Shown here one piece after another: positions 1-64,000 of a stretch of 64,000 nucleotides of DNA. The position numbers were made by a program, and so were the translations under genes. The stretch is from a virus. How positions within the stretch are numbered: position 1 is the stretch's first letter; each line of letters begins with the position of its first letter. The DNA lies in IMG/VR virus record IMGVR_UViG_3300024219_000002, positions 1,525 through 65,524 of that record; one strand, written 5' to 3'. Under the pieces are notes generated by a model. It made no database searches. It was given only the letters and a program-made list of their open reading frames with translations, and was not told the origin of the DNA.

Positions 1-1745
1 TATTCCACACGAGCGTAAATGCGATTCACTAACTGGGCACGCTTTTTCCAACTGTCCTTCACAACCATGCGTTTGCCTTCCATTCCCATCGGGTTGAATC
101 CGAACCGTTCCCGGAACAACGCCAACAGAATCAGCGCGGCATCCCCGTCGTCTGGTGAGTGGCCTATTCGCACCTTCATCTCCTCTTTCTTCTCCGCGCG
201 CATACGCAGGCCATCCCCGCCTTTCACCGTTTCGTAACGGCGTTCCGTCCAATCCCGGGCCGTCTCCTTGGGTAAGCCCTTGATCTGGTCGGACTGGACA
301 TATTCCACGCCGGCAAACCAAAGCTCGGTGACGCGGTTGGCGAATGCCTTGTTGCCGGGGCGACGGTCCTTCACTCCAACCACTCTATCAGATGCCGCAC
401 CGCCAAACTGTATCGCCACGATCTTAGGCGACCAGACTTCGGCCAGCAACGCACCAAAGGGAAGTCCTCCGCCTGATGCGTCGAACGCGGCATTTTCGGG
501 AGGAATCCCCAGGGCAACGCATTTATCTCGGAATAGTTTAGCGATCTGCAAGGACCGGCTTTCGTCTTTTTTCCTGACATCCTCGCGCAACTCGATTCGT
601 TGGGTATATTGCAGGGTTTGTTTTCCGTCGGTGCTCGTTCCCATGTCGCCAACATACATCATGGCCTTGTCACCGCCTGTTGCAAAGGCTGGATCAAGAG
701 CGGCACCGCGCGTCGGCACAGACTGCCAGCGAACGGTTTCATGCACGCGCCCGCGCAACAGGTCGGATTCGGAATAGATTCGGTTGGCGTCAGCCTCAGG
801 GCATGGGAACGACCGGCACATGCGCCAGAATCGAACGGAATGCTCGCCGCCTGGTCCTTCGCGCTGCTCCTTGTAGTGGCGCGTGCTGTAAATGCCGGGA
901 TACTTCTCCTCGCCAAGAAGCACGTTCGGGCTTTTCAGTCCGTCGAATCGAAGGCAGATGCCGCGGTCGGTTTCCCAGCGGTCGGTTTCCTCTGACACGC
1001 TTCCCCAGCCTGTCTTTGGAGTGGCGAACTGGCCAAACGGATCATAAACGCTGGCAAAGTTTCCAAGAGCCATGAATTGAAAGAACGGGTTCACGACAAG
1101 GTTTGATTCAGCCGCCTCCACAAGTGCCGGCGACAATTCGGGCATCTCGTCACAGATGAACAGCACGCGAGCGGTGTGAATGCCGATGAGCTTCCCGATG
1201 TTTTCCTTTAGCTTCGCCCGGTCGCCAGGGATCAAAAACATGCCCGCCTCGCTATCCGGCCAGATTTTGATTCCGTCGGTTGTTCGTATTTTGCAGGTCG
1301 AGCTGGTCAGCTTTCCGGGAAGCAATGGCCGTCCGTTCTTGTCGCTCGCCGCCATGAAATACTCCTCCACGGCTCCCCAGATACGCTTGCGTGAATCACT
1401 CAAACTGGTGGACGTGAAAAGGACAATCGTCTTTCCTGGTTGACAGAGCCAGTTGACGATTCCCCACATTGCAGCGAAGCGACTTTTCCCCGACGCGGCC
1501 GCGCCGCTGAGGGCCAGTCTTTGGTTCTGACATGACTCGGCCAACATGAGTTCATTCCATGGATTCCACTGGAAATGACACTTGGATTTTGCGCCCCAGA
1601 AATGGCGCACGATGTTCTTGAAGTGATAGGGACGATTGTCGGGATCGCCGCCCATCGCAGCGGTGCCCATGCGGAAGGCGAGAAGTTCAACGTCCAGATC
1701 GGTCAGCCCTTCGTCCCAAATCAATCCATAGCGGGTGATGGCCAT
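1..1745 (-). CDS. terL: Terminase large subunit (copy cut at the window edge; full copy at 55792..57555)
   Basis: Same sequence as 55811..57555. Confidence 0.88.
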   Translation of the reverse strand, partial: MAITRYGLIWDEGLTDLDVELLAFRMGTAAMGGDPDNRPYHFKNIVRHFWGAKSKCHFQWNPWNELMLAESCQNQRLALSGAAASGKSRFAAMWGIVNWLCQPGKTIVLFTSTSLSDSRKRIWGAVEEYFMAASDKNGRPLLPGKLTSSTCKIRTTDGIKIWPDSEAGMFLIPGDRAKLKENIGKLIGIHTARVLFICDEMPELSPALVEAAESNLVVNPFFQFMALGNFASVYDPFGQFATPKTGWGSVSEETDRWETDRGICLRFDGLKSPNVLLGEEKYPGIYSTRHYKEQREGPGGEHSVRFWRMCRSFPCPEADANRIYSESDLLRGRVHETVRWQSVPTRGAALDPAFATGGDKAMMYVGDMGTSTDGKQTLQYTQRIELREDVRKKDESRSLQIAKLFRDKCVALGIPPENAAFDASGGGLPFGALLAEVWSPKIVAIQFGGAASDRVVGVKDRRPGNKAFANRVTELWFAGVEYVQSDQIKGLPKETARDWTERRYETVKGGDGLRMRAEKKEEMKVRIGHSPDDGDAALILLALFRERFGFNPMGMEGKRMVVKDSWKKRAQLVNRIYARVE

Positions 1746-4700
1746 TAACGGGTGGTTGTTTTCCTCTGCTCGTAATTCTGCAAGCCCATCCCGAAGATGG
1801 ACAGCAACGCAAAGATTGTCCCGCGTTCGATTCCCTGCTCGCGCATCGTTGAGTAAATGTCCTGAAGGGACAAAGGCACAAGCAGGTTTGAAGCTGTTGA
1901 CTCGGGTGTGACCGGCTGTCCAACCACGTCTTTACCAGTCAGAAGGTTTAGCCCTGTTCCAATCGCAGGGCTTAGTTTTGAACGAAGGAATCTTGCAGTC
2001 ACGTCGGCAGCATTGGGGGCGCCGTAGGGCACTTTTGGTCCGCGTATAGGAACTATGTTGCCTTTGCTGGTTTTGGTTTCCCCTGATCCAAGGCGTGAAA
2101 GCAGAACGGTGTTCTGGAGGAGTCCAGCCATCGGGTCAATTCGTGTGTTGCCATACCGGAGTTTTCCGAAGTCAGCGGAGCGCGGGTCTTGCTCAATCGT
2201 GGCGCCATCCATTTGAGCCAATCCGTAAACAACGGCGGCGCCAGCCAAGAAGCGACCGTACTCCTTCGCCATCAGCGTTCGGGTTCTCGCGCTTCCACGA
2301 TAGAGAGGTTGGCCGGCGAGGAGTTGAAATCGGCTGGCGACGTAGCGGGGTGCAAAGAATACCGTGTTGAGTCCGACCAAGGCGTTTTCCTTCATGCCCA
2401 GATTGCCGCGTCCGGTGGCCACGTTGACGAAATTGGCGATGGCGTTTACTTCGGTCGGCGTAAGCTCTTTACCATCTCTGGCCAAGGAATTTGACATTGC
2501 GTCGAATGAGTCGGCTCGGAGCTTGTTCAGGAATGTGACGTACGCTCGCTGAGAACTCGCCACTACTTTTCCAGGAATGGTAATTGGAGAAAGCGCAATC
2601 TTACCGGCTATCCCCATGTTCTCGGACAGCTTTGGAATCTTGTCCACCCATCGGGACATGTACGCTTCTTCCATCTGTGAGAGCTTGTGACCGTGCTCGG
2701 ACAAGTAGAGCTTTCCTTGCTGATAAATCGGGTAGTTCTTGCGAGCTAAAATCTCTTGGTCAACCGCATGTTGTCCCGCCTCGGAACGGAAAGCCCGGAA
2801 CATGGCTGGGAAAGATTTGGCAGCCCGGATCGGGTGGGCGAAGGCTATGAATCCACCCTGACGAAGAACTCCAGAAAAGTCGGAACTCGTCACCACGGCT
2901 CGGGACAGGTTCAAAACCTCTCCCGCTGTGTCGAACACCTTTCTCGGAAGGCTTCGGTTGGCAAGCCGGTCTTTCATCAGAGCCTCATGCCATGCAACCT
3001 TGGCCTTGGACATTTCGTAATGTAGCCGGTTCGCCTCCGAATCCATTGGGATAATTCGTTTCTGCTTTTTGGAGAAGTCTCCACGCGAAAGTCTGTCTTT
3101 TAGGTCAGCCGTTTGCCTTGCCAGCCTTGCCTTGAGTCCTTTCAACGCGATGGCTTCTGGATCGCGCTCTGGCTTGGGTTGTAATCTCTCTCGGATGAAT
3201 TTCCGTTGCTCCTTCAACTCATCAAGCCGCTTAATTCTTTCAGCATTTTCAGGTGTTTCAACCTTCTCGGTCTTTCCTTTTGGAAATACGGTTTCGTGTT
3301 CTATTTGCTTCTCAAGCTCGTCAATCCGTTTATCCAGAACCGCCGTCCTGCGTTGTGCCTCGACATCCAATGGTTGAGGGCTTGTCTGAATCAACTCCCG
3401 GGCATATTCCCGCTCCGCCTTCAAAGCCTCAATTCTAGCCTTCGCCGCTTCAAGTGCCGGGCTTGTTCCCAAGAACGGCTTCTTTCCAGCCGGGAATATC
3501 TCTCCGGTCTTTAGCTGACGTTCGAGTTCTGCAATCTGTCGAGTAGCAACTTTTTCGGCCAATGCCAATCGCTGTTCGTCAGTCAATCCCGGCTTCTTGA
3601 AAATCTCCTCATGCTCTGCCTTGAGCGCCTCGTATTCCTTCTTCATCGCTTCCAACTGGGGGTCGGTTGGCGATGGCGTCTTGGTCTTTACCAGCTTCTC
3701 CCGCGTCTCAATCTCCTGCTTCAAATCTGAAATTCGGTTTCGGTAATAGGTCTTGCGCGCGGTCAATGCGGAGGCAAGTTGAGTCGCAGGATCAGTGACG
3801 ACAAAGCCACCCTTCTTCTTGGCCTCGTTCACCAATTTTATTAGTCGTCGTTCCTCATCACTTGGAGAACGCCGTTCGACACCTGTCTTTTGTGGTGCCT
3901 GTCCAGCCTGCATGTCCTCCAGCTTGGCGACCTGCTGCATCTGGCCTTTCAGGTCGCGCAACTGAACGCTGATTTCATCCTTGGTCAGTTGCTTGAAGTC
4001 TCCATAACCGCTGATGGCGTCCATCGTCTCGCGCCGGGTGAATGACGGGTCAATGCTTTCCAGAACGCCGTGCACGGCGTCTATGAGAGCCTCGCGTTCT
4101 CGTATGCCAGTCTCCACAAATGCGCGAGCCAGTTTTTGAACAAGCGGCGTAATTTCATCGCGCTTTCCGGAGTCAATACGCTCTTTGATTTTGGTCGTGG
4201 CTTCGGCTTCTTTGGTGGCTGCGTCTTTGGGGGCACGCTTGACACGCTCGGCTGTTATTTTGCCGTGCTTTTTTTCGAGCTGTGCGCTTTCGGTTTCAAG
4301 TTTTGCTTCACTGGCTTTTCGGATTTCGTCCAGATGGGGTTTGATCCAGTCGCCCACGTCCCGGATCATGGCTTCAGACCACTTGGCAAGTTCGACCACG
4401 CCGCGGGTCAGCTTGGCCGCGCCGATGATTGACAGATCGGCAAGTTCGGTCGGATCAATGCCTGCGGTGAGCCGTCCTCGACGCTCTTTGATTCGAGCCA
4501 GAGCCGAATCCGCCTGCTTCTCCATGTAGGTCGCAAACTGTTCGGCAATCTTCAGGACTCTCGGGTGATATGGCGGTTGCTCCTTGCGTGCCGCCTGCTC
4601 AACTTCGTCCAGCGCGTCTTGAACGGCCCGCTGCGCTTCCTTGGCTGTCGTGGCGGCAACGTAGTCGTCGTAAGCCTTCTGAGTCTCCTCAATCTTCTTG

Positions 4701-7207
4701 TTGAGCCTGACGACTTCGGAACGCTCTGCGTCGGTCAGCGGAGCACCACCCTTTGCCGCACGCTTCTCCAGTTCCATTTTGGCCAGCGTGAAATCCTCGT
4801 AAGCCATCATTTTTCGGGCGTTGAGTCCTCGCCCAGTCGCCGTGCCGACCTTCTTGTTGATATTGTAAAGGTCAAGCAACTGGTCGCTCAGTCCGGAGAC
4901 GCGCGCCTTTTCGGTGGCAACAGCCTCCATTCGTCCATCCTCGTACGCTTGCGCGAGATCGCGTGTCGCCTTGCCGTACTCGTTCTGGAGGTCAATCTGG
5001 CGGTGGAGAAGTATGGCGTCCTCGATGTCTGTGACGGCATGAGGATTCTCCCGAAGTTGGTTTATCAGCGATTGTTGGTACTCCGGGTCATGGTCAATCA
5101 GGGCCATGGCGCGATCCCAGACTTCTCCGAAACTGCGCTTGGCCGGTTGCATGGCGGGCGGAAGTCCACGCTTGGCCCGCTCCTTGTCAACAACGGCATT
5201 TTTGATTGACGTTGCCAGTTCTGGACTTCGCTCGAATTCAGACGGGATGGCGCCACCCATGCCGGGACCGACTTCGGCGGGTTCAGCCTTCTCTTGAGAT
5301 TTGACCTGCTGCTGAACCCATTCCCTGTCAGCCTTGGATATGTTTCGCACCTTTACCTTCGTGGGTTCGGTGCTTGAAGTCGGGATTTTCTTTGCACGCT
5401 CTAAAACTTCAGAAAGGGCCTCTTTTGTGTTCCAAATTCTAAATGTTCCATCTCCTGGAATATCAATGGTGACTTTCTTGCCGTGAATTTCAAGCGCCTC
5501 CTGAATCTCCTTGGAGTATTTCGGGACATCCTCGCCATTTCTTTTAACCGTCTCGCTCATGTGCTCCCCAAGCGTGGATTCGTGGTAAAGCGTCTTTCCT
5601 TTCACGTCCACGCCGTAAGCGATCTTCAGCGGCTCCTTGCCGATTACATCCACCATTGGTTTTGCTTCCTCAATCGCCTTCTCCAACCTATCAACCAGCT
5701 CCGATTTGACTTCCTTTGCTGACCGCGCGCCTTCGGTTTTGGCTACGGATTTGACTTCTGCTTCGACCTTGTCGACAGCGGCAGACGGAGTGGCTTGTTT
5801 TTCGACTACTTTCTTTGTCGTCTCAGATTTGGCGGGAGTGGTAGGAACAGCGGCGGTCGGTTCCCCACCAACGGGTGTCAGTGGCTCGACCGCCGCCTCC
5901 GTCCTTTGTGCATTGGGTTGCTCGACGGGAGCGGAAGGTGTTGGTTCTTCAACCGCTGGCTCTGCTTTCTCCTCAGTCCTCAGTGGCGCATTTTCGACAT
6001 CGGCGGCAACAGGCGCTTTGACTTCCGGCGAGACTTCGGCCTGTCCGGGTGCATTGGGTGTCCCGGATGGCGCGAGTTGTAGGTCATCGCTGCGATCCGC
6101 TTCGCCTCCTTCAATGGCTTTCCCCGGCTCACGTAACTGTCCCGTATCCGTTCGTATTGTTTTGGCATTTGAAACCTCCGTGGTTGTTTGTTCAATTACT
6201 GCAGCTGTCTGCGGCGCGAGAATCTGTAAATCGGGTGAGACGGCAATAAAAGTCTCTGGCCGTTCGACTTGTCGGGTTCTGGTGGATTCACCGCCCGTCA
6301 ATTCTCCCTGCCTGACCTGACGCTCCATTTCCTTCGCGGCAATATCTAGCGCCTGATTTTGAGTAGGCAGCAGAGTCTTGCCTGAGGTCGCCGCCACGCC
6401 GGGTAAAGAAGTCGGCACTTGTTCAGCCATCTTGGTTGCGATGTAGCTTCCAATGACAACCCCGGTGACGGCCTTGGCGATATCGGCTTTCGTGGCGTCG
6501 GGATCGCTGGCGACTTGTTGCAGGTTCTTGATGGACTCAGGAACGCTCTTAATTGCCCCTCCAGCCATGACTGCCTTGCCGCCTGTCTTGAGCAACGCCA
6601 ACTCTGGCCCAGCGGCAAACGCAGGCAGGGACGAAATCATTTCTCCGGTTGTAAACCCAGACGCGATTTCTTCAGCGCCTTTGGCAACTCCCGTTATCGG
6701 GTTGTCTGGTCCGGTCAGCGTGCCTCGCGGCATCCCGGGAGTCAGCTCCTCCACCATCTGAACTGGCTGCTGAATCAATCCCTCAAGATTGGCGCCATTG
6801 TATTCGGAAACAACTGGACGGCCAGCAATGGCGTTGACCGTCTTGTTGATTAGGTTGACAGGATTGGCAAGGTTTCCAACTACCTCCGCGCCTTGATTTC
6901 CAAGAAACCCAAGCGTCTTTTCAAGCCACACTGGACTTGCTTCCGATTTAGCTTCTATCTCCTGCTTGATCTTTGCCCGTTTCGCCGCTCGTTCCTCTCC
7001 GAGCATTTCTATTTGGCCTCGGATGCCAACATTGGTTGCGGCGCGCGCCGTCTCGGAAAGATTGATCGCCTGAGAAACCGCACCAAGTCCATGCCTGACG
7101 TTGTTCCTCTGAATCAGCCTCGGAACTTCATCCGAAATGTCCCGCTCCGACATCGCATCGGGAAATTCAACGATGCCAATATCGGGAATTTCAACTTCGG
7201 TTGGCAT
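1745..7207 (-). CDS. Very large internal virion/ejection-type protein (~1820 aa)
   Basis: Likely start MPTEVEIPDIG, 4 nt after the upstream stop. Coiled-coil/Ala-Glu-Lys-rich; last gene of the tail/ejection block. Confidence 0.7.
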   Translation of the reverse strand: MPTEVEIPDIGIVEFPDAMSERDISDEVPRLIQRNNVRHGLGAVSQAINLSETARAATNVGIRGQIEMLGEERAAKRAKIKQEIEAKSEASPVWLEKTLGFLGNQGAEVVGNLANPVNLINKTVNAIAGRPVVSEYNGANLEGLIQQPVQMVEELTPGMPRGTLTGPDNPITGVAKGAEEIASGFTTGEMISSLPAFAAGPELALLKTGGKAVMAGGAIKSVPESIKNLQQVASDPDATKADIAKAVTGVVIGSYIATKMAEQVPTSLPGVAATSGKTLLPTQNQALDIAAKEMERQVRQGELTGGESTRTRQVERPETFIAVSPDLQILAPQTAAVIEQTTTEVSNAKTIRTDTGQLREPGKAIEGGEADRSDDLQLAPSGTPNAPGQAEVSPEVKAPVAADVENAPLRTEEKAEPAVEEPTPSAPVEQPNAQRTEAAVEPLTPVGGEPTAAVPTTPAKSETTKKVVEKQATPSAAVDKVEAEVKSVAKTEGARSAKEVKSELVDRLEKAIEEAKPMVDVIGKEPLKIAYGVDVKGKTLYHESTLGEHMSETVKRNGEDVPKYSKEIQEALEIHGKKVTIDIPGDGTFRIWNTKEALSEVLERAKKIPTSSTEPTKVKVRNISKADREWVQQQVKSQEKAEPAEVGPGMGGAIPSEFERSPELATSIKNAVVDKERAKRGLPPAMQPAKRSFGEVWDRAMALIDHDPEYQQSLINQLRENPHAVTDIEDAILLHRQIDLQNEYGKATRDLAQAYEDGRMEAVATEKARVSGLSDQLLDLYNINKKVGTATGRGLNARKMMAYEDFTLAKMELEKRAAKGGAPLTDAERSEVVRLNKKIEETQKAYDDYVAATTAKEAQRAVQDALDEVEQAARKEQPPYHPRVLKIAEQFATYMEKQADSALARIKERRGRLTAGIDPTELADLSIIGAAKLTRGVVELAKWSEAMIRDVGDWIKPHLDEIRKASEAKLETESAQLEKKHGKITAERVKRAPKDAATKEAEATTKIKERIDSGKRDEITPLVQKLARAFVETGIREREALIDAVHGVLESIDPSFTRRETMDAISGYGDFKQLTKDEISVQLRDLKGQMQQVAKLEDMQAGQAPQKTGVERRSPSDEERRLIKLVNEAKKKGGFVVTDPATQLASALTARKTYYRNRISDLKQEIETREKLVKTKTPSPTDPQLEAMKKEYEALKAEHEEIFKKPGLTDEQRLALAEKVATRQIAELERQLKTGEIFPAGKKPFLGTSPALEAAKARIEALKAEREYARELIQTSPQPLDVEAQRRTAVLDKRIDELEKQIEHETVFPKGKTEKVETPENAERIKRLDELKEQRKFIRERLQPKPERDPEAIALKGLKARLARQTADLKDRLSRGDFSKKQKRIIPMDSEANRLHYEMSKAKVAWHEALMKDRLANRSLPRKVFDTAGEVLNLSRAVVTSSDFSGVLRQGGFIAFAHPIRAAKSFPAMFRAFRSEAGQHAVDQEILARKNYPIYQQGKLYLSEHGHKLSQMEEAYMSRWVDKIPKLSENMGIAGKIALSPITIPGKVVASSQRAYVTFLNKLRADSFDAMSNSLARDGKELTPTEVNAIANFVNVATGRGNLGMKENALVGLNTVFFAPRYVASRFQLLAGQPLYRGSARTRTLMAKEYGRFLAGAAVVYGLAQMDGATIEQDPRSADFGKLRYGNTRIDPMAGLLQNTVLLSRLGSGETKTSKGNIVPIRGPKVPYGAPNAADVTARFLRSKLSPAIGTGLNLLTGKDVVGQPVTPESTASNLLVPLSLQDIYSTMREQGIERGTIFALLSIFGMGLQNYEQRKTTTR
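5980..6168 (-). CDS. Nested out-of-frame small basic protein (62 aa, MPKQYERIRDSYVSRGKPLKEAKRIAAMTYNSRH...)
   Basis: GGAGG (6175-6179) lies 6 nt before the ATG. Sequence resembles small basic phage proteins; ORF lies fully inside the 1820-aa gene. Confidence 0.55.
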   Translation of the reverse strand: MPKQYERIRDSYVSRGKPLKEAKRIAAMTYNSRHPGHPMHPDRPKSRRKSKRLLPPMSKMRH

Positions 7208-7211
7208 CGGG

Positions 7212-8603
7212 TCATTGTGGGACGAGTCCTTCGGGAGTCCACTTGAATCGTTTGCCGGATGTGGTCGCGGGTGGTTGTTGGGGAGATACACTTGGAGCGG
7301 CGGAATTTGTCAACCGCTTCCCAGTCTCGGGATTCCATCCCTTGCTCTCCAATCTGATCTTCAATTCGTTCATCAGATTCGTCCGGCTTCTTCCAAACGC
7401 AGTTCGCGTGTCGCCGGTCGCCAGCTCAACCTTGTGGTCGGCGTATGCCTTTAGCTCTTTTGCTGTTTCCGCGTCGGGCGTGTTCTCCTTCATCGCCTCA
7501 TGCTTGGCAACCGTCATGCGCTCGGAAACCTTGCCCTCGTCGCCTTCGGTGGCGACCGTAACATCCTTGGGTTCGGTGTCTCGCAACTTCCCGAATTCAA
7601 CCCGCTTCTCAACCAGGCGTATCAGCGCCGGGTCGGCTTTTGATTCTTTGAGTGAGCGGAGATATTCCGCATCCTTCTCCAATGCCCCGGGACTCCAGTT
7701 GGGATTCGCAACCTTGTAATCGTAATACTCAAGAGCCAGATCATGCTTGGCCTGCAACAGCTCCTTCGCCGCCTCATTCTTGGGATCAATCATCCTGAGT
7801 TGGTTCTGGAATCGCTGCTCGATTTGATCCTTGGTTGCCTCACCGCGCAGACCAAGTAATTCCTTGGCCCCTTCAAGGCGTTGCGCGATGTGCTCCTTGG
7901 CAAATTCAGCTCTGGCGCCGATTAGTTCCTTTGAAGCCTCCGTTCTGGCGCCGATTAGTTCCTTGCCTTGAGCAACCTTATCAATGAACTGAGTGAACCT
8001 GCCAGTCTTAGGATCGGTCCAGCCTTGCACAACAGTTCCATCATCAAGAGTAATTGTTGCTGGAGTTGTGGTTGCCTTGGTGTGGTCTTTGTAATCGTCC
8101 AGAATCCCACTCCAGTTCGCCGGGTTCTCGTAAAGCGGCTTTCCATCCTCGTCCACCGCATACCATTTCGATGCAACCTTTGCGCCTTCAGGACCGGACT
8201 CCGCTAGTTTCAAAAGCGAAGTGCCGACATGCTTCCCCATCATGTTCTTGGCCTTGGAGGTTTCGCCCATGATGGCGACCCGCTCCAATTGCATGTTCAT
8301 CCCGATTATCTTGGATGCTTGGGAAAGGTGAGCGTTGGCCGCGTGGGTTGTCAGCGGATTGGCCAGGAACTCGGGATGCACCTGATAAAATTCAATGGTC
8401 TTGTAAGCCAGCCCAAGATCGAGCGGAGGGAGTTTCCTTTGATTCTCTTTCTGCCCGGTAGGTGGAATTACAAAACGAGGCTGCGTGGCTGTTGGCCGGC
8501 TGACGGGACTCGGCGCCCCAGACGCTTCCGAAGTGTCTCCCTGATACGCTGGAGGATTATCCGCCTCGCTCGTGTCCCCCTGATATGTTTCGGCTTGAGC
8601 CAT
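7212..8603 (-). CDS. Putative internal virion/ejection protein with 11-aa repeats
   Basis: 463 aa; KELIGARTEAS-type repeats and a YQGDTSEA duplication; sits in the ejection block. Confidence 0.6.
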   Translation of the reverse strand: MAQAETYQGDTSEADNPPAYQGDTSEASGAPSPVSRPTATQPRFVIPPTGQKENQRKLPPLDLGLAYKTIEFYQVHPEFLANPLTTHAANAHLSQASKIIGMNMQLERVAIMGETSKAKNMMGKHVGTSLLKLAESGPEGAKVASKWYAVDEDGKPLYENPANWSGILDDYKDHTKATTTPATITLDDGTVVQGWTDPKTGRFTQFIDKVAQGKELIGARTEASKELIGARAEFAKEHIAQRLEGAKELLGLRGEATKDQIEQRFQNQLRMIDPKNEAAKELLQAKHDLALEYYDYKVANPNWSPGALEKDAEYLRSLKESKADPALIRLVEKRVEFGKLRDTEPKDVTVATEGDEGKVSERMTVAKHEAMKENTPDAETAKELKAYADHKVELATGDTRTAFGRSRTNLMNELKIRLESKGWNPETGKRLTNSAAPSVSPQQPPATTSGKRFKWTPEGLVPQ

Positions 8604-8606
8604 AAG

Positions 8607-8846
8607 CTAATGATTGTCGAACCAGCCGATGTCTCCTCCAGTTCCGCCTGTTCCCCCACCGGCAAAATCAGACCATGTTTTGGCCCAACCGTCGAGTGCC
8701 TCAATCTGTTTGTTCATTTTCTGGCCCCCTTGCGAGTAATGAACGCCGCGAGAGATTGATTGGCCAGCACCCGCCCCGCCAGCGATTGCGATGCGCTGAC
8801 CTTCAAGGGCAGGGGTGAAACTGTAAGTGCCGTCGAATAATCCCAT
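8607..8846 (-). CDS. Small Gly-rich virion-associated protein
   Basis: 79 aa, MGLFDG start, 3-nt gaps to both neighbours. Confidence 0.6.
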   Translation of the reverse strand: MGLFDGTYSFTPALEGQRIAIAGGAGAGQSISRGVHYSQGGQKMNKQIEALDGWAKTWSDFAGGGTGGTGGDIGWFDNH

Positions 8847-8849
8847 AAG

Positions 8850-9488
8850 TCATGCCATTGCTGCGCCGGCAATGTCGCCGGCAAGTTGAACAAGCGTGTC
8901 TTCGAAACGTACCCACTGTTGTCCGAATGATCCATACCAGTCCCACTGGTTCTGAACGTAGTCCCTTTGGAACTTTGCGTTCCTCTCCTCGGTGGCCAAG
9001 CCGATTTGTTGCTGCGGCGTTACGAACATTGAACTCACATCGAACTGATTCAATCCAGCCTTACTCTGTGCGATCCAGCGTTCGGCGGCGCTCAATCCCT
9101 TTCCCATGATATCCAGACTCGTCAATCCAAGGTCGCGCGCACCAAGGTTTCGGGCCATGCCAGAACCTCCGAATCCTCCGTAAAGAGACTTACCCGCCGC
9201 ACTCCGCATGACCTGATCGGAAACGTCTCCGGGAACTTTACCTGCCAGCCAGTCGGAAATGTTGGCGGTCGCCTTGTCGCGCACCTTGGCGTACCCCGGC
9301 ATCGCCTGCTCCAGCATCTTCTGAAGCTGGTCGGTGTTGAAGGCGTTTGTTTGACCGGCAAGTTTCTGAGCGCCGGGAAGTGCGGCGAGATTGCCAGAGA
9401 TGGCCTTGGCCTGCTCTTGCTGTGCAGAGATTGGTTGAAACTCTGGTACTTTTGGCTTGCCGCCCCAAAATTCCGCGAATAAAGCGAT
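8850..9488 (-). CDS. Putative ejection/pilot protein; frame open upstream of the ATG at 9317 to an ATC at 9488
   Basis: Frame open for 57 more codons (IALFAEFWGGKPKVPEFQP...); AAGGAG at 9501-9506. Confidence 0.55.
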   Translation of the reverse strand: MALFAEFWGGKPKVPEFQPISAQQEQAKAISGNLAALPGAQKLAGQTNAFNTDQLQKMLEQAMPGYAKVRDKATANISDWLAGKVPGDVSDQVMRSAAGKSLYGGFGGSGMARNLGARDLGLTSLDIMGKGLSAAERWIAQSKAGLNQFDVSSMFVTPQQQIGLATEERNAKFQRDYVQNQWDWYGSFGQQWVRFEDTLVQLAGDIAGAAMA

Positions 9489-9506
9489 TTTAGATCAACA
9501 CTCCTT

Positions 9507-10517
9507 TCATTGCATATTCATCACAGATGGACCTCCGATATGTCTCGGAGTTAATCGAATCGGTTGCACCACTCCGTGACCGCGATAATGCGACAACTCC
9601 CGGCGCAGGGCTTGCACGGCCCGGGCTTCCCATTGAACAGCCTGATCGAACTCATTATTTTCCGACTTGCGAATGCTTTGGCACATATCCTTGATCGCCG
9701 GGAGATTCCCGATTAACAGCCAGTCCTTGTCCACCTTCGCCGGAATGAATTCCAGCTTGGCCATTATTGTGACTTGAACATTCTCGCAGTTATTTCCCAG
9801 GTTGCCGATGAAACTGCGGCGATAAGACGGGTTGGTTTCGCTCGGCTCATAGACGGCAAGTGCGCGTTGCGTCGTCAGCACCGTGTTGTATTCGTAGAGC
9901 CGCACATTGCCGTTAGTCTCGGGTTTCTGAACGGCGACGAGACAGCTAAAGGTCTTGGTGGAGAATTGCGGCGTGGTGGATATGCTTACAAATTCTCCGT
10001 CAATCCATTCGCCTCCGACCTGCGTGCGAATCCAGTTCCCGTTTTCGTCCATGCCTTGCAGGAGAATCTGCGCGTCGGCATCCTCGGCCACGTCCGCATA
10101 GACCTTGATCTTCTTGTTCTCGCCTATGATGTCCGCAAAGGTGCAGGCGTTGCCGCGGTCGTAGAGCTGGGTTCCGCCGCAGCCACCACAACAACCCGTA
10201 CTTCCTGAGGAGCAATCGTCTTGAAGGCCACTGGCAGATTGTAAAAACTCGAACCATTCGTTTCTGATGGTGATGGGACAATCCGAGACGGCGATTGCCT
10301 CGATTGCCGCAACGTGGCGCGGCCAAGTAATGGCGCCATCTGAAACACAAAGCGCATATCGTGCGAACAAGCCGTAGAACAGCTCGCCTGTTTGTACCAA
10401 TCGTTGTTGGGCTTCATTTAGATAGCCAATAAATCTGTCATCGGTCGGAGAAAGATTCAGGACGCGGGCGATTCCGCTCGTGGGGTCTTTGGCGTTGGCT
10501 AGGGTTGTTCGTGCCAT
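9507..10517 (-). CDS. Putative head-tail adaptor / tail tubular protein A-like
   Basis: 336 aa; N-terminal 'YLNEAQQRL' helix pattern typical of adaptors; next to the nozzle-like gene. Confidence 0.5.
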   Translation of the reverse strand: MARTTLANAKDPTSGIARVLNLSPTDDRFIGYLNEAQQRLVQTGELFYGLFARYALCVSDGAITWPRHVAAIEAIAVSDCPITIRNEWFEFLQSASGLQDDCSSGSTGCCGGCGGTQLYDRGNACTFADIIGENKKIKVYADVAEDADAQILLQGMDENGNWIRTQVGGEWIDGEFVSISTTPQFSTKTFSCLVAVQKPETNGNVRLYEYNTVLTTQRALAVYEPSETNPSYRRSFIGNLGNNCENVQVTIMAKLEFIPAKVDKDWLLIGNLPAIKDMCQSIRKSENNEFDQAVQWEARAVQALRRELSHYRGHGVVQPIRLTPRHIGGPSVMNMQ

Positions 10518-10518
10518 G

Positions 10519-11253
10519 TTAAGGAGTGAAAAATTGACGCGCAGTTCTTTTCACGAAGTAAACCCCTCGGTAAGGCGGCATCGTATTGTGTCCTTGTCCT
10601 CCGTCTGTGTTCTCGAAAGGAAAAGAGCCATCCTCATTCGCCGGTGTCGTCTGCGCCACCCCCGATGATGCAAGCGGCGCTAGCCATTGCGGAGAACCCG
10701 TCTCGATATTCGCCTTGAATCCCGGCAGCGTGGCAGTCAGGGGAATGGTCGCGGGCAGTTCGTCAGCCGTCAGAACGTGGTTCTCCTCACCACCCGTTCC
10801 GCCTACGCTGACGTTGGTGCTCGCCGGTGCAGGCGACGTGCCGACGCCCAACGGAAACCTGAAATCAAAATCCGTGTCGCGTTCCCACATCGCGCCGGTG
10901 GTGGCGGTCGGTGTGGTAGTGCTTGGATCACTGCCGTCGCCTCCGTCGTAACTCCAGATATCGGCCTCTGCGCCAACGAAGATTCTCCGCTCGTTCGCAT
11001 CGGCAAGGTTGGGGCTTTTCCACCCGCCGTCGTAGTAGTAGAGCCTACCGTCACTGGTTTTGAACCAGAGCGAATCCAGACGGTCAGCAACCGACGGCTC
11101 GGTGTTGCTGTTGATTATCTTGTTGAAGCTGCCCGGAAGATAACCGGAGAGACCTGCGGTGATGTCGAGGGCGAATCGCTGAGGCGTGGTAAAACAGTAT
11201 TCCAATCCTCCGGGCAATCCCGCGAAGGTGAATTGGATGCTTGCGTTTTGCAC
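10519..11253 (-). CDS. Tail-collar/short fibre-like protein
   Basis: RFPLGVG...GGTGGEENHVLTADELP...HNTMPPYRGVYFVKR motif typical of tail-collar-associated proteins. Confidence 0.7.
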   Translation of the reverse strand: MQNASIQFTFAGLPGGLEYCFTTPQRFALDITAGLSGYLPGSFNKIINSNTEPSVADRLDSLWFKTSDGRLYYYDGGWKSPNLADANERRIFVGAEADIWSYDGGDGSDPSTTTPTATTGAMWERDTDFDFRFPLGVGTSPAPASTNVSVGGTGGEENHVLTADELPATIPLTATLPGFKANIETGSPQWLAPLASSGVAQTTPANEDGSFPFENTDGGQGHNTMPPYRGVYFVKRTARQFFTP

Positions 11254-11333
11254 TTGGATTGATTGTTACTCTGGATCAGAGCTATATGCAAACATATCCG
11301 GTGAGCAACACGATAGGACGTTTTCGCATTCGT

Positions 11334-13073
11334 TCATAAGTTTCCTCCACTTGGAAGCTCTTGGACTTCCGTACAGTTTATCCTGAGTTGTTTCAACCGA
11401 CCGAATCCGGTCATGTTCAGCAACACCTGAAACTCATATCCGTTGCGATACATCTTTTTCAGGATCGGGTCAAAAGTGTCTGGTGGTTGCACGAACTGAC
11501 GTTTGGGACGGTACTGTTCCTTGTAGTTGGGAAGCGTAGGGCACACGCCGAACTCCCCGGCGCAAAGTTTGTACTTGGCGCATTCCTGCCATGAGTCCCA
11601 GTCAATCCAGCACGGGTAGGAGTCGGGCCGGAAATCCAGATCGAAGTCCACCGTTCCGGCCAGCCGGTCGAAGAACAGGTCGCCAGATTCAAGCTGGTTC
11701 ATGTCGAACTTGCTTCCAAAATCCATGCTGCGGCTCTCCAGCGACCACTGTATCCGAACGTCATCGCCGTTGTTGTCGAAGCGTTCGTCCTTGGTGATTT
11801 CCCACAACTCGATTTTGTCGGATGAGTTGAGCACGTAGGCGAAGCAGCGTTTCACCCCGAAGTGTTTCACGGTGACAACCTGAAGGATTCTCAGTCCGGT
11901 CCAGATGCCTTCCCACGCGGGCGGCAGTTTTCCGCGCATCCCTGTAATCAGGTCGAAGTCCAGCACCACAAGGCAACGGTGGTAGGTACCGTGACCCGCT
12001 GAGAATCCCGGCGCGGCGGTCATCAGCAATCGGTTGTCGAACTCCACGCCGTTGCTGAAGCGAAGGAAATCATCCGGGTCGGCGCTCAGGATGCGGGACA
12101 TTTCGCTGCTGATCGGAGTGTTCCCCCACTGTCCCGAATTTCTTACGGAGAACGCGAGCGACCGTATGCCGTCGTTGCTGCGGTAAAACAAATCCTCGTT
12201 CACGTTCACCACCGACGATTGGGAGAAAGAACCGTTGGCCAGTTGAACCATTCTCTGCAAAGGTTGGCTGGTGTTCTTCCATGTCGCGCGATCCTGAGGC
12301 ACCAATGTTGAGAACACCGTGCTTTCGGTGAACACGATCAACTCTCCTTGACCCAGCACCGTGTTGATATTGGCGATGGGTTTCAAGGCGGTGATGTCTC
12401 CGGCCTGTGTCGGCACGGCAAAAGAGCCGCCTTCGTTCAGAAACGTGTTCTCCTCGAACTTGAGCATGGAATCCCGATAGCCAAGCCCGGCGGTGCCATT
12501 CGGTCCAAAGACAATATCACCTCCAAGATACTCTCGCCCGCGAGCCACCCACAACCGGCCCATGTAATAGACGATCTGGTTGGCGGTCGGGACTTCGTTG
12601 GGCAGGGCGCGTCGGGCAGAGGCGCCGTTATAGATGAAAGGTTTGCTCACCCCATCCTGGATGATGAAATAATTCTCACCCTGGCAACACCACGCCTGAT
12701 CCACGTTCGGAAGGTTGTAGTCGCCGGCAATCGAAATTTCCTTTACGGCAAACGTGTTGTTGTTTGAGAGGTTGATCTGGAAGATGCGACCGCCTGCGGA
12801 GTTTATCAGCGTTCCGGAGCCGTCGTCGGGATTGTAGTCACCGGACACCTGAAAGAGTCCATCCTCGAAAGCTGATTGAACATCCTCCGACTCGAACTCA
12901 AGCGTTCTCTTGTGAAATCCGGGGCGGCATTGCGCCCAGCCTCCGCGAAACGTGGCGTTGATCGCAAACGCCCACTGATTCTTTTCTATGAGGTTTGGAG
13001 TTCGTCCGGAATCGACTCCCGCTTCGCTGGAAATGTAACCGTCCGATCTTCGTTTTGGAGCGTGCGTGGCCAC
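11334..13073 (-). CDS. Tail nozzle / tail tubular protein B-like (beta-propeller)
   Basis: 579 aa, beta-rich (YMGRLWVA, GDITAL, LIVFTES, DLFYRSNDGIRSL); position in the tail block. Confidence 0.65.
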   Translation of the reverse strand: MATHAPKRRSDGYISSEAGVDSGRTPNLIEKNQWAFAINATFRGGWAQCRPGFHKRTLEFESEDVQSAFEDGLFQVSGDYNPDDGSGTLINSAGGRIFQINLSNNNTFAVKEISIAGDYNLPNVDQAWCCQGENYFIIQDGVSKPFIYNGASARRALPNEVPTANQIVYYMGRLWVARGREYLGGDIVFGPNGTAGLGYRDSMLKFEENTFLNEGGSFAVPTQAGDITALKPIANINTVLGQGELIVFTESTVFSTLVPQDRATWKNTSQPLQRMVQLANGSFSQSSVVNVNEDLFYRSNDGIRSLAFSVRNSGQWGNTPISSEMSRILSADPDDFLRFSNGVEFDNRLLMTAAPGFSAGHGTYHRCLVVLDFDLITGMRGKLPPAWEGIWTGLRILQVVTVKHFGVKRCFAYVLNSSDKIELWEITKDERFDNNGDDVRIQWSLESRSMDFGSKFDMNQLESGDLFFDRLAGTVDFDLDFRPDSYPCWIDWDSWQECAKYKLCAGEFGVCPTLPNYKEQYRPKRQFVQPPDTFDPILKKMYRNGYEFQVLLNMTGFGRLKQLRINCTEVQELPSGGNL

Positions 13074-13074
13074 A

Positions 13075-14505
13075 TCAAGGGATGTAGTTCAGTTCCACCA
13101 CGCGAGCATGAGCAACCCACCGGATGTTGGTCGCGGCTGCTCCGGTAACAGCGAGCTTCAAAGAATCGTTGGCAACATCGGCGCTGATTGCGAATTGTCC
13201 TACAAGTCCCCAGCCGGCGCCGATTGATCCGGCGTCGGCGGCGATGATGGCGATGGTCGCGGCGGCGGTCATCGCCGGGACTCCTCCGACATTCTTGATT
13301 GAGCCTTTCGCCTCCCACGATGCTGTGTCTCCGGTCGTTTCCTCGCGTCCAACGAGAAGAAGTTTGAACACCCAGGAAGTGTCAGCCCGGACAACAGCTC
13401 GGGCGACCGTATTGTCCAAGAATAACTCGGTCGGGGTTGCATCGGTCGTGGCGCCAAACCAGATCAACTCCGTCGCCTGCGCGTCACCGATGTTTTCAAA
13501 AAGTCCATTGGCGTGGGAAACCTGTCCGATCAAATCGGTTCGTGCGGAGAATCCTCCGGTGATGGTACTGTTGGCTGCGGTCGCGTCGTTATTCTTTCCT
13601 CCAACCACAACAGCCGCAGAACCGGAAGCGATGTTGGAATGGCCGCCGCCCACCGCGCTACTGACCCCGCTGGCGACATTGCCATCACCCCCAGCCACCG
13701 TTGCGTATGTGTTGCTGGATTCGTTGAGCAACCCACCACCAACCGAGCTGTTGAGCGCGGAAGCGGTGTTCCCCTTTCCACCGGACACAACCGACTCCTG
13801 ACCGCTGGCAACGTGTGTCGCAACCGTGCGCTGCACCTGAAGATCGACGGCGCTTGTCCCGCGGGCGTTTCCTCCCGAACCGCTCGCTTGAATCGCGCCG
13901 TCGTCTGTGATGACAACAAATGAATCCTGCAATGGAACTGGTTTCCCGGAAGTGCCATCATACCTCGGGATGCCGTTGTCCTGAACAACTGTGTTCGGCT
14001 GCACGGTGACGTAATTGACGCCAAGCACTTGCGCGGAGTCCGCGGCGAGAACCTTGCCGTTTGTTCCCACCGGAATTCTGGCAGCCGCCGAATCGTATCC
14101 CTGAATGTCTCCCTTGGTGGTGAGTGAGCTTGCGCCCGATGCGCCGTCGGCTCCCGGCTCTCCCTTCTCGCCCGCAGGACTGACCTGCGAAGATGCCGGC
14201 ACTATGGTTGTCGGAGGAGAGTTCGCATCCAACGCGAGGTTCTCAAGCTCAAGGCTTGTGCTGGACGGTTTGGAGATGACTTCGTAAAACCCACCGCCTT
14301 CGACGAAAACAATCTGCCCAACTGCCGCCCATTCGGAGGTTAGAACATCTACCGTGACATTTGCGTTGTCTACTGGTTGGGTGAAGTCTGCAGACGTAAG
14401 AGTGAAAGCGTTTACTCCGTTGGTCCCGTCGTTGCCATCAGCACCGTCGGCGCCTTGTGGGCCGGGGATATTCTCCACAACCGGGTCGGTGCAATCGCAA
14501 CTCAT
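13075..14505 (-). CDS. Tail fibre with collagen-like and adhesin-head-like (S-x-V-x-GG-x-x-N-x-A) repeats
   Basis: GPQGADGADG, GEKGEPGADG; repeated SVVSGGKGNTAS-type units. Confidence 0.75.
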   Translation of the reverse strand: MSCDCTDPVVENIPGPQGADGADGNDGTNGVNAFTLTSADFTQPVDNANVTVDVLTSEWAAVGQIVFVEGGGFYEVISKPSSTSLELENLALDANSPPTTIVPASSQVSPAGEKGEPGADGASGASSLTTKGDIQGYDSAAARIPVGTNGKVLAADSAQVLGVNYVTVQPNTVVQDNGIPRYDGTSGKPVPLQDSFVVITDDGAIQASGSGGNARGTSAVDLQVQRTVATHVASGQESVVSGGKGNTASALNSSVGGGLLNESSNTYATVAGGDGNVASGVSSAVGGGHSNIASGSAAVVVGGKNNDATAANSTITGGFSARTDLIGQVSHANGLFENIGDAQATELIWFGATTDATPTELFLDNTVARAVVRADTSWVFKLLLVGREETTGDTASWEAKGSIKNVGGVPAMTAAATIAIIAADAGSIGAGWGLVGQFAISADVANDSLKLAVTGAAATNIRWVAHARVVELNYIP

Positions 14506-14512
14506 CCATGCT

Positions 14513-14541
14513 TGACTATCACCTTGGGATAATTACGTCAA
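14513..14541 (-). promoter_or_regulatory. Sigma70-like promoter for the tail operon
   Basis: TTGACG-17-TAGTCA ending 7 nt before ATG 14505. Confidence 0.45.
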
Positions 14542-14629
14542 CTTAATTAACCGCCGCCCCAGCGTGGAATCCCACGCCCGGAGCTGTCTCATGTTTAACA
14601 CAGGTTACGAAAGAACGTGAGGCGACGAT

Positions 14630-15124
14630 TTAAGGTTTCTCCGAAGTGATTTCCAGCACCCGGCACTCGCGCTGTTTCTGTCCGGAGAGTTCTTCAAAAC
14701 AAACCGCTACGGCGAGCGCGGCCCACATATGGCTCGACACCCCGTACAAACGGCCACGGTTCTTCTTTGTGCCCGGTGGTCCGAACTTGTCTATGAGAGC
14801 TTGCCGGATGTTTGAGTCCTTTGCCTTCATGGAGTGGCAAAGGTGCATCTTGACCTCTCGCCGATAAACCAGGTGGCATTCGACTTGTCGCGCCTCTGCG
14901 ATTTGCTGAATGCGTCCAATGTGAAGGCAGGTTTCAAATGTCTCGGCGCCGACAGGCATCCCGTAGCACGCGATCATCTCAACGGCCAGCGTAAAGGGCT
15001 TTGATATTCCTTGAAGGAATGTCCGGCATAGTTCGTTGGTTAGCATCGTTGCTTCCTGGACATTGGCGCCGTCCCACTGAACGATGGCTGACTCGGATGG
15101 TCCTGGGTCAATCGCTACTATCAT
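14630..15124 (-). CDS. RuvC-like Holliday junction resolvase
   Basis: MIVAIDPG, LAVE, ALAVA motifs of the RNase H/RuvC fold. Confidence 0.8.
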   Translation of the reverse strand: MIVAIDPGPSESAIVQWDGANVQEATMLTNELCRTFLQGISKPFTLAVEMIACYGMPVGAETFETCLHIGRIQQIAEARQVECHLVYRREVKMHLCHSMKAKDSNIRQALIDKFGPPGTKKNRGRLYGVSSHMWAALAVAVCFEELSGQKQRECRVLEITSEKP

Positions 15125-15363
15125 TTGAACTCCTTTCTCGCCTCGATGCTCTCGCGCTCCAGCCAGTTATGATCGCGCACCACAATGTCCATCCCCGCGC
15201 GCTCCTTGGCCCAGGCGAGTTCGATCCGGGTGGGTTGATCCAATCCAGCGGGCGTTGGTGAAATCGTTGGTGGTGCACTCCGGCTTGGATTTCCTTCGCT
15301 GGTCAGTCCAGCCGCATACATGCGGGCGCGGCGTCGACGCTGGTAGAGGGTGTTAGGTTTCAT
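15121..15363 (-). CDS. Hypothetical protein
   Basis: 80 aa; 4-nt stop/start overlap with the resolvase gene. Confidence 0.6.
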   Translation of the reverse strand: MKPNTLYQRRRRARMYAAGLTSEGNPSRSAPPTISPTPAGLDQPTRIELAWAKERAGMDIVVRDHNWLERESIEARKEFK

Positions 15364-15371
15364 TGTGTGTT

Positions 15372-16091
15372 TCAGAATTGAATTGGTTCACAGAATTCCC
15401 GAAGCCGCCTAATGAGTGCCGGACCTCGGTTGTCTGTCATTCTGGCCGCCAAGGTGTTTCCTGTGTCGTTAGTGGTAACTATGATCGGGAGCTGAAATGC
15501 AAAACGCCTCTCGATCAGACCGAATAATTCAACCTCTGCCCGCTCCGTCATTTTTAGCTTTCCAAGATCATCAAAGAACAGCATTCCCACCGAAGCGGTA
15601 TCTTCCAGCCATGTCTCCGCATCCTCGCTTTTGTAATGCTTGGCAAGTTCGTGCCCAAACCCGACGCAATCAAACCAGCGGAAACTTATTTTTTTCTCAA
15701 CGCTTTCAAATGTCTTACGTATTACCTCCCAAGCTATTCTGGTTTTGCACTTTCCGGTTTCACCGAGAAGTATCAACCCTTTTGAACCATACTTCCACTT
15801 CATGGCTTGCTCATACTGAGATGGAAATCGTGATGTGTCAGATTCCTGGTAAAGTGGCGGGCAAATCTTTTTGAATTCTTCCTTCCTCCGGACCGCCTTA
15901 CATTCCTGGCACACTGACGAAAAACTGTATCCTGTCGAGTACCTCGATGCCTCCGACCATGTCTTAGAACAGTCCTCGCACCGATAGAAGTCTTTTATTT
16001 CAGTCTCAAAATCCGTTGACTGGCTCTGAACCTCTAACTGGCTGGACAGATCGTTGAGTGCCCCCTTGGTTAGTTCCTTCATGTTTTTCAT
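15372..16091 (-). CDS. DnaC/IstB-like AAA+ helicase loader
   Basis: Zn ribbon, Walker A GETGKCKT, Walker B LFFDDLG, IIVTTN, RRLRE. Confidence 0.85.
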   Translation of the reverse strand: MKNMKELTKGALNDLSSQLEVQSQSTDFETEIKDFYRCEDCSKTWSEASRYSTGYSFSSVCQECKAVRRKEEFKKICPPLYQESDTSRFPSQYEQAMKWKYGSKGLILLGETGKCKTRIAWEVIRKTFESVEKKISFRWFDCVGFGHELAKHYKSEDAETWLEDTASVGMLFFDDLGKLKMTERAEVELFGLIERRFAFQLPIIVTTNDTGNTLAARMTDNRGPALIRRLREFCEPIQF

Positions 16092-16827
16092 GGATTATAG
16101 GTTGGTCTTTCGCGGCGTAATAGCCATCGAATTTGGTTTTGTTGAACAGGGTTTCAGGGCGAAGATACTCAGCTTGGTCAGTTCCCAACCACCGCTTACA
16201 CTGTCTCGTTATCATCTGACGAACACCATCAATAGTTACTTCGGATTCATTTAGCCTGGCCGATATAAAGGTAAGGTTTGAATCAGTTTCCCGGAAGTGA
16301 CGACCAGAAGCCTCGTTCAGAATATGCAATGCCGCTCTGGAGTCTTTGTGATAATGACTCCTCTCCCCCTTAACCCCCTCTTTCGATACAGAGGCAGATT
16401 CAGAAGCAGAGGCAGAGGCAGAGTGATTCAATGTAACGCATTTAGCGTTACGTAACGCATTGTAACGATCCCTGTGCTTTTGAACCCTTATCCTGGTAGC
16501 AACTGCCTTTGGGTTAGAACTTAACCTGTCTCTGAACGATAAGTAATTCAGTACAAGCCATCCATCGTCAAGAGTTTCAATCCTCTTCCCGTCATTGTCT
16601 GGAGTTCTGGATTTTGGATCGGGAGATTCAAATTTCGATAGAGCCTCCAGGCAAGCTTCGTTTGTGACTTTTGACTTCCCGGCAAGCCAACCAACCGATC
16701 CTCGAACAAATCCATCAGCGTTACATAACGCCAGTAGCGTTACCCACACCTTGCATGTTTCGGGAGGTTCATCCCAGATAGAGCTGTCAACAATGTCCGA
16801 AAACAGCTTGGTGTATCCGTCGCTCAT
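16006..16827 (-). CDS. Phage replication initiator (replisome organiser)
   Basis: YTKLFSDIVDSSIW N-terminus and C-terminal YLRPETLF..KFDGY motif; adjacent to the DnaC-like gene. Confidence 0.8.
   Translation of the reverse strand: MSDGYTKLFSDIVDSSIWDEPPETCKVWVTLLALCNADGFVRGSVGWLAGKSKVTNEACLEALSKFESPDPKSRTPDNDGKRIETLDDGWLVLNYLSFRDRLSSNPKAVATRIRVQKHRDRYNALRNAKCVTLNHSASASASESASVSKEGVKGERSHYHKDSRAALHILNEASGRHFRETDSNLTFISARLNESEVTIDGVRQMITRQCKRWLGTDQAEYLRPETLFNKTKFDGYYAAKDQPIIHEKHEGTNQGGTQRSVQPVRGSEPVNGF
16389..16467. repeat. Putative replication-origin iterons inside the initiator gene
   Basis: GTAACG x3 including palindrome GCGTTACGTAACGC (16445-16458), plus AGAGGC tandem repeats. Confidence 0.5.
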
Positions 16828-16841
16828 TCTAAAACCCTAAA

Positions 16842-16998
16842 AACGTCAGCCTGTGTGAACGAGCAGGTGAAAACCAAGACGGTAGTCTCAGCCAAGCCTA
16901 CGGGGGCACAGACCGACGTTGTTAAGGTTCTGGTGAACATTCAGTGGCTCGTTCAAAAGTCACGCGAGGAGTTCACCACACTCCCGTCCGACCGTCAA
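16842..16998 (-). promoter_or_regulatory. Promoter and structured leader of the replication operon
   Basis: TTGACG-17-TGAACT; 14-bp stem (16842-55/16907-20) followed by T-run; competing 9-bp pairing 16856-64/16947-55. Confidence 0.45.
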
Positions 16999-17008
16999 CA
17001 AAAATCTC

Positions 17009-17209
17009 TCAGCCCCGCCCCTGCGCCGCTATCCTCGCCTCGATGGATTCACCCACCATCGCCCTCAACTCCTTACCCAGCGCCACCGCCGTCTCCGCAC
17101 GCAACCGCACAAACACCGTCTCCGTACTCGAGCACGCATCCGACAGCGCCGCGATCAACAGCAATAACTCTTGCAGGTCCATACCCCAAATCCTGAGGCA
17201 CAAATCCAC
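17009..17209 (-). CDS. Hypothetical protein
   Basis: 66-aa helical ORF upstream of the replication operon. Confidence 0.4.
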   Translation of the reverse strand: MDLCLRIWGMDLQELLLLIAALSDACSSTETVFVRLRAETAVALGKELRAMVGESIEARIAAQGRG

Positions 17210-17298
17210 CAGTACGCAATAGGCAGTTGACCCGACACGGAGTATGGAAAAAGACTAGCACTTGACAGAACCTGGGAACGTGTGCGATTGGTCTTCGC

Positions 17299-17520
17299 AT
17301 GTCTTTGCCAAATCAATTTCGCCCGCAGCCGCTCCCGAAAGGTGAGCACGGAAAGTCCGGCAAAGACATTTCGCTGCGGGCGAATTCATTTTCTCCATCA
17401 CCAGATTTAGTCTTTGGCCCCAATGGCTGGCAGCCAAGGCCAAAGATAAGCGTCAAACCAAGACACACGCCCAAACAAGCCCGCGAGTTCCGTTACTCCG
17501 AGCGTTGCATGGGCCAGTGA
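17299..17520 (+). CDS. Hypothetical protein
   Basis: 73 aa, downstream of TTGACA at 17262. Confidence 0.35.
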   Translation: MSLPNQFRPQPLPKGEHGKSGKDISLRANSFSPSPDLVFGPNGWQPRPKISVKPRHTPKQAREFRYSERCMGQ

Positions 17521-17768
17521 CCGAGATAGAGCGGGCAGTTGACACAGTAGGGCCGCTGATTGGCCCAATCGCTGCCGAAATGCTGTTCCCGAGCAGGGAA
17601 GCACGCCTCTCGTTAATCAGCACAAGGAGACTCCTCTGCCGTCCGGTTTTACAGCGTGACCCTTCCCGGACCAACCCAATAAGCATGAGCCTTTCACCAC
17701 TCCAGCCGCGCCCATAACCATACTTTTGGTGGAGGACGTGTCTCGTGCGCTAGCATCGTTCTGACTAA

Positions 17769-18380
17769 CTACCTCAACGGAGATGGATGAACCCAATCAA
17801 GCCTATCGCCCTTGTCCTCGTTGTGACGCTTTAACAACGGCTGAAGGTTTAAGTAATTGCAGGCCAAATTCCTCTCAGCCTCATTCGTTAAGTCAAATGA
17901 CGAAATTGGTTTAATGTGATCCACAACCCAATGCTTCCCGTAATTTTCCCACGTCATACCATCGTAAAACTTGGATTCCAAATAATCCCTTAGCTCGCTT
18001 CTTGAGCATCCAATTCTGTTAAGTTTTTTGGTCGTCCTGTTCTTTGGTTGACGCAGAACTTTACGAAGTCGATTACGAAGATTCATGGTCAGCCGGAACA
18101 CAGGATCGGCTTTGTACCTCTCCATGATCCTGTCCGCGCTCCTTCGTATGACAGACTTTCGGAAGGCTGCGTTGGTTCTATATTTTCTCTTTCTCCACTC
18201 ACGCCTCTTAGGGCCTTCAACTCGCTTCCTTTCAGGGTGATTGCGCTTGCACCTGGAGCTGCAGTACCGTGCGCTTTTCCAATGCGTGGTGAATTCTTTC
18301 CCACAGGTGACGCAGAGAGCCTTGAACCCAGGCTTTAATTCCTTCCCACAGTGCGGACAAACTCGCTTTTTCATCAACAC
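17769..18380 (-). CDS. HNH endonuclease with N-terminal Zn ribbons
   Basis: CPHCG, CVTCG..YCSSRC; MTWENYG..WVVDHIKP..NLQPL..N..K. Confidence 0.85.
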   Translation of the reverse strand: MLMKKRVCPHCGKELKPGFKALCVTCGKEFTTHWKSARYCSSRCKRNHPERKRVEGPKRREWRKRKYRTNAAFRKSVIRRSADRIMERYKADPVFRLTMNLRNRLRKVLRQPKNRTTKKLNRIGCSRSELRDYLESKFYDGMTWENYGKHWVVDHIKPISSFDLTNEAERNLACNYLNLQPLLKRHNEDKGDRLDWVHPSPLR

Positions 18381-18631
18381 AGCGTAGGAATTATTCTAGC
18401 ATTGGTCAATAATATAATCCTTGAAAGTAGCCCGTGACGCTAAAGCCTCCCCGCGTGCGAAGGCCACCGGGTCAAAGGGGGCTGCCGGGTCGTCGTGGTG
18501 GCGGCTGGGCCAGAAAAAACAATCCTTTTTCCGTGGGATCGGCTGCAGGCTGGCCAGCCATGTCCGCGGCCGTCGTGGTGATTGGCCAACCAATTAAAGG
18601 CGCACAATGCTAGTTATGGTCACACTGTTGG

Positions 18632-19225
18632 TCAGGCAACCGTGTCCACGTCAATGACTTGCTGCGCTTGTGGTGTTACCGATTCGGCAACCTGGGCCGG
18701 CATACTACCTGTTGTGGCATCGACACCACAAGCTGGCCTCGCAACCTCGCCTCGATCCAGGACTGTCACGTTCCACTGCGGGGCGCTCGCCTGGGCGGAC
18801 CAGCCGTGTAGCTTGTCCCCGGATTCGACAAGCGACTTCAGCGTTCCCGCGCGCTGGATGACTTCCTTGACGTTTTTCGGCGGCTTGGCCTCTAGGACCG
18901 CTGCGGACTGTTCTGTCGCCGTGGCGAGGCTCTGGCGAAGTTTGCGGCTTGCTTCGTTTACGATGGTGGAAGCGTGGGTAGCCAACCTTGCTGTTACAGT
19001 GGCTACCATGCCTGGAGTTGGGCCGGCCATTGCGGCTGTAGCCTGTTGTAGTGCGCGCGCCTTGCCACACGTAACGCCGCGTTTAGCGAGGCCAACGCGC
19101 AAGACTTCGGAGTTTTTCGCTCCTACTTCCACGGCTGCCTGTTCCAGCGTCATGCCGGACATTAGCAACGTAGCAGCCAAAGCGTAGTTGATTCTCTTTT
19201 GTCGGTAGTTTTGTCCGTTCGGCAT
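18632..19225 (-). CDS. HTH protein, candidate terminase small subunit
   Basis: N-terminal HTH-like segment (MTLEQAAVEVG), helical core, C-terminal 'VIDV' tail; no other TerS candidate seen. Confidence 0.45.
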   Translation of the reverse strand: MPNGQNYRQKRINYALAATLLMSGMTLEQAAVEVGAKNSEVLRVGLAKRGVTCGKARALQQATAAMAGPTPGMVATVTARLATHASTIVNEASRKLRQSLATATEQSAAVLEAKPPKNVKEVIQRAGTLKSLVESGDKLHGWSAQASAPQWNVTVLDRGEVARPACGVDATTGSMPAQVAESVTPQAQQVIDVDTVA

Positions 19226-19234
19226 GGCGCGAGG

Positions 19235-19414
19235 TTAGGCGTGAGTGGGCGTGGTCGTCAAGTTAGCACGCCGAACAACGCGCTTGGTTTTCCGACGTTT
19301 CTTTTCCCGTGCGGCAACCATCGCCTTTGCTTGGGCTGAGGTCAGCACGCGCTTGGACTTCGCGCCGCCTTGCGCGCCCCAGCGTTTGAAATCTTCGTCG
19401 GTATAAGTTTTCAT
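19235..19414 (-). CDS. Small basic protein (KGG-like motif)
   Basis: MKTYTDEDFKRWGAQGGAKSKR; 4-nt overlap with the upstream stop. Confidence 0.6.
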   Translation of the reverse strand: MKTYTDEDFKRWGAQGGAKSKRVLTSAQAKAMVAAREKKRRKTKRVVRRANLTTTPTHA

Positions 19415-19899
19415 TTGCGAAGTGCATCCAAGCAACCCATACACGTTCCTATTTCACCTGCTACCAACACACTTCCGCATTGAGAACATTCAGGTTGTTT
19501 TTCCAGCCATAGGGCAGCAGTCCGGCAGATATTGATTTCCTCGGCAAGCCTGCTTTGTCTTTGAGGATCGGACTTTTGAGCCATCAAACGGAGTAGTTCG
19601 GGTTCAAGTTCCAACGCCTGAGTACGCAATCTCGCAATCGCCGGAGCATGAATAGCTAGAGACGCATTTTCTAGTTGGATTTGGAGAGCCGATACTCGCT
19701 TTCGCACGGATTCATCATGCTCAGACCACGTCGTGCCGTCGTTGTGCCAGCCGTCAAGTATTTGTGCCACGTCGCAAAGCACACTGACGGTTTCTTGAAA
19801 TAGCTTCGACACTGCGCAGGCATCGCAGATTTCCATGCTGTCGGCCATTCTGAAGTTGCGCGTCTCACGGTGGCAGAGTTGGCAGGTTGTCACATTCAC
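19411..19899 (-). CDS. Hypothetical Zn-finger protein
   Basis: CxxC pairs at both ends; overlapping start/stop with neighbours. Confidence 0.6.
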   Translation of the reverse strand: MNVTTCQLCHRETRNFRMADSMEICDACAVSKLFQETVSVLCDVAQILDGWHNDGTTWSEHDESVRKRVSALQIQLENASLAIHAPAIARLRTQALELEPELLRLMAQKSDPQRQSRLAEEINICRTAALWLEKQPECSQCGSVLVAGEIGTCMGCLDALRK

Positions 19900-20216
19900 G
19901 CGGCCATCCTCCAGCGATGGCGATTTCCAGCCTCGATGATGTATCGAGCGTTTTCGTCCGTCATGTCCCGTTCATATTGGCTGATGATTCTCGCCAGCCA
20001 CGCCGCCTCTTGGCGGTCTGCCGCCTCGCTGCTGTGCTGGAGTGTTTTCCATGCGGCGCGAGCCACGCGCAGGTCATCAGAGAGATTGCCGTGCTGCGGC
20101 ACTTCGATGAGGTATTGGTTCGTGCCGGGATTATATTGCACGCACTCATTGCTCACGTCGGCGACGTTGCACCAGGCACAGGCTTCTTTGTAGGTCTTGA
20201 AGTGTTTCGTTTTCAT
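19896..20216 (-). CDS. Hypothetical protein (probably leaderless)
   Basis: 106 aa; ATG 6 nt after a -10 box. Confidence 0.65.
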   Translation of the reverse strand: MKTKHFKTYKEACAWCNVADVSNECVQYNPGTNQYLIEVPQHGNLSDDLRVARAAWKTLQHSSEAADRQEAAWLARIISQYERDMTDENARYIIEAGNRHRWRMAA

Positions 20217-20222
20217 GGCTAC

Positions 20223-20358
20223 ATCCTATCATTACCCAGTTACGATGCAAGCATTATTTTCAGATTTGTTTTTCGGAACGCAAAAGACCAGCGTGACTAA
20301 AAAGCTCAAAAAGATTGACGCAAAAGCTCATTGCACATAGCGAGGGGGCTGTTATGGT
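20223..20358. promoter_or_regulatory. Divergent sigma70-like promoters
   Basis: Minus: TTGCAT-16-TAGGAT (20250..20223). Plus: TTGCAC-16-TATGGT with extended TG (20331..20358). Gene strand switches here. Confidence 0.6.
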
Positions 20359-20635
20359 GGTGACGTGAAGACGACGAATAACTTTCCGAGAACTGGCTGG
20401 TGTGCGCTGTGTCGTCTTCACACTTCGATTCATTGCGTGCGCTGGCTGGTTCTCGGAATACGAGACGGAGGAAGCCAATGACGTTTGGCGCGATTGCTAC
20501 CGACCGGAAGAACGGATTGATTACATTCGCAAGCATCGCTCACAATTCAAGTTTCGCGGGTTGTCAGACTTGATTGGCTGCGTGCGCGGCCATTACTTCG
20601 CCGGGTATGCGTCGGAACTGTTGAGCTAACCGATT

Positions 20636-20770
20636 ATGACAACCATTCAATTCTGGCAGGGCTTTATGCTTGGCGCGGCTCTTTGTTCCGCGCTGACCAT
20701 CGTGTTTACCGTGTGGCAGGACAAGCGCGAGGAGAGAGAAAACGCCACGAACAACCAACAGGAGAAATAA
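20636..20770 (+). CDS. Small single-TM protein (44 aa)
   Basis: MTTIQFWQGFMLGAALCSALTIVFTVWQDK, read directly (below the ORF-track cutoff). Confidence 0.55.
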   Translation: MTTIQFWQGFMLGAALCSALTIVFTVWQDKREERENATNNQQEK

Positions 20771-20774
20771 CACC

Positions 20775-21143
20775 ATGGGAGATAGAGGCAACATAGCAGT
20801 ATTACAGAGTGGCAACGACCAGGTATGGCTTTACTCGCATTGGGGCGGGTCTGATCTGCCCGGGCAACTGAAGCAAGGACTGACAGCTGGCAAGCCGCGC
20901 TGGTCGGATGAGTCATACTTGACCAAAATCATCTTCGGCTGTGTCGTGCCGAAGGAAGATTGGGAACGCGAAACAGGATTCGGCATTTCGTGCCGGATGC
21001 AGGACAATGAGCACCCGATAAACGTCGTGGACATTCCAAACCAACGTGTGTTCACCATGCCTGAGGAGAGGCTGGAGAACTGTAAAGTTCCGAAGGATTA
21101 CGAACCGGACAGCTCCAAAACCTTTGAGGAGTATTGCGCCTAA
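20775..21143 (+). CDS. Conserved phage hypothetical protein
   Basis: MGDRGNI...LYSHWGG motif; AGGAG upstream. Confidence 0.75.
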   Translation: MGDRGNIAVLQSGNDQVWLYSHWGGSDLPGQLKQGLTAGKPRWSDESYLTKIIFGCVVPKEDWERETGFGISCRMQDNEHPINVVDIPNQRVFTMPEERLENCKVPKDYEPDSSKTFEEYCA

Positions 21144-21218
21144 CTAATCGCCCTGCCTTGCTCCGGATCGGGGCGAGGCACGGCGGGGAGTAACCCGCGA
21201 ACACGAGAAAGACACCAC

Positions 21219-21491
21219 ATGAAAAGCAAATGCGATTGCTGCGGATGGGAGGGCGAGCCAAAGACGACTTTCCCAAACATCCCCAGCCTGACACAGCGAC
21301 TTGACCCGGGCGGCGTCAGCGGGGAGGCAGAAGCCAATAAAGCGGATACATGGCTTGTCAACTGCGTCGCGGTGGCCGAGGCAGCCGAGGCGCTACACCG
21401 GGCGAATCAGCTCGAAATGGGCGCCGTGGAGATGAACAAGCGGTGGCACGCGCTGGAAAACGCGCTGAATGCGTGGAGGGCGGCGAAATGA
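21219..21491 (+). CDS. Hypothetical protein
   Basis: 90 aa; ATGA overlap with the next gene. Confidence 0.55.
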   Translation: MKSKCDCCGWEGEPKTTFPNIPSLTQRLDPGGVSGEAEANKADTWLVNCVAVAEAAEALHRANQLEMGAVEMNKRWHALENALNAWRAAK

Positions 21492-21796
21492 ATGCAAACA
21501 ACGAAGGCGACCGATTATCGGTCGGGATGAGCGACAGCCGACCGGAGAATGACTCAATGACCACGGAAACCTCAATGACGACGAGACGCACGAACGAAGC
21601 CGAGAGCGGGTCGGCTGTTCTGCTCCATCCCGTTGTTAGGAGACGGCAATCTTTCGTGGACTGCCTCACCGAAACCGGCTGGCGGCGAGGGAGCATCGCG
21701 TGGCCAGTCGAGGACGCCATAATCGTCGCCGCCGGATTCCGAGAGGAACACCCCAACTGGCTCGTCGAAATCAACCCGATAGAAGGAACACCATGA
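21488..21796 (+). CDS. Cassette gene; N-terminus read through an attC
   Basis: MNANNEG...SAVLLHPVVRR spans attC 21513..21641. Confidence 0.55.
   Translation: MNANNEGDRLSVGMSDSRPENDSMTTETSMTTRRTNEAESGSAVLLHPVVRRRQSFVDCLTETGWRRGSIAWPVEDAIIVAAGFREEHPNWLVEINPIEGTP
21513..21641 (-). repeat. attC-like site (solo cassette C, degenerate R')
   Basis: Minus strand: TCCTAAC-aacgg-GATGGAG...CTCATC-ccgacc-GATAATC. GTTAGGAGAC (21635-44) is the reverse complement of GTCTCCTAAC (22122-31). Confidence 0.75.
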
Positions 21797-22122
21797 TAAA
21801 AGCAACTAAAGGCGGTTCGGCGTTCACTGAGCCACCACCGAGTATGGACGTAAACGATCCTCGATGGCCGGCCGCATTCGCGGCGTGGGCGGAACGAAAA
21901 GCGAAACACTTCGGAATGGACGCAATGGAGATGATGGGGCGCGCCCTGGGATGCAACATGGAAGCCGACTCATGGAGAAAGAAGCGGCAGGCAGCACTCA
22001 GACACCAAGAGCAACACGCAAACGACATCTACGGCAAGACGCCGACAAAAAGAAAATGTCCGCATTGCGGAAGCACGACGCACCCGCCGGGCTGCTGCGC
22101 TCAAGATGGGCATGGCGGCTAG
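21793..22122 (+). CDS. Hypothetical protein with C-terminal CPHCG (inside cassette C)
   Basis: ATGA overlap; ends just before the cassette boundary at 22131. Confidence 0.55.
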   Translation: MIKATKGGSAFTEPPPSMDVNDPRWPAAFAAWAERKAKHFGMDAMEMMGRALGCNMEADSWRKKRQAALRHQEQHANDIYGKTPTKRKCPHCGSTTHPPGCCAQDGHGG

Positions 22123-22242
22123 TCTCCTAACCACCACACAATGAGCAATTCCCCCTCGCTCGGGACTGCATTTGGCTGGCAACAGCCCGGGCATGTGGTG
22201 TGCCTCTCCGTGTGGGGCGTGGGCGAGGTTTCCAGATTTGCC

Positions 22243-22271
22243 TTGCATTGGCATAACAAGCCCCCTATGAT
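22243..22271 (+). promoter_or_regulatory. Sigma70-like promoter
   Basis: TTGCAT-17-TATGAT, 10 nt before ATG 22282. Confidence 0.65.
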
Positions 22272-22281
22272 CCTTTCCACC

Positions 22282-22473
22282 ATGCCAGCGATCACCAAAT
22301 CCGACCTGCGCGAGCGATACCAGCGTTACGCGGGCAAGCACCCGTCGCCCATGTCCTTCAAGGCTTGGATGTATTTCCGGGAGCAGGGCTTGATCGGGGC
22401 GCAAAAGAGCACCACAAACCACAGCGAGGCCGGCAAGATCGGCATGGCTAAAAGATGGGGGAAGAAACCATGA
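22282..22473 (+). CDS. Small basic protein
   Basis: MPAITKSDL...SEAGKIGMAKRWGKKP. Confidence 0.6.
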   Translation: MPAITKSDLRERYQRYAGKHPSPMSFKAWMYFREQGLIGAQKSTTNHSEAGKIGMAKRWGKKP

Positions 22474-22718
22474 GTGAACCAAGAGACGGTGGGCCGGCGT
22501 TCCCAAGAAGCGGATTCGACATCGCGGAGAACTCTCTTAAATCCATAGCTGGCGAAGAGGGTATGTCCCTGCGCGACTGGTTTGCGGGGATGGCGTTGCA
22601 GGGTTTTTGCGGCATGTCGGACACTGAAGGAAACTGGACTTGGACTGTTGAAGAAGCAGCCAGCACCGCCTATCGCTGTGCCGACGCCATGCTAAAAGCC
22701 CGGGAGGTTCAGCCATGA
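22470..22718 (+). CDS. Conserved phage protein (DGGPAFP...GMSLRDWFAGMALQG family)
   Basis: Characteristic motifs including AYRCADAMLKAR. Confidence 0.8.
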   Translation: MSEPRDGGPAFPRSGFDIAENSLKSIAGEEGMSLRDWFAGMALQGFCGMSDTEGNWTWTVEEAASTAYRCADAMLKAREVQP

Positions 22719-23000
22719 ATAAGTTTTGGCGTTGCGCTAACCGGAGCGCATTGATTGCTTGGATTGGTTTCATCATGGCATTCTCTCATCGGGGAGAGTG
22801 GGTTTTCTCTGTAATCGCCGCGTGCCTACTTGTCGCCAATGTTTGGTATTACTGGAGGGGGAAACCATGATGCTAGGATGCGTCCTTTTGATCGCCGGTC
22901 TGATGGCAGCCTATGGCATGGCGTGCGTGCGGGATGAGCGGCAGCTTTTCAGGACTGCATCGGAATGGCGCAAGACGCGACCCTACGCAATCCTGCTGAA

Positions 23001-23201
23001 ATGAACACCCGTCGCCTTAAGTGCGCCCTGAAAGAGTTCGCGCTGCGCCTGTGCTGGCTCGTAGCTGCCATCGTCTCGCTATCGGGCGTCTTTTTCGGGT
23101 CATGCGTGCTCTACCAAGTGTCCAAATGGGGCTTCCTAATCGGCATGTGTGCCTTGGGGCTTGGGTTTGTGTTTTACACATGCTGGCAGGACTCAGAATG
23201 A
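23001..23201 (+). CDS. Small two-TM membrane protein
   Basis: Two hydrophobic segments; one of a run of small overlapping ORFs at 22715..23201. Confidence 0.5.
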   Translation: MNTRRLKCALKEFALRLCWLVAAIVSLSGVFFGSCVLYQVSKWGFLIGMCALGLGFVFYTCWQDSE

Positions 23202-23238
23202 ACGGACTTGACAAGATGATGGATAAGCTCCAATTTCG

Positions 23239-23649
23239 TTGCGTTCGAGAGCCAGTAACGCGGCTAAGCCCATTTTCCACGTCGGAGAGTTGGCAAGAAA
23301 CCTTTTCTTGCTGCGTTACAGCTCCCGGCGTGGATTTATGCACGCGAACGCAATTCAAAAACAGGTTTTGCTTTTGTTTTGGGGTCGGTTTGGTGGAAGG
23401 AAGGCCAAGGGAATTGGATTCCCACAAGAGGAAAAGCTCTCTGCCTTTCAAAAACGGAGAGATAATTTCAACGCATCAAAAACCACACTCCACCCATGGA
23501 GAAGATTCAAAGATTGTTTTGTCTGCGAAGCGCCAGCAACAGCAAGGCATCACATAATACAACTTCAGAACGGGGGCATAAATGCAAAGAAGAATCTTGT
23601 TTCACTGTGCGATAATTGCCACTCAAAAATCCACCCTTGGCTAATATGA
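23239..23649 (+). CDS. HNH endonuclease (start uncertain)
   Basis: CFVC..RHHIIQLQNGG.N...NLVSLCDNCHSKIH. Confidence 0.75.
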   Translation: MRSRASNAAKPIFHVGELARNLFLLRYSSRRGFMHANAIQKQVLLLFWGRFGGRKAKGIGFPQEEKLSAFQKRRDNFNASKTTLHPWRRFKDCFVCEAPATARHHIIQLQNGGINAKKNLVSLCDNCHSKIHPWLI

Positions 23650-23810
23650 ATCTCCTAGAGCAATACATCGACAAGTACGCGCTCGATGAGATTGAAACCC
23701 TCAACCGACTGACCGAGGCAGGGCTTATTTCGGACAACTGCGTTCTGGCTTGCGACGTAGCGGAGTCGGATTGCCTAAAGGCGATTGAGTGGCTGAAGGC
23801 TAACCCATGA
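23646..23810 (+). CDS. Hypothetical protein
   Basis: MNLLEQYID...GLISDNCV; overlapping start/stop codons. Confidence 0.6.
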   Translation: MNLLEQYIDKYALDEIETLNRLTEAGLISDNCVLACDVAESDCLKAIEWLKANP

Positions 23811-23992
23811 TCGAAATTGTTGACTGTCCCGAGTGCGACGGCACAGGCGACCGTTACACCGGCCCTGAGCGGCTCACGTGCCCTTACTGCGGTGGTCGCG
23901 GCAAGCTGGAGCAGGACGTTGAGCCGGAGCGGGTCAAAGGCGACGATCAGCTAAAGGTTGAGGAAGAAGATTTGCCCGACGGTAAACCATAA
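23807..23992 (+). CDS. DnaJ-type Zn-finger small protein
   Basis: CPECDGTG / CPYCGGRG. Confidence 0.65.
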   Translation: MIEIVDCPECDGTGDRYTGPERLTCPYCGGRGKLEQDVEPERVKGDDQLKVEEEDLPDGKP

Positions 23993-24006
23993 CCCACAAA
24001 ATTCAC

Positions 24007-24213
24007 ATGATCGAAGAAGCCAAGGCAAAACTGGAGGAGCTGGCGCCCAAAGAGGCGGAAGCATGGAATCAGGTGCGCGAGTTCGAGCAAACCGACGCCT
24101 GGAAGACGCTGAACCGGCAGCACGACAAGCTGACTCAGGAATGGTGCGAGCTTCACCGCAAGGTCGAGGCGCTTAGAATCCTGTGCCCCACAACCCCACA
24201 ACCCACAAACTAA
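24007..24213 (+). CDS. Coiled-coil hypothetical protein
   Basis: 68 aa, 1 nt before the next gene. Confidence 0.6.
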   Translation: MIEEAKAKLEELAPKEAEAWNQVREFEQTDAWKTLNRQHDKLTQEWCELHRKVEALRILCPTTPQPTN

Positions 24214-24214
24214 A

Positions 24215-24769
24215 ATGCCAACATTCAAAAAAGCAAACGGAGAATGCCGCGAGATGGCGGCGTCCATACTCGCAGAGTTTGAAACCCACAAGCCAACCTT
24301 GGAATCCGGCGTAAAGCTGGACCTTGTGTTTGCCTTTCCGGATTACGATGAGACGACGGGAGAGCCGGTAAATGATGCGCTGAAAAAGAACGGCGTAAAA
24401 GCCCTTGGAGTCACGCGCATCGTAAACCTCAAAGACAGAAGCAAAGGGCTTGGTGACGCTGAGATTTGTCTGGACGGTCATTGGTGGGAGAGAGCGGAGG
24501 AAGCAGAGCAGCGGGCGCTGCTGGATCACGAGTTGCACCACATCGTCCCAACAAAGAAAACGGACGACCTTGGCCGGCCCAAGCTGAAGCTAAGAAAGCA
24601 TGACGTGGACATTGGCTGGTTTGCCATCATCGCGCAACGGCATGGCGCACGAAGTCAGGAGAGAAAACAGGCGGCGAGCATGGTGGAAGTTTATGGCCAG
24701 TTTTTCTTCCCTGAAATCCTCAATTCCACAGCCACGAGAATGCAACGGCTGGAATCCAAAACCAAATGA
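24215..24769 (+). CDS. Putative phage metallopeptidase
   Basis: ALLDHELHH ... LRKHDV motif. Confidence 0.75.
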   Translation: MPTFKKANGECREMAASILAEFETHKPTLESGVKLDLVFAFPDYDETTGEPVNDALKKNGVKALGVTRIVNLKDRSKGLGDAEICLDGHWWERAEEAEQRALLDHELHHIVPTKKTDDLGRPKLKLRKHDVDIGWFAIIAQRHGARSQERKQAASMVEVYGQFFFPEILNSTATRMQRLESKTK

Positions 24770-25722
24770 GCTTCACCATTCAGCCGGCGACCCGGCAGGG
24801 CGTAAAACCGCTGGTCGGAATCTACGGGCGCTCCGGGTCTGGCAAAACCATGAGCGCGCTCTTGCTGGCTCGTGGCCTTGTAGGTCCAGCGGGCCGCATC
24901 GGAATGATTGACACCGAAAACGGGCGTGGGTCAATCTTCGCAGACCTGATACCGGGCGGCTATTCGGTGCTGAATCTGGATGCTCCGTTTAGCCCTCCTC
25001 GCTATTCGGAAGCGATTGCTGAACTGGAAAAGCATTGCGACATCGTTTGCGTGGACTCGATGAGCCACGAATGGAACGGCGAGGGCGGGGTGCTGGATAT
25101 GCAGGAAAAGGAACTGGACCGCATGGCTGGCGACAACTGGAGCAAGCGTGAGGCGTGCAAGATGGCGGCATGGATCAAGCCAAAGATGGAGCACAAGCAA
25201 ATGATAAACCGGCTGCTAAGGTGCAAGCTCCCGCTGATTTGCTGCCTGCGCGGAGAGGAAAAGACGCACATAGTCAAGGGCGAGAACGGAAAGAATCAGG
25301 TCATCACAGATGCGTTTAGCAGCCCGATTTTTGACCCTCGATTCATCTTTGAAATGCTCGTTACGTTTGAATCGCTGAACCGCGAGGGCAAGGGCGGATT
25401 CGTCCACGTCTGGAAATGCACGCACCCCTCGATTGCCTCGCTGCTTCCAACCGAGAAGGAGCAGGTCAGCGTCAGGCATGGCGAGTCGCTGGCGGCGTGG
25501 TGCGCCTCTCCCGGGACCGTTCCCGGGAAGGCTGCCACCGAAAAGACGCGGAACTGGATGCTGGATCAGTTGAAGGATATTCACGTCAAGATGCAGGCTT
25601 ACGGGATAGACAAGGCGATCATCATGCCGGATGAAAGCCTTGAGGAATGGCCGCTGGGTAAAGTGCCCATGTCGTCGGCAGCACTAAAACAACTCCGCTC
25701 AGAAATCGAGGCTCACGTATGA
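24766..25722 (+). CDS. AAA ATPase (Sak4/AAA_24-like recombination protein)
   Basis: GRSGSGKT, IDTE, CVDSMSHEW. Confidence 0.8.
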   Translation: MSFTIQPATRQGVKPLVGIYGRSGSGKTMSALLLARGLVGPAGRIGMIDTENGRGSIFADLIPGGYSVLNLDAPFSPPRYSEAIAELEKHCDIVCVDSMSHEWNGEGGVLDMQEKELDRMAGDNWSKREACKMAAWIKPKMEHKQMINRLLRCKLPLICCLRGEEKTHIVKGENGKNQVITDAFSSPIFDPRFIFEMLVTFESLNREGKGGFVHVWKCTHPSIASLLPTEKEQVSVRHGESLAAWCASPGTVPGKAATEKTRNWMLDQLKDIHVKMQAYGIDKAIIMPDESLEEWPLGKVPMSSAALKQLRSEIEAHV

Positions 25723-25816
25723 ATTTAGGTTGACCCGAGTTAATCCTGATTTAAGATTCAAACGTGCAGCGTAACGCTGCACACGCGGGCGGGGACACTT
25801 CAAAATAGGTGTAGCA

Positions 25817-25945
25817 ATGAAACCCATTCCAATCGGACAGACGTTTAACAGGCTCACGGTGATTGCGGACGCCGGGCAAGACATTCGCAGCAGGCGAAGG
25901 GTGAAGTGTGTTTGTATATGCGATAAAGAAATCGAGTCACCATGA
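25817..25945 (+). pseudogene. N-terminal remnant of an HNH/AP2-type homing endonuclease
   Basis: MKPIPIGQTFNRLTVIAD...VKCVCICD matches the G-x-x-F-x-RLTV...CxCxC N-terminus, but stops after 42 aa. Confidence 0.6.
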
Positions 25946-26922
25946 GCTTCGTAGCCTCACAAATTGCGGGGTTTGATGTTCCATACCGCGACTATGCGAA
26001 TTCCGACGTTCTGAGAGGTAATCGTGAATTCGTAATGTCTCGCGGAGAGCTTTTCAAATTCGTTGAGTGTCCAGCGAAGTGGATCGCCGGAAGTGGAGAG
26101 GATGAGGAATCCGACGCGCTGACTTGGGGAACTGCTATTGACGTGCTTGGGCCTCACCCGGAGAGATTCAGCGAACTTTACGCGGTCGCTCCGGCAACCT
26201 ATAAGAATGAGAAGGGGGAAGAAAAGCCATGGAACTGGAACGCTAAAGTTTGCCAAGCATGGCGCGATGGCCAAGGAGAGAAAACGGTCATAAAGAATGA
26301 TCTCCAATCAAGACTCATTGCGGCGCTCAAAGTCCTTCGAGAATCAGATGTTCAGCCGCTTATTGAATGCTCAAAGACACAAGTGCATGTTGTTGGCCAA
26401 TGGAGGGACATGGCGACCGGCCTGACGATCCCAGTGCAATGCTTAATTGATCTTGTCCCAGACAAAGAGAATTCACAATGGGGAAGGCGCCTTTGCAATT
26501 TCAAAACCGCACGATGTGGCGATCCAGACACGTTCCCAAGGGTAATTGAAGATTATGGTTACGACGTGGGAGCAGCCCTAGACACGGATTTGTATATTGC
26601 AGCAACCGGAGAGGATCGAACAGATTATGTTTTTGCGGTTCAGGAAAATATCCCCCCATACCATGTAACGTCTCCACTCATGGCTCTTACGACCGAGTTC
26701 ATCGAATACGGGCGGGTGAAATACCGGATTGCGTTGCGGGAATATGCCCAATGCCTGGCAACGAACAAGTGGCCGTCCTATCCGACCGGCGACCGGCTTG
26801 TTTACGGTGATTTACAGTTCCTAGACCCGAAAGCCCTGTTCAAGTATCGGGAGAGTGGCGGCGTGCCGGCTGAAAGGACTCCGATTGAAACGACGCGGGA
26901 GAATTTTGACGTGATACCATGA
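25942..26922 (+). CDS. RecE/exonuclease VIII-like PD-(D/E)xK nuclease
   Basis: LTWGTAID, CLIDL..CNFKT, YGYDVGAA, YVFAVQE; next to the AAA ATPase. Confidence 0.75.
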   Translation: MSFVASQIAGFDVPYRDYANSDVLRGNREFVMSRGELFKFVECPAKWIAGSGEDEESDALTWGTAIDVLGPHPERFSELYAVAPATYKNEKGEEKPWNWNAKVCQAWRDGQGEKTVIKNDLQSRLIAALKVLRESDVQPLIECSKTQVHVVGQWRDMATGLTIPVQCLIDLVPDKENSQWGRRLCNFKTARCGDPDTFPRVIEDYGYDVGAALDTDLYIAATGEDRTDYVFAVQENIPPYHVTSPLMALTTEFIEYGRVKYRIALREYAQCLATNKWPSYPTGDRLVYGDLQFLDPKALFKYRESGGVPAERTPIETTRENFDVIP

Positions 26923-27377
26923 GAGCCATAGACAGCGTTCCAAAGTGTGTCAACTGCGCGCACGCCCGCGTTCCAGAGAAGTTCCCGTGGTACTTCTGGC
27001 TGATCCCGCCGTACTGGCTAGTCGTTCGGCGCATGTGGACCGTCCGGGTCGCTGTTTCAAGCAAAGGAAGAAGAACCATGAGAACCATAGCTGGCGCGAT
27101 AAAACTCACTGCCTTGGCGCTTCTGCTGGCGTCGCAAGTTTTCTTCGTAAAGTATGTCATCCTGCCGCGGGATAGAGAGCGCGCGGAACAGGCATCGGTC
27201 AAACCCGGTCAGGTCTGGGAATATAAATGCTCGCTCCCGTTCCACGAGAATGACGCGCCTTCGCTGCGGACGGTGCTGGAGGTAAGGGATGGATTCGTGA
27301 AGTACAAATCCAGCAGAGGGTGGGAGAACGATTGCAGCGTCAGAGTTTTTGTCTCTGACTCAAAGCTGGTGAAATGA
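26919..27377 (+). CDS. Membrane-anchored hypothetical protein (alternative start 27078)
   Basis: TM segment plus VKPGQVW domain; last gene of the + strand block. Confidence 0.55.
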   Translation: MRAIDSVPKCVNCAHARVPEKFPWYFWLIPPYWLVVRRMWTVRVAVSSKGRRTMRTIAGAIKLTALALLLASQVFFVKYVILPRDRERAEQASVKPGQVWEYKCSLPFHENDAPSLRTVLEVRDGFVKYKSSRGWENDCSVRVFVSDSKLVK

Positions 27378-27432
27378 TCGGCACTCAATGCCACTAAATG
27401 CCATTCCGGAGGGCAAAAAGAGACAAAACTCT

Positions 27433-27669
27433 TCAGCACCGTATTAGCGGCTCGCCTTGATACGGAGGATCGTTCTTCTTCGGCGGTTTTTTGCCGTCGT
27501 GGATGGCTTGTAGTTCTTCCAAATCTCCGCCATACGACGGGTCAATCTCGTGCTTGAACACGAGCGCCAGATGCCGCTTCACCATTTCGGTTTGCGGTTT
27601 GTCGAGTTCCGAACAGTTAGAGATTTCAAAGTGGCCCTGAAGCCAATAGCAAAAGTCTCTTGATGTCAT
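27433..27669 (-). CDS. Conserved phage hypothetical protein
   Basis: MTSRDFCYWLQGHFEI motif. Confidence 0.75.
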   Translation of the reverse strand: MTSRDFCYWLQGHFEISNCSELDKPQTEMVKRHLALVFKHEIDPSYGGDLEELQAIHDGKKPPKKNDPPYQGEPLIRC

Positions 27670-27878
27670 GGCTTACCTACCTTCACGGTGCCGTCGGATG
27701 TCACTTCGACGTAGTTTGTCCCGCTACCAACTCGCGTAAACTTGACCGTGCCGTACATGGTCGGGACATTGACGGATACAATGGCGGGGTCTTTGGCCAG
27801 CGCGCCGACGAGCTTCGTTATGTTGGTTGAGCTGCAGCCGCAGAGCGCGACGGCGACGAGTGCGAGGATTGACTTCAT
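27666..27878 (-). CDS. Small lipoprotein (possible o-spanin-like)
   Basis: MKSILALVAVALCG|C lipobox. Confidence 0.65.
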   Translation of the reverse strand: MKSILALVAVALCGCSSTNITKLVGALAKDPAIVSVNVPTMYGTVKFTRVGSGTNYVEVTSDGTVKVGKP

Positions 27879-28294
27879 GGTTTGTTGGTTGTGGTCAGGC
27901 TTCCGAAATAAATGTAATTGTTGGTGAGGGAAACCAACATATTCGTTCCGATGGAGTTCGTCGCATAACCGTTAAGCGTGCCCCACCGTGGTTCTCTCGG
28001 CACATCGTTCGTTGCGACCGGCGCCCAGGCATCCTGCTTGCGAAACTCAACCTCTGTTTCGTTTAGAATCTCCTCGTCCGAAACCTCTCGCGGCTTCCCG
28101 TTCCAATCGAACGTCGCCTTGGTAACTCTTTTAATAGTGGTCTTAACCCACTTCTGCTGCGGGTTTGTGTGTGGAAAATACGGCAACTCCAAGGTGTAGG
28201 AATCACCCGCATTCTGGAAGGCAGGGAGTGTCGGGAAACGCTCCGTGACATTGGTGACGAGTGATACGATGATTGAGGCAATGAGGTTTGTCAT
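27875..28294 (-). CDS. Exported Thr-Asn-rich hypothetical protein
   Basis: Hydrophobic N-terminus; many TN dipeptides. Confidence 0.6.
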   Translation of the reverse strand: MTNLIASIIVSLVTNVTERFPTLPAFQNAGDSYTLELPYFPHTNPQQKWVKTTIKRVTKATFDWNGKPREVSDEEILNETEVEFRKQDAWAPVATNDVPREPRWGTLNGYATNSIGTNMLVSLTNNYIYFGSLTTTNKP

Positions 28295-28836
28295 GTTGGA
28301 TTAGACGGAGCTTGCGCCGTTTTACCCTTCAAAAGAATATCTGTGTCGGAGTCCCAGCCAAGCCTTTTCTCCAGCGGCTTCAAGACCTTGGTGTGAATCC
28401 TCCACGCGAGCGCACTGCCGATCATTCCGATCACGGCGTTCTTGAACAGGATCGCGAGCACGATATACCATTGCGCCTTGAAGTTCACTGTCAACAGCCC
28501 CAGCATCGAGTAGCCCAGTATCCCAAACACGAAGTTCCAGAACGGAATCCAGGTGTTGCCGACGAACGGCATCCCCTTGATCGAGTAGCACAGCGCGATG
28601 CAGCCCACGATCAGGAACGGCAGCGCCGGCAGCCCGAGGAGCTTGTCGTTGAACTGAACCAGCTTGTCGAGATAGTTGACCGCTTGCTGGGCGGAAGTGT
28701 CAGTGAGCCTTGGAACTGGCGCATTGGTGGACACCTCCTCCCCGTGTATGGCCGCAGCCACCATCAGGCACGCGACCACGATTACAAATGCCATCACCAG
28801 TATTCTGAAGTCATTTCGTTTTACTAAGGAGTGCAT
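28291..28836 (-). CDS. Multi-TM membrane protein, holin candidate
   Basis: About 4 hydrophobic segments and a basic C-terminus; end of the late operon. Confidence 0.5.
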   Translation of the reverse strand: MHSLVKRNDFRILVMAFVIVVACLMVAAAIHGEEVSTNAPVPRLTDTSAQQAVNYLDKLVQFNDKLLGLPALPFLIVGCIALCYSIKGMPFVGNTWIPFWNFVFGILGYSMLGLLTVNFKAQWYIVLAILFKNAVIGMIGSALAWRIHTKVLKPLEKRLGWDSDTDILLKGKTAQAPSNPT

Positions 28837-29381
28837 ACGGTTTTGATCCATTTCCAAATGGCTCTGTCGTTATGCCCGATGAATCCCACAGTCCCGATGA
28901 GCAGCAGGGCTACCGCAGCCATGTCTGCATTGGAAGCATGAAAGCCGCCATTCAAGACCCACGCTTCCGAAATGCTCGCCTTCACCCCGTCATAGCCCAC
29001 GTTCTTGTTGATGAACAACGTGACATGCCCAACGGTGCTCCTGTGAATCCGCTCCGTAAAACCGCTCAGAATTACGATCTTGAGATTCGGTCGCTGCGAC
29101 TTCATCTCGTTGTGAAAGTTGATGCCCGCCATGTCGTCCGGCCCGAACCCGATGTCCAGCAAGACAAGCCCGTACTGGCCGTGACGAATCGCCGTGCGTG
29201 CCCCGTCTATCGAGTACACCGTCTCCGAAGGCAGCTTCAGCTCCTTGCAAATGCTCTCCAGTTGCTCGGTGTAAAGGAGATCGTCGTCCACAATCAGGAC
29301 TGGGAAAGGCTTGCGGCGTGGGAACAGCCGGCTCAAAGCCGTGTATGCTTTGAACATCTCGACAAGTGCTGTGACGTTCAT
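28824..29381 (-). CDS. CheY-like receiver-domain protein with C-terminal TM
   Basis: VLIVDDD, LVLLDI, IVILSG, FINK; then VALLLIGTVGFIG. Confidence 0.8.
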   Translation of the reverse strand: MNVTALVEMFKAYTALSRLFPRRKPFPVLIVDDDLLYTEQLESICKELKLPSETVYSIDGARTAIRHGQYGLVLLDIGFGPDDMAGINFHNEMKSQRPNLKIVILSGFTERIHRSTVGHVTLFINKNVGYDGVKASISEAWVLNGGFHASNADMAAVALLLIGTVGFIGHNDRAIWKWIKTVCTP

Positions 29382-30692
29382 TCATTCTTTCCCGGTTTCG
29401 CTTTCTTCCAATCCTTCCGGTGCTGGCAGCCTGTAATTCCGAGCCGCCGTTACATCATGTGAAGGATACTCGGGCCAGTTCAACACCGACCTTGCCGCGC
29501 CGCCCATCACGAGGTTGTCAGTCACAGTGAGTCCTTGCACATACGCTGACACTATGGGCAAACCTTTTCCGGTGAAAGTGTTCTTTTTAATGGTGAAATC
29601 GTATTGCGTTCCCGGCCCGAGACTGCCCGACATGGCCACGCCGATGCCGCTCGTCTCGAACGCGCAGCCTTCAATCAGCATTCCCATCACGAGGGGAAGC
29701 TCGCCAAGGATCGGGTTGATGTGGACCGCGTAGCCACGACCGTTGAGCACATGGCAATTTCGTATTACAAAATTGGTGACGGTCCCCGTATCCGCATAGT
29801 ACCCGTTGAAGCAATTCAGGAATGTGTTGTTCTCATAAAGGACGTTGCTCCACAGTCCGATTGGAGAAGTCCCGTTGAAATCCATGACAATGCAGTTTCG
29901 CACCTTTCCGCTCGTCGTCAGTGCGATAGCACAACCGTAGTTGCCGCGGTAGCCTTCCACCATGCAGCCGTCAATCAGTCCGTTCGTGGCTGTCCGGCCA
30001 GGATATGTTGAAATCGAGAGCGAGAACGATTCCATGAGGCTAGAACGGTTTCCGTAGCCATGCACCGCCCGCACGTTCACGATCTTGCAGTTGCTTCCCC
30101 ACAGCGACACGGAAAAGCTCTTGCCCAGCGGATTGCCTGTCCAATTCTCGTCAATCGTGAGGTCGGAAATCTCCGCGCCTTCGTCATCCATCCTCATCTC
30201 GAACAGGCCGTGCGTGACCGGCTCGCTGGGAAACCACACCTGCCGCACCGTCGCGCCGTGGCCGCGCACCTTCCAGCCTGGTTTAACCCACCAGCCGCTT
30301 GCGTCGTTGTAGCTCGCGCTCCCGGTGGTCTGGTAAACATGGTTGGAAAAATAATTGATCGTGGACGAGGGCGGAAATCCACGATGCAATGTGTCGAACC
30401 TGTCAGCGGTGGAACCATCCAAGGGATACTTCTTTGATCCGGTGGACTTGCCGACAACATTTGTCCCGCTGATCCAGACCGTGGGCGCCATTGGGACATT
30501 TGTCAAAGCGACCGAGAGCGCCACAAGAACCAGCGAGGCGAACTGCATTATTTTCTTATGCCATTCCTCATGCGTCAGGTTCGGGTCGTCCAGCATATTG
30601 AGCGCCTTGCAAAGTTCACAGAAGTTTTCCTTCGCATTCCCGCGAACAGGCTCAAAGTCATTACCGCATCGTTTGCATTTCTTTACGCGCAC
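29382..30692 (-). CDS. Right-handed beta-helix (pectate-lyase-like) protein with N-terminal Zn finger and TM
   Basis: GTG 30692 after GGAGGGAG; CKRC..CELC, hydrophobic FASLVLVALSVAL, then I.D/N-C-type beta-helix repeats. Confidence 0.65.
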   Translation of the reverse strand: MRVKKCKRCGNDFEPVRGNAKENFCELCKALNMLDDPNLTHEEWHKKIMQFASLVLVALSVALTNVPMAPTVWISGTNVVGKSTGSKKYPLDGSTADRFDTLHRGFPPSSTINYFSNHVYQTTGSASYNDASGWWVKPGWKVRGHGATVRQVWFPSEPVTHGLFEMRMDDEGAEISDLTIDENWTGNPLGKSFSVSLWGSNCKIVNVRAVHGYGNRSSLMESFSLSISTYPGRTATNGLIDGCMVEGYRGNYGCAIALTTSGKVRNCIVMDFNGTSPIGLWSNVLYENNTFLNCFNGYYADTGTVTNFVIRNCHVLNGRGYAVHINPILGELPLVMGMLIEGCAFETSGIGVAMSGSLGPGTQYDFTIKKNTFTGKGLPIVSAYVQGLTVTDNLVMGGAARSVLNWPEYPSHDVTAARNYRLPAPEGLEESETGKE

Positions 30693-30892
30693 AGCTCCCT
30701 CCGGGATAGCCTTCGGCTGTGCAGGGAGCAGTGTGTCCCGTGGCAGGTCGCATCGCATACGCGGCAATGGTCGTAGCGGCGACTCCGCTGACGCTTCCAT
30801 TGGGCCAGAACGGCCAGAAGTCCCCTTCCGTTGCTGCCGGGCGCGTCTGGGTGCATTCGCTTCATTAGTTGACGAAACCTCTCTCTCGTCAT
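30683..30892 (-). CDS. Small protein with J-domain-like HPD motif and CxxC
   Basis: MTRERFRQLMKRMHPD...CRVC..C..C; ATGA overlap. Confidence 0.5.
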   Translation of the reverse strand: MTRERFRQLMKRMHPDAPGSNGRGLLAVLAQWKRQRSRRYDHCRVCDATCHGTHCSLHSRRLSRRELCA

Positions 30893-31191
30893 CGCTTCCG
30901 GGTTTTGTAAACGAGAATGTTGGACGAGGAAGATTCGTTCCCGGCAACGTCGCGCACGGTGGCAAAGAACTTGTAAACGGTGCTCGATTGCAGGCTCAAG
31001 GAGACGCTCAACTGTGTTGCCGGGACGGTCACGGTTCGGTAGTCTCCGCTGCCCGTTTGGTAGTAGAGCGTGTAATGGTCGAGCGGGAATTTCCCGCCCG
31101 CGCTGGCGTCCCATGCGAGGCGGGTGGTGACGAGTCGTGCATGGCAGGCCAGTGGATAGAGGAGTAAGAGCAGGGCAAGTTTTGTTTTCAT
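30889..31191 (-). CDS. Secreted fibronectin type III domain protein
   Basis: Signal peptide; LAWD, YTLYY, YKFFATVRD.AGNESSSSN. Confidence 0.8.
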   Translation of the reverse strand: MKTKLALLLLLYPLACHARLVTTRLAWDASAGGKFPLDHYTLYYQTGSGDYRTVTVPATQLSVSLSLQSSTVYKFFATVRDVAGNESSSSNILVYKTRKR

Positions 31192-31349
31192 GGTGCGAGT
31201 GCTTTTATTATTTCTATCAGTTTTTCGATGACTTGGAAATCCAAAAGCCTTCCCGCATTCCCATTCTGATCTGCCATTAACTCGGTGACTTCAAGATAAC
31301 CGTCGCCCCTCTTAATCGCGTCAACGACGGCCTGTTGGTCTTTGCTCAT
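31188..31349 (-). CDS. Small hypothetical protein
   Basis: MSKDQQAVVDAIKRG; overlaps on both sides. Confidence 0.5.
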   Translation of the reverse strand: MSKDQQAVVDAIKRGDGYLEVTELMADQNGNAGRLLDFQVIEKLIEIIKALAP

Positions 31350-33358
31350 TGTCGTATTCGCGCCTGCGGTATTCCCAGCAACGAGACGGCCGCTGGCGTT
31401 GCGGTGGTAAAATTGTTCGTGGTGGACTGCCCGAGCAGTCCAACCATGTTCACCGAATATGCTGCGTAATAGTAGAGCGTGCTGGCCGTCAGACCGTTGA
31501 GGCTTACGGATTCGCTGGTGCCGGTTGTGGCATTCGTTACAGACGTGGGAGAGCTTAGGTCGCTTGCGATGGAATACGTCAACCAGTTGTTGGTACAAAC
31601 GTCATCGGTCGTCCAAGTGACCGTCGCGCTACTCGTTCCCGGGATTGATGGTACCCCCACGTTTGAAAGCACTGGCGCTGTGACATCAGTAGCCGGCGGA
31701 TTGGTGATGAACAGGCTCCTATACCCAGCCGGAAAATTTGTGTAGGTGTAGCTTGCCAGGCTTTTGGCCGTATTCGTGGGGTCAACCCACGGCCACGGCT
31801 GCGCGCCTCCCCAGTAGCTCGGTCGCTGGTCGAAATAGATGTATGACTTCACCAACTCTTGGCCGGCGGCGAGGCCAGAGAGGACCGCGTTCGACACCCA
31901 GGCGTAGTTGTTGGTCACTTTGAGAGATGCCCAGCTTTGTGCCCTCAACCCGATGATTGGAAGCCCGCTCACGCTGTTGCTCCATGCGGTATGATGAAAC
32001 ACAGAATTGGTTTCGCCCAGCACGCAACCAGCAATGACAGCATTCTCATGGTAGGAAATGCCATCCGAAACGGCATCCTCATTCATGAACTCGCTGTTGC
32101 TCTGTTTGCCGTTTGGTGAAGGCGTTGCGTCCCACCCTCTGCCACGCTCTCTGAAATAGAGCGTGTTTTTGCTGCCCGGCGTGTGATCGTTGTAGTGGGC
32201 CGCACACCAGTTCCCCTCGAAAAGATTGTACGCATTGTGCGAACCGTGATAGTAAACGATCTGCGATAGCCAGTCGGGGCTGAGGGTTGAATAGGGCAGG
32301 TCATTCACATAGTTATACGTAAAAGCTGAACACGACATTCCGAACACCGGCATCATGTTCGCCATGTTGTGGAAATAGTTGTCCTCCACCCAAGTTCCAG
32401 AACACTGCTGCTGCACGATTGCATACGTGCTACTCGCGTCCGTTCCAAGGTCAGCCTTGTCCATGTGGCAACGACGGATTTCCGTTCGGTTGCAGGCGTA
32501 GAGGTAAACCATGTATGTGCTGTGACCGACCCAATAGAACCGGCAATTCTTTAGCCAACACTGGTCCGTGCCATTCATCTGGACGTAATACCCGAAGCTG
32601 GCGAGCGTGCCTCCGCTGCGCCAGAGCTTGATGTTCTCCAGTCCGCTCTTGTGCCTGGTGTCCCCGGTCGCGTGGTAGGCGATTATTGCCGTGCCCGTCC
32701 AGTAATCTTGGTTGACTGGAGGGTCAAAGGTAACAGTTGTCCCGGACACCGATGCCACGGTCACTATCTGAGAGGCAGGCCGTGTCCCAAAGAAGTCACT
32801 GAACCCCGAGCCTCGAACGGCTGCGCTCGATGGCGCGAGCAGCCACATGATCATTCCTGCGGCTAACCCGGTTGGCGCCGTGGCTACCACGATGCTTGTC
32901 GAGCCTCTGGTATTCCCGGACGAGATATTCCTCGTCGTCCAGTTCGCGCTATCAGCCGTGTTCCACCCGCTGGTCGCTCCAATCGTGATTGTGTTGGTCG
33001 CCGTGTTGTTGAAGATTGCGCCCGGCGTTCCATCGCTATTCGTCCCGCCGACAATCACCACGCCATCACGGTCAATGCTGATGCTTGTGCTGATCGTGTA
33101 AGTGCCGTTCGAGCAGAATACGACTTGGTTGCTCGGGCAGGCGTTCACTGCGGCTTGAATCATGGCCGCCGTCGCACTGGACGAGAAGTTGGTGTAGCGC
33201 GTCATCGTGGACGTGTCTGGAATTCCTCCCAAGACCCCCACCTTGTTCGTCCAAGTCCCACCACTCGGCAAGCGCAACGGGTCAATCGGGTCAACGGAAG
33301 CGGCAAACGCTGAAACGCTGAAAAGCAGAAATGCTGAAATGGAAAAGGCGCGCGTCAT
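31346..33358 (-). CDS. Secreted beta-helix (depolymerase-like) + Fn3 protein (670 aa)
   Basis: Signal MTRAFSISAFLLFSVSAFA; IQAAVNAC..VFCSNGTY beta-helix cap; C-terminal Fn3 (ATVTWTTD..LTASTLYYY). Confidence 0.75.
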   Translation of the reverse strand: MTRAFSISAFLLFSVSAFAASVDPIDPLRLPSGGTWTNKVGVLGGIPDTSTMTRYTNFSSSATAAMIQAAVNACPSNQVVFCSNGTYTISTSISIDRDGVVIVGGTNSDGTPGAIFNNTATNTITIGATSGWNTADSANWTTRNISSGNTRGSTSIVVATAPTGLAAGMIMWLLAPSSAAVRGSGFSDFFGTRPASQIVTVASVSGTTVTFDPPVNQDYWTGTAIIAYHATGDTRHKSGLENIKLWRSGGTLASFGYYVQMNGTDQCWLKNCRFYWVGHSTYMVYLYACNRTEIRRCHMDKADLGTDASSTYAIVQQQCSGTWVEDNYFHNMANMMPVFGMSCSAFTYNYVNDLPYSTLSPDWLSQIVYYHGSHNAYNLFEGNWCAAHYNDHTPGSKNTLYFRERGRGWDATPSPNGKQSNSEFMNEDAVSDGISYHENAVIAGCVLGETNSVFHHTAWSNSVSGLPIIGLRAQSWASLKVTNNYAWVSNAVLSGLAAGQELVKSYIYFDQRPSYWGGAQPWPWVDPTNTAKSLASYTYTNFPAGYRSLFITNPPATDVTAPVLSNVGVPSIPGTSSATVTWTTDDVCTNNWLTYSIASDLSSPTSVTNATTGTSESVSLNGLTASTLYYYAAYSVNMVGLLGQSTTNNFTTATPAAVSLLGIPQARIRQ

Positions 33359-34677
33359 AGCCCGTCTATTCCAGTCCAGTTGTCCATGATGCAAGTCGTC
33401 GTAGAGCTTGAGTAGGAGATGCCCGGCGAACCTGTGGCGATGTTGGAGTCCGTCCGGCTGTCGAGCTGAACGCTGTTGTAGGTGGTGGTCAGCGTCGTTC
33501 CAATGATGGAAATTTTCATCACCGCTCCGGCGCTGTACGTCGTCGTTCCAGTCGCTAGACTGTGGAAAGTTCCAGTTCCCACCCATCCGACTTCCCAGTG
33601 GCCGCTGGCGTCAATAACTGCCCGGTAGTACGTCCGCGCTCCGCTCGCGCAACGCACGCTCACGCCGCCACCAGTTCCAGCCGTTCCTCCGGTCACGGTA
33701 ATCGCGGCTTCCGAAGATTGGTTGGCCGTCCACGTAGCTCCGCTGTAATACTCGCCGCAGTCCGCGCCGACTGAGGAAGGCTGGGCGCTGTTGCTAAGGA
33801 GCTGTATTGATGTCTCCGAGGTTATCGTAGTCCAGTTCACGCCCAAGTCTGAGCTGTCTCCCCGAGTGAAGGCGTCTGTGATAGTCTGACCGGCGTTGCA
33901 GTTTGTCCCTGCCAGCACTTCAATAAGGATCGTCGCCCAATCCCTCGATGTGGCTGTGTTCGTTACCGTCGTGAGTAGAGCCGCACTGTTCGTATAGTAA
34001 GTGGACAGCCCGGAGGCCGGGGTATTGAACGACACTTCTCCGAGTTCGGTCCAGTTGAGAGTCGCGGCGTTGTCTGAGGAACTGTTGGCATCATCAGCCA
34101 CCCAGTAAATCAGGCTGTCCAATCCTGCGTTCCCGGGCGCGGTGAATTTGTTCGTTGGATTGGCTGAGGCGTCCACCGCAAAGGCCACCGACTGCAAGAC
34201 TGCATTGGTGCCGTTTGCCGCCGTTTGGCTCGCTCCGGTGACTTGCACCAAAGACATGCAAATCCCGTTCCCGTCCGAGTTGGCCGCTGATACGACTGTT
34301 GAGAATCCGGCTTGCCCCTGCGGCATTTGCGCCCCGAACAACTGAAGTTTTGTAATGGGAGTGCCCACGACGTTGTAATTGGTGGAGATGATCGGCCACC
34401 ACGTCAGAGGGGTCGTCGAGTTGGTGACGGTGTAGGCTTTGTTGGTCGTGACGAGAGCTAGGAAGTAAGTCGCGTTGGTTACGGTGGTGAACGCATCCAG
34501 AGAATAGATAACGCTGTTCGATGTATTTCCAAAGTTTTGCACCAAGGACACCGCCAGCGTGTTTGTGCCCGGGGTGCAGGATGCCGCGGCGGCAGTTCGG
34601 AAGTTCAGCCGGCGCGTCGGGATGGTCGCTCCGAAAGCCGCAAGCGAGAACGCCATGATTATGAGAAGCACCCTCAT
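33355..34677 (-). CDS. Secreted beta-rich (lectin-like) protein
   Basis: Signal MRVLLIIMAFSLAAFGA; C-terminal DAFTR..LG.NW..DNW beta-sandwich. Confidence 0.65.
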   Translation of the reverse strand: MRVLLIIMAFSLAAFGATIPTRRLNFRTAAAASCTPGTNTLAVSLVQNFGNTSNSVIYSLDAFTTVTNATYFLALVTTNKAYTVTNSTTPLTWWPIISTNYNVVGTPITKLQLFGAQMPQGQAGFSTVVSAANSDGNGICMSLVQVTGASQTAANGTNAVLQSVAFAVDASANPTNKFTAPGNAGLDSLIYWVADDANSSSDNAATLNWTELGEVSFNTPASGLSTYYTNSAALLTTVTNTATSRDWATILIEVLAGTNCNAGQTITDAFTRGDSSDLGVNWTTITSETSIQLLSNSAQPSSVGADCGEYYSGATWTANQSSEAAITVTGGTAGTGGGVSVRCASGARTYYRAVIDASGHWEVGWVGTGTFHSLATGTTTYSAGAVMKISIIGTTLTTTYNSVQLDSRTDSNIATGSPGISYSSSTTTCIMDNWTGIDGL

Positions 34678-37600
34678 GGCGTTGCCACTGGGAAATCAAT
34701 CCTTGAATTGCGTTGGTAGAAAACGACTACACCACCATAAAGCGCGACAAGATTTGTGGTCGTGTCTCCGGTCGCCGCGCCGAGTCTCGAAATTTCGATT
34801 ACGATGTCTTTGCCTGAAGTTGGAGTGTTCCCAACAGTAATCGCAGTGGAGATGTTCGTAAGCGTCACAAGGTTGGTGTTTGCGAACCAGAACTTGTTAG
34901 TCGTCCATACCCCGGTTCCGAACGTCAAATTGTCCTCTGTCCCTCCATTAGGAACAGCAGCCATGCGCGTGGAAAATACCGAGTTCGTAACTTTGGTGTT
35001 CCCGCCGGTGTCGTTTGTAAACCGGCTCATGCTCAAGAGTTGGACCTGAACTGTACCTGCGTTCCAATCCCACGGCGGATGCCAGCGGGTTCGGATTGTG
35101 TTGGTGACTCCATCTGTGAACTCAAAGGCGTCTGCGGTATTCGTCGGAATGACGGCACTGGCTGAAGTGTATGGCGCCGGTCCCATTCCGTTTGTCCACC
35201 ACCCTCCAAAAGGAATCCAGTCGCTCGTGACCATGACCAGATTGCTGAATGAAGTTCCGCCAAGGTTGTTGGTGGCTGCCGAGGAGAGCGGCGGCGCGTT
35301 GGGGCCACTAAGCTGACCGACATAATTCGTCCCGCCGTCGTGCCAAAACTCGAATTTCATCCTCGCTGAGCCATAGACTGTCAGGGTGGACACCCACTGA
35401 TTTTGGGCGTCAGAGAACATATTGCGCGGCAACGTCAGCACCCAGTTGGTAAGCTCGCTATTGGTGATCGTGAGCGTGGTTCGACTGCCTGCAACTGGTG
35501 ATCCGAACTCTGCTGCGGTGCAAGCCCGGTTCGTGAGAAGAAATGCCGCCGGATTTGTCCAGATAATCGAACAGATATTGCTGGACTCGCTGATGCGATA
35601 GCCGCCAGAGAGCCGGAACGAGCCAGCGTTGGTGTCGTTGCCGCTGAAAATATTGTTGCCGGTCATGGCGTTGTTAGCGGCTGTGCGCGCGTAGCCAACA
35701 ATCGTCCCAGCGACGACCGTGATGTTCCCGGAGTTATCAAACACCATCTGCGAATCATGGTCGCCCGAGGAGATTGTTGTTTCGCCAAGGCCGCTTGACT
35801 GGGCCTCGAACGCCGTCGCGCCGTTGTCGTTGTTCAGCTTCGTGCTTGCTCCGAACTGCAACCGTTGAACATTGGCCGTGTCGAATAGCCCCGTAGCCGT
35901 TCTGACACCATTCGAGAAGATGCTGTATCCGCTGCCATCCATCAGAGTCACCGATCCGAATAGGTTGCTGACGATGACACCATTCGTATTGATAAACATT
36001 GCGTTGGTCTGGTACAGGTCGCCATAGGCAATGTAAGTGTTGGTGAATGGACCGGAGCTTCCCCCGATCGCCGTGAGGCTTCCCCCGCTCAGACTCAGGC
36101 CGGTTCCGACGGTGATCTCTTGAACGTCACCGGATGATCCCGCTGAACGCCCGAGCAACCGGGCATCGGTCACGTTCTGGATTTTAGCGTAAGTGACAAC
36201 ATCATTGTCGATAGACCAGACGCCGCTGCTGATAGAAATATCTCCCTTGTCTGCGTCAGCGACCAGGGTTGCGGTCGTTGCCGTCGTAGCATTTCCGGTT
36301 AGCGCGCCGACAAATGTCGGAGAGCTGATTGAACTACTGGCCGTGATCGTTCCATTCGGGTTGTTCGTCACCCCTATTCCCGCCGCACCGTTTGTCCATG
36401 CGCTCACTCCAGCATGCCTCCAATATCCACTTGGAGTTATATTGCGAGTGTCGTTCGTTCCAATCGCTCCAAGGGTGATTCTGCCGGTGTCCACGTTGGC
36501 CAAATCAGAAAGGTTGTTCGCCTTCAGCATGTCACCTCCACCAGTCAACCCGGTGACACGGCTTGCCGGTATCGTGCCGATGCTGTTGGTAAGGTTTACG
36601 TTCGTGAGGCTACCTGCCTCGCCGATGAAACCTTGCGTTGTATTCGTCGCAACGTAGTTGTTCCCGGAAAACCCGTCGGCTGAAAACACAGTTCCTTGGG
36701 CGGTCACTCCGTCAACATTAAGACTGCCAGTGATTGTCGCATCATTTCCTACACGAAGATCATGACTGAGGGAAACATCTCCGTTTGGATTGTTGGTAAC
36801 ACCTGTATTGGACGCACCATTTGTCCAACCACTGACACCTGAATAATGGAGCAATCCCAACACTGGAGCAAAAACATCGTTCGTGGTGAACTGGTTCGTT
36901 CGCATCCCGGTTGTGCCGCCGCCTGTCGCCCCCGTCCAAGTAAACACCCCGCCCACAATTCCGAAGTCGGAGCTTAAAGATATTCCCTCTAGCGTTCCTA
37001 CACCACCGGAGAATCTACCGATGATAGTTGTTGGCGCCGCGCCTCCGATCTTGTTAAAGCTGGAAACCGAATCCACGGTCATTACTGTTCCACCACCGCT
37101 AACGCTGATGTCCCCGTAATCTGCATCAGCAAGGCTCGCTCCGGTGAACCCGAAAGAGACGTTTCCGTTTACGTTCGTCACATTGCCGTTGATGATGTTC
37201 AGATTTGTTGCCGAGCCAGCGATAACGACTCCATTGCTGCTCACGCTGAAAGCGTTCGTGTTTCCACCAGCGTTCCACAAGGCAATCTGAGCGGCTGTGA
37301 CCGTTAAGGTTTCCGGCGATCCTCTGACGTGGAGAGTAGCCGCACCGGAGTTTGTTTCAACAAACAGACTGGAGAATCCAAGACCGTTCGTGTTCACTAA
37401 AATTAGTGCGTCTCCGAGTCCTTCCCTGCTGATCGTGTGCGATGACTCAACAAACCAGCCTGCGAGTGTGCTTGTGCTGTTTGTGGCCCTCAGTGTGACT
37501 GACTGCCACGGGTGCAAGACGAAGTTGGTTCTTCCGCCAATCTTCTGAGAAGAATCAAACGGTCTGACTTCCTGCCACGCCCACGAATTGATGTTGATGA

Positions 37601-39503
37601 AGGTAATCCCCTTACCGTGCTTCCCAACCGCAGTCGCCAATGTCAAAACGGTGTTCGTACCATCTGCAAGAACCATGTCCTCCGTCGGACCCCATCCTCC
37701 GAGCGTGGCGTTGTTGTAGAAAATGTTCGTTCGGTTGTAACCCGTCCGAGATGAGAAATCTCCCGGCGTATAAACCCGGTTGTTTCGGTCAATGCTGAAC
37801 TTCTCGGAGTAGCTATTGGTTTCGTTCTGGAGCGATAGCCGCCCATCGTTGGCCAGATTCCAGACAAACTCCATGCCGGTCGAGTTAGTGAACTGAAGCT
37901 CTCCACCGCTTTTGATTCTAAGGTGCGTGAACCGGGAGGCTTTTACGGCTGCATCCCCCGTTGCGTCAATCGCTCCGTTGGCAAATATGCTGATCGTCGG
38001 GGATTGGTTCGCGGTTGCAACAGACAGCCCAAGTCCGGTCGTTGAGTTTGTGCGGACTTGAATTTCAAAACCGGCTGCTCCTGAAGCTGGGCGTCCAGTC
38101 GCCACAGCACCGGCGCCCGAGCCTATCGGGCCATCGAATGTTCCATCCTCAGAGAACCGGCCTTGTGACCACGTTCCTGCAACTGCGTTCCAATTCGTCC
38201 GTCGGCTACCCCAAAGACGCTGGCTTATCTCTCCGGTCACTTCGTCCCGGAAATCCCAGCCTTGGCCATCCTTTTCCATTGTGAAAAGGTTCGGGAATTT
38301 AGGGCGAAGCCCGCGCCACGTCTCGTCCACGATGGAAGCGTAGAGTTCGGTCTTGTCGTCTGCGATGTGGGTGTAATCTGGAATGCCGTTCGTGGTGTAC
38401 CAATAGTTCGTATCCCAGTTGTTCGGGAAAACGCGAGCGATATCGGGCACGCAATAAATCAGGTTGGTAAGAGGGCTCCGCGCCAGAAGGTTGTTGTGAA
38501 TCCATATCGGTGCGACGTTGGGAAGCGTGGCCGCCAACTCTGAATTGTGAAGCGGAGTGACAAGGGTTGGCCTTGAAATCACCAGATTCCACCGATTGGA
38601 AGTCGCGTGCCGGTGCAGGTCGAGATAGACGTTGCTGTAAATCAGCTCCGTGCTTGAGAGAATGCCGCTGATGTAGTCAATCACTCCCGCGCCGATCCAG
38701 CAAATCCAAGTGTCGCCCGGAGAAAGGTTCGTGTAAGCCCAAGGAATCGTTCTGGTGTAAATGATGTTCGTTGTCCCGTTGCCAGTCCCGGTCGTCGGCG
38801 TTCCGCCAACTGCGGAGTTCGTGAAAGCCTTCAAACCGATCCACCAAGCCCGATTCGTTATCACTTCCGCCCAGCCGTCGTTATTGTAGCCGCGGTTGTG
38901 AGAGTCGCCAACAATCGAAATCACCGTGCGCGAGACATCGAACGGCTGTTGAATGTAGTTGGACGTTTTGCTGACGGCATTGGTTTGAACCACGGCGCGA
39001 ACCTGCGCCAATGTAATCCCCGGCGTGTTGGTCGCAAAAGCCAGAGCCGCATTCGTGGCGTCAATCTTCCATTGATTGGTGACACCAGCCGTCAGACCCG
39101 ATACTTGAGGGCGCCATGTCCCAGCGCCGGTTGTGGCGTTGGTGACGGTCCAAACGTAGTTGACTATCGCCCCAACTGGCATGCTAAGTCCCCTGACCGC
39201 GAGATTGGTCGCAGAGCCGTCAAGGCTGCGAACACTTACCCCCTGCCCAAACACTGCTGTCGGCAACAAAGCAAGCCAAACAATCCATCTAAGCCACGCC
39301 CCGGAATTGAGAGCCGTTGCTTGGTAAAGAGCGTTGTTGATTTCGTCGCGGTATAATTGGTTGACGCATGTAGGCGTTACGATCCCAGTTGGATCACCCT
39401 CGCCGGAAATATTTGCACAAGCCGACGTGCTTCCCCCTGATTGATCCTCGCACTCACAGTCGCAACGGCAGATTTGAGCGGTCCTAAAACGATGAAAAGA
39501 CAT
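34674..39503 (-). CDS. Large fibre-like protein with SGNH-hydrolase-like domain (~1609 aa)
   Basis: Start MSFHRF after a hairpin; IVGDS, NSAVGG, DYTH motifs; fibre repeats DADKGDI, NNLSDLAN, VTYAKIQNV. Confidence 0.7.
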   Translation of the reverse strand: MSFHRFRTAQICRCDCECEDQSGGSTSACANISGEGDPTGIVTPTCVNQLYRDEINNALYQATALNSGAWLRWIVWLALLPTAVFGQGVSVRSLDGSATNLAVRGLSMPVGAIVNYVWTVTNATTGAGTWRPQVSGLTAGVTNQWKIDATNAALAFATNTPGITLAQVRAVVQTNAVSKTSNYIQQPFDVSRTVISIVGDSHNRGYNNDGWAEVITNRAWWIGLKAFTNSAVGGTPTTGTGNGTTNIIYTRTIPWAYTNLSPGDTWICWIGAGVIDYISGILSSTELIYSNVYLDLHRHATSNRWNLVISRPTLVTPLHNSELAATLPNVAPIWIHNNLLARSPLTNLIYCVPDIARVFPNNWDTNYWYTTNGIPDYTHIADDKTELYASIVDETWRGLRPKFPNLFTMEKDGQGWDFRDEVTGEISQRLWGSRRTNWNAVAGTWSQGRFSEDGTFDGPIGSGAGAVATGRPASGAAGFEIQVRTNSTTGLGLSVATANQSPTISIFANGAIDATGDAAVKASRFTHLRIKSGGELQFTNSTGMEFVWNLANDGRLSLQNETNSYSEKFSIDRNNRVYTPGDFSSRTGYNRTNIFYNNATLGGWGPTEDMVLADGTNTVLTLATAVGKHGKGITFININSWAWQEVRPFDSSQKIGGRTNFVLHPWQSVTLRATNSTSTLAGWFVESSHTISREGLGDALILVNTNGLGFSSLFVETNSGAATLHVRGSPETLTVTAAQIALWNAGGNTNAFSVSSNGVVIAGSATNLNIINGNVTNVNGNVSFGFTGASLADADYGDISVSGGGTVMTVDSVSSFNKIGGAAPTTIIGRFSGGVGTLEGISLSSDFGIVGGVFTWTGATGGGTTGMRTNQFTTNDVFAPVLGLLHYSGVSGWTNGASNTGVTNNPNGDVSLSHDLRVGNDATITGSLNVDGVTAQGTVFSADGFSGNNYVATNTTQGFIGEAGSLTNVNLTNSIGTIPASRVTGLTGGGDMLKANNLSDLANVDTGRITLGAIGTNDTRNITPSGYWRHAGVSAWTNGAAGIGVTNNPNGTITASSSISSPTFVGALTGNATTATTATLVADADKGDISISSGVWSIDNDVVTYAKIQNVTDARLLGRSAGSSGDVQEITVGTGLSLSGGSLTAIGGSSGPFTNTYIAYGDLYQTNAMFINTNGVIVSNLFGSVTLMDGSGYSIFSNGVRTATGLFDTANVQRLQFGASTKLNNDNGATAFEAQSSGLGETTISSGDHDSQMVFDNSGNITVVAGTIVGYARTAANNAMTGNNIFSGNDTNAGSFRLSGGYRISESSNICSIIWTNPAAFLLTNRACTAAEFGSPVAGSRTTLTITNSELTNWVLTLPRNMFSDAQNQWVSTLTVYGSARMKFEFWHDGGTNYVGQLSGPNAPPLSSAATNNLGGTSFSNLVMVTSDWIPFGGWWTNGMGPAPYTSASAVIPTNTADAFEFTDGVTNTIRTRWHPPWDWNAGTVQVQLLSMSRFTNDTGGNTKVTNSVFSTRMAAVPNGGTEDNLTFGTGVWTTNKFWFANTNLVTLTNISTAITVGNTPTSGKDIVIEISRLGAATGDTTTNLVALYGGVVVFYQRNSRIDFPVATP

Positions 39504-39513
39504 AAGTATTAGG

Positions 39514-39545
39514 GTCGTGCCCCCGCTCCACAACGGGGGCACGAC
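39514..39545. terminator. Perfect 12-bp hairpin after the capsid gene (attenuator/stabiliser)
   Basis: GTCGTGCCCCCG-8nt-CGGGGGCACGAC; no strong U-tract on the coding strand. Confidence 0.6.
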
Positions 39546-39566
39546 GTTGACCCACCCACAAACCAC

Positions 39567-40805
39567 CTAGCTACCGATGCACTGGACGCATTCCAGATCA
39601 TCCACGCAACGACGGAAGATAATCAGACGCCCGTATTTGGGCATGATCGGCTCCGGCGCGTGTTTGTATTCAGCGAAATGGATGCCCAGCTTTTCCAGCG
39701 GGTCAAAGCAGACGTTACCGCTGGTGATCTTGTTTCCACCCGTGACAAATTGCCATTCACCGAGGTATGACTTGGGCGACCAATGGGTGTCCCCACCGGC
39801 TGAATTCAGCGGAGGAATGACAAGGCTCTTAAACACATACGGATTGAGCACCCGAACGCCTTCAAAGTCAGCCGCGCGCCATTCCGGGTTGATCTTGACG
39901 CCATCGCCCTTGGTGATCGTCGCATCGTCAATCCACGTCGGAACACGGACGTACGTTGAACCATTCCAGTTATAACGCGGCGGGAACTGCGTAACCAGAT
40001 GCCGGAAGTTCCCAATGGTCTTGGCCGCACCGAGGCGTTTCAGGATGGAACTGCCCTGCTCTCCCTGCCCCATCTGCGCGTAGCGGAAATCCAGACGCGA
40101 CTCGCTGTTGAGCTTCAGGATTCGGGCGCTGTGCTTCAACCCGATCTGGAGCGTGAACACCGGGCCGGCTTCACCCCAGTCAACCCATCCGTCGTCATAC
40201 GGACCTTCGGTGGCGCCTTCTTCCTCCAGAATGGCCGCGGTTTCATCGAGCATTTCCTGCGTCAGCTCGCACTCGCTTCGGGTCAGTCCGCTCAGGGTAG
40301 GACCCGCGCCCGGGAATCCAGACCCGCCGCCGTCGAATATCAGCTCATTGTCGGCAACCGCTTTTGGAACGAGATGATCGTAGATGGCTGCCAATCGGTT
40401 TTCAATCGTCCAGGTGACGTTTTTCTTCATCGCCCGCATGTAACCGTCAAGGAACTTGGTGCGTGCCCAGTCGAAATACAGGTTGTCTTGACAGATCGTG
40501 GGCCCCTTCCATCCGAATTGCTCCGGGCGGAAGGTTTTCTCACCGAACCCAACCGGCACGGCGTTGAACGTGCTGGCGCAGTTGTCAGCCTGATTGACGG
40601 TGATCGGTATGAAATCCGGCTCGTCAGTCGTGGGAAGCGACCGAGCCAGTGTGAAGGTCGAAAGAACCGTGCCCTGCCCGGATGGGTAGGTGCCGCGTTC
40701 AATCATGTTGTAGAAGGACGGTTTCGGGGATGCTTCAAAACGTAGTTCCTCGACGAAACTCTCTGTGTGACGCTTCATTGCGTCGAAAGGTGTTGGACAT
40801 GCCAT
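39567..40805 (-). CDS. Major capsid protein
   Basis: 412 aa downstream of the scaffold-like gene; own strong promoter and trailing hairpin; fold not verifiable by eye. Confidence 0.7.
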   Translation of the reverse strand: MACPTPFDAMKRHTESFVEELRFEASPKPSFYNMIERGTYPSGQGTVLSTFTLARSLPTTDEPDFIPITVNQADNCASTFNAVPVGFGEKTFRPEQFGWKGPTICQDNLYFDWARTKFLDGYMRAMKKNVTWTIENRLAAIYDHLVPKAVADNELIFDGGGSGFPGAGPTLSGLTRSECELTQEMLDETAAILEEEGATEGPYDDGWVDWGEAGPVFTLQIGLKHSARILKLNSESRLDFRYAQMGQGEQGSSILKRLGAAKTIGNFRHLVTQFPPRYNWNGSTYVRVPTWIDDATITKGDGVKINPEWRAADFEGVRVLNPYVFKSLVIPPLNSAGGDTHWSPKSYLGEWQFVTGGNKITSGNVCFDPLEKLGIHFAEYKHAPEPIMPKYGRLIIFRRCVDDLECVQCIGS

Positions 40806-41066
40806 AAAATTGTACGGTTAAACGGTTAAACTTGTACGCAACAAAACATGGGTCCACACGGACACAGTAATTGCGTTGGTTCCCGTGGCGCTAAAACAAC
40901 CAGAAGATGGTTGTTTTCTACGCGGGCATGGCGCTAGTTCCGGCGCCGACAACCGTACCACAGTCGGCTAGCATCAGTTCAACATGCGGATTGTGACCCG
41001 CAACGTCATTTTGAAGTGCTGATCTTACGCTATGGGGAAGGTAGGACTGAATTGGCGGGATGTCAA
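40806..41066 (-). promoter_or_regulatory. Capsid promoter plus ~225-nt structured 5' leader
   Basis: TTGACA-17-TACCTT (41066..41038); hairpins at 40893-40917, 40933-40972, 40986-41001. Confidence 0.65.
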
Positions 41067-41402
41067 GGATTGTTCCACAGCGATTGTTCCACGGTGCAGT
41101 TCCAAATGATGCTGGCGGCAAAACCACACCACCTGCAATGGCTTGTCATAATCCGGGTGATGCATCTCAACGTCCAATGACCCGCAAACCAAGCATGGCT
41201 GCATCTTCAATTTACCGCGATCCCGATAAACGTGCGCATAACTGCGACAGTTATTCTTTTTGCGCTGGAGTTTGGTTAGTGGGTGGGATTTCCGCCAAAT
41301 TTGCATGTGCTTGGCATGACAAGCCACGCAATATCTGCCGCCCTTTCTCCGAGGTTTACCGCATTTGCACAGAGTGGATTCCACGACTGTAGTGTTCCAC
41401 AT
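41025..41402 (-). CDS. HNH-like nuclease
   Basis: CLVCG..MHHPDYDKPLQVVWFCRQHH. Confidence 0.8.
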   Translation of the reverse strand: MWNTTVVESTLCKCGKPRRKGGRYCVACHAKHMQIWRKSHPLTKLQRKKNNCRSYAHVYRDRGKLKMQPCLVCGSLDVEMHHPDYDKPLQVVWFCRQHHLELHRGTIAVEQSLTSRQFSPTFPIA

Positions 41403-41451
41403 CTACACAGGCTCGGTCAAGCATTTTGCGGTAAGGCAGGAATGAGAATTG

Positions 41452-42006
41452 TCAATCTGATATACGAACGCCTGTCGCATAATCATTGTTCAGCGGATAA
41501 GGCGTCGCGTCACCTCGCAGGTAAAGCGGGTGGGCTGGCGAGCCGTCCTTGTTTTGTTTCAGGCAATAAAGGTGCGGAAGTAGCGCCATCACCTGCTTGT
41601 CTCTGCCCATGTGGTTGCCGTCCTTGCCCCACGCCGCGATTACGATTCCCGCGCCTTGCGAGAGTGTTTTGAGCGTGCGGTCATTGTCCGGCCCGATTGG
41701 GTCTTTTGCGGCCATCATGTCTTTCGGCTGAGTCGCACGGAACGCAAAGAGGTTCACCATGCAGAGTCCGCCGTAGTTCCACCGCTTCGCGTAGCCAACG
41801 CATTTGCGGATTGTTGGGTCATCTCGCGTCTCGTCCGCCGTTGATGGATTCAATCCCACGAACATGCAGTATGGTGCATCACACCATCGCCGCCACAGGT
41901 CGTATCGGTAGAGTCGGCACGGCGAGAGAACCGCTGAACAAGGCGCTGCATGGACCGCCGCATGAGCGCCCAGCGCGAGTTCGAGAGTCATTGGTGCGGC
42001 GTCCAT
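41452..42006 (-). CDS. DUF1643-family protein (cassette A1)
   Basis: YRYDLWRRW..FVGLNPSTA..DDPTIRKC..NLFAFRAT..AWG..HPLY. Confidence 0.85.
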   Translation of the reverse strand: MDAAPMTLELALGAHAAVHAAPCSAVLSPCRLYRYDLWRRWCDAPYCMFVGLNPSTADETRDDPTIRKCVGYAKRWNYGGLCMVNLFAFRATQPKDMMAAKDPIGPDNDRTLKTLSQGAGIVIAAWGKDGNHMGRDKQVMALLPHLYCLKQNKDGSPAHPLYLRGDATPYPLNNDYATGVRISD

Positions 42007-42023
42007 GAGCTTATTCGTTAGGG
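41933..42023 (+). repeat. attC site A1
   Basis: GCTGAAC-aaggc-GCTGCAT...ATGAGC-ttattc-GTTAGGG; CCGCTGAAC pairs with GTTCAGCGG at 41488. Confidence 0.88.
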
Positions 42024-42048
42024 CGCTTAGTCACTCCGCGCTCCGTGT

Positions 42049-42348
42049 TCACTTTCCTTTCGGTCGTTTATCCATCCCCTTCTCAGTGAGAATAGCCGCG
42101 AGGTCGTCCACATGCAGGCAGTCACACATACACGCTCCGGCTGGTTGCTGCTGGATAGGCGCGATGTGGCCGTTGCAGTAATCGTTTCCCGGAGTCGCAT
42201 CGTAGAGGACTCCGACCGCTGTGATTACAGGCCCGTCCGTTTGGAGCTGGACCACCTTGTCTCCGTTCTTTGCTTCTCTGCCGTTTCTGTAGTGCATAAT
42301 TTGACGCTCCCTAACAAGTTGCTGAAGACCGACGGCGGGAGCGCCCAT
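42049..42348 (-). CDS. Hypothetical protein (cassette A2; alternative start 42297 MHYRNGREAK)
   Basis: Conserved-looking HYRNGREAKNGD..CNG..CLH motif. Confidence 0.7.
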   Translation of the reverse strand: MGAPAVGLQQLVRERQIMHYRNGREAKNGDKVVQLQTDGPVITAVGVLYDATPGNDYCNGHIAPIQQQPAGACMCDCLHVDDLAAILTEKGMDKRPKGK

Positions 42349-42419
42349 CAGTTTCCAGTTTCGGTTTGCAAACGAAAGTCATTGGTCAATCGCCGCCGCG
42401 GCTTAGCGCGTTGTTCTGC
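42309..42419 (+). repeat. attC site A2
   Basis: CCCTAAC-aagtt-GCTGAAG...CTTAGC-gcgtt-GTTCTGC; R'' pairs with GTTAGGG (42017). Confidence 0.88.
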
Positions 42420-42420
42420 G

Positions 42421-42885
42421 TCATTTCCAATCGCCAGGGCGCTGCGTTTCCCCCTTGCCGCAAATGACGCACTCTCGATAGCGATTATCGTCAAGTCCAG
42501 TTGTCAGTCGCGGAGAAGAGTGCCACTTGTGAAACCCTTTGGCAGCGCAATATGAGCCGTTCTCGACGAAGTTCACAATGGAGACCCCATTCGTCGTCCT
42601 GAATGCACCTTTATCGTCGTACGCGCGCAGGGTGTTTGTTTGTGCCGTCCACAATTGATTCGTAAACCGGGAGGCGTGGGTGTTTGTGTTAAATGGCTGA
42701 TAGGGCACTGGAATTGTTTTTGTGATTCTTCCGTCTGCGCTTATCTCGCAAACAGCGACCGGCCCTTTCCATCCATCATAACTGTTGGACCAGACCATAC
42801 TCCAAGTTTGTGCGTTGATGCAGAACAAGCCGATGCAGGCGACGGCCAGAGCCGTCGCAGTTCCGAGTGTGAATTTTAATGTCAT
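42421..42885 (-). CDS. Exported protein (cassette A3); signal peptide encoded by the attC
   Basis: MTLKFTLGTATALAVACIGLFC lies largely within attC A3. Confidence 0.65.
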   Translation of the reverse strand: MTLKFTLGTATALAVACIGLFCINAQTWSMVWSNSYDGWKGPVAVCEISADGRITKTIPVPYQPFNTNTHASRFTNQLWTAQTNTLRAYDDKGAFRTTNGVSIVNFVENGSYCAAKGFHKWHSSPRLTTGLDDNRYRECVICGKGETQRPGDWK

Positions 42886-42927
42886 AGCTTTTGGTCGTCA
42901 GGCCGCGCCTGATCTTTTTCGTTAGGA
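42820..42927 (+). repeat. attC site A3
   Basis: GCAGAAC-aagcc-GATGCAG...CTGATC-tttttc-GTTAGGA; R'' pairs with GTTCTGC (42413); R' overlaps the scaffold stop codon. Confidence 0.88.
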
Positions 42928-44013
42928 TGGCCTTCCACTCATCTCCGCAGCAACCTTCTCAGCAAACGTCATCTTGTGGCCAGTCCCGGGAGCACCTTGG
43001 CCAGCCATGGACGGCGTTGACCCTTGCATCTTGGCGATGGTTTCCTTGGCTGCGGCGAGTTCGGATGACACCGCCTTGAGTTGTGCAAGGAACTCTGGCG
43101 CTGCGCTGGCCCATAGCGCGGCTTCTGCCTTTTCCGCATCATTCTCCAGACTGCCATCGAAAATGGCCTTGGCGACGGCAAGGCGCTCGTTTACGCCCTT
43201 GTTCCATGTATCGTCCCCTTCTTTGGTCTGAAATACTGGAATCCCAGCCTTCGAGTCCTGCGCTTTAGCGATAACGTCATCGAACGTATTGGATAGGGCG
43301 GTTTGCCGTTCCTGCTGCTTTTTGGTGCGCTCTTCACCGATCTTGGACAGTGACTCTTGAGCCTTGGACAGATCGCCTTGGCGCTCATTCAGGATGGCTC
43401 GCACTTCCCGGTTTGCCAGAGCAATATCGGCAATCTGGAATTCGGCCATTTCTGCGGTGAGTTCGGCAAGGTGTTGGCGCTTTATGTCCGAATCTGGAAG
43501 TTGCAACACCTGCATGAACTTTTCCGCTGTGTCCGCTGGAAGTGAGGCTTTTACGGCATCCAGCCGTTTCTGGTACTTGGCGTGAAACTCAGGCGAGATT
43601 TCGACCGCCACCTGCTCGAACATGCCCTTGTATCGGTCGCGCTCATCAGTGATCGTTTTTATGAGTTCGGCGTTGTGTTTGGGTTGCTTCTTGAGTTCTC
43701 CAAGCTCCTTCTCGTACTCCTTCAGCTTTGGCTCGTATTCGTCCACCTTCTTCTTAAATTCGCTGGCGGCCGTCTTTACGCGCTTCCAGTCCTCGGACTT
43801 GGGAGAGCGTTTGCCCGATTCGATTTCCTTGTCCACGGATTCAAAATCAGGCGTGGCTGGCTTGGCGGGCGATGGCTTGACCGCATCGGCCGGTTTTGGA
43901 GTGGCCAATCCCGGCTGTCCCTTCTCTGTGGCTGCGGCTGCGTCCGCTTCCTTCAATTCCTGAGACATGAGTTGTTGAAACGACGGGGGCGGTGTGGCTG
44001 TGGCTTCTGGCAT
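42922..44013 (-). CDS. Capsid scaffolding protein (putative)
   Basis: 363 aa, charged coiled coil with Pro/Ala-rich N-terminus; between portal and capsid. Confidence 0.7.
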   Translation of the reverse strand: MPEATATPPPSFQQLMSQELKEADAAAATEKGQPGLATPKPADAVKPSPAKPATPDFESVDKEIESGKRSPKSEDWKRVKTAASEFKKKVDEYEPKLKEYEKELGELKKQPKHNAELIKTITDERDRYKGMFEQVAVEISPEFHAKYQKRLDAVKASLPADTAEKFMQVLQLPDSDIKRQHLAELTAEMAEFQIADIALANREVRAILNERQGDLSKAQESLSKIGEERTKKQQERQTALSNTFDDVIAKAQDSKAGIPVFQTKEGDDTWNKGVNERLAVAKAIFDGSLENDAEKAEAALWASAAPEFLAQLKAVSSELAAAKETIAKMQGSTPSMAGQGAPGTGHKMTFAEKVAAEMSGRPS

Positions 44014-44037
44014 AGGTTTTAGGTGTTGGCTGAGAAT

Positions 44038-44286
44038 TTACTGAACAGATTCATAGGTCGCCAAAAATATGTCCGGTTTGCATGGGTACAATTCGCCTTT
44101 GACGCCACGAATAAGCCAGTCTCCTTTTTGGCCAGTCATTGTCCCTTCGAGCGTGGCAACCATGAACTCCGAACCGTCATTTTTGATGATGACTTCAGGC
44201 GATTGGAACATGGAGTTGTCATCATTGAGGTTGTGGCCTTCCCACTGTTCCGCTTCTATGATTACTGGCTTCTTTCTGTATTTCAT
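44038..44286 (-). CDS. Conserved phage protein (KYRKKPV...YPCKPDIF family)
   Basis: MKYRKKPVIIEAEQW..TLEG..GDWLIRGVKGELYPCKPDIF. Confidence 0.85.
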   Translation of the reverse strand: MKYRKKPVIIEAEQWEGHNLNDDNSMFQSPEVIIKNDGSEFMVATLEGTMTGQKGDWLIRGVKGELYPCKPDIFLATYESVQ

Positions 44287-44293
44287 GGTGGTT

Positions 44294-44668
44294 TTATCTT
44301 TTCCTGGTGTGCTCTTGTGGCGGTTCAAACGTGGCTTCGAGTGGTTTGCTGGCTTTGATCGGTTTCGTCATCGCCTCAAGATTGTTGATGCAAAGTTCGT
44401 AACCCTCGCATTTCGCGTTGTGAACCACCCTGTCGGTTGGGCTGATTCCTACTGGTGGAAAAATGCTGTGAACGGGATGCGAATTACGCAGCACGTCAAT
44501 TTGCGCTCGATACGTCAGGTTGCGCGCGAGGGTGATGGACTCTGCCACCATCTGATCCTGCTTCCTCCATTCGTCGAGCGTCAGTCGCCATGCCTCGCGC
44601 TTCTCATACACCGGCTGGGGTGCTGGTGATGGCTTGAACAGATTAAGCAGGCGATGAAATAAGTTCAT
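44294..44668 (-). CDS. Hypothetical head-module protein
   Basis: 124 aa, helical, upstream of the scaffold. Confidence 0.55.
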   Translation of the reverse strand: MNLFHRLLNLFKPSPAPQPVYEKREAWRLTLDEWRKQDQMVAESITLARNLTYRAQIDVLRNSHPVHSIFPPVGISPTDRVVHNAKCEGYELCINNLEAMTKPIKASKPLEATFEPPQEHTRKR

Positions 44669-45650
44669 ATTGAGGAATCACAGGCTCAGTCAGTTTCACC
44701 AATTCTTTGTGTGGCACTTCGATCCAAGCTGAGTTCAAATCGTTTACGCCAAGTGTTATCAGCCATGTGCCGTCCCGGATGATTGCGCCGCATGCGAACA
44801 CGCACGCCGGCTTCTTATCATCCCACGGATCGAACTTGCTACCAATCAAAATCGGCTTGGGGGTCATTCGCTTTATCTGGAATGGCTGGGTTGCCTCGAA
44901 CGCACAGGCGCCGATAGAATAGCGACGTTTCTTGTTAATCCACGGCACGGAGCTGTGATAGAAAGTCCAATACTCATTCCCCACACGGACTGGCGGTGTC
45001 CCGCCGCGTGGCTCACCGTAAATCCAATCCGGGTGCATGGCGTGCGTCGTGTAGGATTTTCCCGGTTTCAAATCGTCATCCAGCGGCACGACCACATGAG
45101 GATAAGTCGAGTAAACCATGTGCAGCCTATTCTCGTGAAAGAACCAGAGCCAGTTTTTCTCCATGCCGACATTTCCCAGGACATCTTTGCGATTGTTCCC
45201 GTAATGAACGCTCACCTGTCGGATGGCCTGCCATTGATCGTTTAACACGCTCAAGGTTTGATGCGCCCGACTCCATCTCTTGGCGCCATAGATCAGGAAC
45301 GTGGTCGTTGAGACGTACGTGTAACCGTTGTGCCAAATGGCGCGAGGGTCTTCGTAATGCTGGTCAGCGAACGACTTCAAGAATTTCAGCGCATACCCCT
45401 TGATCGGCGTTTTATCTTTCATCCTGAACGCCACCACGTCGTTGAATCCCAGGTTGTCATTCCAGTTTCGAGCGCGGCGAGTCACCAACCACAGGCCGTC
45501 CGGTCGCTCAACAATTCCACAGTTGAAGAAACACACATTGTCCTGCTTGGCCCGACCGAAGTCGAAAAAACCACAGTTAAATTGAGTCTGCTCCAGAATG
45601 CTTGGCGGCTCTTGCTCAATGGTTAGCTTGATGGCAGTCAGGATATTCAC
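44643..45650 (-). CDS. Five-bladed beta-propeller glycosidase/phosphorylase-like (GH130-like)
   Basis: FNCGI, EDPRAI, EKNWLWF, RGGTPP, VFACGAI, TLGVND motifs. Confidence 0.75.
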   Translation of the reverse strand: MNILTAIKLTIEQEPPSILEQTQFNCGFFDFGRAKQDNVCFFNCGIVERPDGLWLVTRRARNWNDNLGFNDVVAFRMKDKTPIKGYALKFLKSFADQHYEDPRAIWHNGYTYVSTTTFLIYGAKRWSRAHQTLSVLNDQWQAIRQVSVHYGNNRKDVLGNVGMEKNWLWFFHENRLHMVYSTYPHVVVPLDDDLKPGKSYTTHAMHPDWIYGEPRGGTPPVRVGNEYWTFYHSSVPWINKKRRYSIGACAFEATQPFQIKRMTPKPILIGSKFDPWDDKKPACVFACGAIIRDGTWLITLGVNDLNSAWIEVPHKELVKLTEPVIPQYELISSPA

Positions 45651-45709
45651 ATTTCCACAAGTCGTTGGATTGCAAGTGAAGTAGTCACGAAATAACAGAT
45701 TGGAGTTTG

Positions 45710-46333
45710 TTAATCACTGTTCGGCATTTCTACGTCGCTGGCAATTTCGTTGCCCCACGACGCCCAGCCGTGCCGTTTCCGCCGGGCAAACATTTCGAGA
45801 TACGGGCCGGGAGATACAGACTCCACGACCGTTTGAAATTCTTCGGGCTTCTGCGAGTGCCGGCCACGAGGCCAGCCCCACCAGTTCCGGTCACATCGGT
45901 TTTTCCACGACAGCTTGCCACGGCGACAAAACAGAATCGGCTCGACGCACGGCACGAACGCGCCGCCGAGTCCAAGCCCAATCGGTTGCTTGAGCCAGTA
46001 GAGCATCGTTGACGGCTCGAAGCCCCAAGCGCGGGCGATGTCATAGGTCGCTTCGATGTAGCTGTTGATTGTCCAGATGTAGCAGTGAGCATCTTTGTCA
46101 GCCGGGATTTTCAGCGCGGCGATTTGCTCCACGCTCATCGTCGGATATTCTAGCGGCACACTTTTCAGGACGCGCTCTTGAGTTCCGAAGCCTTGGCTTC
46201 CGGGACTTTCGAGGCGGTTCACTTCCCACGTCGGATCAGCTACGACACACCGAAATGCCGAACAATTCGATGGAGAGAACGGCGCGATTGCGTCTCTCGC
46301 GAAGTCGAACGTCATGGGCGCGCCGTCTCTCAT
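45710..46333 (-). CDS. MT-A70-family adenine methyltransferase (cassette B1)
   Basis: VVADPTW, YPTM, AWGF, HSQKPEEF, LEMFAR..GW..WGNE. Confidence 0.88.
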   Translation of the reverse strand: MRDGAPMTFDFARDAIAPFSPSNCSAFRCVVADPTWEVNRLESPGSQGFGTQERVLKSVPLEYPTMSVEQIAALKIPADKDAHCYIWTINSYIEATYDIARAWGFEPSTMLYWLKQPIGLGLGGAFVPCVEPILFCRRGKLSWKNRCDRNWWGWPRGRHSQKPEEFQTVVESVSPGPYLEMFARRKRHGWASWGNEIASDVEMPNSD

Positions 46334-46347
46334 CTCAGTCGTTACCC
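46257..46347 (+). repeat. attC site B1
   Basis: GCCGAAC-aattc-GATGGAG...CTCATC-tcagtc-GTTACCC; GAAATGCCGAAC pairs 12/12 with 45719-45730. Confidence 0.9.
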
Positions 46348-47415
46348 GGCCAGCGCCAGCCCTCGGGTTGTCGAGCAGCTTTCATCGGACAGTTTCAGAT
46401 AGTCGGCGTTTACGTCGTTGAGCCACGCCCGCCGTCCGTTGGCGATGGCTTCATGCCCGGTAGTTCCGCTGCCCGCGAATGGGTCAGCCACAAGGTCGCC
46501 GGGATTCGACCATGAAAGTATCAGGTCGCGGGCCAGCCATTTCGGCATCATCGCCGGATGGTTGAGTCGCTCGCACATATCCTCTTGGCCGCGAGTTTTC
46601 CCGCGCCATACGTTGCCGCGCATTCCGTACTCGGCGGTGAGTTTCTTTGAGCGCACGGACTTCGTGCCGTCGCGTTCTGTGTAAGTGTTCACGCCGAGAT
46701 TTCCCACGCACCCGGCAGTTGCGTTTTTCTTGTCCTTGAGCGGGTTGAAGCAGCGAGGCTGTCCCTTCGACATCACGAACACGTACTCGAAAACTTGGTG
46801 GTATCGCACGCGCTCCGGGTGACTGAAGTTCAGCTTCTCGTAGATCATCGTGTCGTGGACACGGAAGCCGCATTTCGCGAGGTGGATTTTCTGTTTGCAG
46901 CTTGTGAGCGTTTCAGAGCCGTTCACCACTTCATCGCCGACGTTCCAGCACAGCACGCCACCATCGCACAGCACTCGGTACAGTTCGCGAGCCGTGCCTT
47001 CAAAGTCCCACGAGTGCCCGCCATACGTGCGCAGGTTGTCGTACGGTGGACTTGTCACCACGAGTTGCGCGCAGCCATCCGGCATCTCCGCGAGCGCAGC
47101 CACAGAGTCTTTATTCGAGAGCGTTAGACAATGGCTAGCTAATCGTCTTTCGACATTCTGATACCACACGTTAGCCCGCTTATTCCATGCGGTGAGAGCA
47201 GACATTCCGCTATTGCTTCTGAACACGTCTGATTCCGCACCACATACGATGCAGTTGACCCGCTCGGAGCATTTGTCGAGTCGGAGCTTTGCCGCTCCAC
47301 CGCAGAACGGGCACGGAAGCGGGCTAACCATGCGCTGAAGCGCAACCGGAGGCTTGCTTTCAGCCTTTGCGACCACGGCTTGCTTGCAATCGGATGTCGC
47401 GGTCGCGTCACTCAT
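46342..47415 (-). CDS. N4/N6 DNA methyltransferase fused to a Lar-like Zn finger (cassettes B3+B2)
   Basis: PCPFCGG..CIVCG..AWNKR, then VTSPPY, HPA, DPFAGSGTT. Confidence 0.88.
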   Translation of the reverse strand: MSDATATSDCKQAVVAKAESKPPVALQRMVSPLPCPFCGGAAKLRLDKCSERVNCIVCGAESDVFRSNSGMSALTAWNKRANVWYQNVERRLASHCLTLSNKDSVAALAEMPDGCAQLVVTSPPYDNLRTYGGHSWDFEGTARELYRVLCDGGVLCWNVGDEVVNGSETLTSCKQKIHLAKCGFRVHDTMIYEKLNFSHPERVRYHQVFEYVFVMSKGQPRCFNPLKDKKNATAGCVGNLGVNTYTERDGTKSVRSKKLTAEYGMRGNVWRGKTRGQEDMCERLNHPAMMPKWLARDLILSWSNPGDLVADPFAGSGTTGHEAIANGRRAWLNDVNADYLKLSDESCSTTRGLALAG

Positions 47416-47435
47416 GGCTGACCTTTGCGTTGTGC
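47322..47435 (+). repeat. attC site B3 (imperfect right arm)
   Basis: GGCTAAC-catgc-GCTGAAG...GTTGTGC; AAGCGGGCTAAC pairs 12/12 with 47170-47181. Confidence 0.75.
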
Positions 47436-47698
47436 TGCGCGCGGTCGTTAAGTTCTTGTGCCAGTGCGTCCCATCTATTTCGGAAGTGAGGATGTTGATG
47501 CTCCCACGCCTCCATAAACTTTAATGACGAATACCCGCATGAGTCCGCCCATATTTTGTGCAATTCCTGGCCTGTTAACGGCGCAGCACAACAATTCCCT
47601 GATGCCAACTTCGCTCCGCTTGTCGGCACAGTTACGGTTTCGACATGCGGAAGTGCGTGAGGCATTCCATAGTCTGGGTATTCTGCGCTCAGTGGCAT
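47408..47698 (-). CDS. Hypothetical protein (cassette B4)
   Basis: Start inside attC B4. Confidence 0.6.
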   Translation of the reverse strand: MPLSAEYPDYGMPHALPHVETVTVPTSGAKLASGNCCAAPLTGQELHKIWADSCGYSSLKFMEAWEHQHPHFRNRWDALAQELNDRAQHNAKVSHE

Positions 47699-47714
47699 AG
47701 GTCAGTCGTTAGCC
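47586..47714 (+). repeat. attC site B4
   Basis: GCACAAC-aattc-CCTGATGCCA...TGGCATAGG-tcagtc-GTTAGCC; 12/12 pairing with 47429-47440. Confidence 0.88.
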
Positions 47715-48091
47715 GACTCTTGCGTGGCGGCACAGTCAGCAACCATCATGCAGAAGTTGGCGACATCGGCGCACTCATCCGCCAGTTCTTCGGCGTCCTT
47801 GAAGTCTATGCGGTCATCGCTGCCCTGAGTGAAGCACTGTTGCACTTCTACCGTTTCATCAAGGATGCGCTCAACTAGACTCCACGGGTCATCTTTCAGC
47901 CATCCATCTCGGTCGCCTTTATGTCGGTTCTGCGAGAGCTTCGCCTCCATCCGCGCCGCGAATTTCAGCACATGAAGTAGCGTCGGGGAGTCGGCTAACA
48001 ACCGCATGGAGTCCAACGCGGCGAGCGTTTCTGATTTTTGAGTGTCGGTTTGCATGGATTGGGATTCAGGATTTCGCGCCGCGTGGCTCAT
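47702..48091 (-). CDS. MazG-like / all-alpha NTP pyrophosphohydrolase-like protein (cassette B5)
   Basis: KLSQNRHKG..W..ETVEV..ECADVANFCMM. Confidence 0.65.
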   Translation of the reverse strand: MSHAARNPESQSMQTDTQKSETLAALDSMRLLADSPTLLHVLKFAARMEAKLSQNRHKGDRDGWLKDDPWSLVERILDETVEVQQCFTQGSDDRIDFKDAEELADECADVANFCMMVADCAATQESAND

Positions 48092-48105
48092 GCGGAGCGT
48101 TGGAC
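47993..48105 (+). repeat. attC site B5
   Basis: GGCTAAC...CATGGAG...CTCATG...GTTGGAC; 12/12 pairing with 47708-47719. Confidence 0.88.
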
Positions 48106-48350
48106 TGACGCCTTCGTTTGGTGATCTCTTGGAGTATCAGTGTGCAGGCAGAGCCGCTAATAAAGTTTACGCTCCCTACAATAACCGCCCCGAATCGCTC
48201 GTTATCTACATGGTCGAATGCGAACCACGCGACTCCGATGAGGCTTTGGAAAAAGAAGAATAATATCAACAGTTCCCACACAGCCCAACCACTTCTTGGA
48301 GCGGACGTGCTGGGCGCACTCAGTTTTTCCGTAACGTCTGGATTGTTCAC
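48066..48350 (-). CDS. Two-TM membrane protein (cassette B6)
   Basis: GTG inside attC B6; two hydrophobic segments. Confidence 0.6.
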   Translation of the reverse strand: MNNPDVTEKLSAPSTSAPRSGWAVWELLILFFFFQSLIGVAWFAFDHVDNERFGAVIVGSVNFISGSACTLILQEITKRRRQSNAPHEPRGAKS

Positions 48351-48386
48351 GGTTTTCTTTCCACGCCGCTCAAGGCGGCGTTCGGC
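48283..48386 (+). repeat. attC site B6
   Basis: GCCCAAC-cactt-CTTGGAG...CTCAAG-gcggc-GTTCGGC; 8/9 pairing with 48099. Confidence 0.85.
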
Positions 48387-48637
48387 CAACTTTGTTCTAT
48401 GGCGGCATCGGCGAGAGCGAAGCCGTCGAAGTGGTCGAGTGCGCTTGCATTTTCCGCATCGAATCCGGCAGTGAAAGCGGCATCTATGATTCGCGCGATT
48501 TCCTTTTTGAGAGTTTCTTTGGCAGTGGACGAGTTGGCCGAACCAGTCGCTGAACCCGCAACTGGAGGCTCGCTCTCAGGTTTGGCGAATCCGCTATCCC
48601 ATTTTGCCGCTGCCTGCATTTGTTTCATCGTAGTCAT
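48347..48637 (-). CDS. Hypothetical protein (cassette B7)
   Basis: Start inside attC B7. Confidence 0.6.
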   Translation of the reverse strand: MTTMKQMQAAAKWDSGFAKPESEPPVAGSATGSANSSTAKETLKKEIARIIDAAFTAGFDAENASALDHFDGFALADAAIEQSWPNAALSGVERKP

Positions 48638-48673
48638 TCGACGCCTCCAGTGGGGTTAGCTTGGTCGTTAGTC
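48537..48673 (+). repeat. attC site B7
   Basis: GCCGAAC-cagtc-GCTGAAC...GTTAGC-ttggtc-GTTAGTC; 12/12 pairing with 48380-48391. Confidence 0.9.
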
Positions 48674-48925
48674 GGCGTGATACCACTCGATGAAGGCAAC
48701 GAAACACACGAGAAAAATTCCTAGGCCAATTACCCCAATCAGCATCACCCATCCATGCAGCACCCAAACCAAGAGGAGCAACGCAGCGGCAATAGCCATT
48801 ACGATTCGGTTCTTGCGACGGCGACGACTAACAAGGCGCTGGACACGAGCCGGAGGCTTGCCTCCGGGCGGACCTTGGTAGTCTTCAGCTACGAACTGTT
48901 CATCTTCTTCGGATAGGTATTTCAT
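48668..48925 (-). CDS. Two-TM membrane protein (cassette B8)
   Basis: ATG and GGAGG RBS inside attC B8; stop TAA lies in the previous R'. Confidence 0.65.
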   Translation of the reverse strand: MKYLSEEDEQFVAEDYQGPPGGKPPARVQRLVSRRRRKNRIVMAIAAALLLLVWVLHGWVMLIGVIGLGIFLVCFVAFIEWYHAD

Positions 48926-48961
48926 TTTGTCGCCTCCGGTCGGTCAGCTTTGTCGTTATGC
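48826..48961 (+). repeat. attC site B8
   Basis: GACTAAC-aaggc-GCTGGAC...GTCAGC-tttgtc-GTTATGC; pairs with GTTAGTCG (48667). Confidence 0.9.
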
Positions 48962-48971
48962 GGTTTAAGAT

Positions 48972-49175
48972 TCATGTCCATCTCGTCAGGCAGAGCCACA
49001 GAAACCCATACTTACAGCAGGGACACTGAATGAAGTATCCGCCTTGCGATCCATCGTCCCATGAGGCTTCCTCGCGGTTCACGGAGACGCGACAGTTGCA
49101 GCGTTTGCACGTCCCGAAAAGAACATCTTCATTCTTCGGCGCTTTGCCTTTACGTATGATTTTCAAACTCCGCAT
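48972..49175 (-). CDS. Small Zn-ribbon protein (cassette B9)
   Basis: CKRC..CPCC; ATG lies in the R'' box GCATAAC. Confidence 0.65.
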   Translation of the reverse strand: MRSLKIIRKGKAPKNEDVLFGTCKRCNCRVSVNREEASWDDGSQGGYFIQCPCCKYGFLWLCLTRWT

Positions 49176-49440
49176 AACAAATCGGTGCAGGCACTTTCAC
49201 TGTGAGTCCGAGTGCGTGGATTCTGCGCACCAGTTCACGGAAGTTGCCGCGTTGCTTTGAGACAATGAAGGATACCATTACGGCGTTGTCCAGCTTCCAC
49301 AGGTATCCGTCATATTTGTCGCTCGTAAAGCCGAGGATTTTTGCTCTTTCAGAGTCGAGATGAATGATCCCTGAGTCGAGATGAATGATCCCTGCTTTAG
49401 CTCCGCGCTTCCGGGCTTCGTCAATCTCGTCCTCAGTCAT
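49150..49440 (-). CDS. Hypothetical protein with a 7-aa tandem duplication
   Basis: GIIHLDS x2 (21-bp duplication 49352-49393); runs into the truncated attC. Confidence 0.55.
   Translation of the reverse strand: MTEDEIDEARKRGAKAGIIHLDSGIIHLDSERAKILGFTSDKYDGYLWKLDNAVMVSFIVSKQRGNFRELVRRIHALGLTVKVPAPICYAEFENHT
49172..49194 (+). repeat. Truncated attC (R''-L'' only)
   Basis: GCATAAC-aaatc-GGTGCAG; CCGCATAAC pairs with GTTATGCGG (48955); no right arm found. Confidence 0.7.
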
Positions 49441-49448
49441 AAAGTCTA

Positions 49449-50063
49449 TTACCTTTTCCTGAAAAAGGTGGAAGTTGATTCCTTCCCCGTGATCGTTTCC
49501 AGCCTGTCGCACCACTTTTCCGTGAATCGGACAGCGGTTTGAGTGCTGTTCCAATTTGAGTCATCAAGCAAAACGATCCCGCCTGACCTAATTTTTGGCA
49601 ACCACAGGCATACGTCGGACGTTGAACTCCATTCCGAATGAGTTCCATCTATGTGCAAAAAGTCGATGGGCGAAGGGATAACCTTGCTGGCGTCCAGACT
49701 GGTCATCCTGAGCACCCTAATGTGCTTGGCCATTCCCGAGGCGTGAATGTTCCCGATGAACATATTGTAGATGCCCTCCAGATTAACAACGTGCGACCAC
49801 CATTCGCGTGCGTCCGCTTCCGGCACGTCCACCAGGCAGTCGGACACCTGCCACGAATCCACTCCGTAAATGATTCCGTCGCCTTTCTTTGACAAACCTA
49901 TGGCGGCAGAGATGAGTGATTTGCCGGCGAACACTCCTATCTCGACGCAGGTCTTGCAGTCCTCTTGCATGACTTTCTCGGCAATGGCAATGCCCTTTTC
50001 TGGATCGCACCAGCCTTCGCGTATGCGCTCAAGTTCCGCAGTGATTTCTTCGTGGAGTGTCAT
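49449..50063 (-). CDS. Class I SAM methyltransferase (Methyltransf_24-like)
   Basis: VEIGVFAGKS, GVDSW, IDFLHIDGTH, GGIVLLDD. Confidence 0.85.
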   Translation of the reverse strand: MTLHEEITAELERIREGWCDPEKGIAIAEKVMQEDCKTCVEIGVFAGKSLISAAIGLSKKGDGIIYGVDSWQVSDCLVDVPEADAREWWSHVVNLEGIYNMFIGNIHASGMAKHIRVLRMTSLDASKVIPSPIDFLHIDGTHSEWSSTSDVCLWLPKIRSGGIVLLDDSNWNSTQTAVRFTEKWCDRLETITGKESTSTFFRKR

Positions 50064-50476
50064 GTCAAGCTCTCCAGTCCCATCGTCTTGATCTTCTCAA
50101 TGCAGGAGTTGCAGAAATACCAGTTCCTATCTTTGCTGTAAATCGTCGCTTCTCCCTTGCACATTTCGCATTGATACTTTCGGTAGTCGGAGAAAGTGGG
50201 TGGACTTTTAGACAACGCCTCGGTCACGGCTTCCGAAATGGTGGCAATCTCTTGAATCGCGCGAGCCTTGCCAGCGTCGTAGCCGGCCATGATGGAGTTT
50301 GAGAACCAGCCGATCATGCAACCTTCGTCGGTCGAAATGTTTGGATTGGCCCGCGCTGAGTACACAAAGGCGATAGCCCACGCACGCGCGTCTATTGACT
50401 TTGGAACAGACTTCCCATCGTTGCCGAGGATTCGGAATTTCTCGTCAACCGTCATTTCAAAAGGTTGTGTTGCCAT
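50060..50476 (-). CDS. Hypothetical protein
   Basis: DARAWA..MIGWFSNSIMAGYD motif plus C-terminal CxxC pairs. Confidence 0.65.
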   Translation of the reverse strand: MATQPFEMTVDEKFRILGNDGKSVPKSIDARAWAIAFVYSARANPNISTDEGCMIGWFSNSIMAGYDAGKARAIQEIATISEAVTEALSKSPPTFSDYRKYQCEMCKGEATIYSKDRNWYFCNSCIEKIKTMGLESLT

Positions 50477-50513
50477 CGCGCAGATTTATTTGATCGTCTT
50501 CATCCATGGCGAT

Positions 50514-51113
50514 TCAGAGTTGCCTGTGTTCTACCAGAACATCGCCAGTATCCCGGGCATGATTCGCCCACATCCCCTTGAGAAGTGAGACTCGCCAGCC
50601 ATGGTTGTCCACAAGGAGCTGCCTTAGCCCAATGTCAACTGGGTCAGGCAGCATGTGTTGTCCGAACTTCTCCCAGCATCGGTTTGGAACGATTGGCAGG
50701 ATGCAGCACGATCCGCTCGGATACTTTGAAGGGCCAAGCTGGTAGAATTCTGGTTCAACCAAAACTCCATCCGTCGGGATTATCGCCAACTGGTTGTCCC
50801 ATCCAGGTTCGCCCTCGAAGGTGATGTCGTCATTCGTGCAAACAATCCAGCGAGCATTGCAGTGAAGCGCCATCTCCGTGTAGAACTCGGAAAGCGAGCT
50901 GTATCCCTTATTGCGCGGTCCAATGAGCACTCGGGCGTCGGGATAGATGCTGTAAATCAACGGCACCACACCAAGCGTCGGGTAGTCATCGCCGTCCAGC
51001 CTCAGACAAATCTGGACGTTTTCAGCACTGCTTGTCGCCGCAACGGATTTGATCGTCTCAATCAATCTTTCGTGCCGGCCGCGGCTGGCGATCAGGACTC
51101 CACAGAGTTTCAT
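50514..51113 (-). CDS. GT2/GT-A-like glycosyltransferase
   Basis: VLIASRGR, LDGDD, WIVCTNDD. Confidence 0.7.
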   Translation of the reverse strand: MKLCGVLIASRGRHERLIETIKSVAATSSAENVQICLRLDGDDYPTLGVVPLIYSIYPDARVLIGPRNKGYSSLSEFYTEMALHCNARWIVCTNDDITFEGEPGWDNQLAIIPTDGVLVEPEFYQLGPSKYPSGSCCILPIVPNRCWEKFGQHMLPDPVDIGLRQLLVDNHGWRVSLLKGMWANHARDTGDVLVEHRQL

Positions 51114-51814
51114 GCTTTTTGTTTTGTTGCGAACAGAAGCCCGCCCGCCATGCTTTTGTCGTATTTTGGCCTTGGAATTCCACTGCCGGTAATCTCCACC
51201 GAGAATCCTTGTCCTCTCAACGCATCGGCATAGATGTGGCCGTCATAATTATGCCATTCCATGCAAAGGATGCTGACATGGCTTAACCAGTCCAAGTCGT
51301 TCTCGAAAATTTCCTTTTCTGCTCCCTCGCAGTCCAGTTTGACTACGATTGGGTTTTCCGATCCGAAGGCTGCAAGAACTGTTTGAATGACGTACTGCAT
51401 TGTAACGCACACGACCGGAACTGGCGCCAGTCCATTCATTTTACATGACGAACTCCCGGCAGGATGATCTAGTCGGTGGTAGAATTCTATTTTCCCATTA
51501 GTTGAGGAAATTGCCACATGGTTAAGGTCGTAAGCATAACTACCAAGTTCGATGTTGTTCAACGCAACATTTGCTTTAGCAACTTGAAAGTTGTCAACCG
51601 ACGGCTCAAATGCGATCACCTTACATTGTTTGTTGAGATGACAGATAAGCCCGAATTCACCGTAAAACGCCCCCACATCGATTACGGTTGATCGGTCTGG
51701 AATCATCCCCAATCGGTAGCAATCCTCATCAACTATCTCTCGAATCACTTCCGCGGCATGTGGAAGATTCAAAAACTTCGACCGACCATAGTTAATCGTT
51801 GGTGCTAAGCTCAC
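51110..51814 (-). CDS. FkbM-family methyltransferase
   Basis: VIDVGAFYG, IAFEP, VKLDCEGAE, MEWH. Confidence 0.88.
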   Translation of the reverse strand: MSLAPTINYGRSKFLNLPHAAEVIREIVDEDCYRLGMIPDRSTVIDVGAFYGEFGLICHLNKQCKVIAFEPSVDNFQVAKANVALNNIELGSYAYDLNHVAISSTNGKIEFYHRLDHPAGSSSCKMNGLAPVPVVCVTMQYVIQTVLAAFGSENPIVVKLDCEGAEKEIFENDLDWLSHVSILCMEWHNYDGHIYADALRGQGFSVEITGSGIPRPKYDKSMAGGLLFATKQKA

Positions 51815-52695
51815 TCGAAGTCCTTTATCGGTTGTCCGTCAAACCAATCATGGCTCGGTTGACCGCCGTGATGTGGGAACGGCTCTCCCGCCAGAACCTT
51901 TGCGCGAATCTCGCGGAGGTTGATCGGATGCTGAGATTGCTTCTGTCCGTAAAATCGTTCGATGGCCTTGTAATCCTTCGCCTCCTTGTCGTGATCGTAA
52001 CGACGTTTGGAAGTTTTCTTCATCTCTGGGCCGCACTCGCCGGGCGTCCTGTCCTGCAAGACTCTCATGCGTGGATCGTATTTCATCTCGAATCCGTTCG
52101 CCCTCAGCATTGAACCAAACTGGGTATCCTCGGCGCCAAGTCCGTCCAACAGCTCCTCAAACCCATTCACCTGCAATGCCCATTCCAGAGGCAACGCAAA
52201 GGTGCATCCGAAAAACCAGTGATGCTTGAAGTGTTCCGCGCCTCCGGGTCGGTCGCGGTGATCTTGGCCCATGAGTTGGCCGTAGTTTTTGACGACGCCG
52301 TTCTCGACTTTCAAATCCGAGTGTTTGCTATAAGAACCGCACACGGAATAATTGCCAGCCATTGCCTCGCGCACGGAGTCAAGCCAACCTGGATTCAAAA
52401 CGCAACGGTCGTCGCAGAAAGCGATCCAGTCAGTCTTGCATAGGCAAATGGCACTATTAAGGGATGAGCTTTTACTCCACCACTCATCCTTTGTGAGACG
52501 GTGCGGACCAGACCACACCGTCGGCTTAGGCGCCACATGAAGAACTCCATCCGCTATTGTTCCTAAAGCGCGAGAGCTGTAACCGTCCACGAAGATGATC
52601 GGGGCATCATTCCCGCCTTGGTTTCTAAGTGAGTCAAGAAACCATCGGAACTTCGGCTGCTCCCGGCAGGAAATAAATGCGGCGGTTAAACTCAC
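51811..52695 (-). CDS. GT2/GT-A-like glycosyltransferase
   Basis: IIFVD, N.AI, WIAFCDD, VNGFEE..GAEDTQFG. Confidence 0.82.
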   Translation of the reverse strand: MSLTAAFISCREQPKFRWFLDSLRNQGGNDAPIIFVDGYSSRALGTIADGVLHVAPKPTVWSGPHRLTKDEWWSKSSSLNSAICLCKTDWIAFCDDRCVLNPGWLDSVREAMAGNYSVCGSYSKHSDLKVENGVVKNYGQLMGQDHRDRPGGAEHFKHHWFFGCTFALPLEWALQVNGFEELLDGLGAEDTQFGSMLRANGFEMKYDPRMRVLQDRTPGECGPEMKKTSKRRYDHDKEAKDYKAIERFYGQKQSQHPINLREIRAKVLAGEPFPHHGGQPSHDWFDGQPIKDFE

Positions 52696-52979
52696 GACTT
52701 CTTCCCCTTCTTCAACTTGTTGGCCGTGGTCAAGATTCCCATTACGGTTTTGTATTGAGCGATCAATTCATCGGACCAATGTCTTCTTCCAAGCTCAAGG
52801 TCGGAGATGTATGCAGCACTAAATCCCATGTGCCTTGCTGTTTCACGTAACGACGTGGAAGTTGTTTCTCGAAGATGGCGCATCTGACCGCCTACAAACG
52901 CCTGGCACAGGACTTTTCCTGTTCCTTTACACTTTGGGCAAGGCTCGCTGCGATTCACGCGCAGACTATTAGCTAACAC
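52692..52979 (-). CDS. XRE-type HTH regulator with N-terminal CxxCxGxG
   Basis: CPKCKGTG; SLRETARHMGFSAAYISDLELGRR. Confidence 0.8.
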   Translation of the reverse strand: MLANSLRVNRSEPCPKCKGTGKVLCQAFVGGQMRHLRETTSTSLRETARHMGFSAAYISDLELGRRHWSDELIAQYKTVMGILTTANKLKKGKKS

Positions 52980-52997
52980 CGCTTACGTTGTCAACAC

Positions 52998-55328
52998 TTA
53001 TTCTTCTGAGCCATTCATAGCCATAGCCCGCTTATGCTCGGCCTCCAATTCTTCCATTCGCATATCGTGCCGTTGCTGTGCGGTTTTGTTGCGAATATCG
53101 GTCGCGGCCTTGGCATCTGCCAGCGCGAGAGATTGTCTGGTTTTGACTCCCTTTTCCGCCATGCCGAAACGAGTTTTCTGAGTGGCCAACGCCTGCTTGT
53201 TGTCCAACTCCATTTTCTTGAGCGCGAAATCGGATTGTTGCGCGGCCATCTGTTTCTGCATCTCGGCTTGCTTCTGTTGCTGTTGCTGCGCCTGTTCTTG
53301 AATGTGCTGAACAAGCTGATCGTGAAGCACGGCCAGCTTCTTCCAATGCTCCGTCAGTTCCGCCACGAGTTGTTTCCGCGAAGGATCGCGCGAGAGCCGT
53401 TGCAAATGTTGCGCGATGGCCTGCCCGGACAAATCCAGGAACGAAGCAACCTCTTGTGGATTGGCGCCCTGCTGCAATGTCGCAGCGGCTTGATCTGCGG
53501 CCTGCAAAAAGACCGGAGCGAAGATGGCTGGATTTTGGGATGCCGTAACCACGGCGGGCACGCCGATCTTCATGTCCGCAACCTGGCCCATGGCGGTCGC
53601 AACCTGGTCGTCGGGCAACTGGTCTGGTGTCGGCTGCGGGTTGTATCGCTCCACGGCGGCCTGCCCCGCGCCAGCAGCAATCATGTCGTCAATCAAATGT
53701 GTGCGTCCAGTCTCGGGCAACCCGGGACCGACCGTCATCCAAATCTCGTTCAGTGTTTGCTTGCGAAGGAACTCGCTTCCCTGACCGACAACGCGACTGG
53801 CTTTGACGTAATCCACCTTGGTCAACGCCTCGCGCGGCACGCCGTCCTCAACACAACGCTTGATGAATTCCTTGCACCGTTCCGCTCCCGGCCCGTAGCC
53901 GTATTCCTTGGCAGTAGCCCGGCGATACATCTCCGCATACAACGCATCCTTCTGCGCGTAGTAGCGGTTCATCTGAGTCTTTTGCAGGCTCGCTTCCTGT
54001 TGGGCGTCTATGCCGACTTCGTAGGCTGTGCGCGGATTTCCCTTCTGATTGGACTGACGCGCTCGATACTGACTCAGGTTCGAGGATATCGTGTTGCCCA
54101 GTTCCCGGTTGAACACCAGACCCTCCTCCATCACGCCTTGAATGGGCGTCTGGATCATTTCAAAACCCTCGGAAAGTACGGAATACTCCCCGAACTGAGT
54201 AAGTGAAAATTCTTCCGCTTGTGTGGAGGTTGTCGGCTTGAAAACCATCTTGGGCGAGAAAGCCTTGTCCGCCAGATTGCACATCAGCCGATTCTGAAAT
54301 TCTATGGCAGAGAACATTTTTATTCCCATGCCGGTGACGGAGTGGTGGAAGCCGCCCCCGCCACGGTCGTAATACATCGGGTGAATGCACTGATTCCAGT
54401 TGTCGAACCGGCCTACCTTCTGGAAAAGGAACTTGTCTCCCGGCATCCCCTCCACTGTGTCGGCGAGGATGATTACGTGGCTGACCTTGCCTTCCGGTTC
54501 TCCAAGTTTGCAGAACTCACGGAAGAACAGATGCACGCAACGGATCGTTGTGCTGGTGTTGGAATAGTAGAGGCTCCCGTTCTTCAACTGTTGCTGATGC
54601 CACTCCCAGTTAATCCACAGTCCGCCTTTCTGGTAATCAGGATGCGCGCGCATGATGGCCTGTCGCACACGCTCCACGTTCCATCCCATGTCGGTTGCTT
54701 CCTTGACGTGCAGGATTCGCTCATACAACTGGTGCGCGAGGTAATCCACTTCCACCGAGGCGAGTTCCCAATACGCCGTGTTGCTCTTGGATCGCTCGGG
54801 CACTTTCAGCCTGCCGGCCAGAACAGCTTCCGGCCGCCAATCGAAGTTGTCCTGAAAGACCAGCGGACCACACCCATAAAGCGTCATCTCGTCCTGACTG
54901 ATCTGAATGTTGTAATCAAACGACGGCTCGAACCGGCACAGCCAGTCAAAGTGAGTCGTGACCTTCCTTGAGTACTGGTCAGCCAGTTCCTTGCTGTCAG
55001 CCTTTAACCGGATGGAGGCGAAGGATGGCGCTTCGGAGAACAGGTCGTAAAACGCGCCAACGGCATTGTTGAAATATGACTCGGCAATGCGCCAGTTGAC
55101 ATTGCATTGATTGTCGCGTCCAGCCGCGCTCAGGTCGGATTGGCGGTAGGGAGGGTTGCCATCAACCAGTCCCTTGACCAACTGACGCTTCTTGGCCCTC
55201 ACAACGTCGGCGGACCACATTCTTTCGTAGATCGACCTTGCTTGACTTGCGGTGGCGATGCGCGTTTCGGGTGGCGTGCCCGAGTCTTGCAGAGTCTTTA
55301 GGCTTACGTCCGAGTCGGTATTGTTCAT
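52998..55328 (-). CDS. Portal protein (with C-terminal Gln-rich barrel)
   Basis: ~776 aa near the terminase; RTAYEV motif and long Q-rich coiled tail as in P22-like portals. Confidence 0.78.
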   Translation of the reverse strand: MNNTDSDVSLKTLQDSGTPPETRIATASQARSIYERMWSADVVRAKKRQLVKGLVDGNPPYRQSDLSAAGRDNQCNVNWRIAESYFNNAVGAFYDLFSEAPSFASIRLKADSKELADQYSRKVTTHFDWLCRFEPSFDYNIQISQDEMTLYGCGPLVFQDNFDWRPEAVLAGRLKVPERSKSNTAYWELASVEVDYLAHQLYERILHVKEATDMGWNVERVRQAIMRAHPDYQKGGLWINWEWHQQQLKNGSLYYSNTSTTIRCVHLFFREFCKLGEPEGKVSHVIILADTVEGMPGDKFLFQKVGRFDNWNQCIHPMYYDRGGGGFHHSVTGMGIKMFSAIEFQNRLMCNLADKAFSPKMVFKPTTSTQAEEFSLTQFGEYSVLSEGFEMIQTPIQGVMEEGLVFNRELGNTISSNLSQYRARQSNQKGNPRTAYEVGIDAQQEASLQKTQMNRYYAQKDALYAEMYRRATAKEYGYGPGAERCKEFIKRCVEDGVPREALTKVDYVKASRVVGQGSEFLRKQTLNEIWMTVGPGLPETGRTHLIDDMIAAGAGQAAVERYNPQPTPDQLPDDQVATAMGQVADMKIGVPAVVTASQNPAIFAPVFLQAADQAAATLQQGANPQEVASFLDLSGQAIAQHLQRLSRDPSRKQLVAELTEHWKKLAVLHDQLVQHIQEQAQQQQQKQAEMQKQMAAQQSDFALKKMELDNKQALATQKTRFGMAEKGVKTRQSLALADAKAATDIRNKTAQQRHDMRMEELEAEHKRAMAMNGSEE

Positions 55329-55330
55329 AA

Positions 55331-55795
55331 TTAAACCTCGTTCCATTTCCCAATCGGACAACTTTCACTTGCTAACTGCAATTTTTTTGCAGAGCAGCCG
55401 CACTTGGCGCAGGCGACCGCCATGATTCCGGTTTTCCCGCTAAAGAAATTGCAAGCTCCACAAATAGACAGGCGAGCGTCAAATTCTTCCGCCGTAACAG
55501 TCTTAAATCCTGTCCTTGCTGACTTATAAAGTGCCTGAGCCAGCGTTGACATCTTCTCTAACAAACTTGGGGGTAAAAACTCCTCACAAGTGCTGGCTGC
55601 GGCATTCCGGCAAAGCTCCTCTTCAAACTGTTCATCAAACTGCAATCCAATCGGAAGGTTGTTCGCGTGTTTATAATCAACAACCATCTTCTTGAGCTGG
55701 TCAAAGTAGGGATGCCTTTGCTCGTACCCATTGTCGTGTTTATAAATGAAAGTTCCACCCCTCGGAACGGCTGAGTTGTCTTTTACCTTTTTCAT
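55331..55795 (-). CDS. Cys-rich protein (RxxICxxC...CxxCGC...CPxGKW)
   Basis: True start MKKVKD overlaps the terminase stop; the longer ORF-track N-terminus is spurious. Confidence 0.75.
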   Translation of the reverse strand: MKKVKDNSAVPRGGTFIYKHDNGYEQRHPYFDQLKKMVVDYKHANNLPIGLQFDEQFEEELCRNAAASTCEEFLPPSLLEKMSTLAQALYKSARTGFKTVTAEEFDARLSICGACNFFSGKTGIMAVACAKCGCSAKKLQLASESCPIGKWNEV

Positions 55796-57555
55796 GCGGC
55801 CTCGGCTGAGTATTCCACACGAGCGTAAATGCGATTCACTAACTGGGCACGCTTTTTCCAACTGTCCTTCACAACCATGCGTTTGCCTTCCATTCCCATC
55901 GGGTTGAATCCGAACCGTTCCCGGAACAACGCCAACAGAATCAGCGCGGCATCCCCGTCGTCTGGTGAGTGGCCTATTCGCACCTTCATCTCCTCTTTCT
56001 TCTCCGCGCGCATACGCAGGCCATCCCCGCCTTTCACCGTTTCGTAACGGCGTTCCGTCCAATCCCGGGCCGTCTCCTTGGGTAAGCCCTTGATCTGGTC
56101 GGACTGGACATATTCCACGCCGGCAAACCAAAGCTCGGTGACGCGGTTGGCGAATGCCTTGTTGCCGGGGCGACGGTCCTTCACTCCAACCACTCTATCA
56201 GATGCCGCACCGCCAAACTGTATCGCCACGATCTTAGGCGACCAGACTTCGGCCAGCAACGCACCAAAGGGAAGTCCTCCGCCTGATGCGTCGAACGCGG
56301 CATTTTCGGGAGGAATCCCCAGGGCAACGCATTTATCTCGGAATAGTTTAGCGATCTGCAAGGACCGGCTTTCGTCTTTTTTCCTGACATCCTCGCGCAA
56401 CTCGATTCGTTGGGTATATTGCAGGGTTTGTTTTCCGTCGGTGCTCGTTCCCATGTCGCCAACATACATCATGGCCTTGTCACCGCCTGTTGCAAAGGCT
56501 GGATCAAGAGCGGCACCGCGCGTCGGCACAGACTGCCAGCGAACGGTTTCATGCACGCGCCCGCGCAACAGGTCGGATTCGGAATAGATTCGGTTGGCGT
56601 CAGCCTCAGGGCATGGGAACGACCGGCACATGCGCCAGAATCGAACGGAATGCTCGCCGCCTGGTCCTTCGCGCTGCTCCTTGTAGTGGCGCGTGCTGTA
56701 AATGCCGGGATACTTCTCCTCGCCAAGAAGCACGTTCGGGCTTTTCAGTCCGTCGAATCGAAGGCAGATGCCGCGGTCGGTTTCCCAGCGGTCGGTTTCC
56801 TCTGACACGCTTCCCCAGCCTGTCTTTGGAGTGGCGAACTGGCCAAACGGATCATAAACGCTGGCAAAGTTTCCAAGAGCCATGAATTGAAAGAACGGGT
56901 TCACGACAAGGTTTGATTCAGCCGCCTCCACAAGTGCCGGCGACAATTCGGGCATCTCGTCACAGATGAACAGCACGCGAGCGGTGTGAATGCCGATGAG
57001 CTTCCCGATGTTTTCCTTTAGCTTCGCCCGGTCGCCAGGGATCAAAAACATGCCCGCCTCGCTATCCGGCCAGATTTTGATTCCGTCGGTTGTTCGTATT
57101 TTGCAGGTCGAGCTGGTCAGCTTTCCGGGAAGCAATGGCCGTCCGTTCTTGTCGCTCGCCGCCATGAAATACTCCTCCACGGCTCCCCAGATACGCTTGC
57201 GTGAATCACTCAAACTGGTGGACGTGAAAAGGACAATCGTCTTTCCTGGTTGACAGAGCCAGTTGACGATTCCCCACATTGCAGCGAAGCGACTTTTCCC
57301 CGACGCGGCCGCGCCGCTGAGGGCCAGTCTTTGGTTCTGACATGACTCGGCCAACATGAGTTCATTCCATGGATTCCACTGGAAATGACACTTGGATTTT
57401 GCGCCCCAGAAATGGCGCACGATGTTCTTGAAGTGATAGGGACGATTGTCGGGATCGCCGCCCATCGCAGCGGTGCCCATGCGGAAGGCGAGAAGTTCAA
57501 CGTCCAGATCGGTCAGCCCTTCGTCCCAAATCAATCCATAGCGGGTGATGGCCAT
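55792..57555 (-). CDS. terL: Terminase large subunit
   Basis: Walker A GAAASGKS, Walker B FICDE, ALGN coupling motif, nuclease LDPAF..GD, FDASG, SPDDGDA. Confidence 0.9.
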   Translation of the reverse strand: MAITRYGLIWDEGLTDLDVELLAFRMGTAAMGGDPDNRPYHFKNIVRHFWGAKSKCHFQWNPWNELMLAESCQNQRLALSGAAASGKSRFAAMWGIVNWLCQPGKTIVLFTSTSLSDSRKRIWGAVEEYFMAASDKNGRPLLPGKLTSSTCKIRTTDGIKIWPDSEAGMFLIPGDRAKLKENIGKLIGIHTARVLFICDEMPELSPALVEAAESNLVVNPFFQFMALGNFASVYDPFGQFATPKTGWGSVSEETDRWETDRGICLRFDGLKSPNVLLGEEKYPGIYSTRHYKEQREGPGGEHSVRFWRMCRSFPCPEADANRIYSESDLLRGRVHETVRWQSVPTRGAALDPAFATGGDKAMMYVGDMGTSTDGKQTLQYTQRIELREDVRKKDESRSLQIAKLFRDKCVALGIPPENAAFDASGGGLPFGALLAEVWSPKIVAIQFGGAASDRVVGVKDRRPGNKAFANRVTELWFAGVEYVQSDQIKGLPKETARDWTERRYETVKGGDGLRMRAEKKEEMKVRIGHSPDDGDAALILLALFRERFGFNPMGMEGKRMVVKDSWKKRAQLVNRIYARVEYSAEAA

Positions 57556-60500
57556 TAACGGGTGGTTGTTTTCCTCTGCTCGTAATTCTGCAAGCCCATC
57601 CCGAAGATGGACAGCAACGCAAAGATTGTCCCGCGTTCGATTCCCTGCTCGCGCATCGTTGAGTAAATGTCCTGAAGGGACAAAGGCACAAGCAGGTTTG
57701 AAGCTGTTGACTCGGGTGTGACCGGCTGTCCAACCACGTCTTTACCAGTCAGAAGGTTTAGCCCTGTTCCAATCGCAGGGCTTAGTTTTGAACGAAGGAA
57801 TCTTGCAGTCACGTCGGCAGCATTGGGGGCGCCGTAGGGCACTTTTGGTCCGCGTATAGGAACTATGTTGCCTTTGCTGGTTTTGGTTTCCCCTGATCCA
57901 AGGCGTGAAAGCAGAACGGTGTTCTGGAGGAGTCCAGCCATCGGGTCAATTCGTGTGTTGCCATACCGGAGTTTTCCGAAGTCAGCGGAGCGCGGGTCTT
58001 GCTCAATCGTGGCGCCATCCATTTGAGCCAATCCGTAAACAACGGCGGCGCCAGCCAAGAAGCGACCGTACTCCTTCGCCATCAGCGTTCGGGTTCTCGC
58101 GCTTCCACGATAGAGAGGTTGGCCGGCGAGGAGTTGAAATCGGCTGGCGACGTAGCGGGGTGCAAAGAATACCGTGTTGAGTCCGACCAAGGCGTTTTCC
58201 TTCATGCCCAGATTGCCGCGTCCGGTGGCCACGTTGACGAAATTGGCGATGGCGTTTACTTCGGTCGGCGTAAGCTCTTTACCATCTCTGGCCAAGGAAT
58301 TTGACATTGCGTCGAATGAGTCGGCTCGGAGCTTGTTCAGGAATGTGACGTACGCTCGCTGAGAACTCGCCACTACTTTTCCAGGAATGGTAATTGGAGA
58401 AAGCGCAATCTTACCGGCTATCCCCATGTTCTCGGACAGCTTTGGAATCTTGTCCACCCATCGGGACATGTACGCTTCTTCCATCTGTGAGAGCTTGTGA
58501 CCGTGCTCGGACAAGTAGAGCTTTCCTTGCTGATAAATCGGGTAGTTCTTGCGAGCTAAAATCTCTTGGTCAACCGCATGTTGTCCCGCCTCGGAACGGA
58601 AAGCCCGGAACATGGCTGGGAAAGATTTGGCAGCCCGGATCGGGTGGGCGAAGGCTATGAATCCACCCTGACGAAGAACTCCAGAAAAGTCGGAACTCGT
58701 CACCACGGCTCGGGACAGGTTCAAAACCTCTCCCGCTGTGTCGAACACCTTTCTCGGAAGGCTTCGGTTGGCAAGCCGGTCTTTCATCAGAGCCTCATGC
58801 CATGCAACCTTGGCCTTGGACATTTCGTAATGTAGCCGGTTCGCCTCCGAATCCATTGGGATAATTCGTTTCTGCTTTTTGGAGAAGTCTCCACGCGAAA
58901 GTCTGTCTTTTAGGTCAGCCGTTTGCCTTGCCAGCCTTGCCTTGAGTCCTTTCAACGCGATGGCTTCTGGATCGCGCTCTGGCTTGGGTTGTAATCTCTC
59001 TCGGATGAATTTCCGTTGCTCCTTCAACTCATCAAGCCGCTTAATTCTTTCAGCATTTTCAGGTGTTTCAACCTTCTCGGTCTTTCCTTTTGGAAATACG
59101 GTTTCGTGTTCTATTTGCTTCTCAAGCTCGTCAATCCGTTTATCCAGAACCGCCGTCCTGCGTTGTGCCTCGACATCCAATGGTTGAGGGCTTGTCTGAA
59201 TCAACTCCCGGGCATATTCCCGCTCCGCCTTCAAAGCCTCAATTCTAGCCTTCGCCGCTTCAAGTGCCGGGCTTGTTCCCAAGAACGGCTTCTTTCCAGC
59301 CGGGAATATCTCTCCGGTCTTTAGCTGACGTTCGAGTTCTGCAATCTGTCGAGTAGCAACTTTTTCGGCCAATGCCAATCGCTGTTCGTCAGTCAATCCC
59401 GGCTTCTTGAAAATCTCCTCATGCTCTGCCTTGAGCGCCTCGTATTCCTTCTTCATCGCTTCCAACTGGGGGTCGGTTGGCGATGGCGTCTTGGTCTTTA
59501 CCAGCTTCTCCCGCGTCTCAATCTCCTGCTTCAAATCTGAAATTCGGTTTCGGTAATAGGTCTTGCGCGCGGTCAATGCGGAGGCAAGTTGAGTCGCAGG
59601 ATCAGTGACGACAAAGCCACCCTTCTTCTTGGCCTCGTTCACCAATTTTATTAGTCGTCGTTCCTCATCACTTGGAGAACGCCGTTCGACACCTGTCTTT
59701 TGTGGTGCCTGTCCAGCCTGCATGTCCTCCAGCTTGGCGACCTGCTGCATCTGGCCTTTCAGGTCGCGCAACTGAACGCTGATTTCATCCTTGGTCAGTT
59801 GCTTGAAGTCTCCATAACCGCTGATGGCGTCCATCGTCTCGCGCCGGGTGAATGACGGGTCAATGCTTTCCAGAACGCCGTGCACGGCGTCTATGAGAGC
59901 CTCGCGTTCTCGTATGCCAGTCTCCACAAATGCGCGAGCCAGTTTTTGAACAAGCGGCGTAATTTCATCGCGCTTTCCGGAGTCAATACGCTCTTTGATT
60001 TTGGTCGTGGCTTCGGCTTCTTTGGTGGCTGCGTCTTTGGGGGCACGCTTGACACGCTCGGCTGTTATTTTGCCGTGCTTTTTTTCGAGCTGTGCGCTTT
60101 CGGTTTCAAGTTTTGCTTCACTGGCTTTTCGGATTTCGTCCAGATGGGGTTTGATCCAGTCGCCCACGTCCCGGATCATGGCTTCAGACCACTTGGCAAG
60201 TTCGACCACGCCGCGGGTCAGCTTGGCCGCGCCGATGATTGACAGATCGGCAAGTTCGGTCGGATCAATGCCTGCGGTGAGCCGTCCTCGACGCTCTTTG
60301 ATTCGAGCCAGAGCCGAATCCGCCTGCTTCTCCATGTAGGTCGCAAACTGTTCGGCAATCTTCAGGACTCTCGGGTGATATGGCGGTTGCTCCTTGCGTG
60401 CCGCCTGCTCAACTTCGTCCAGCGCGTCTTGAACGGCCCGCTGCGCTTCCTTGGCTGTCGTGGCGGCAACGTAGTCGTCGTAAGCCTTCTGAGTCTCCTC

Positions 60501-63017
60501 AATCTTCTTGTTGAGCCTGACGACTTCGGAACGCTCTGCGTCGGTCAGCGGAGCACCACCCTTTGCCGCACGCTTCTCCAGTTCCATTTTGGCCAGCGTG
60601 AAATCCTCGTAAGCCATCATTTTTCGGGCGTTGAGTCCTCGCCCAGTCGCCGTGCCGACCTTCTTGTTGATATTGTAAAGGTCAAGCAACTGGTCGCTCA
60701 GTCCGGAGACGCGCGCCTTTTCGGTGGCAACAGCCTCCATTCGTCCATCCTCGTACGCTTGCGCGAGATCGCGTGTCGCCTTGCCGTACTCGTTCTGGAG
60801 GTCAATCTGGCGGTGGAGAAGTATGGCGTCCTCGATGTCTGTGACGGCATGAGGATTCTCCCGAAGTTGGTTTATCAGCGATTGTTGGTACTCCGGGTCA
60901 TGGTCAATCAGGGCCATGGCGCGATCCCAGACTTCTCCGAAACTGCGCTTGGCCGGTTGCATGGCGGGCGGAAGTCCACGCTTGGCCCGCTCCTTGTCAA
61001 CAACGGCATTTTTGATTGACGTTGCCAGTTCTGGACTTCGCTCGAATTCAGACGGGATGGCGCCACCCATGCCGGGACCGACTTCGGCGGGTTCAGCCTT
61101 CTCTTGAGATTTGACCTGCTGCTGAACCCATTCCCTGTCAGCCTTGGATATGTTTCGCACCTTTACCTTCGTGGGTTCGGTGCTTGAAGTCGGGATTTTC
61201 TTTGCACGCTCTAAAACTTCAGAAAGGGCCTCTTTTGTGTTCCAAATTCTAAATGTTCCATCTCCTGGAATATCAATGGTGACTTTCTTGCCGTGAATTT
61301 CAAGCGCCTCCTGAATCTCCTTGGAGTATTTCGGGACATCCTCGCCATTTCTTTTAACCGTCTCGCTCATGTGCTCCCCAAGCGTGGATTCGTGGTAAAG
61401 CGTCTTTCCTTTCACGTCCACGCCGTAAGCGATCTTCAGCGGCTCCTTGCCGATTACATCCACCATTGGTTTTGCTTCCTCAATCGCCTTCTCCAACCTA
61501 TCAACCAGCTCCGATTTGACTTCCTTTGCTGACCGCGCGCCTTCGGTTTTGGCTACGGATTTGACTTCTGCTTCGACCTTGTCGACAGCGGCAGACGGAG
61601 TGGCTTGTTTTTCGACTACTTTCTTTGTCGTCTCAGATTTGGCGGGAGTGGTAGGAACAGCGGCGGTCGGTTCCCCACCAACGGGTGTCAGTGGCTCGAC
61701 CGCCGCCTCCGTCCTTTGTGCATTGGGTTGCTCGACGGGAGCGGAAGGTGTTGGTTCTTCAACCGCTGGCTCTGCTTTCTCCTCAGTCCTCAGTGGCGCA
61801 TTTTCGACATCGGCGGCAACAGGCGCTTTGACTTCCGGCGAGACTTCGGCCTGTCCGGGTGCATTGGGTGTCCCGGATGGCGCGAGTTGTAGGTCATCGC
61901 TGCGATCCGCTTCGCCTCCTTCAATGGCTTTCCCCGGCTCACGTAACTGTCCCGTATCCGTTCGTATTGTTTTGGCATTTGAAACCTCCGTGGTTGTTTG
62001 TTCAATTACTGCAGCTGTCTGCGGCGCGAGAATCTGTAAATCGGGTGAGACGGCAATAAAAGTCTCTGGCCGTTCGACTTGTCGGGTTCTGGTGGATTCA
62101 CCGCCCGTCAATTCTCCCTGCCTGACCTGACGCTCCATTTCCTTCGCGGCAATATCTAGCGCCTGATTTTGAGTAGGCAGCAGAGTCTTGCCTGAGGTCG
62201 CCGCCACGCCGGGTAAAGAAGTCGGCACTTGTTCAGCCATCTTGGTTGCGATGTAGCTTCCAATGACAACCCCGGTGACGGCCTTGGCGATATCGGCTTT
62301 CGTGGCGTCGGGATCGCTGGCGACTTGTTGCAGGTTCTTGATGGACTCAGGAACGCTCTTAATTGCCCCTCCAGCCATGACTGCCTTGCCGCCTGTCTTG
62401 AGCAACGCCAACTCTGGCCCAGCGGCAAACGCAGGCAGGGACGAAATCATTTCTCCGGTTGTAAACCCAGACGCGATTTCTTCAGCGCCTTTGGCAACTC
62501 CCGTTATCGGGTTGTCTGGTCCGGTCAGCGTGCCTCGCGGCATCCCGGGAGTCAGCTCCTCCACCATCTGAACTGGCTGCTGAATCAATCCCTCAAGATT
62601 GGCGCCATTGTATTCGGAAACAACTGGACGGCCAGCAATGGCGTTGACCGTCTTGTTGATTAGGTTGACAGGATTGGCAAGGTTTCCAACTACCTCCGCG
62701 CCTTGATTTCCAAGAAACCCAAGCGTCTTTTCAAGCCACACTGGACTTGCTTCCGATTTAGCTTCTATCTCCTGCTTGATCTTTGCCCGTTTCGCCGCTC
62801 GTTCCTCTCCGAGCATTTCTATTTGGCCTCGGATGCCAACATTGGTTGCGGCGCGCGCCGTCTCGGAAAGATTGATCGCCTGAGAAACCGCACCAAGTCC
62901 ATGCCTGACGTTGTTCCTCTGAATCAGCCTCGGAACTTCATCCGAAATGTCCCGCTCCGACATCGCATCGGGAAATTCAACGATGCCAATATCGGGAATT
63001 TCAACTTCGGTTGGCAT
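57555..63017 (-). CDS. Repeat copy of the large ejection-type protein
   Basis: Same as 1745..7207. Confidence 0.7.
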   Translation of the reverse strand: MPTEVEIPDIGIVEFPDAMSERDISDEVPRLIQRNNVRHGLGAVSQAINLSETARAATNVGIRGQIEMLGEERAAKRAKIKQEIEAKSEASPVWLEKTLGFLGNQGAEVVGNLANPVNLINKTVNAIAGRPVVSEYNGANLEGLIQQPVQMVEELTPGMPRGTLTGPDNPITGVAKGAEEIASGFTTGEMISSLPAFAAGPELALLKTGGKAVMAGGAIKSVPESIKNLQQVASDPDATKADIAKAVTGVVIGSYIATKMAEQVPTSLPGVAATSGKTLLPTQNQALDIAAKEMERQVRQGELTGGESTRTRQVERPETFIAVSPDLQILAPQTAAVIEQTTTEVSNAKTIRTDTGQLREPGKAIEGGEADRSDDLQLAPSGTPNAPGQAEVSPEVKAPVAADVENAPLRTEEKAEPAVEEPTPSAPVEQPNAQRTEAAVEPLTPVGGEPTAAVPTTPAKSETTKKVVEKQATPSAAVDKVEAEVKSVAKTEGARSAKEVKSELVDRLEKAIEEAKPMVDVIGKEPLKIAYGVDVKGKTLYHESTLGEHMSETVKRNGEDVPKYSKEIQEALEIHGKKVTIDIPGDGTFRIWNTKEALSEVLERAKKIPTSSTEPTKVKVRNISKADREWVQQQVKSQEKAEPAEVGPGMGGAIPSEFERSPELATSIKNAVVDKERAKRGLPPAMQPAKRSFGEVWDRAMALIDHDPEYQQSLINQLRENPHAVTDIEDAILLHRQIDLQNEYGKATRDLAQAYEDGRMEAVATEKARVSGLSDQLLDLYNINKKVGTATGRGLNARKMMAYEDFTLAKMELEKRAAKGGAPLTDAERSEVVRLNKKIEETQKAYDDYVAATTAKEAQRAVQDALDEVEQAARKEQPPYHPRVLKIAEQFATYMEKQADSALARIKERRGRLTAGIDPTELADLSIIGAAKLTRGVVELAKWSEAMIRDVGDWIKPHLDEIRKASEAKLETESAQLEKKHGKITAERVKRAPKDAATKEAEATTKIKERIDSGKRDEITPLVQKLARAFVETGIREREALIDAVHGVLESIDPSFTRRETMDAISGYGDFKQLTKDEISVQLRDLKGQMQQVAKLEDMQAGQAPQKTGVERRSPSDEERRLIKLVNEAKKKGGFVVTDPATQLASALTARKTYYRNRISDLKQEIETREKLVKTKTPSPTDPQLEAMKKEYEALKAEHEEIFKKPGLTDEQRLALAEKVATRQIAELERQLKTGEIFPAGKKPFLGTSPALEAAKARIEALKAEREYARELIQTSPQPLDVEAQRRTAVLDKRIDELEKQIEHETVFPKGKTEKVETPENAERIKRLDELKEQRKFIRERLQPKPERDPEAIALKGLKARLARQTADLKDRLSRGDFSKKQKRIIPMDSEANRLHYEMSKAKVAWHEALMKDRLANRSLPRKVFDTAGEVLNLSRAVVTSSDFSGVLRQGGFIAFAHPIRAAKSFPAMFRAFRSEAGQHAVDQEILARKNYPIYQQGKLYLSEHGHKLSQMEEAYMSRWVDKIPKLSENMGIAGKIALSPITIPGKVVASSQRAYVTFLNKLRADSFDAMSNSLARDGKELTPTEVNAIANFVNVATGRGNLGMKENALVGLNTVFFAPRYVASRFQLLAGQPLYRGSARTRTLMAKEYGRFLAGAAVVYGLAQMDGATIEQDPRSADFGKLRYGNTRIDPMAGLLQNTVLLSRLGSGETKTSKGNIVPIRGPKVPYGAPNAADVTARFLRSKLSPAIGTGLNLLTGKDVVGQPVTPESTASNLLVPLSLQDIYSTMREQGIERGTIFALLSIFGMGLQNYEQRKTTTR

Positions 63018-63021
63018 CGGG

Positions 63022-63994
63022 TCATTGTGGGACGAGTCCTTCGGGAGTCCACTTGAATCGTTTGCCGGATGTGGTCGCGGGTGGTTGTTGGGGAGATACA
63101 CTTGGAGCGGCGGAATTTGTCAACCGCTTCCCAGTCTCGGGATTCCATCCCTTGCTCTCCAATCTGATCTTCAATTCGTTCATCAGATTCGTCCGGCTTC
63201 TTCCAAACGCAGTTCGCGTGTCGCCGGTCGCCAGCTCAACCTTGTGGTCGGCGTATGCCTTTAGCTCTTTTGCTGTTTCCGCGTCGGGCGTGTTCTCCTT
63301 CATCGCCTCATGCTTGGCAACCGTCATGCGCTCGGAAACCTTGCCCTCGTCGCCTTCGGTGGCGACCGTAACATCCTTGGGTTCGGTGTCTCGCAACTTC
63401 CCGAATTCAACCCGCTTCTCAACCAGGCGTATCAGCGCCGGGTCGGCTTTTGATTCTTTGAGTGAGCGGAGATATTCCGCATCCTTCTCCAATGCCCCGG
63501 GACTCCAGTTGGGATTCGCAACCTTGTAATCGTAATACTCAAGAGCCAGATCATGCTTGGCCTGCAACAGCTCCTTCGCCGCCTCATTCTTGGGATCAAT
63601 CATCCTGAGTTGGTTCTGGAATCGCTGCTCGATTTGATCCTTGGTTGCCTCACCGCGCAGACCAAGTAATTCCTTGGCCCCTTCAAGGCGTTGCGCGATG
63701 TGCTCCTTGGCAAATTCAGCTCTGGCGCCGATTAGTTCCTTTGAAGCCTCCGTTCTGGCGCCGATTAGTTCCTTGCCTTGAGCAACCTTATCAATGAACT
63801 GAGTGAACCTGCCAGTCTTAGGATCGGTCCAGCCTTGCACAACAGTTCCATCATCAAGAGTAATTGTTGCTGGAGTTGTGGTTGCCTTGGTGTGGTCTTT
63901 GTAATCGTCCAGAATCCCACTCCAGTTCGCCGGGTTCTCGTAAAGCGGCTTTCCATCCTCGTCCACCGCATACCATTTCGATGCAACCTTTGCG
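63022..63994 (-). CDS. Partial repeat copy of the 7212..8603 gene
   Basis: Same as 7212..8184; 5' end missing. Confidence 0.6.
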
Positions 63995-64000
63995 AACTGG

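Follow-up and report, generated by a model that had tools for sequence, protein, structure and literature searches.

Integron cassettes are commonly thought of as bacterial cargo carried beside an integrase, and in the usual layout their genes lie sense, not antisense, to attC. In attC sites the R'' box follows the consensus RYYYAAC, and the GTT of the R' box defines the crossover point. Phages of the T4 type possess promoter-stem-loop 'mobile regulatory cassettes', in which promoter-plus-hairpin repeats occur without R/L boxes, G|TT junctions or chain complementarity; shared with the locus studied here are small phage genes that are bounded by repeated hairpins and shuffled as modules.

Two published systems come closer. 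Qi et al. 2023 (PMC9892861) describe phage CALINs, in which virulent or uncharacterised phages carry attC sites without an integrase and DNA methyltransferases as cargo, and report that IntI1 recombined five of six tested phage attC sites, including sites from virulent phages. The phage analysed here likewise has attC sites without an integrase and methyltransferases in the cargo; the differences are that the study, which lists 17 CALINs, asked for two or more attC sites in each element, that the TJE1 and PH101 cassettes are oriented as in bacterial arrays, and that the terms 'single attC' and 'SALIN' are absent from its text. Loot et al. (bioRxiv 10.1101/2022.09.11.507474) report that cassettes are inserted by IntI1-3 at numerous genomic positions, termed attG, with the consensus 5'-GWT-3' and a cut after the G; single cassettes without an integrase are named SALINs, CRGM is a hotspot motif for IntI1, and in some clones some of the genome-inserted cassettes were excised again. 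Our locus shares with SALINs and attG a cassette with one attC, the absence of an integrase or other att site nearby, a GWT-type junction and an expression that would depend on neighbouring transcription. SALINs were described in bacteria, however, and attG was defined with IntI1-3 in E. coli, whereas our locus is carried by a phage, has genes that run antisense to attC and matches CRGM at three of four positions.

The element in question is, on balance, probably a single integron-type cassette (SALIN) in the early operon of a phage, likely placed there by a host integrase at a non-att G|AT. CALINs, SALINs and attG are already published; the present locus is a single cassette carried by a phage, in which an attG-type junction is combined with genes inverted with respect to attC. 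Among the publications searched, as judged by title and abstract, none deals with single cassettes in phages.

The window, that is the whole stretch of DNA that was analysed, comprises 64,000 bases of an uncultured soil phage whose IMG/VR record is 65,524 bases long. The genome unit is about 55.8 kb, because the first 8,190 bases recur at the end of the window (55,811-64,000) with 8,185 identities, only 5 of 8,190 positions being different. Terminal copies with five differences look like a concatemer or population assembly; the IMG/VR class is linear. Between about 20.6 and 27.4 kb the + strand codes for, among others, an HNH endonuclease, a phage metallopeptidase, and AAA_24 and exonuclease VIII-like PDDEXK proteins, a set that fits an early or replication-recombination operon, and every early gene flanking the cassette has this orientation. 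The 65,524-base record yielded no integron integrase, tyrosine recombinase, serine recombinase or Y1 transposase. TIGR02249 and PF00589 gave no matches in the same record, which therefore does not qualify as a complete integron, where intI and attI stand beside the cassettes. The tRNA and Rfam scans gave no match.

Two chained arrays of attC-like sites occupy the late region, array A at 41488-42927 with three sites and array B at 45719-49180 with at least seven, located by reading 46.3-49.3 kb and by a scan for AAC...GTT hairpins. All sites are on the + strand: A1 (41933-42023), A2 (42309-42419) and A3 (42820-42927) in the first array, and B1 (46257-46347), B2 (47322-47435), B3 (47586-47714), B4 (47993-48105), B5 (48283-48386), B6 (48537-48673) and B7 (48826-48961) in the second. 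They follow a single plan, in which 5 nt separate an AAC-ended box from a left arm that has one-base bulges, a variable loop leads to the right arm, and a spacer of 5-6 nt precedes a GTT-led box; A1 and B1 are 82% identical. The sites are linked by a chain rule: a stretch of 7-12 nt ending in AAC is the reverse complement of an upstream GTT-led stretch, the G of which coincides exactly, within the arrays, with that of the GTT box of the preceding site. Integron cassette arrays have the same boundary rule. The GTT box that opens each array, at 41488 in A and at 45719 in B, lacks a hairpin. The array genes lie on the minus strand, opposite to the sites, with Pfam matches to MT-A70, N6_N4_Mtase plus Lar, and DUF1643, and the start of an antisense ORF lies within all ten array sites as well as within the solo site described below. 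Just past array B, a 21-nt unit is present in perfect tandem duplication (window 49352-49393).

Three covariance models were used. R1 was built from A1 and B1, and R2 from A1, B1, A3 and B4 only, with the solo site left out. R3 was built from nine Vibrio sites only. The Vibrio sites come from MK672802 (L008), a Vibrio phage with a piece of the V. anguillarum chromosomal integron, as described by Qi et al. 2023 (PMC9892861). This record has intI on the minus strand (27091-28053) and cassette CDSs, mostly on the + strand, over 28.3-41.1 kb. R2 gave 22 matches there at E<=10, ten of them full-length (126-128 nt). All ten full-length matches fall on the cassette-sense (+) strand inside the cassette array at 28.8-41.0 kb, those examined lie directly 3' of a cassette CDS, and there is no full-length match in the 28 kb of phage genes. 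Since the R2 scores on the Vibrio sites are individually weak (7.8-9.8 bits, E 2-8), this evidence rests on position, strand and full length. In the reciprocal direction, R3 gave 11 matches at E<=10 on our phage, seven of which are array sites, B7 included. Its top six, A2 (27.1 bits, E 1.7e-4), A3 (19.1), B5 (17.9), B3, B4 and B1, are all on the + strand, with ends that agree with R2 within a base.

Because the two models detect each other's sites in both directions, the phage family can be called attC-like. Box order, spacers and bulge positions coincide between the family and Vibrio attC: both read R'', 5-nt spacer, L'' bulged after three and six pairs, loop, L', spacer and R' GTT, over a length of about 126 nt. 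The V. anguillarum sites differ in that sequence identity is low, that the Vibrio genes are sense to the top strand and that the Vibrio model misses the solo site: R3 gave no match to it at E<=10 genome-wide, and at most 0.4 bits in a local search of 451 bases. The solo site is attC-like through its membership in the family, as shown by the phage family model.

This solo site lies on the minus strand at 21513..21641 (129 nt) and is matched by R2 over model positions 1-91. The initial annotation had placed an attC at 21641..21513 on the minus strand and proposed a covariance-model scan of that strand as a check; a model built without the site returned its full length with the same ends and strand (25.9 bits, E 8.7e-5), the E-values of R1-R3 being rough and the bit gap to background large. 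In the R2 alignment the site reads, on the minus strand, as an R'' box TCCTAAC (21641-21635), a 5-nt spacer AACGG (21634-21630), an L'' arm with bulged bases (21629-21611) followed by the loop, an L' arm (21541-21526), a 6-nt spacer CCGACC (21525-21520) and an R' box GATAATC (21519-21513), which is GATTATC on the + strand. The unpaired R/L spacers expected of attC are therefore present, with 5 nt and 6 nt. In the L-stem 15 of 16 pairs are standard and the bulges fall at the family positions; extrahelical bases follow three and six pairs on the 5' arm, where the model also places them in the Vibrio sites. The R-box has two standard pairs out of three, the exception being an A.A mismatch caused by the GAT. 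As to the boxes themselves, the AAC and the three pyrimidines of R'' fit the consensus, its first base being T and not a purine. R' departs from G|TTRRRY in beginning with GAT, whereas all nine array sites in the alignment have GTT. The left box is also contained in a perfect 7-1-7 palindrome (GACCGAT T ATCGGTC, window 21509-21523), which spans the G|AT junction.

The R'' box extends outwards into a 10-mer with a partner 490 nt away, on the side predicted by the family rule. The sequence GTTAGGAGAC at 21635-21644 and GTCTCCTAAC at 22122-22131 form a 10/10 inverted match, so that the second copy, the upstream junction box (22122..22131), reads GTTAGGAGAC on the minus strand; it sits between the stop codon of the second cassette gene (TAG, 22120-22122) and the next gene start at 22141. 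The ten-base match of the initial annotation thus stands, with both strings in place and the partner on the side and at the distance given by the chain rule. To the right of this box neither R2 nor R3 found a credible hairpin; an R3 match at 22251-22331 (9.3 bits, E 3.6) was rejected as a hairpin, the stem being absent on reading by eye.

Could such a site be an imperfect inverted repeat in a coding region that happens to lie beside an unrelated 10-mer match? Taken one by one, its features are modest. The DNA fold of 21513-21641 (-21 kcal/mol) has a z of only -1.37 against shuffles and is unremarkable, the repeat lies inside an ORF, and 10-nt inverted pairs spaced by 50-600 bp are frequent, 60 being present in the unique genome against 32 +/- 7 in shuffles; three other GTT-led pairs of at least 10 nt occur in the unique genome, without a hairpin. 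Set against this, an R2 scan of the unique 55,810 bases, on both strands and with filters off, produced ten matches below E 0.002, namely nine array sites, five of them outside the model, and the solo site with its exact ends. Scores near that of the solo site are those of B3 (27.5 bits) and B5 (22.2 bits), and once sites and their reverse strands are set aside, the best match reaches 9.7 bits. The 10-mer, moreover, falls on the R'' box. Ten of the 11 family sites have a partner of 7-12 nt, while among the genome's 1956 10-mers ending in AAC just 16 have such a partner, mostly the true pairs. Across ten sites 97.8% of pair cells are standard, with compensatory change at 14 of the 16 L-stem pairs, in an alignment that was fitted to the model and leans towards structure; 0 of 500 shuffles reach the family's pairing level and slid controls give 28-42%. 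Compensatory changes are also seen in a related site of other contigs, described below. The two-site model R1 did not find the solo site, and MAFFT alone gave no useful alignment of the sites. Membership of the solo site in the phage's attC-like hairpin family is confirmed, and it is because of this membership, not of the 10-mer pair or the fold alone, that we regard the site as real; coincidence is exceedingly improbable.

The cassette proper extends from 21519 to 22130 on the minus strand (612 bp). On that strand it starts with the TT at 22130-22129, which follows the G at 22131, and its last base is the G of R' at 21519; R'' extends outwards as GTCTCCTAAC, the reverse complement of the stretch that begins with the G at 22131. 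This corrects the segment 21513-22131 of the initial annotation, the cassette proper being counted from G|TT to G|AT. Within it lie two + strand genes. Gene A (21557..21796), whose conserved core is formed by the last ~50 residues, from RRRQ/FVDCL on, has three candidate starts: ATG 21488, which lies outside the cassette in an ATGA overlap with the upstream stop, ATG 21527, and ATG 21557, which has GGAGA at 21544-21548, 8 nt upstream. The attC loop and right arm code for its leader. Gene B (21793..22122; 109 aa) overlaps the gene A stop by an ATGA, and its own stop abuts the boundary box; its C-terminal tail is Cys-rich and ends in GCCAQDGHGG. The earlier statement that two + strand ORFs are enclosed holds for the presence of two genes in the cassette, but depending on the start chosen (21488, 21527 or 21557) gene A begins before or inside the attC. 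Seven homologues of gene A besides the window's own protein were found (E 1e-46 to 3e-9), as were six matches of gene B (E 1e-67 to 8e-5), the best of which probably represents the window's own cluster; Pfam, PHROG and the Atlas gave no lead for either gene. The flanking early genes in the ORF list, 21219..21491 on the left and 22141..22473 on the right, are both on the + strand outside the cassette and have no Pfam or PHROG match.

Relative to the arrays the layout is mirrored: the minus strand carries the site and the + strand the genes, which run in the direction of the early operon. The rule of the initial annotation, that genes run antisense to attC and with the local operon, holds at all three loci and on both strands. 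The top strand designated by the model is the one on which Vibrio cassette genes are sense. We considered the opposite assignment, in which the coding strand is the attC top strand and the hairpin belongs to an upstream cassette. It was rejected because the extension of the left box has no partner, because the arrays open with hairpin-less GTT boxes and because the bulge geometry fits the Vibrio top strand. There is one hairpin per content at the solo locus, as at array ends. R2 reveals no other site in the early region, the nearest being A1 at 41933, about 20 kb away. With coding sequences, one attC and neither an integrase nor another att site nearby, the locus has the composition of a SALIN.

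Relatives were sought for both the cassette and its surroundings. No relatives of gene A with DNA context were found among viral contigs searched by protein and by alignment, or among metagenome and genome contigs searched by alignment; for gene B a single-protein locus search gave only tail matches in L002 and L003, and an alignment search of viral contigs gave none. A locus search with the flanking genes gave matches of 13-15 residues or nothing, blastn against phage records gave no match, and no relative with an empty site or without the cassette appeared in the contig, phage-record and read searches. Two near-identical soil read sets, X1 and X2, and a diverged freshwater set, X3, yielded short contigs, and none of those listed has a joint that skips the cassette. 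One X1 contig passes the right boundary unchanged, and no X1 or X2 contig spans the left boundary. Farther along the early region, X1 and X2 contigs have a 21-nt insertion after window 22991, an in-frame length variant within ORF 22965-23201. A block of about 40 nt at window 22563-22603, within ORF 22455-22718 (PHROG 2201 and a transcriptional-regulator PHROG), is widely shared, being present at high depth in many unrelated X3 contigs with loose ends on both sides.

The proteins related to gene A differ mainly at their beginnings. The equivalent of start 21527 is called in P0002 and P0008 and that of 21557 in P0003; P0004-P0006 have the gene A core from V|RRRQ on with other leaders, and P0007 joins the core a few residues further in. 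P0008 carries the leader encoded by the solo attC, followed by an unrelated body, with the break at GTT 21635-37. It is explicable because attC subtypes are shared between cassettes, as they are between A1 and B1, and an exchange at the GTT 21635-37 box would also fit the break. A Dam-like methylase as the body of P0008 was rejected, as it has no Pfam support and no similarity to the window's MT-A70 gene. P0010 and a 392-nt X3 contig that is 98% identical over gene B have different sequence upstream of about 21808. This joint between genes A and B shows that the cassette segment is shaped by other recombination as well, and in relatives its content is not an indivisible unit. The Cys-rich tail GCCAQDGHG(G)* of gene B (window 22060-22122) is found again at L002 4001-4066 and L003 4001-4057, two otherwise unrelated IMG/VR contigs in which it closes small zinc-ribbon-like ORFs, and also in P0014; as a cassette boundary in L002 and L003 it was rejected, since it is a short conserved peptide module that no AAC box follows.

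A pattern search of JGI metagenomes recovered the attC subtype of the solo site, with both boxes intact, in L010 (part of a 39 kb contig), L012 and L013. Family sites in these contigs, scored by R2 at 28-57 bits, lie at L012 370-495 and 3437-3526, L010 129-254 and 541-614, and L013 633-758 and 1045-1118, and antisense ORFs start in the site, as in the phage. The site at L012 370-495 (38.5 bits) has an intact GTT in R' and an 18-nt identical arm block in common with the solo site, with compensatory changes in the L boxes.

The origin of the solo cassette turns largely on its two junctions, G|TT at one end and G|AT (21519|21518, minus strand) at the other. The initial annotation had taken R' as decayed. 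The sequence GATAATC is indeed present, but decay is one reading only, since G|AT is also the product of an attC x GWT insertion: it fits the 5'-GWT-3' consensus of attG, with cleavage after the G. Insertion at a GAT leaves exactly G and AT behind attC, and therefore no decay has to be assumed; on our analysis of the junction, non-att GWT insertion would fit the odd R' at least as well as decay does. If the cassette is instead the last survivor of a regular att site or of a longer array in the early region, its R' GTT would have mutated to GAT. A single T-to-A change suffices for this, the related subtype in L012 has retained GTT, and the CRGM motif expected at +6 to +9 of an attG target reads CGGT, a match at only three of four positions. 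Yet the early region contains no other site, half-site or chain-rule pair, and a mutation is unnecessary where G|AT is a normal product of GWT insertion; we thus consider a surviving remnant unlikely.

Another possibility concerns the whole family rather than the solo site. The hairpins might be attC mimics owned by the phage, structured gene-start elements with a ribosome-binding site and start codon in the loop, around which genes are shuffled by phage recombination functions or by template switching. The antisense ORF starts in all ten array sites and the solo site would agree with this, as would the inversion of every gene relative to canonical cassettes, the joints elsewhere in relatives, and a phage that lacks an integrase and encodes AAA_24 and exonuclease VIII-like PDDEXK proteins. 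Against gene-start elements of this kind speak the reciprocal Vibrio model test, which recovers ends, strand, spacers and bulge positions, and the joints placed exactly at G|TT with 7-12 nt of chain complementarity, the signature of circle insertion at a fixed cleavage point. Broadly similar attC sites from phages, furthermore, were recombined by IntI1 (Qi et al. 2023, PMC9892861). We judge phage ownership of the hairpins, together with shuffling by phage functions or template switching, to be quite improbable.

Under the preferred reading, the cassette most likely entered double-stranded phage DNA as a circle, inserted at a non-att 5'-G|AT-3' by an integron integrase of the host. The insertion would leave a hybrid R' box, G|ATAATC, whose pairing with R'' would be incomplete and which would probably be a poor excision substrate; that the cassette is now fixed, as the initial annotation proposed, is plausible. 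Because a ribosome-binding site and a start for gene A would lie in the attC loop, the cassette could bring complete genes and be expressed by read-through transcription.

Judging from this locus, such cassettes may settle in phage genomes without being part of an array. The G|AT junction, together with the inverted layout common to this locus and the two arrays, supports repeated insertion into phage DNA at more than one kind of target, and it suggests that orientation is filtered by phage transcription on both strands. A broader scheme is possible, though we hold it to be doubtful: the phage lineage would draw on a pool of 'inverted' cassettes, which host integrases insert at GWT anywhere in the phage genome, and only insertions co-oriented with transcription would survive. 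With a 129-nt site and a 612-bp cassette, the locus offers a small and defined substrate for asking whether host integrases act on infecting phage DNA. Under the broader scheme, the attC hairpin would also serve as a translation start, with ribosome site and ATG in its loop, and the solo cassette would record an attC x attG event that took place naturally in a virus. Integron recombination would then serve phages generally as a way of shuffling genes among themselves, early genes and anti-restriction genes alike.

Follow-up and report, generated by a model that had tools for sequence, protein, structure and literature searches.

In the textbook view, an integron cassette is a promoterless gene that lies before its attC and is read from Pc, and the integrase's choice of strand is taken to keep cassettes in that orientation. 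A 64,000-nt stretch of a soil phage genome (IMG/VR record IMGVR_UViG_3300024219_000002; hereafter the window) raises the question whether cassettes can be built otherwise, as a first-pass annotation of the sequence described attC-like hairpins whose genes all run antisense to attC and start inside it. Are these hairpins attC sites, which strand is the top strand, and where do the genes begin?

attC sites and cassette arrays in the window

attC sites were defined as elements of about 57–141 bp that are bounded by R″ (RYYYAAC) and R′ (GTTRRRY), which form an imperfect inverted repeat. Our own scanner (AAC, 5 nt, stem; stem, 5 or 6 nt, GTT; arms aligned from the spacer inward; score of at least 22) recovered nine sites from the unique genome (55,810 bp), and eight of these were on the plus strand between 41,933 and 48,961 (Table 1). 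In ten mononucleotide shuffles the same scanner gave a mean of 0.2 sites and a maximum of 1. Two weaker hairpins, attC A and attC B, were also detected. In all eight strong sites, which were 91–137 bp long, R″ ended in AAC and R′ began with GTT; several of the 7-mers had one or two mismatches to the strict R/Y consensus. Their geometry, with plus as the top strand throughout, was R″, a 5-nt spacer, L″ with extra bases, then L′, a spacer of 5 or 6 nt and R′ GTT, and the spacers were unpaired. In six of the eight sites, 2–4 extra bases were found on the AAC (left) arm of the plus strand versus 0–1 on the other arm; the remaining two showed a tie (2/2 and 4/4) because of extra bases deeper in the stem. 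The spacer-adjacent extra bases were on the left arm in 8/8 sites, and the first one was always a G. An Rfam search of the window gave no match; Rfam holds no attC family.

The sites delimit three cassettes in array A (41,489–42,921) and about nine in array B (45,720–49,2xx). Cassette boundaries were shown to be canonical: G/TT (the slash marks the crossover) is present on both sides, the 3′ end of each cassette's top strand is formed by its own attC, and the cassette start is complementary to the R″ of that attC; five 12-nt inverted repeats (GTT...AAC) without mismatch join cassette starts to the R″ of their own attC. A CALIN is given as two or more same-strand attC sites within 4 kb (this distance from PMC4889954) in the absence of an adjacent intI, and three sites were present at 41.9–42.9 kb and seven at 46.3–49.0 kb, all on the plus strand. 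The integron integrase profile TIGR02249 had no match in the 65.5-kb record, and the phage's own genome does not hold a complete integron. No reads with cassette excision or insertion were found in two soil runs.

The top-strand ORF upstream of attC that marks a classical cassette was not found; the ORFs with Pfam or codon support were on the bottom strand and started inside attC. All ORFs with a positive codon score were on the minus strand except for one plus-strand ORF of 53 aa, and so were 4/4 Pfam domains (DUF1643, MT-A70, N6_N4_Mtase, and Lar). We therefore read the locus, with a probability of roughly 85%, as two clusters of integron-type cassettes (CALINs) in an integrase-less soil phage genome, with cargo that is antisense and starts in attC.

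Table 1. Cassettes, attC sites and genes of the two arrays (window positions; listed attC sites on the plus strand, ORFs on the minus strand; scanner scores in brackets).
Feature	Position	Strand	ORF or gene	attC	Details
Cassette I (first unit, array A)	41489–42017	+	DUF1643 gene	own attC at right end	9-nt repeat GTTCAGCGG / CCGCTGAAC joins 41488 and 41931
attC I	41933–42023	+		(28)	R″ GCTGAAC, 5-nt spacer, 6-nt spacer, R′ GTTAGGG; 16 bp, 0 mismatches; 2 extra bases on left arm
DUF1643 gene	41452–42006	−	PF07799, E 1.2e-45, residues 34–161		codons 1–24 within attC I; Asn173 codon AAC is the cut site; final 11 codons from neighbouring sequence
Cassette J	42018–42413	+	42049–42348 (99 aa, no family; codon score 16.2)	42309–42419 (26)	start 42348 in attC loop
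Cassette H	42414–42921	+	42421–42885 (154 aa, hydrophobic N-terminus)	42820–42927 (27)	R′ GTTCTGC at 42413 complementary to R″ GCAGAAC at 42820; start overlaps AAC-phase stop as ATGA
Phage backbone block between arrays	42922–45719	−	four genes: 42922–44013 (scaffold-like, by eye only), 44038–44328, 44294–44668, 44643–45650 (weak GH130 match)	none found by scanner	first gene terminates on TAA formed by TTA right after G/TT 42921
Cassette G (first unit, array B)	45720–46341	+	MT-A70 methyltransferase gene 45710–46333 (PF05063, E 3e-13)	46257–46347 (32)	perfect 12-nt repeat 45719–45730 / 46252–46263; 25 codons inside attC
N6_N4 DNA methyltransferase unit	46342–47170	+	N6_N4 domain of ORF 46342–47415 (PF01555, E 1.4e-31, residues 117–343)	own attC not recognisable	ORF ends on TAA 46342–46344, first bases after G/TT 46341; right boundary taken from the 12-nt repeat of the next cassette
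Cassette A	47171–47429	+	Lar-like zinc-ribbon part of 357-aa ORF 46342–47415 (PF14354, residues 33–81)	47322–47435 (right arm decayed)	perfect 12-nt repeat 47170–47181 / 47317–47328; Lar-MTase ORF crosses 47170 with AAC in frame; attC left arm 76% identical to that of attC F
Cassette B	47430–47708	+	47408–47698 (96 aa)	47586–47714 (18)	perfect 12-nt repeat 47429–47440 / 47581–47592; DNA fold z-score −2.85
Cassette C	47709–48099	+	47702–48091 (129 aa)	47993–48105 (26)	perfect 12-nt repeat 47708–47719 / 47988–47999
Cassette D	48100–48380	+	48066–48350 (GTG start)	48283–48386 (22)	GTG at 48350 overlaps AAC-phase stop as GTGA
Cassette E	48381–48667	+	48347–48637 (96 aa)	48537–48673 (34)	perfect 12-nt repeat 48380–48391 / 48532–48543; GGAGG paired in stem; start overlaps stop as ATGA
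Cassette F	48668–48955	+	48668–48925 (85 aa, hydrophobic)	48826–48961 (28)	final codon TAA made of the first three bases of the cassette itself; GGAGG 8 nt before ATG at 48925, stem-paired
Unit K (possible last unit)	48956–49240 (right end uncertain)	+	48972–49175	decayed; none found by scanner	R″ CCGCATAAC at 49170–49178; 9-nt repeat 48955–48963 / 49170–49178, not significant alone (shuffles give about 17 such pairs)

Top strand and shared cassettes

Three independent lines of evidence agree with the first-pass annotation that the plus strand is the attC top strand, namely the arm rule, shared cassettes and the position of the integrase in the phage contig G011. Extra bases share the arm with 5′-AAC-3′ on the top strand (Nivina et al., 2016; PMC5027507), and this rule returned the canonical answer for a Vibrio integron control with intIA and annotated cassettes. 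G011, which is unrelated to the window's phage, shares two cassettes with the window, and no other match was found within window positions 38,001–52,000. Positions 41488–42019 showed 88% identity to G011/L150 over 535 nt; this match runs from the G of an R′ (GTTCAGC) to the GTT of the cassette's own R′, and thus covers the cassette exactly from G/TT to G/TT. Besides, cassette C was 77–87% identical to a G011 cassette having the same R′ and R″ boxes. Another pair of unrelated phage contigs (G006 and G009) share a block from G/TTAGCC to G/TTAG, with homology breaking at G/TT on both sides. The window's capsid-like protein was present in none of the 10 attC-pattern contigs searched. PAPS-reductase-like genes are present in related arrays.

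G011 was shown to encode an integron integrase (TIGR02249, 290 bits versus a cut-off of 265) and contains a complete integron. Its intI lies at the 5′ side of the top strand, on the opposite strand and divergent from the top strand, which is the textbook position. The array begins 165 nt from the start of intI, and GTTAGAG, at the attI-side junction, is complementary to CTCTAAC, the R″ of the first site.

Gene orientation in phage and bacterial cassettes

Contigs of other phages were retrieved with a pattern built from the window's own attCs, and bacterial contigs with the same pattern, which matched at least 120 bacterial contigs, 41 of them holding arrays of at least two such sites. Orientation was assigned by the longest ORF, a test that is crude in GC-rich DNA and left 8/22 phage cassettes ambiguous or without a long ORF. 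The 109 bacterial cassettes comprised 61 sense, 9 antisense and 12 ambiguous ones and 27 with none, versus 3 sense, 11 antisense, 5 ambiguous and 3 with none among the 22 cassettes of other phages. Fisher's test of sense versus antisense between phages and bacteria gave p = 2e-6, which overstates the evidence because cassettes within one array are not independent. Pfam matches in the other phage arrays were found on antisense ORFs only, with four such ORFs (in G003, G001, and G007) versus 0/6 sense-strand candidates, and two further Pfam-supported antisense ORFs were found in the intI-bearing contigs L159 and L157. The distinct class of phage cassette proposed earlier is thus supported by an antisense majority in other phages versus a sense majority in bacteria.

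Starts, stops and reading frame at the attC sites

Ten of 10 predicted start codons were found inside their own attC (42006, 42348, 42885, 46333, 47415, 47698, 48091, 48350, 48637, and 48925), and attC encodes the first 13–37 codons of these ORFs. The first-pass annotation had counted an eleventh start, 49175; this one overlaps R″ (49170–49178) of a decayed site whose right arm cannot be paired, and only the other ten stand. The recurrent N-terminal peptides that it listed correspond to the attC left arm read in two frames, and the GGAGG it noted before 48925 is present and paired in the stem. The signal peptide it assigned to 42885 is a putative one, read by eye. The TAA stops at 42922, 46342, and 48668 are indeed last codons, but they are formed by the cassette's own first three bases (TTA after the G of G/TT) and not, as had been claimed, by the R′ of the neighbour. 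In mRNA-sense folds the start codon or the Shine-Dalgarno sequence was paired; for attC I, the start at 42006 was paired in the 5′ arm of this fold.

Alignment with homologues agrees with the expectation that the attC-encoded N-termini are absent from other copies. Many DUF1643 homologues lack the 24-aa extension, among them proteins of 153–160 aa, and near-identical homologues diverge right after PYPLN, i.e., after the AAC codon. Together with the homology breaks of shared cassettes at G/TT, this divergence would fit recombination by an integron integrase at G/TT of R′.

The reading frame at the cut site was restricted to two phases. In the window, seven crossings had AAC in frame, three ended on TAA and none was in the third phase, and in other phage arrays the corresponding numbers were 23, 11, and 0 (n = 34), compared to 24, 28, and 18 in the bacterial control (n = 70). 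The first AAC-phase stop overlapped the next start in 4/10 window attCs and in 16/30 attCs of other phages. This rule is not universal, as in attCs J and C the AAC-phase stop precedes the start by 40 nt or follows it by 23 nt. Judged from sequence, these patterns point to attC as a putative stop-start coupling linker.

As the cargo is on the attC bottom strand, attC comes first along the phage mRNA. There it would supply the start codon and the N-terminal codons and, in some units, the Shine-Dalgarno sequence. The gene would end either on a TAA made of the last three bases of the cassette, as read along the mRNA, or by crossing in the AAC frame and stopping a few codons into the next attC. The arrays are probably transcribed within the phage's minus-strand operon; consensus promoters and terminators were not enriched. 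In the mRNA, each attC is predicted to form a hairpin (−30 to −44 kcal/mol) that would hide the start region, and the ribosome of the upstream gene may open this hairpin, terminate beside or over the next start (ATGA or GTGA) and re-initiate. Since the cut-site phase is fixed, cassettes could be shuffled with coupling intact. Recombination would presumably occur in trans and use an integron integrase supplied by the host or by a co-infecting phage, for which G011, with intI and two of these cassettes, is a candidate.

Alternative explanations

Had the strand been mis-assigned, so that minus is the top strand, the cassettes would be ordinary sense cassettes whose genes begin in the attC of the upstream cassette. 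The hairpins are near-symmetric, and either strand gives the same links from cassette start to R″. Besides, the first extra base is a G on the plus strand, and therefore a C on the recombined strand, versus c, t or a on that arm in the Vibrio control and in contigs L157, L159, and L161. We nevertheless regard a mis-assigned strand as scarcely credible, because the spacer-adjacent extra bases follow the AAC arm of the plus strand at every strong site despite the two whole-stem ties, under a rule that gives the known answer for the Vibrio control, each shared cassette comprises its cargo and the attC to the right of it, not the one to the left, and the integrases of G011, L157, and L159 are on the side and strand expected with plus as top. 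Most bacterial arrays obtained with the same pattern are sense under this rule. No constant phase was seen in the spacing between start codon and R″, as worked by hand from coordinates, and therefore the upstream attC could not be a generic N-terminus. It is also very improbable that the hairpins are a phage-specific family of stem-loops between genes, serving as terminators, processing sites or translational operators and only resembling attC. The empty Rfam result, the lack of an integrase in the window's genome and the clear location of the hairpins at stop-start junctions would fit such stem-loops, whereas the attC features (R″ and R′ boxes, unpaired 5/6-nt spacers, extra bases on one arm and lengths within the attC range), the recurrence of the same pattern in bacterial arrays, the exchange of whole units between unrelated phages exactly at G/TT and the true intI adjoining one such array, in G011, would not; nor were terminator-like sites enriched.

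With the hairpins taken as attC sites and plus as the top strand, the cassettes could still be genuine and antisense while the attC-internal starts are artefacts of ORF calling, and the N-termini and the frame rule functionless. This is very unlikely. Domain cores do begin just past attC (DUF1643 at residue 34 in Pfam and about 26 in the alignment, Lar at residue 33), the Lar-MTase gene has an in-frame ATG (Met29) at the left edge of attC that could be used as an alternative start, and N-extensions are missing from many homologues. On the other hand, the DUF1643 and MT-A70 genes, by eye, have no ATG, GTG or TTG in the stretch from attC to the conserved core, the third phase accounts for 0/44 phage crossings versus 18/70 in the bacterial control, and the ATGA-type overlaps in more than half of the attCs of other phages are hard to explain without translation through the site.

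Comparison with known systems

Canonical integrons (class 1 and the sedentary chromosomal integrons of Vibrio) share attC architecture, the G/TT crossover and the complementarity of cassette start and R″ with the phage arrays, and the position of intI and attI with G011. They differ in having the gene on the other strand, whereas in phage mRNA the attC comes ahead of the gene and is apparently translated. A Pc promoter beside intI would give antisense RNA on phage arrays, and the G011 array is read toward intI. Reverse cassettes do occur in chromosomal integrons, e.g., toxin-antitoxin cassettes with their own promoters, and a reverse methyltransferase cassette was found in the Vibrio phage control MK672802 (29527–30195). 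The ORFs of chromosomal reverse cassettes are likewise antisense to the attC top strand, but these cassettes are exceptions in sense arrays (9/70 decided bacterial cassettes), whereas whole arrays are reversed in the phages, with genes tightly chained and no excess of promoters. An inverted integron-integrase group has been described from Treponema and others (Cury et al., 2016; PMC4889954), in which intI and cassette genes have the same direction, as in the intI-bearing phage arrays. In that group, as described there, intI is on the attC strand, whereas in G011, L157, and L159 intI is opposite the attC top strand, as is typical, and only the cargo is flipped.

Translational coupling across the attI1 crossover by ORF-11 provides a precedent for the putative linker (PMC8876359). 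As described there, the short frame of ORF-11/ORF-18 crosses the recombination point in a fixed phase, and an in-phase stop beside the following start couples translation, as is proposed for the window. ORF-11/ORF-18 acts at attI, on the top strand and for the first cassette only, whereas in the window the coupling would concern every attC, on the bottom strand.

Clusters of attC sites in virulent phages have already been published by Qi et al. (2023, Front Microbiol; PMC9892861), who reported that five of six phage attCs assayed recombined with IntI1. Like the window, their lytic-type genomes have attC clusters without intI and DNA methyltransferase cargo. Their arrays are termed typical or are described as having divergent attC directions; no mention of bottom-strand cargo or attC-internal starts was found in the text of that paper, and its supplementary tables may list orientations. 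In their phage TJE1, the only clear attC found by our scanner is behind the methylase gene, which is the canonical sense position. Literature searches gave no description of the mirror orientation of cassettes.

Implications

A broader reading, to which we give even odds, is that phages maintain a mirror-image integron system, with a cassette pool largely separate from the bacterial one, in which the recombined (bottom) strand is coding and every attC is a phase-locked stop/start linker. If so, cassettes could be shuffled inside a polycistronic phage operon without loss of translation. In phages with intI the array would be read toward the integrase, and phage transcription could thereby switch recombination on.

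Phage arrays with consistently reversed genes and a translated attC would amount to a second use of the cassette format, and they offer integron biologists a natural test of what attC can encode while still recombining. They also bear on the birth of cassettes, as the gene is here joined to attC at its 5′ end. Pipelines for cassette annotation that assume sense ORFs may mis-call such cargo. For the phages, these arrays would provide a route by which unrelated genomes exchange ready-to-express accessory genes, the cargo here including DNA methyltransferases, a Lar-like domain and the DUF1643 gene.

attC sites and their top strand

attC sites were located with a scanner of our own (AAC, a 5-nt spacer, a stem, a 5/6-nt spacer and GTT, with the two stem arms aligned inward from the spacers; threshold score 22), which was preferred to a covariance model because a MAFFT alignment of nine attCs misplaced the right arms. 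At this threshold nine sites were found in the genome, eight of them on the + strand within 41,933-48,961, and the same scan of shuffled sequence gave a mean of 0.2 sites and a maximum of 1. Besides two weaker sites, the arrays were shown to contain five perfect 12-nt inverted repeats of the form GTT...AAC, all different in sequence and with partners 135-521 nt apart (see table). The first bases of a linear integron cassette complete its own R′ and complement the R″ of its attC, and the repeats in the window match this signature. In five cassettes the complementarity between start and R″ was exactly 12 nt, that is, 5 nt past the 7-nt R box. An Rfam search of the whole window gave no match, and single-site folds with DNA parameters gave mixed z-scores (+0.85 to -2.87) that are not discriminating alone. 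For a "solo cassette" proposed by the first-pass annotation at 21.5-22.1 kb, a 10/10 GTT...AAC inverted repeat was seen in the + strand early region (21635-21644 / 22122-22131), but the scanner, even with the threshold lowered to 14, detected no attC at this place.

Weaker attC sites and perfect inverted repeats in the cassette arrays
Feature	Position	Strand	Remark
Weaker attC	47586-47714	+	scanner score 18
Weaker attC	47322-47435	+	right arm decayed
12-nt inverted repeat pair	45719/46252		perfect
12-nt inverted repeat pair	47170/47317		perfect
12-nt inverted repeat pair	47429/47581		perfect
12-nt inverted repeat pair	47708/47988		perfect
12-nt inverted repeat pair	48380/48532		perfect

According to an excerpt of Nivina et al. 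(2016; PMC5027507), extrahelical bases lie opposite the AAC arm on the recombined bottom strand and on the same arm as AAC on the top strand. In all eight strong sites of the window the spacer-adjacent extra bases sit on the AAC arm of the + strand, the first always being G; over the whole stem, this arm has more extra bases in six of the eight sites, with a tie in two. As a control for the arm rule, the same scanner was applied to Vibrio phage MK672802, which carries a chromosomal integron fragment with intIA and annotated cassettes; on the strand that is sense to its genes, the AAC arm has the extra bases in every attC. The arm rule together with this control identifies the + strand of the window as the top strand, and the G that comes first in the attC family of the window thus corresponds to C on the recombined strand. 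At this place c, t or a was found in the Vibrio control and in three viral contigs with relatives of the integrase described below (L157, L159 and L161), compared to G in the window family. One annotated methyltransferase cassette of MK672802 (29527-30195) runs in reverse, and exceptions of this kind are known from bacterial arrays.

Shared cassettes and a phage-borne integron

The attC pattern derived from the window (AACAAGNCGCTG...AGCTTNNTCGTTA) was found to match 11 other IMG/VR contigs. One cassette common to two of these, G006 and G009, is near-identical from GTTAGCC (upstream R′) to GTTAG (own R′) and unrelated beyond, which shows that the mobile unit, like a canonical cassette, consists of the cargo and the attC on its right. 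Cassette I (window 41488-42019) showed 88% identity to contig G011 over exactly that span, and cassette C showed 77-87% to another G011 cassette. The G006/G009 and G011 comparisons are two independent confirmations of + as the top strand. The first-pass annotation had placed the extrahelical bases on the left arm and read + as the top strand, and this was borne out by all eight sites next to the spacer, by the Vibrio control and by these two comparisons.

G011, a phage contig, encodes a large terminase and has at least 10 chained attCs. It also encodes an integron integrase of 331 aa (TIGR02249, 290 bits against a cut-off of 265), located 165 nt from the last attC. Relative to the top strand, intI lies at the 5′ side and in the opposite orientation, which is the textbook position. 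G011 holds a complete integron (L152 5393-12017; L151:5809-6804), in which all cassette ORFs point the same way as intI, the last gene of the block; the junction on the attI side, GTTAGAG, matches the first R″.

Cargo genes of the window

All cassette genes had been placed on the minus strand, antisense to the attCs, and this held for every ORF with a positive codon score, with the exception of one 53-aa ORF on the + strand. The four Pfam domains of the arrays (DUF1643, MT-A70, N6_N4 methyltransferase and Lar) are all on the minus strand. The genes had also been proposed to start within their own attC. This was found for 10 of 10 predicted starts tested, with 13-37 codons per gene encoded within the attC and the domain cores starting directly after it; the eleventh start, 49175, overlaps the R″ of a decayed site. 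In a homologue alignment, many DUF1643 relatives of 153-160 aa were without the 24-residue attC-encoded extension. At the other end, proteins 83-89% identical to the DUF1643 protein of the window diverge directly after Asn173; the cut site is the AAC codon of this residue, so that the C-terminal tail is read from whatever adjoins. ORF 46342-47415 (357 aa) spans boundary 47170 with AAC in frame and fuses a Lar-like zinc ribbon to an N6_N4 DNA methyltransferase, whose unit has lost its attC. The observation of reversed cassettes with predicted starts inside the attC is confirmed.

Cargo orientation in phages and bacteria

The same attC pattern matches at least 120 bacterial contigs from many phyla. 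Orientation was assigned from the longest ORF that had 90% or more of its length inside the cassette, with 60 nt of slack allowed at either end, and that covered at least half of the cassette length; the strand was called only if this ORF exceeded 1.3 times the longest ORF of the other strand. By this rule, 61 of 109 bacterial cassettes were sense and 9 antisense (12 ambiguous, 27 none), whereas the 22 cassettes from other phage contigs comprised 3 sense and 11 antisense (5 ambiguous, 3 none). Some of the doubtful phage cassettes could be decided by Pfam, every time in favour of the antisense ORF (methyltransferases in G003 and G001, a PAPS reductase in G001, and in G007 a weak HNH), and none of six sense-strand candidates had a Pfam match. 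A search with the G011 integrase revealed six further viral contigs with intI relatives, and in two of these, L159 and L157, the Pfam-supported cassette genes share the strand of intI and so are again antisense to the attCs. The reading of the cassettes as reversed and phage-adapted is thus supported by the excess of antisense cargo in other phages compared to bacteria and by the Pfam-backed antisense ORFs. Reversal does not occur in every phage array, since phage TJE1 (of Qi et al.) has a single clear attC in ordinary sense position.

Reading frame across cassette boundaries

At the boundary crossings of the window, seven ORFs have AAC in frame, three end on a TAA formed by the cassette's own last bases, and none is in the third phase. 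The same count in other phage arrays (n = 34) gave 23, 11 and 0; the longest open bottom-strand frames of bacterial arrays gave 24, 28 and 18 in the same three phases. In every attC, the AAC phase contains a stop near the site's own start; the two overlap as ATGA or GTGA at 4 of the 10 sites in the window and at 16 of the 30 in other phages. In mRNA sense the attCs fold with -30 to -44 kcal/mol, the start codon or GGAGG being paired. Neither consensus promoters (7 found, 8.4 expected) nor terminators (23 found, 19.4 expected) were enriched above chance level. We infer that translation of successive cassettes may be coupled by termination and reinitiation through the attC hairpin, a coupling that would be comparable in principle to that of ORF-11 at attI1, as outlined in part of PMC8876359.

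Genomic context of the arrays

The window repeats itself at an offset of 55,810 bp (1-8190 = 55811-64000; position 635 recurs at 56,445), which indicates that the source IMG/VR record (65,524 bp, rated complete by CheckV) represents a genome of ~55.8 kb assembled in permuted or concatemeric form. Almost every long ORF is on the minus strand. The large structural ORFs had no PHROGs or Pfam match, sequence families name almost no structural gene, and the labels "scaffold" and "late operon" were given by eye. The 412-aa product of 39567-40805 resembles phage capsid clusters among ESM Atlas look-alikes (TM 0.57-0.77), on which its putative capsid-like label is based; no relatives of it were found in IMG/VR by pattern search, in GenBank phages or among the 10 contigs with attCs that were searched. 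When 17 window ORFs were compared by tblastn with the retrieved loci, the matches were limited to weak ones between methyltransferases and a single homologue of an HNH-like ORF. This cysteine-rich ORF (41025-41402, HNH-like by eye) lies between the capsid-like gene and array A, and its relative (61% identical; L017 12972-13271) is from G005, an unrelated complete phage contig. The block 42922-45719 was considered as one large cassette and rejected, since neither an attC nor an R″ that would pair with its start was found in it. At 49352-49393, within the minus-strand ORF 49150-49554, 21 nt are perfectly duplicated in tandem, which gives a repeated 7-residue motif.

Two soil metagenome DNA runs contain the region, with about half of the sampled words found, and no RNA run was among those listed. 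Contigs of the soil runs on the region were short, of low depth and without joints, and hence uninformative on excision or insertion. Part of cassette J (42245-42298) matches three contigs of soil run X1 that continue into unrelated sequence, and may represent the same cassette in another context.

Relation to known phage cassette arrays

The portion of Qi et al. (2023; PMC9892861) covered here reports 17 CALINs (attC clusters without integrase) in phages, with methyltransferase cargo and phage attCs recombined by IntI1. In the literature covered, phage arrays were nowhere found to be described with reversed cargo, with starts inside the attC or with a locked phase; the supplements of Qi et al., which may bear on this, lie outside that coverage. 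Cassette insertion at genomic sites outside integrons, shown in an excerpt of Loot et al. (bioRxiv 10.1101/2022.09.11.507474), could explain the seeding of arrays in the phage backbone. The known kind to which the window arrays belong is the phage CALIN or integron, of which they are a variant; the expression mechanism proposed for them is putative.
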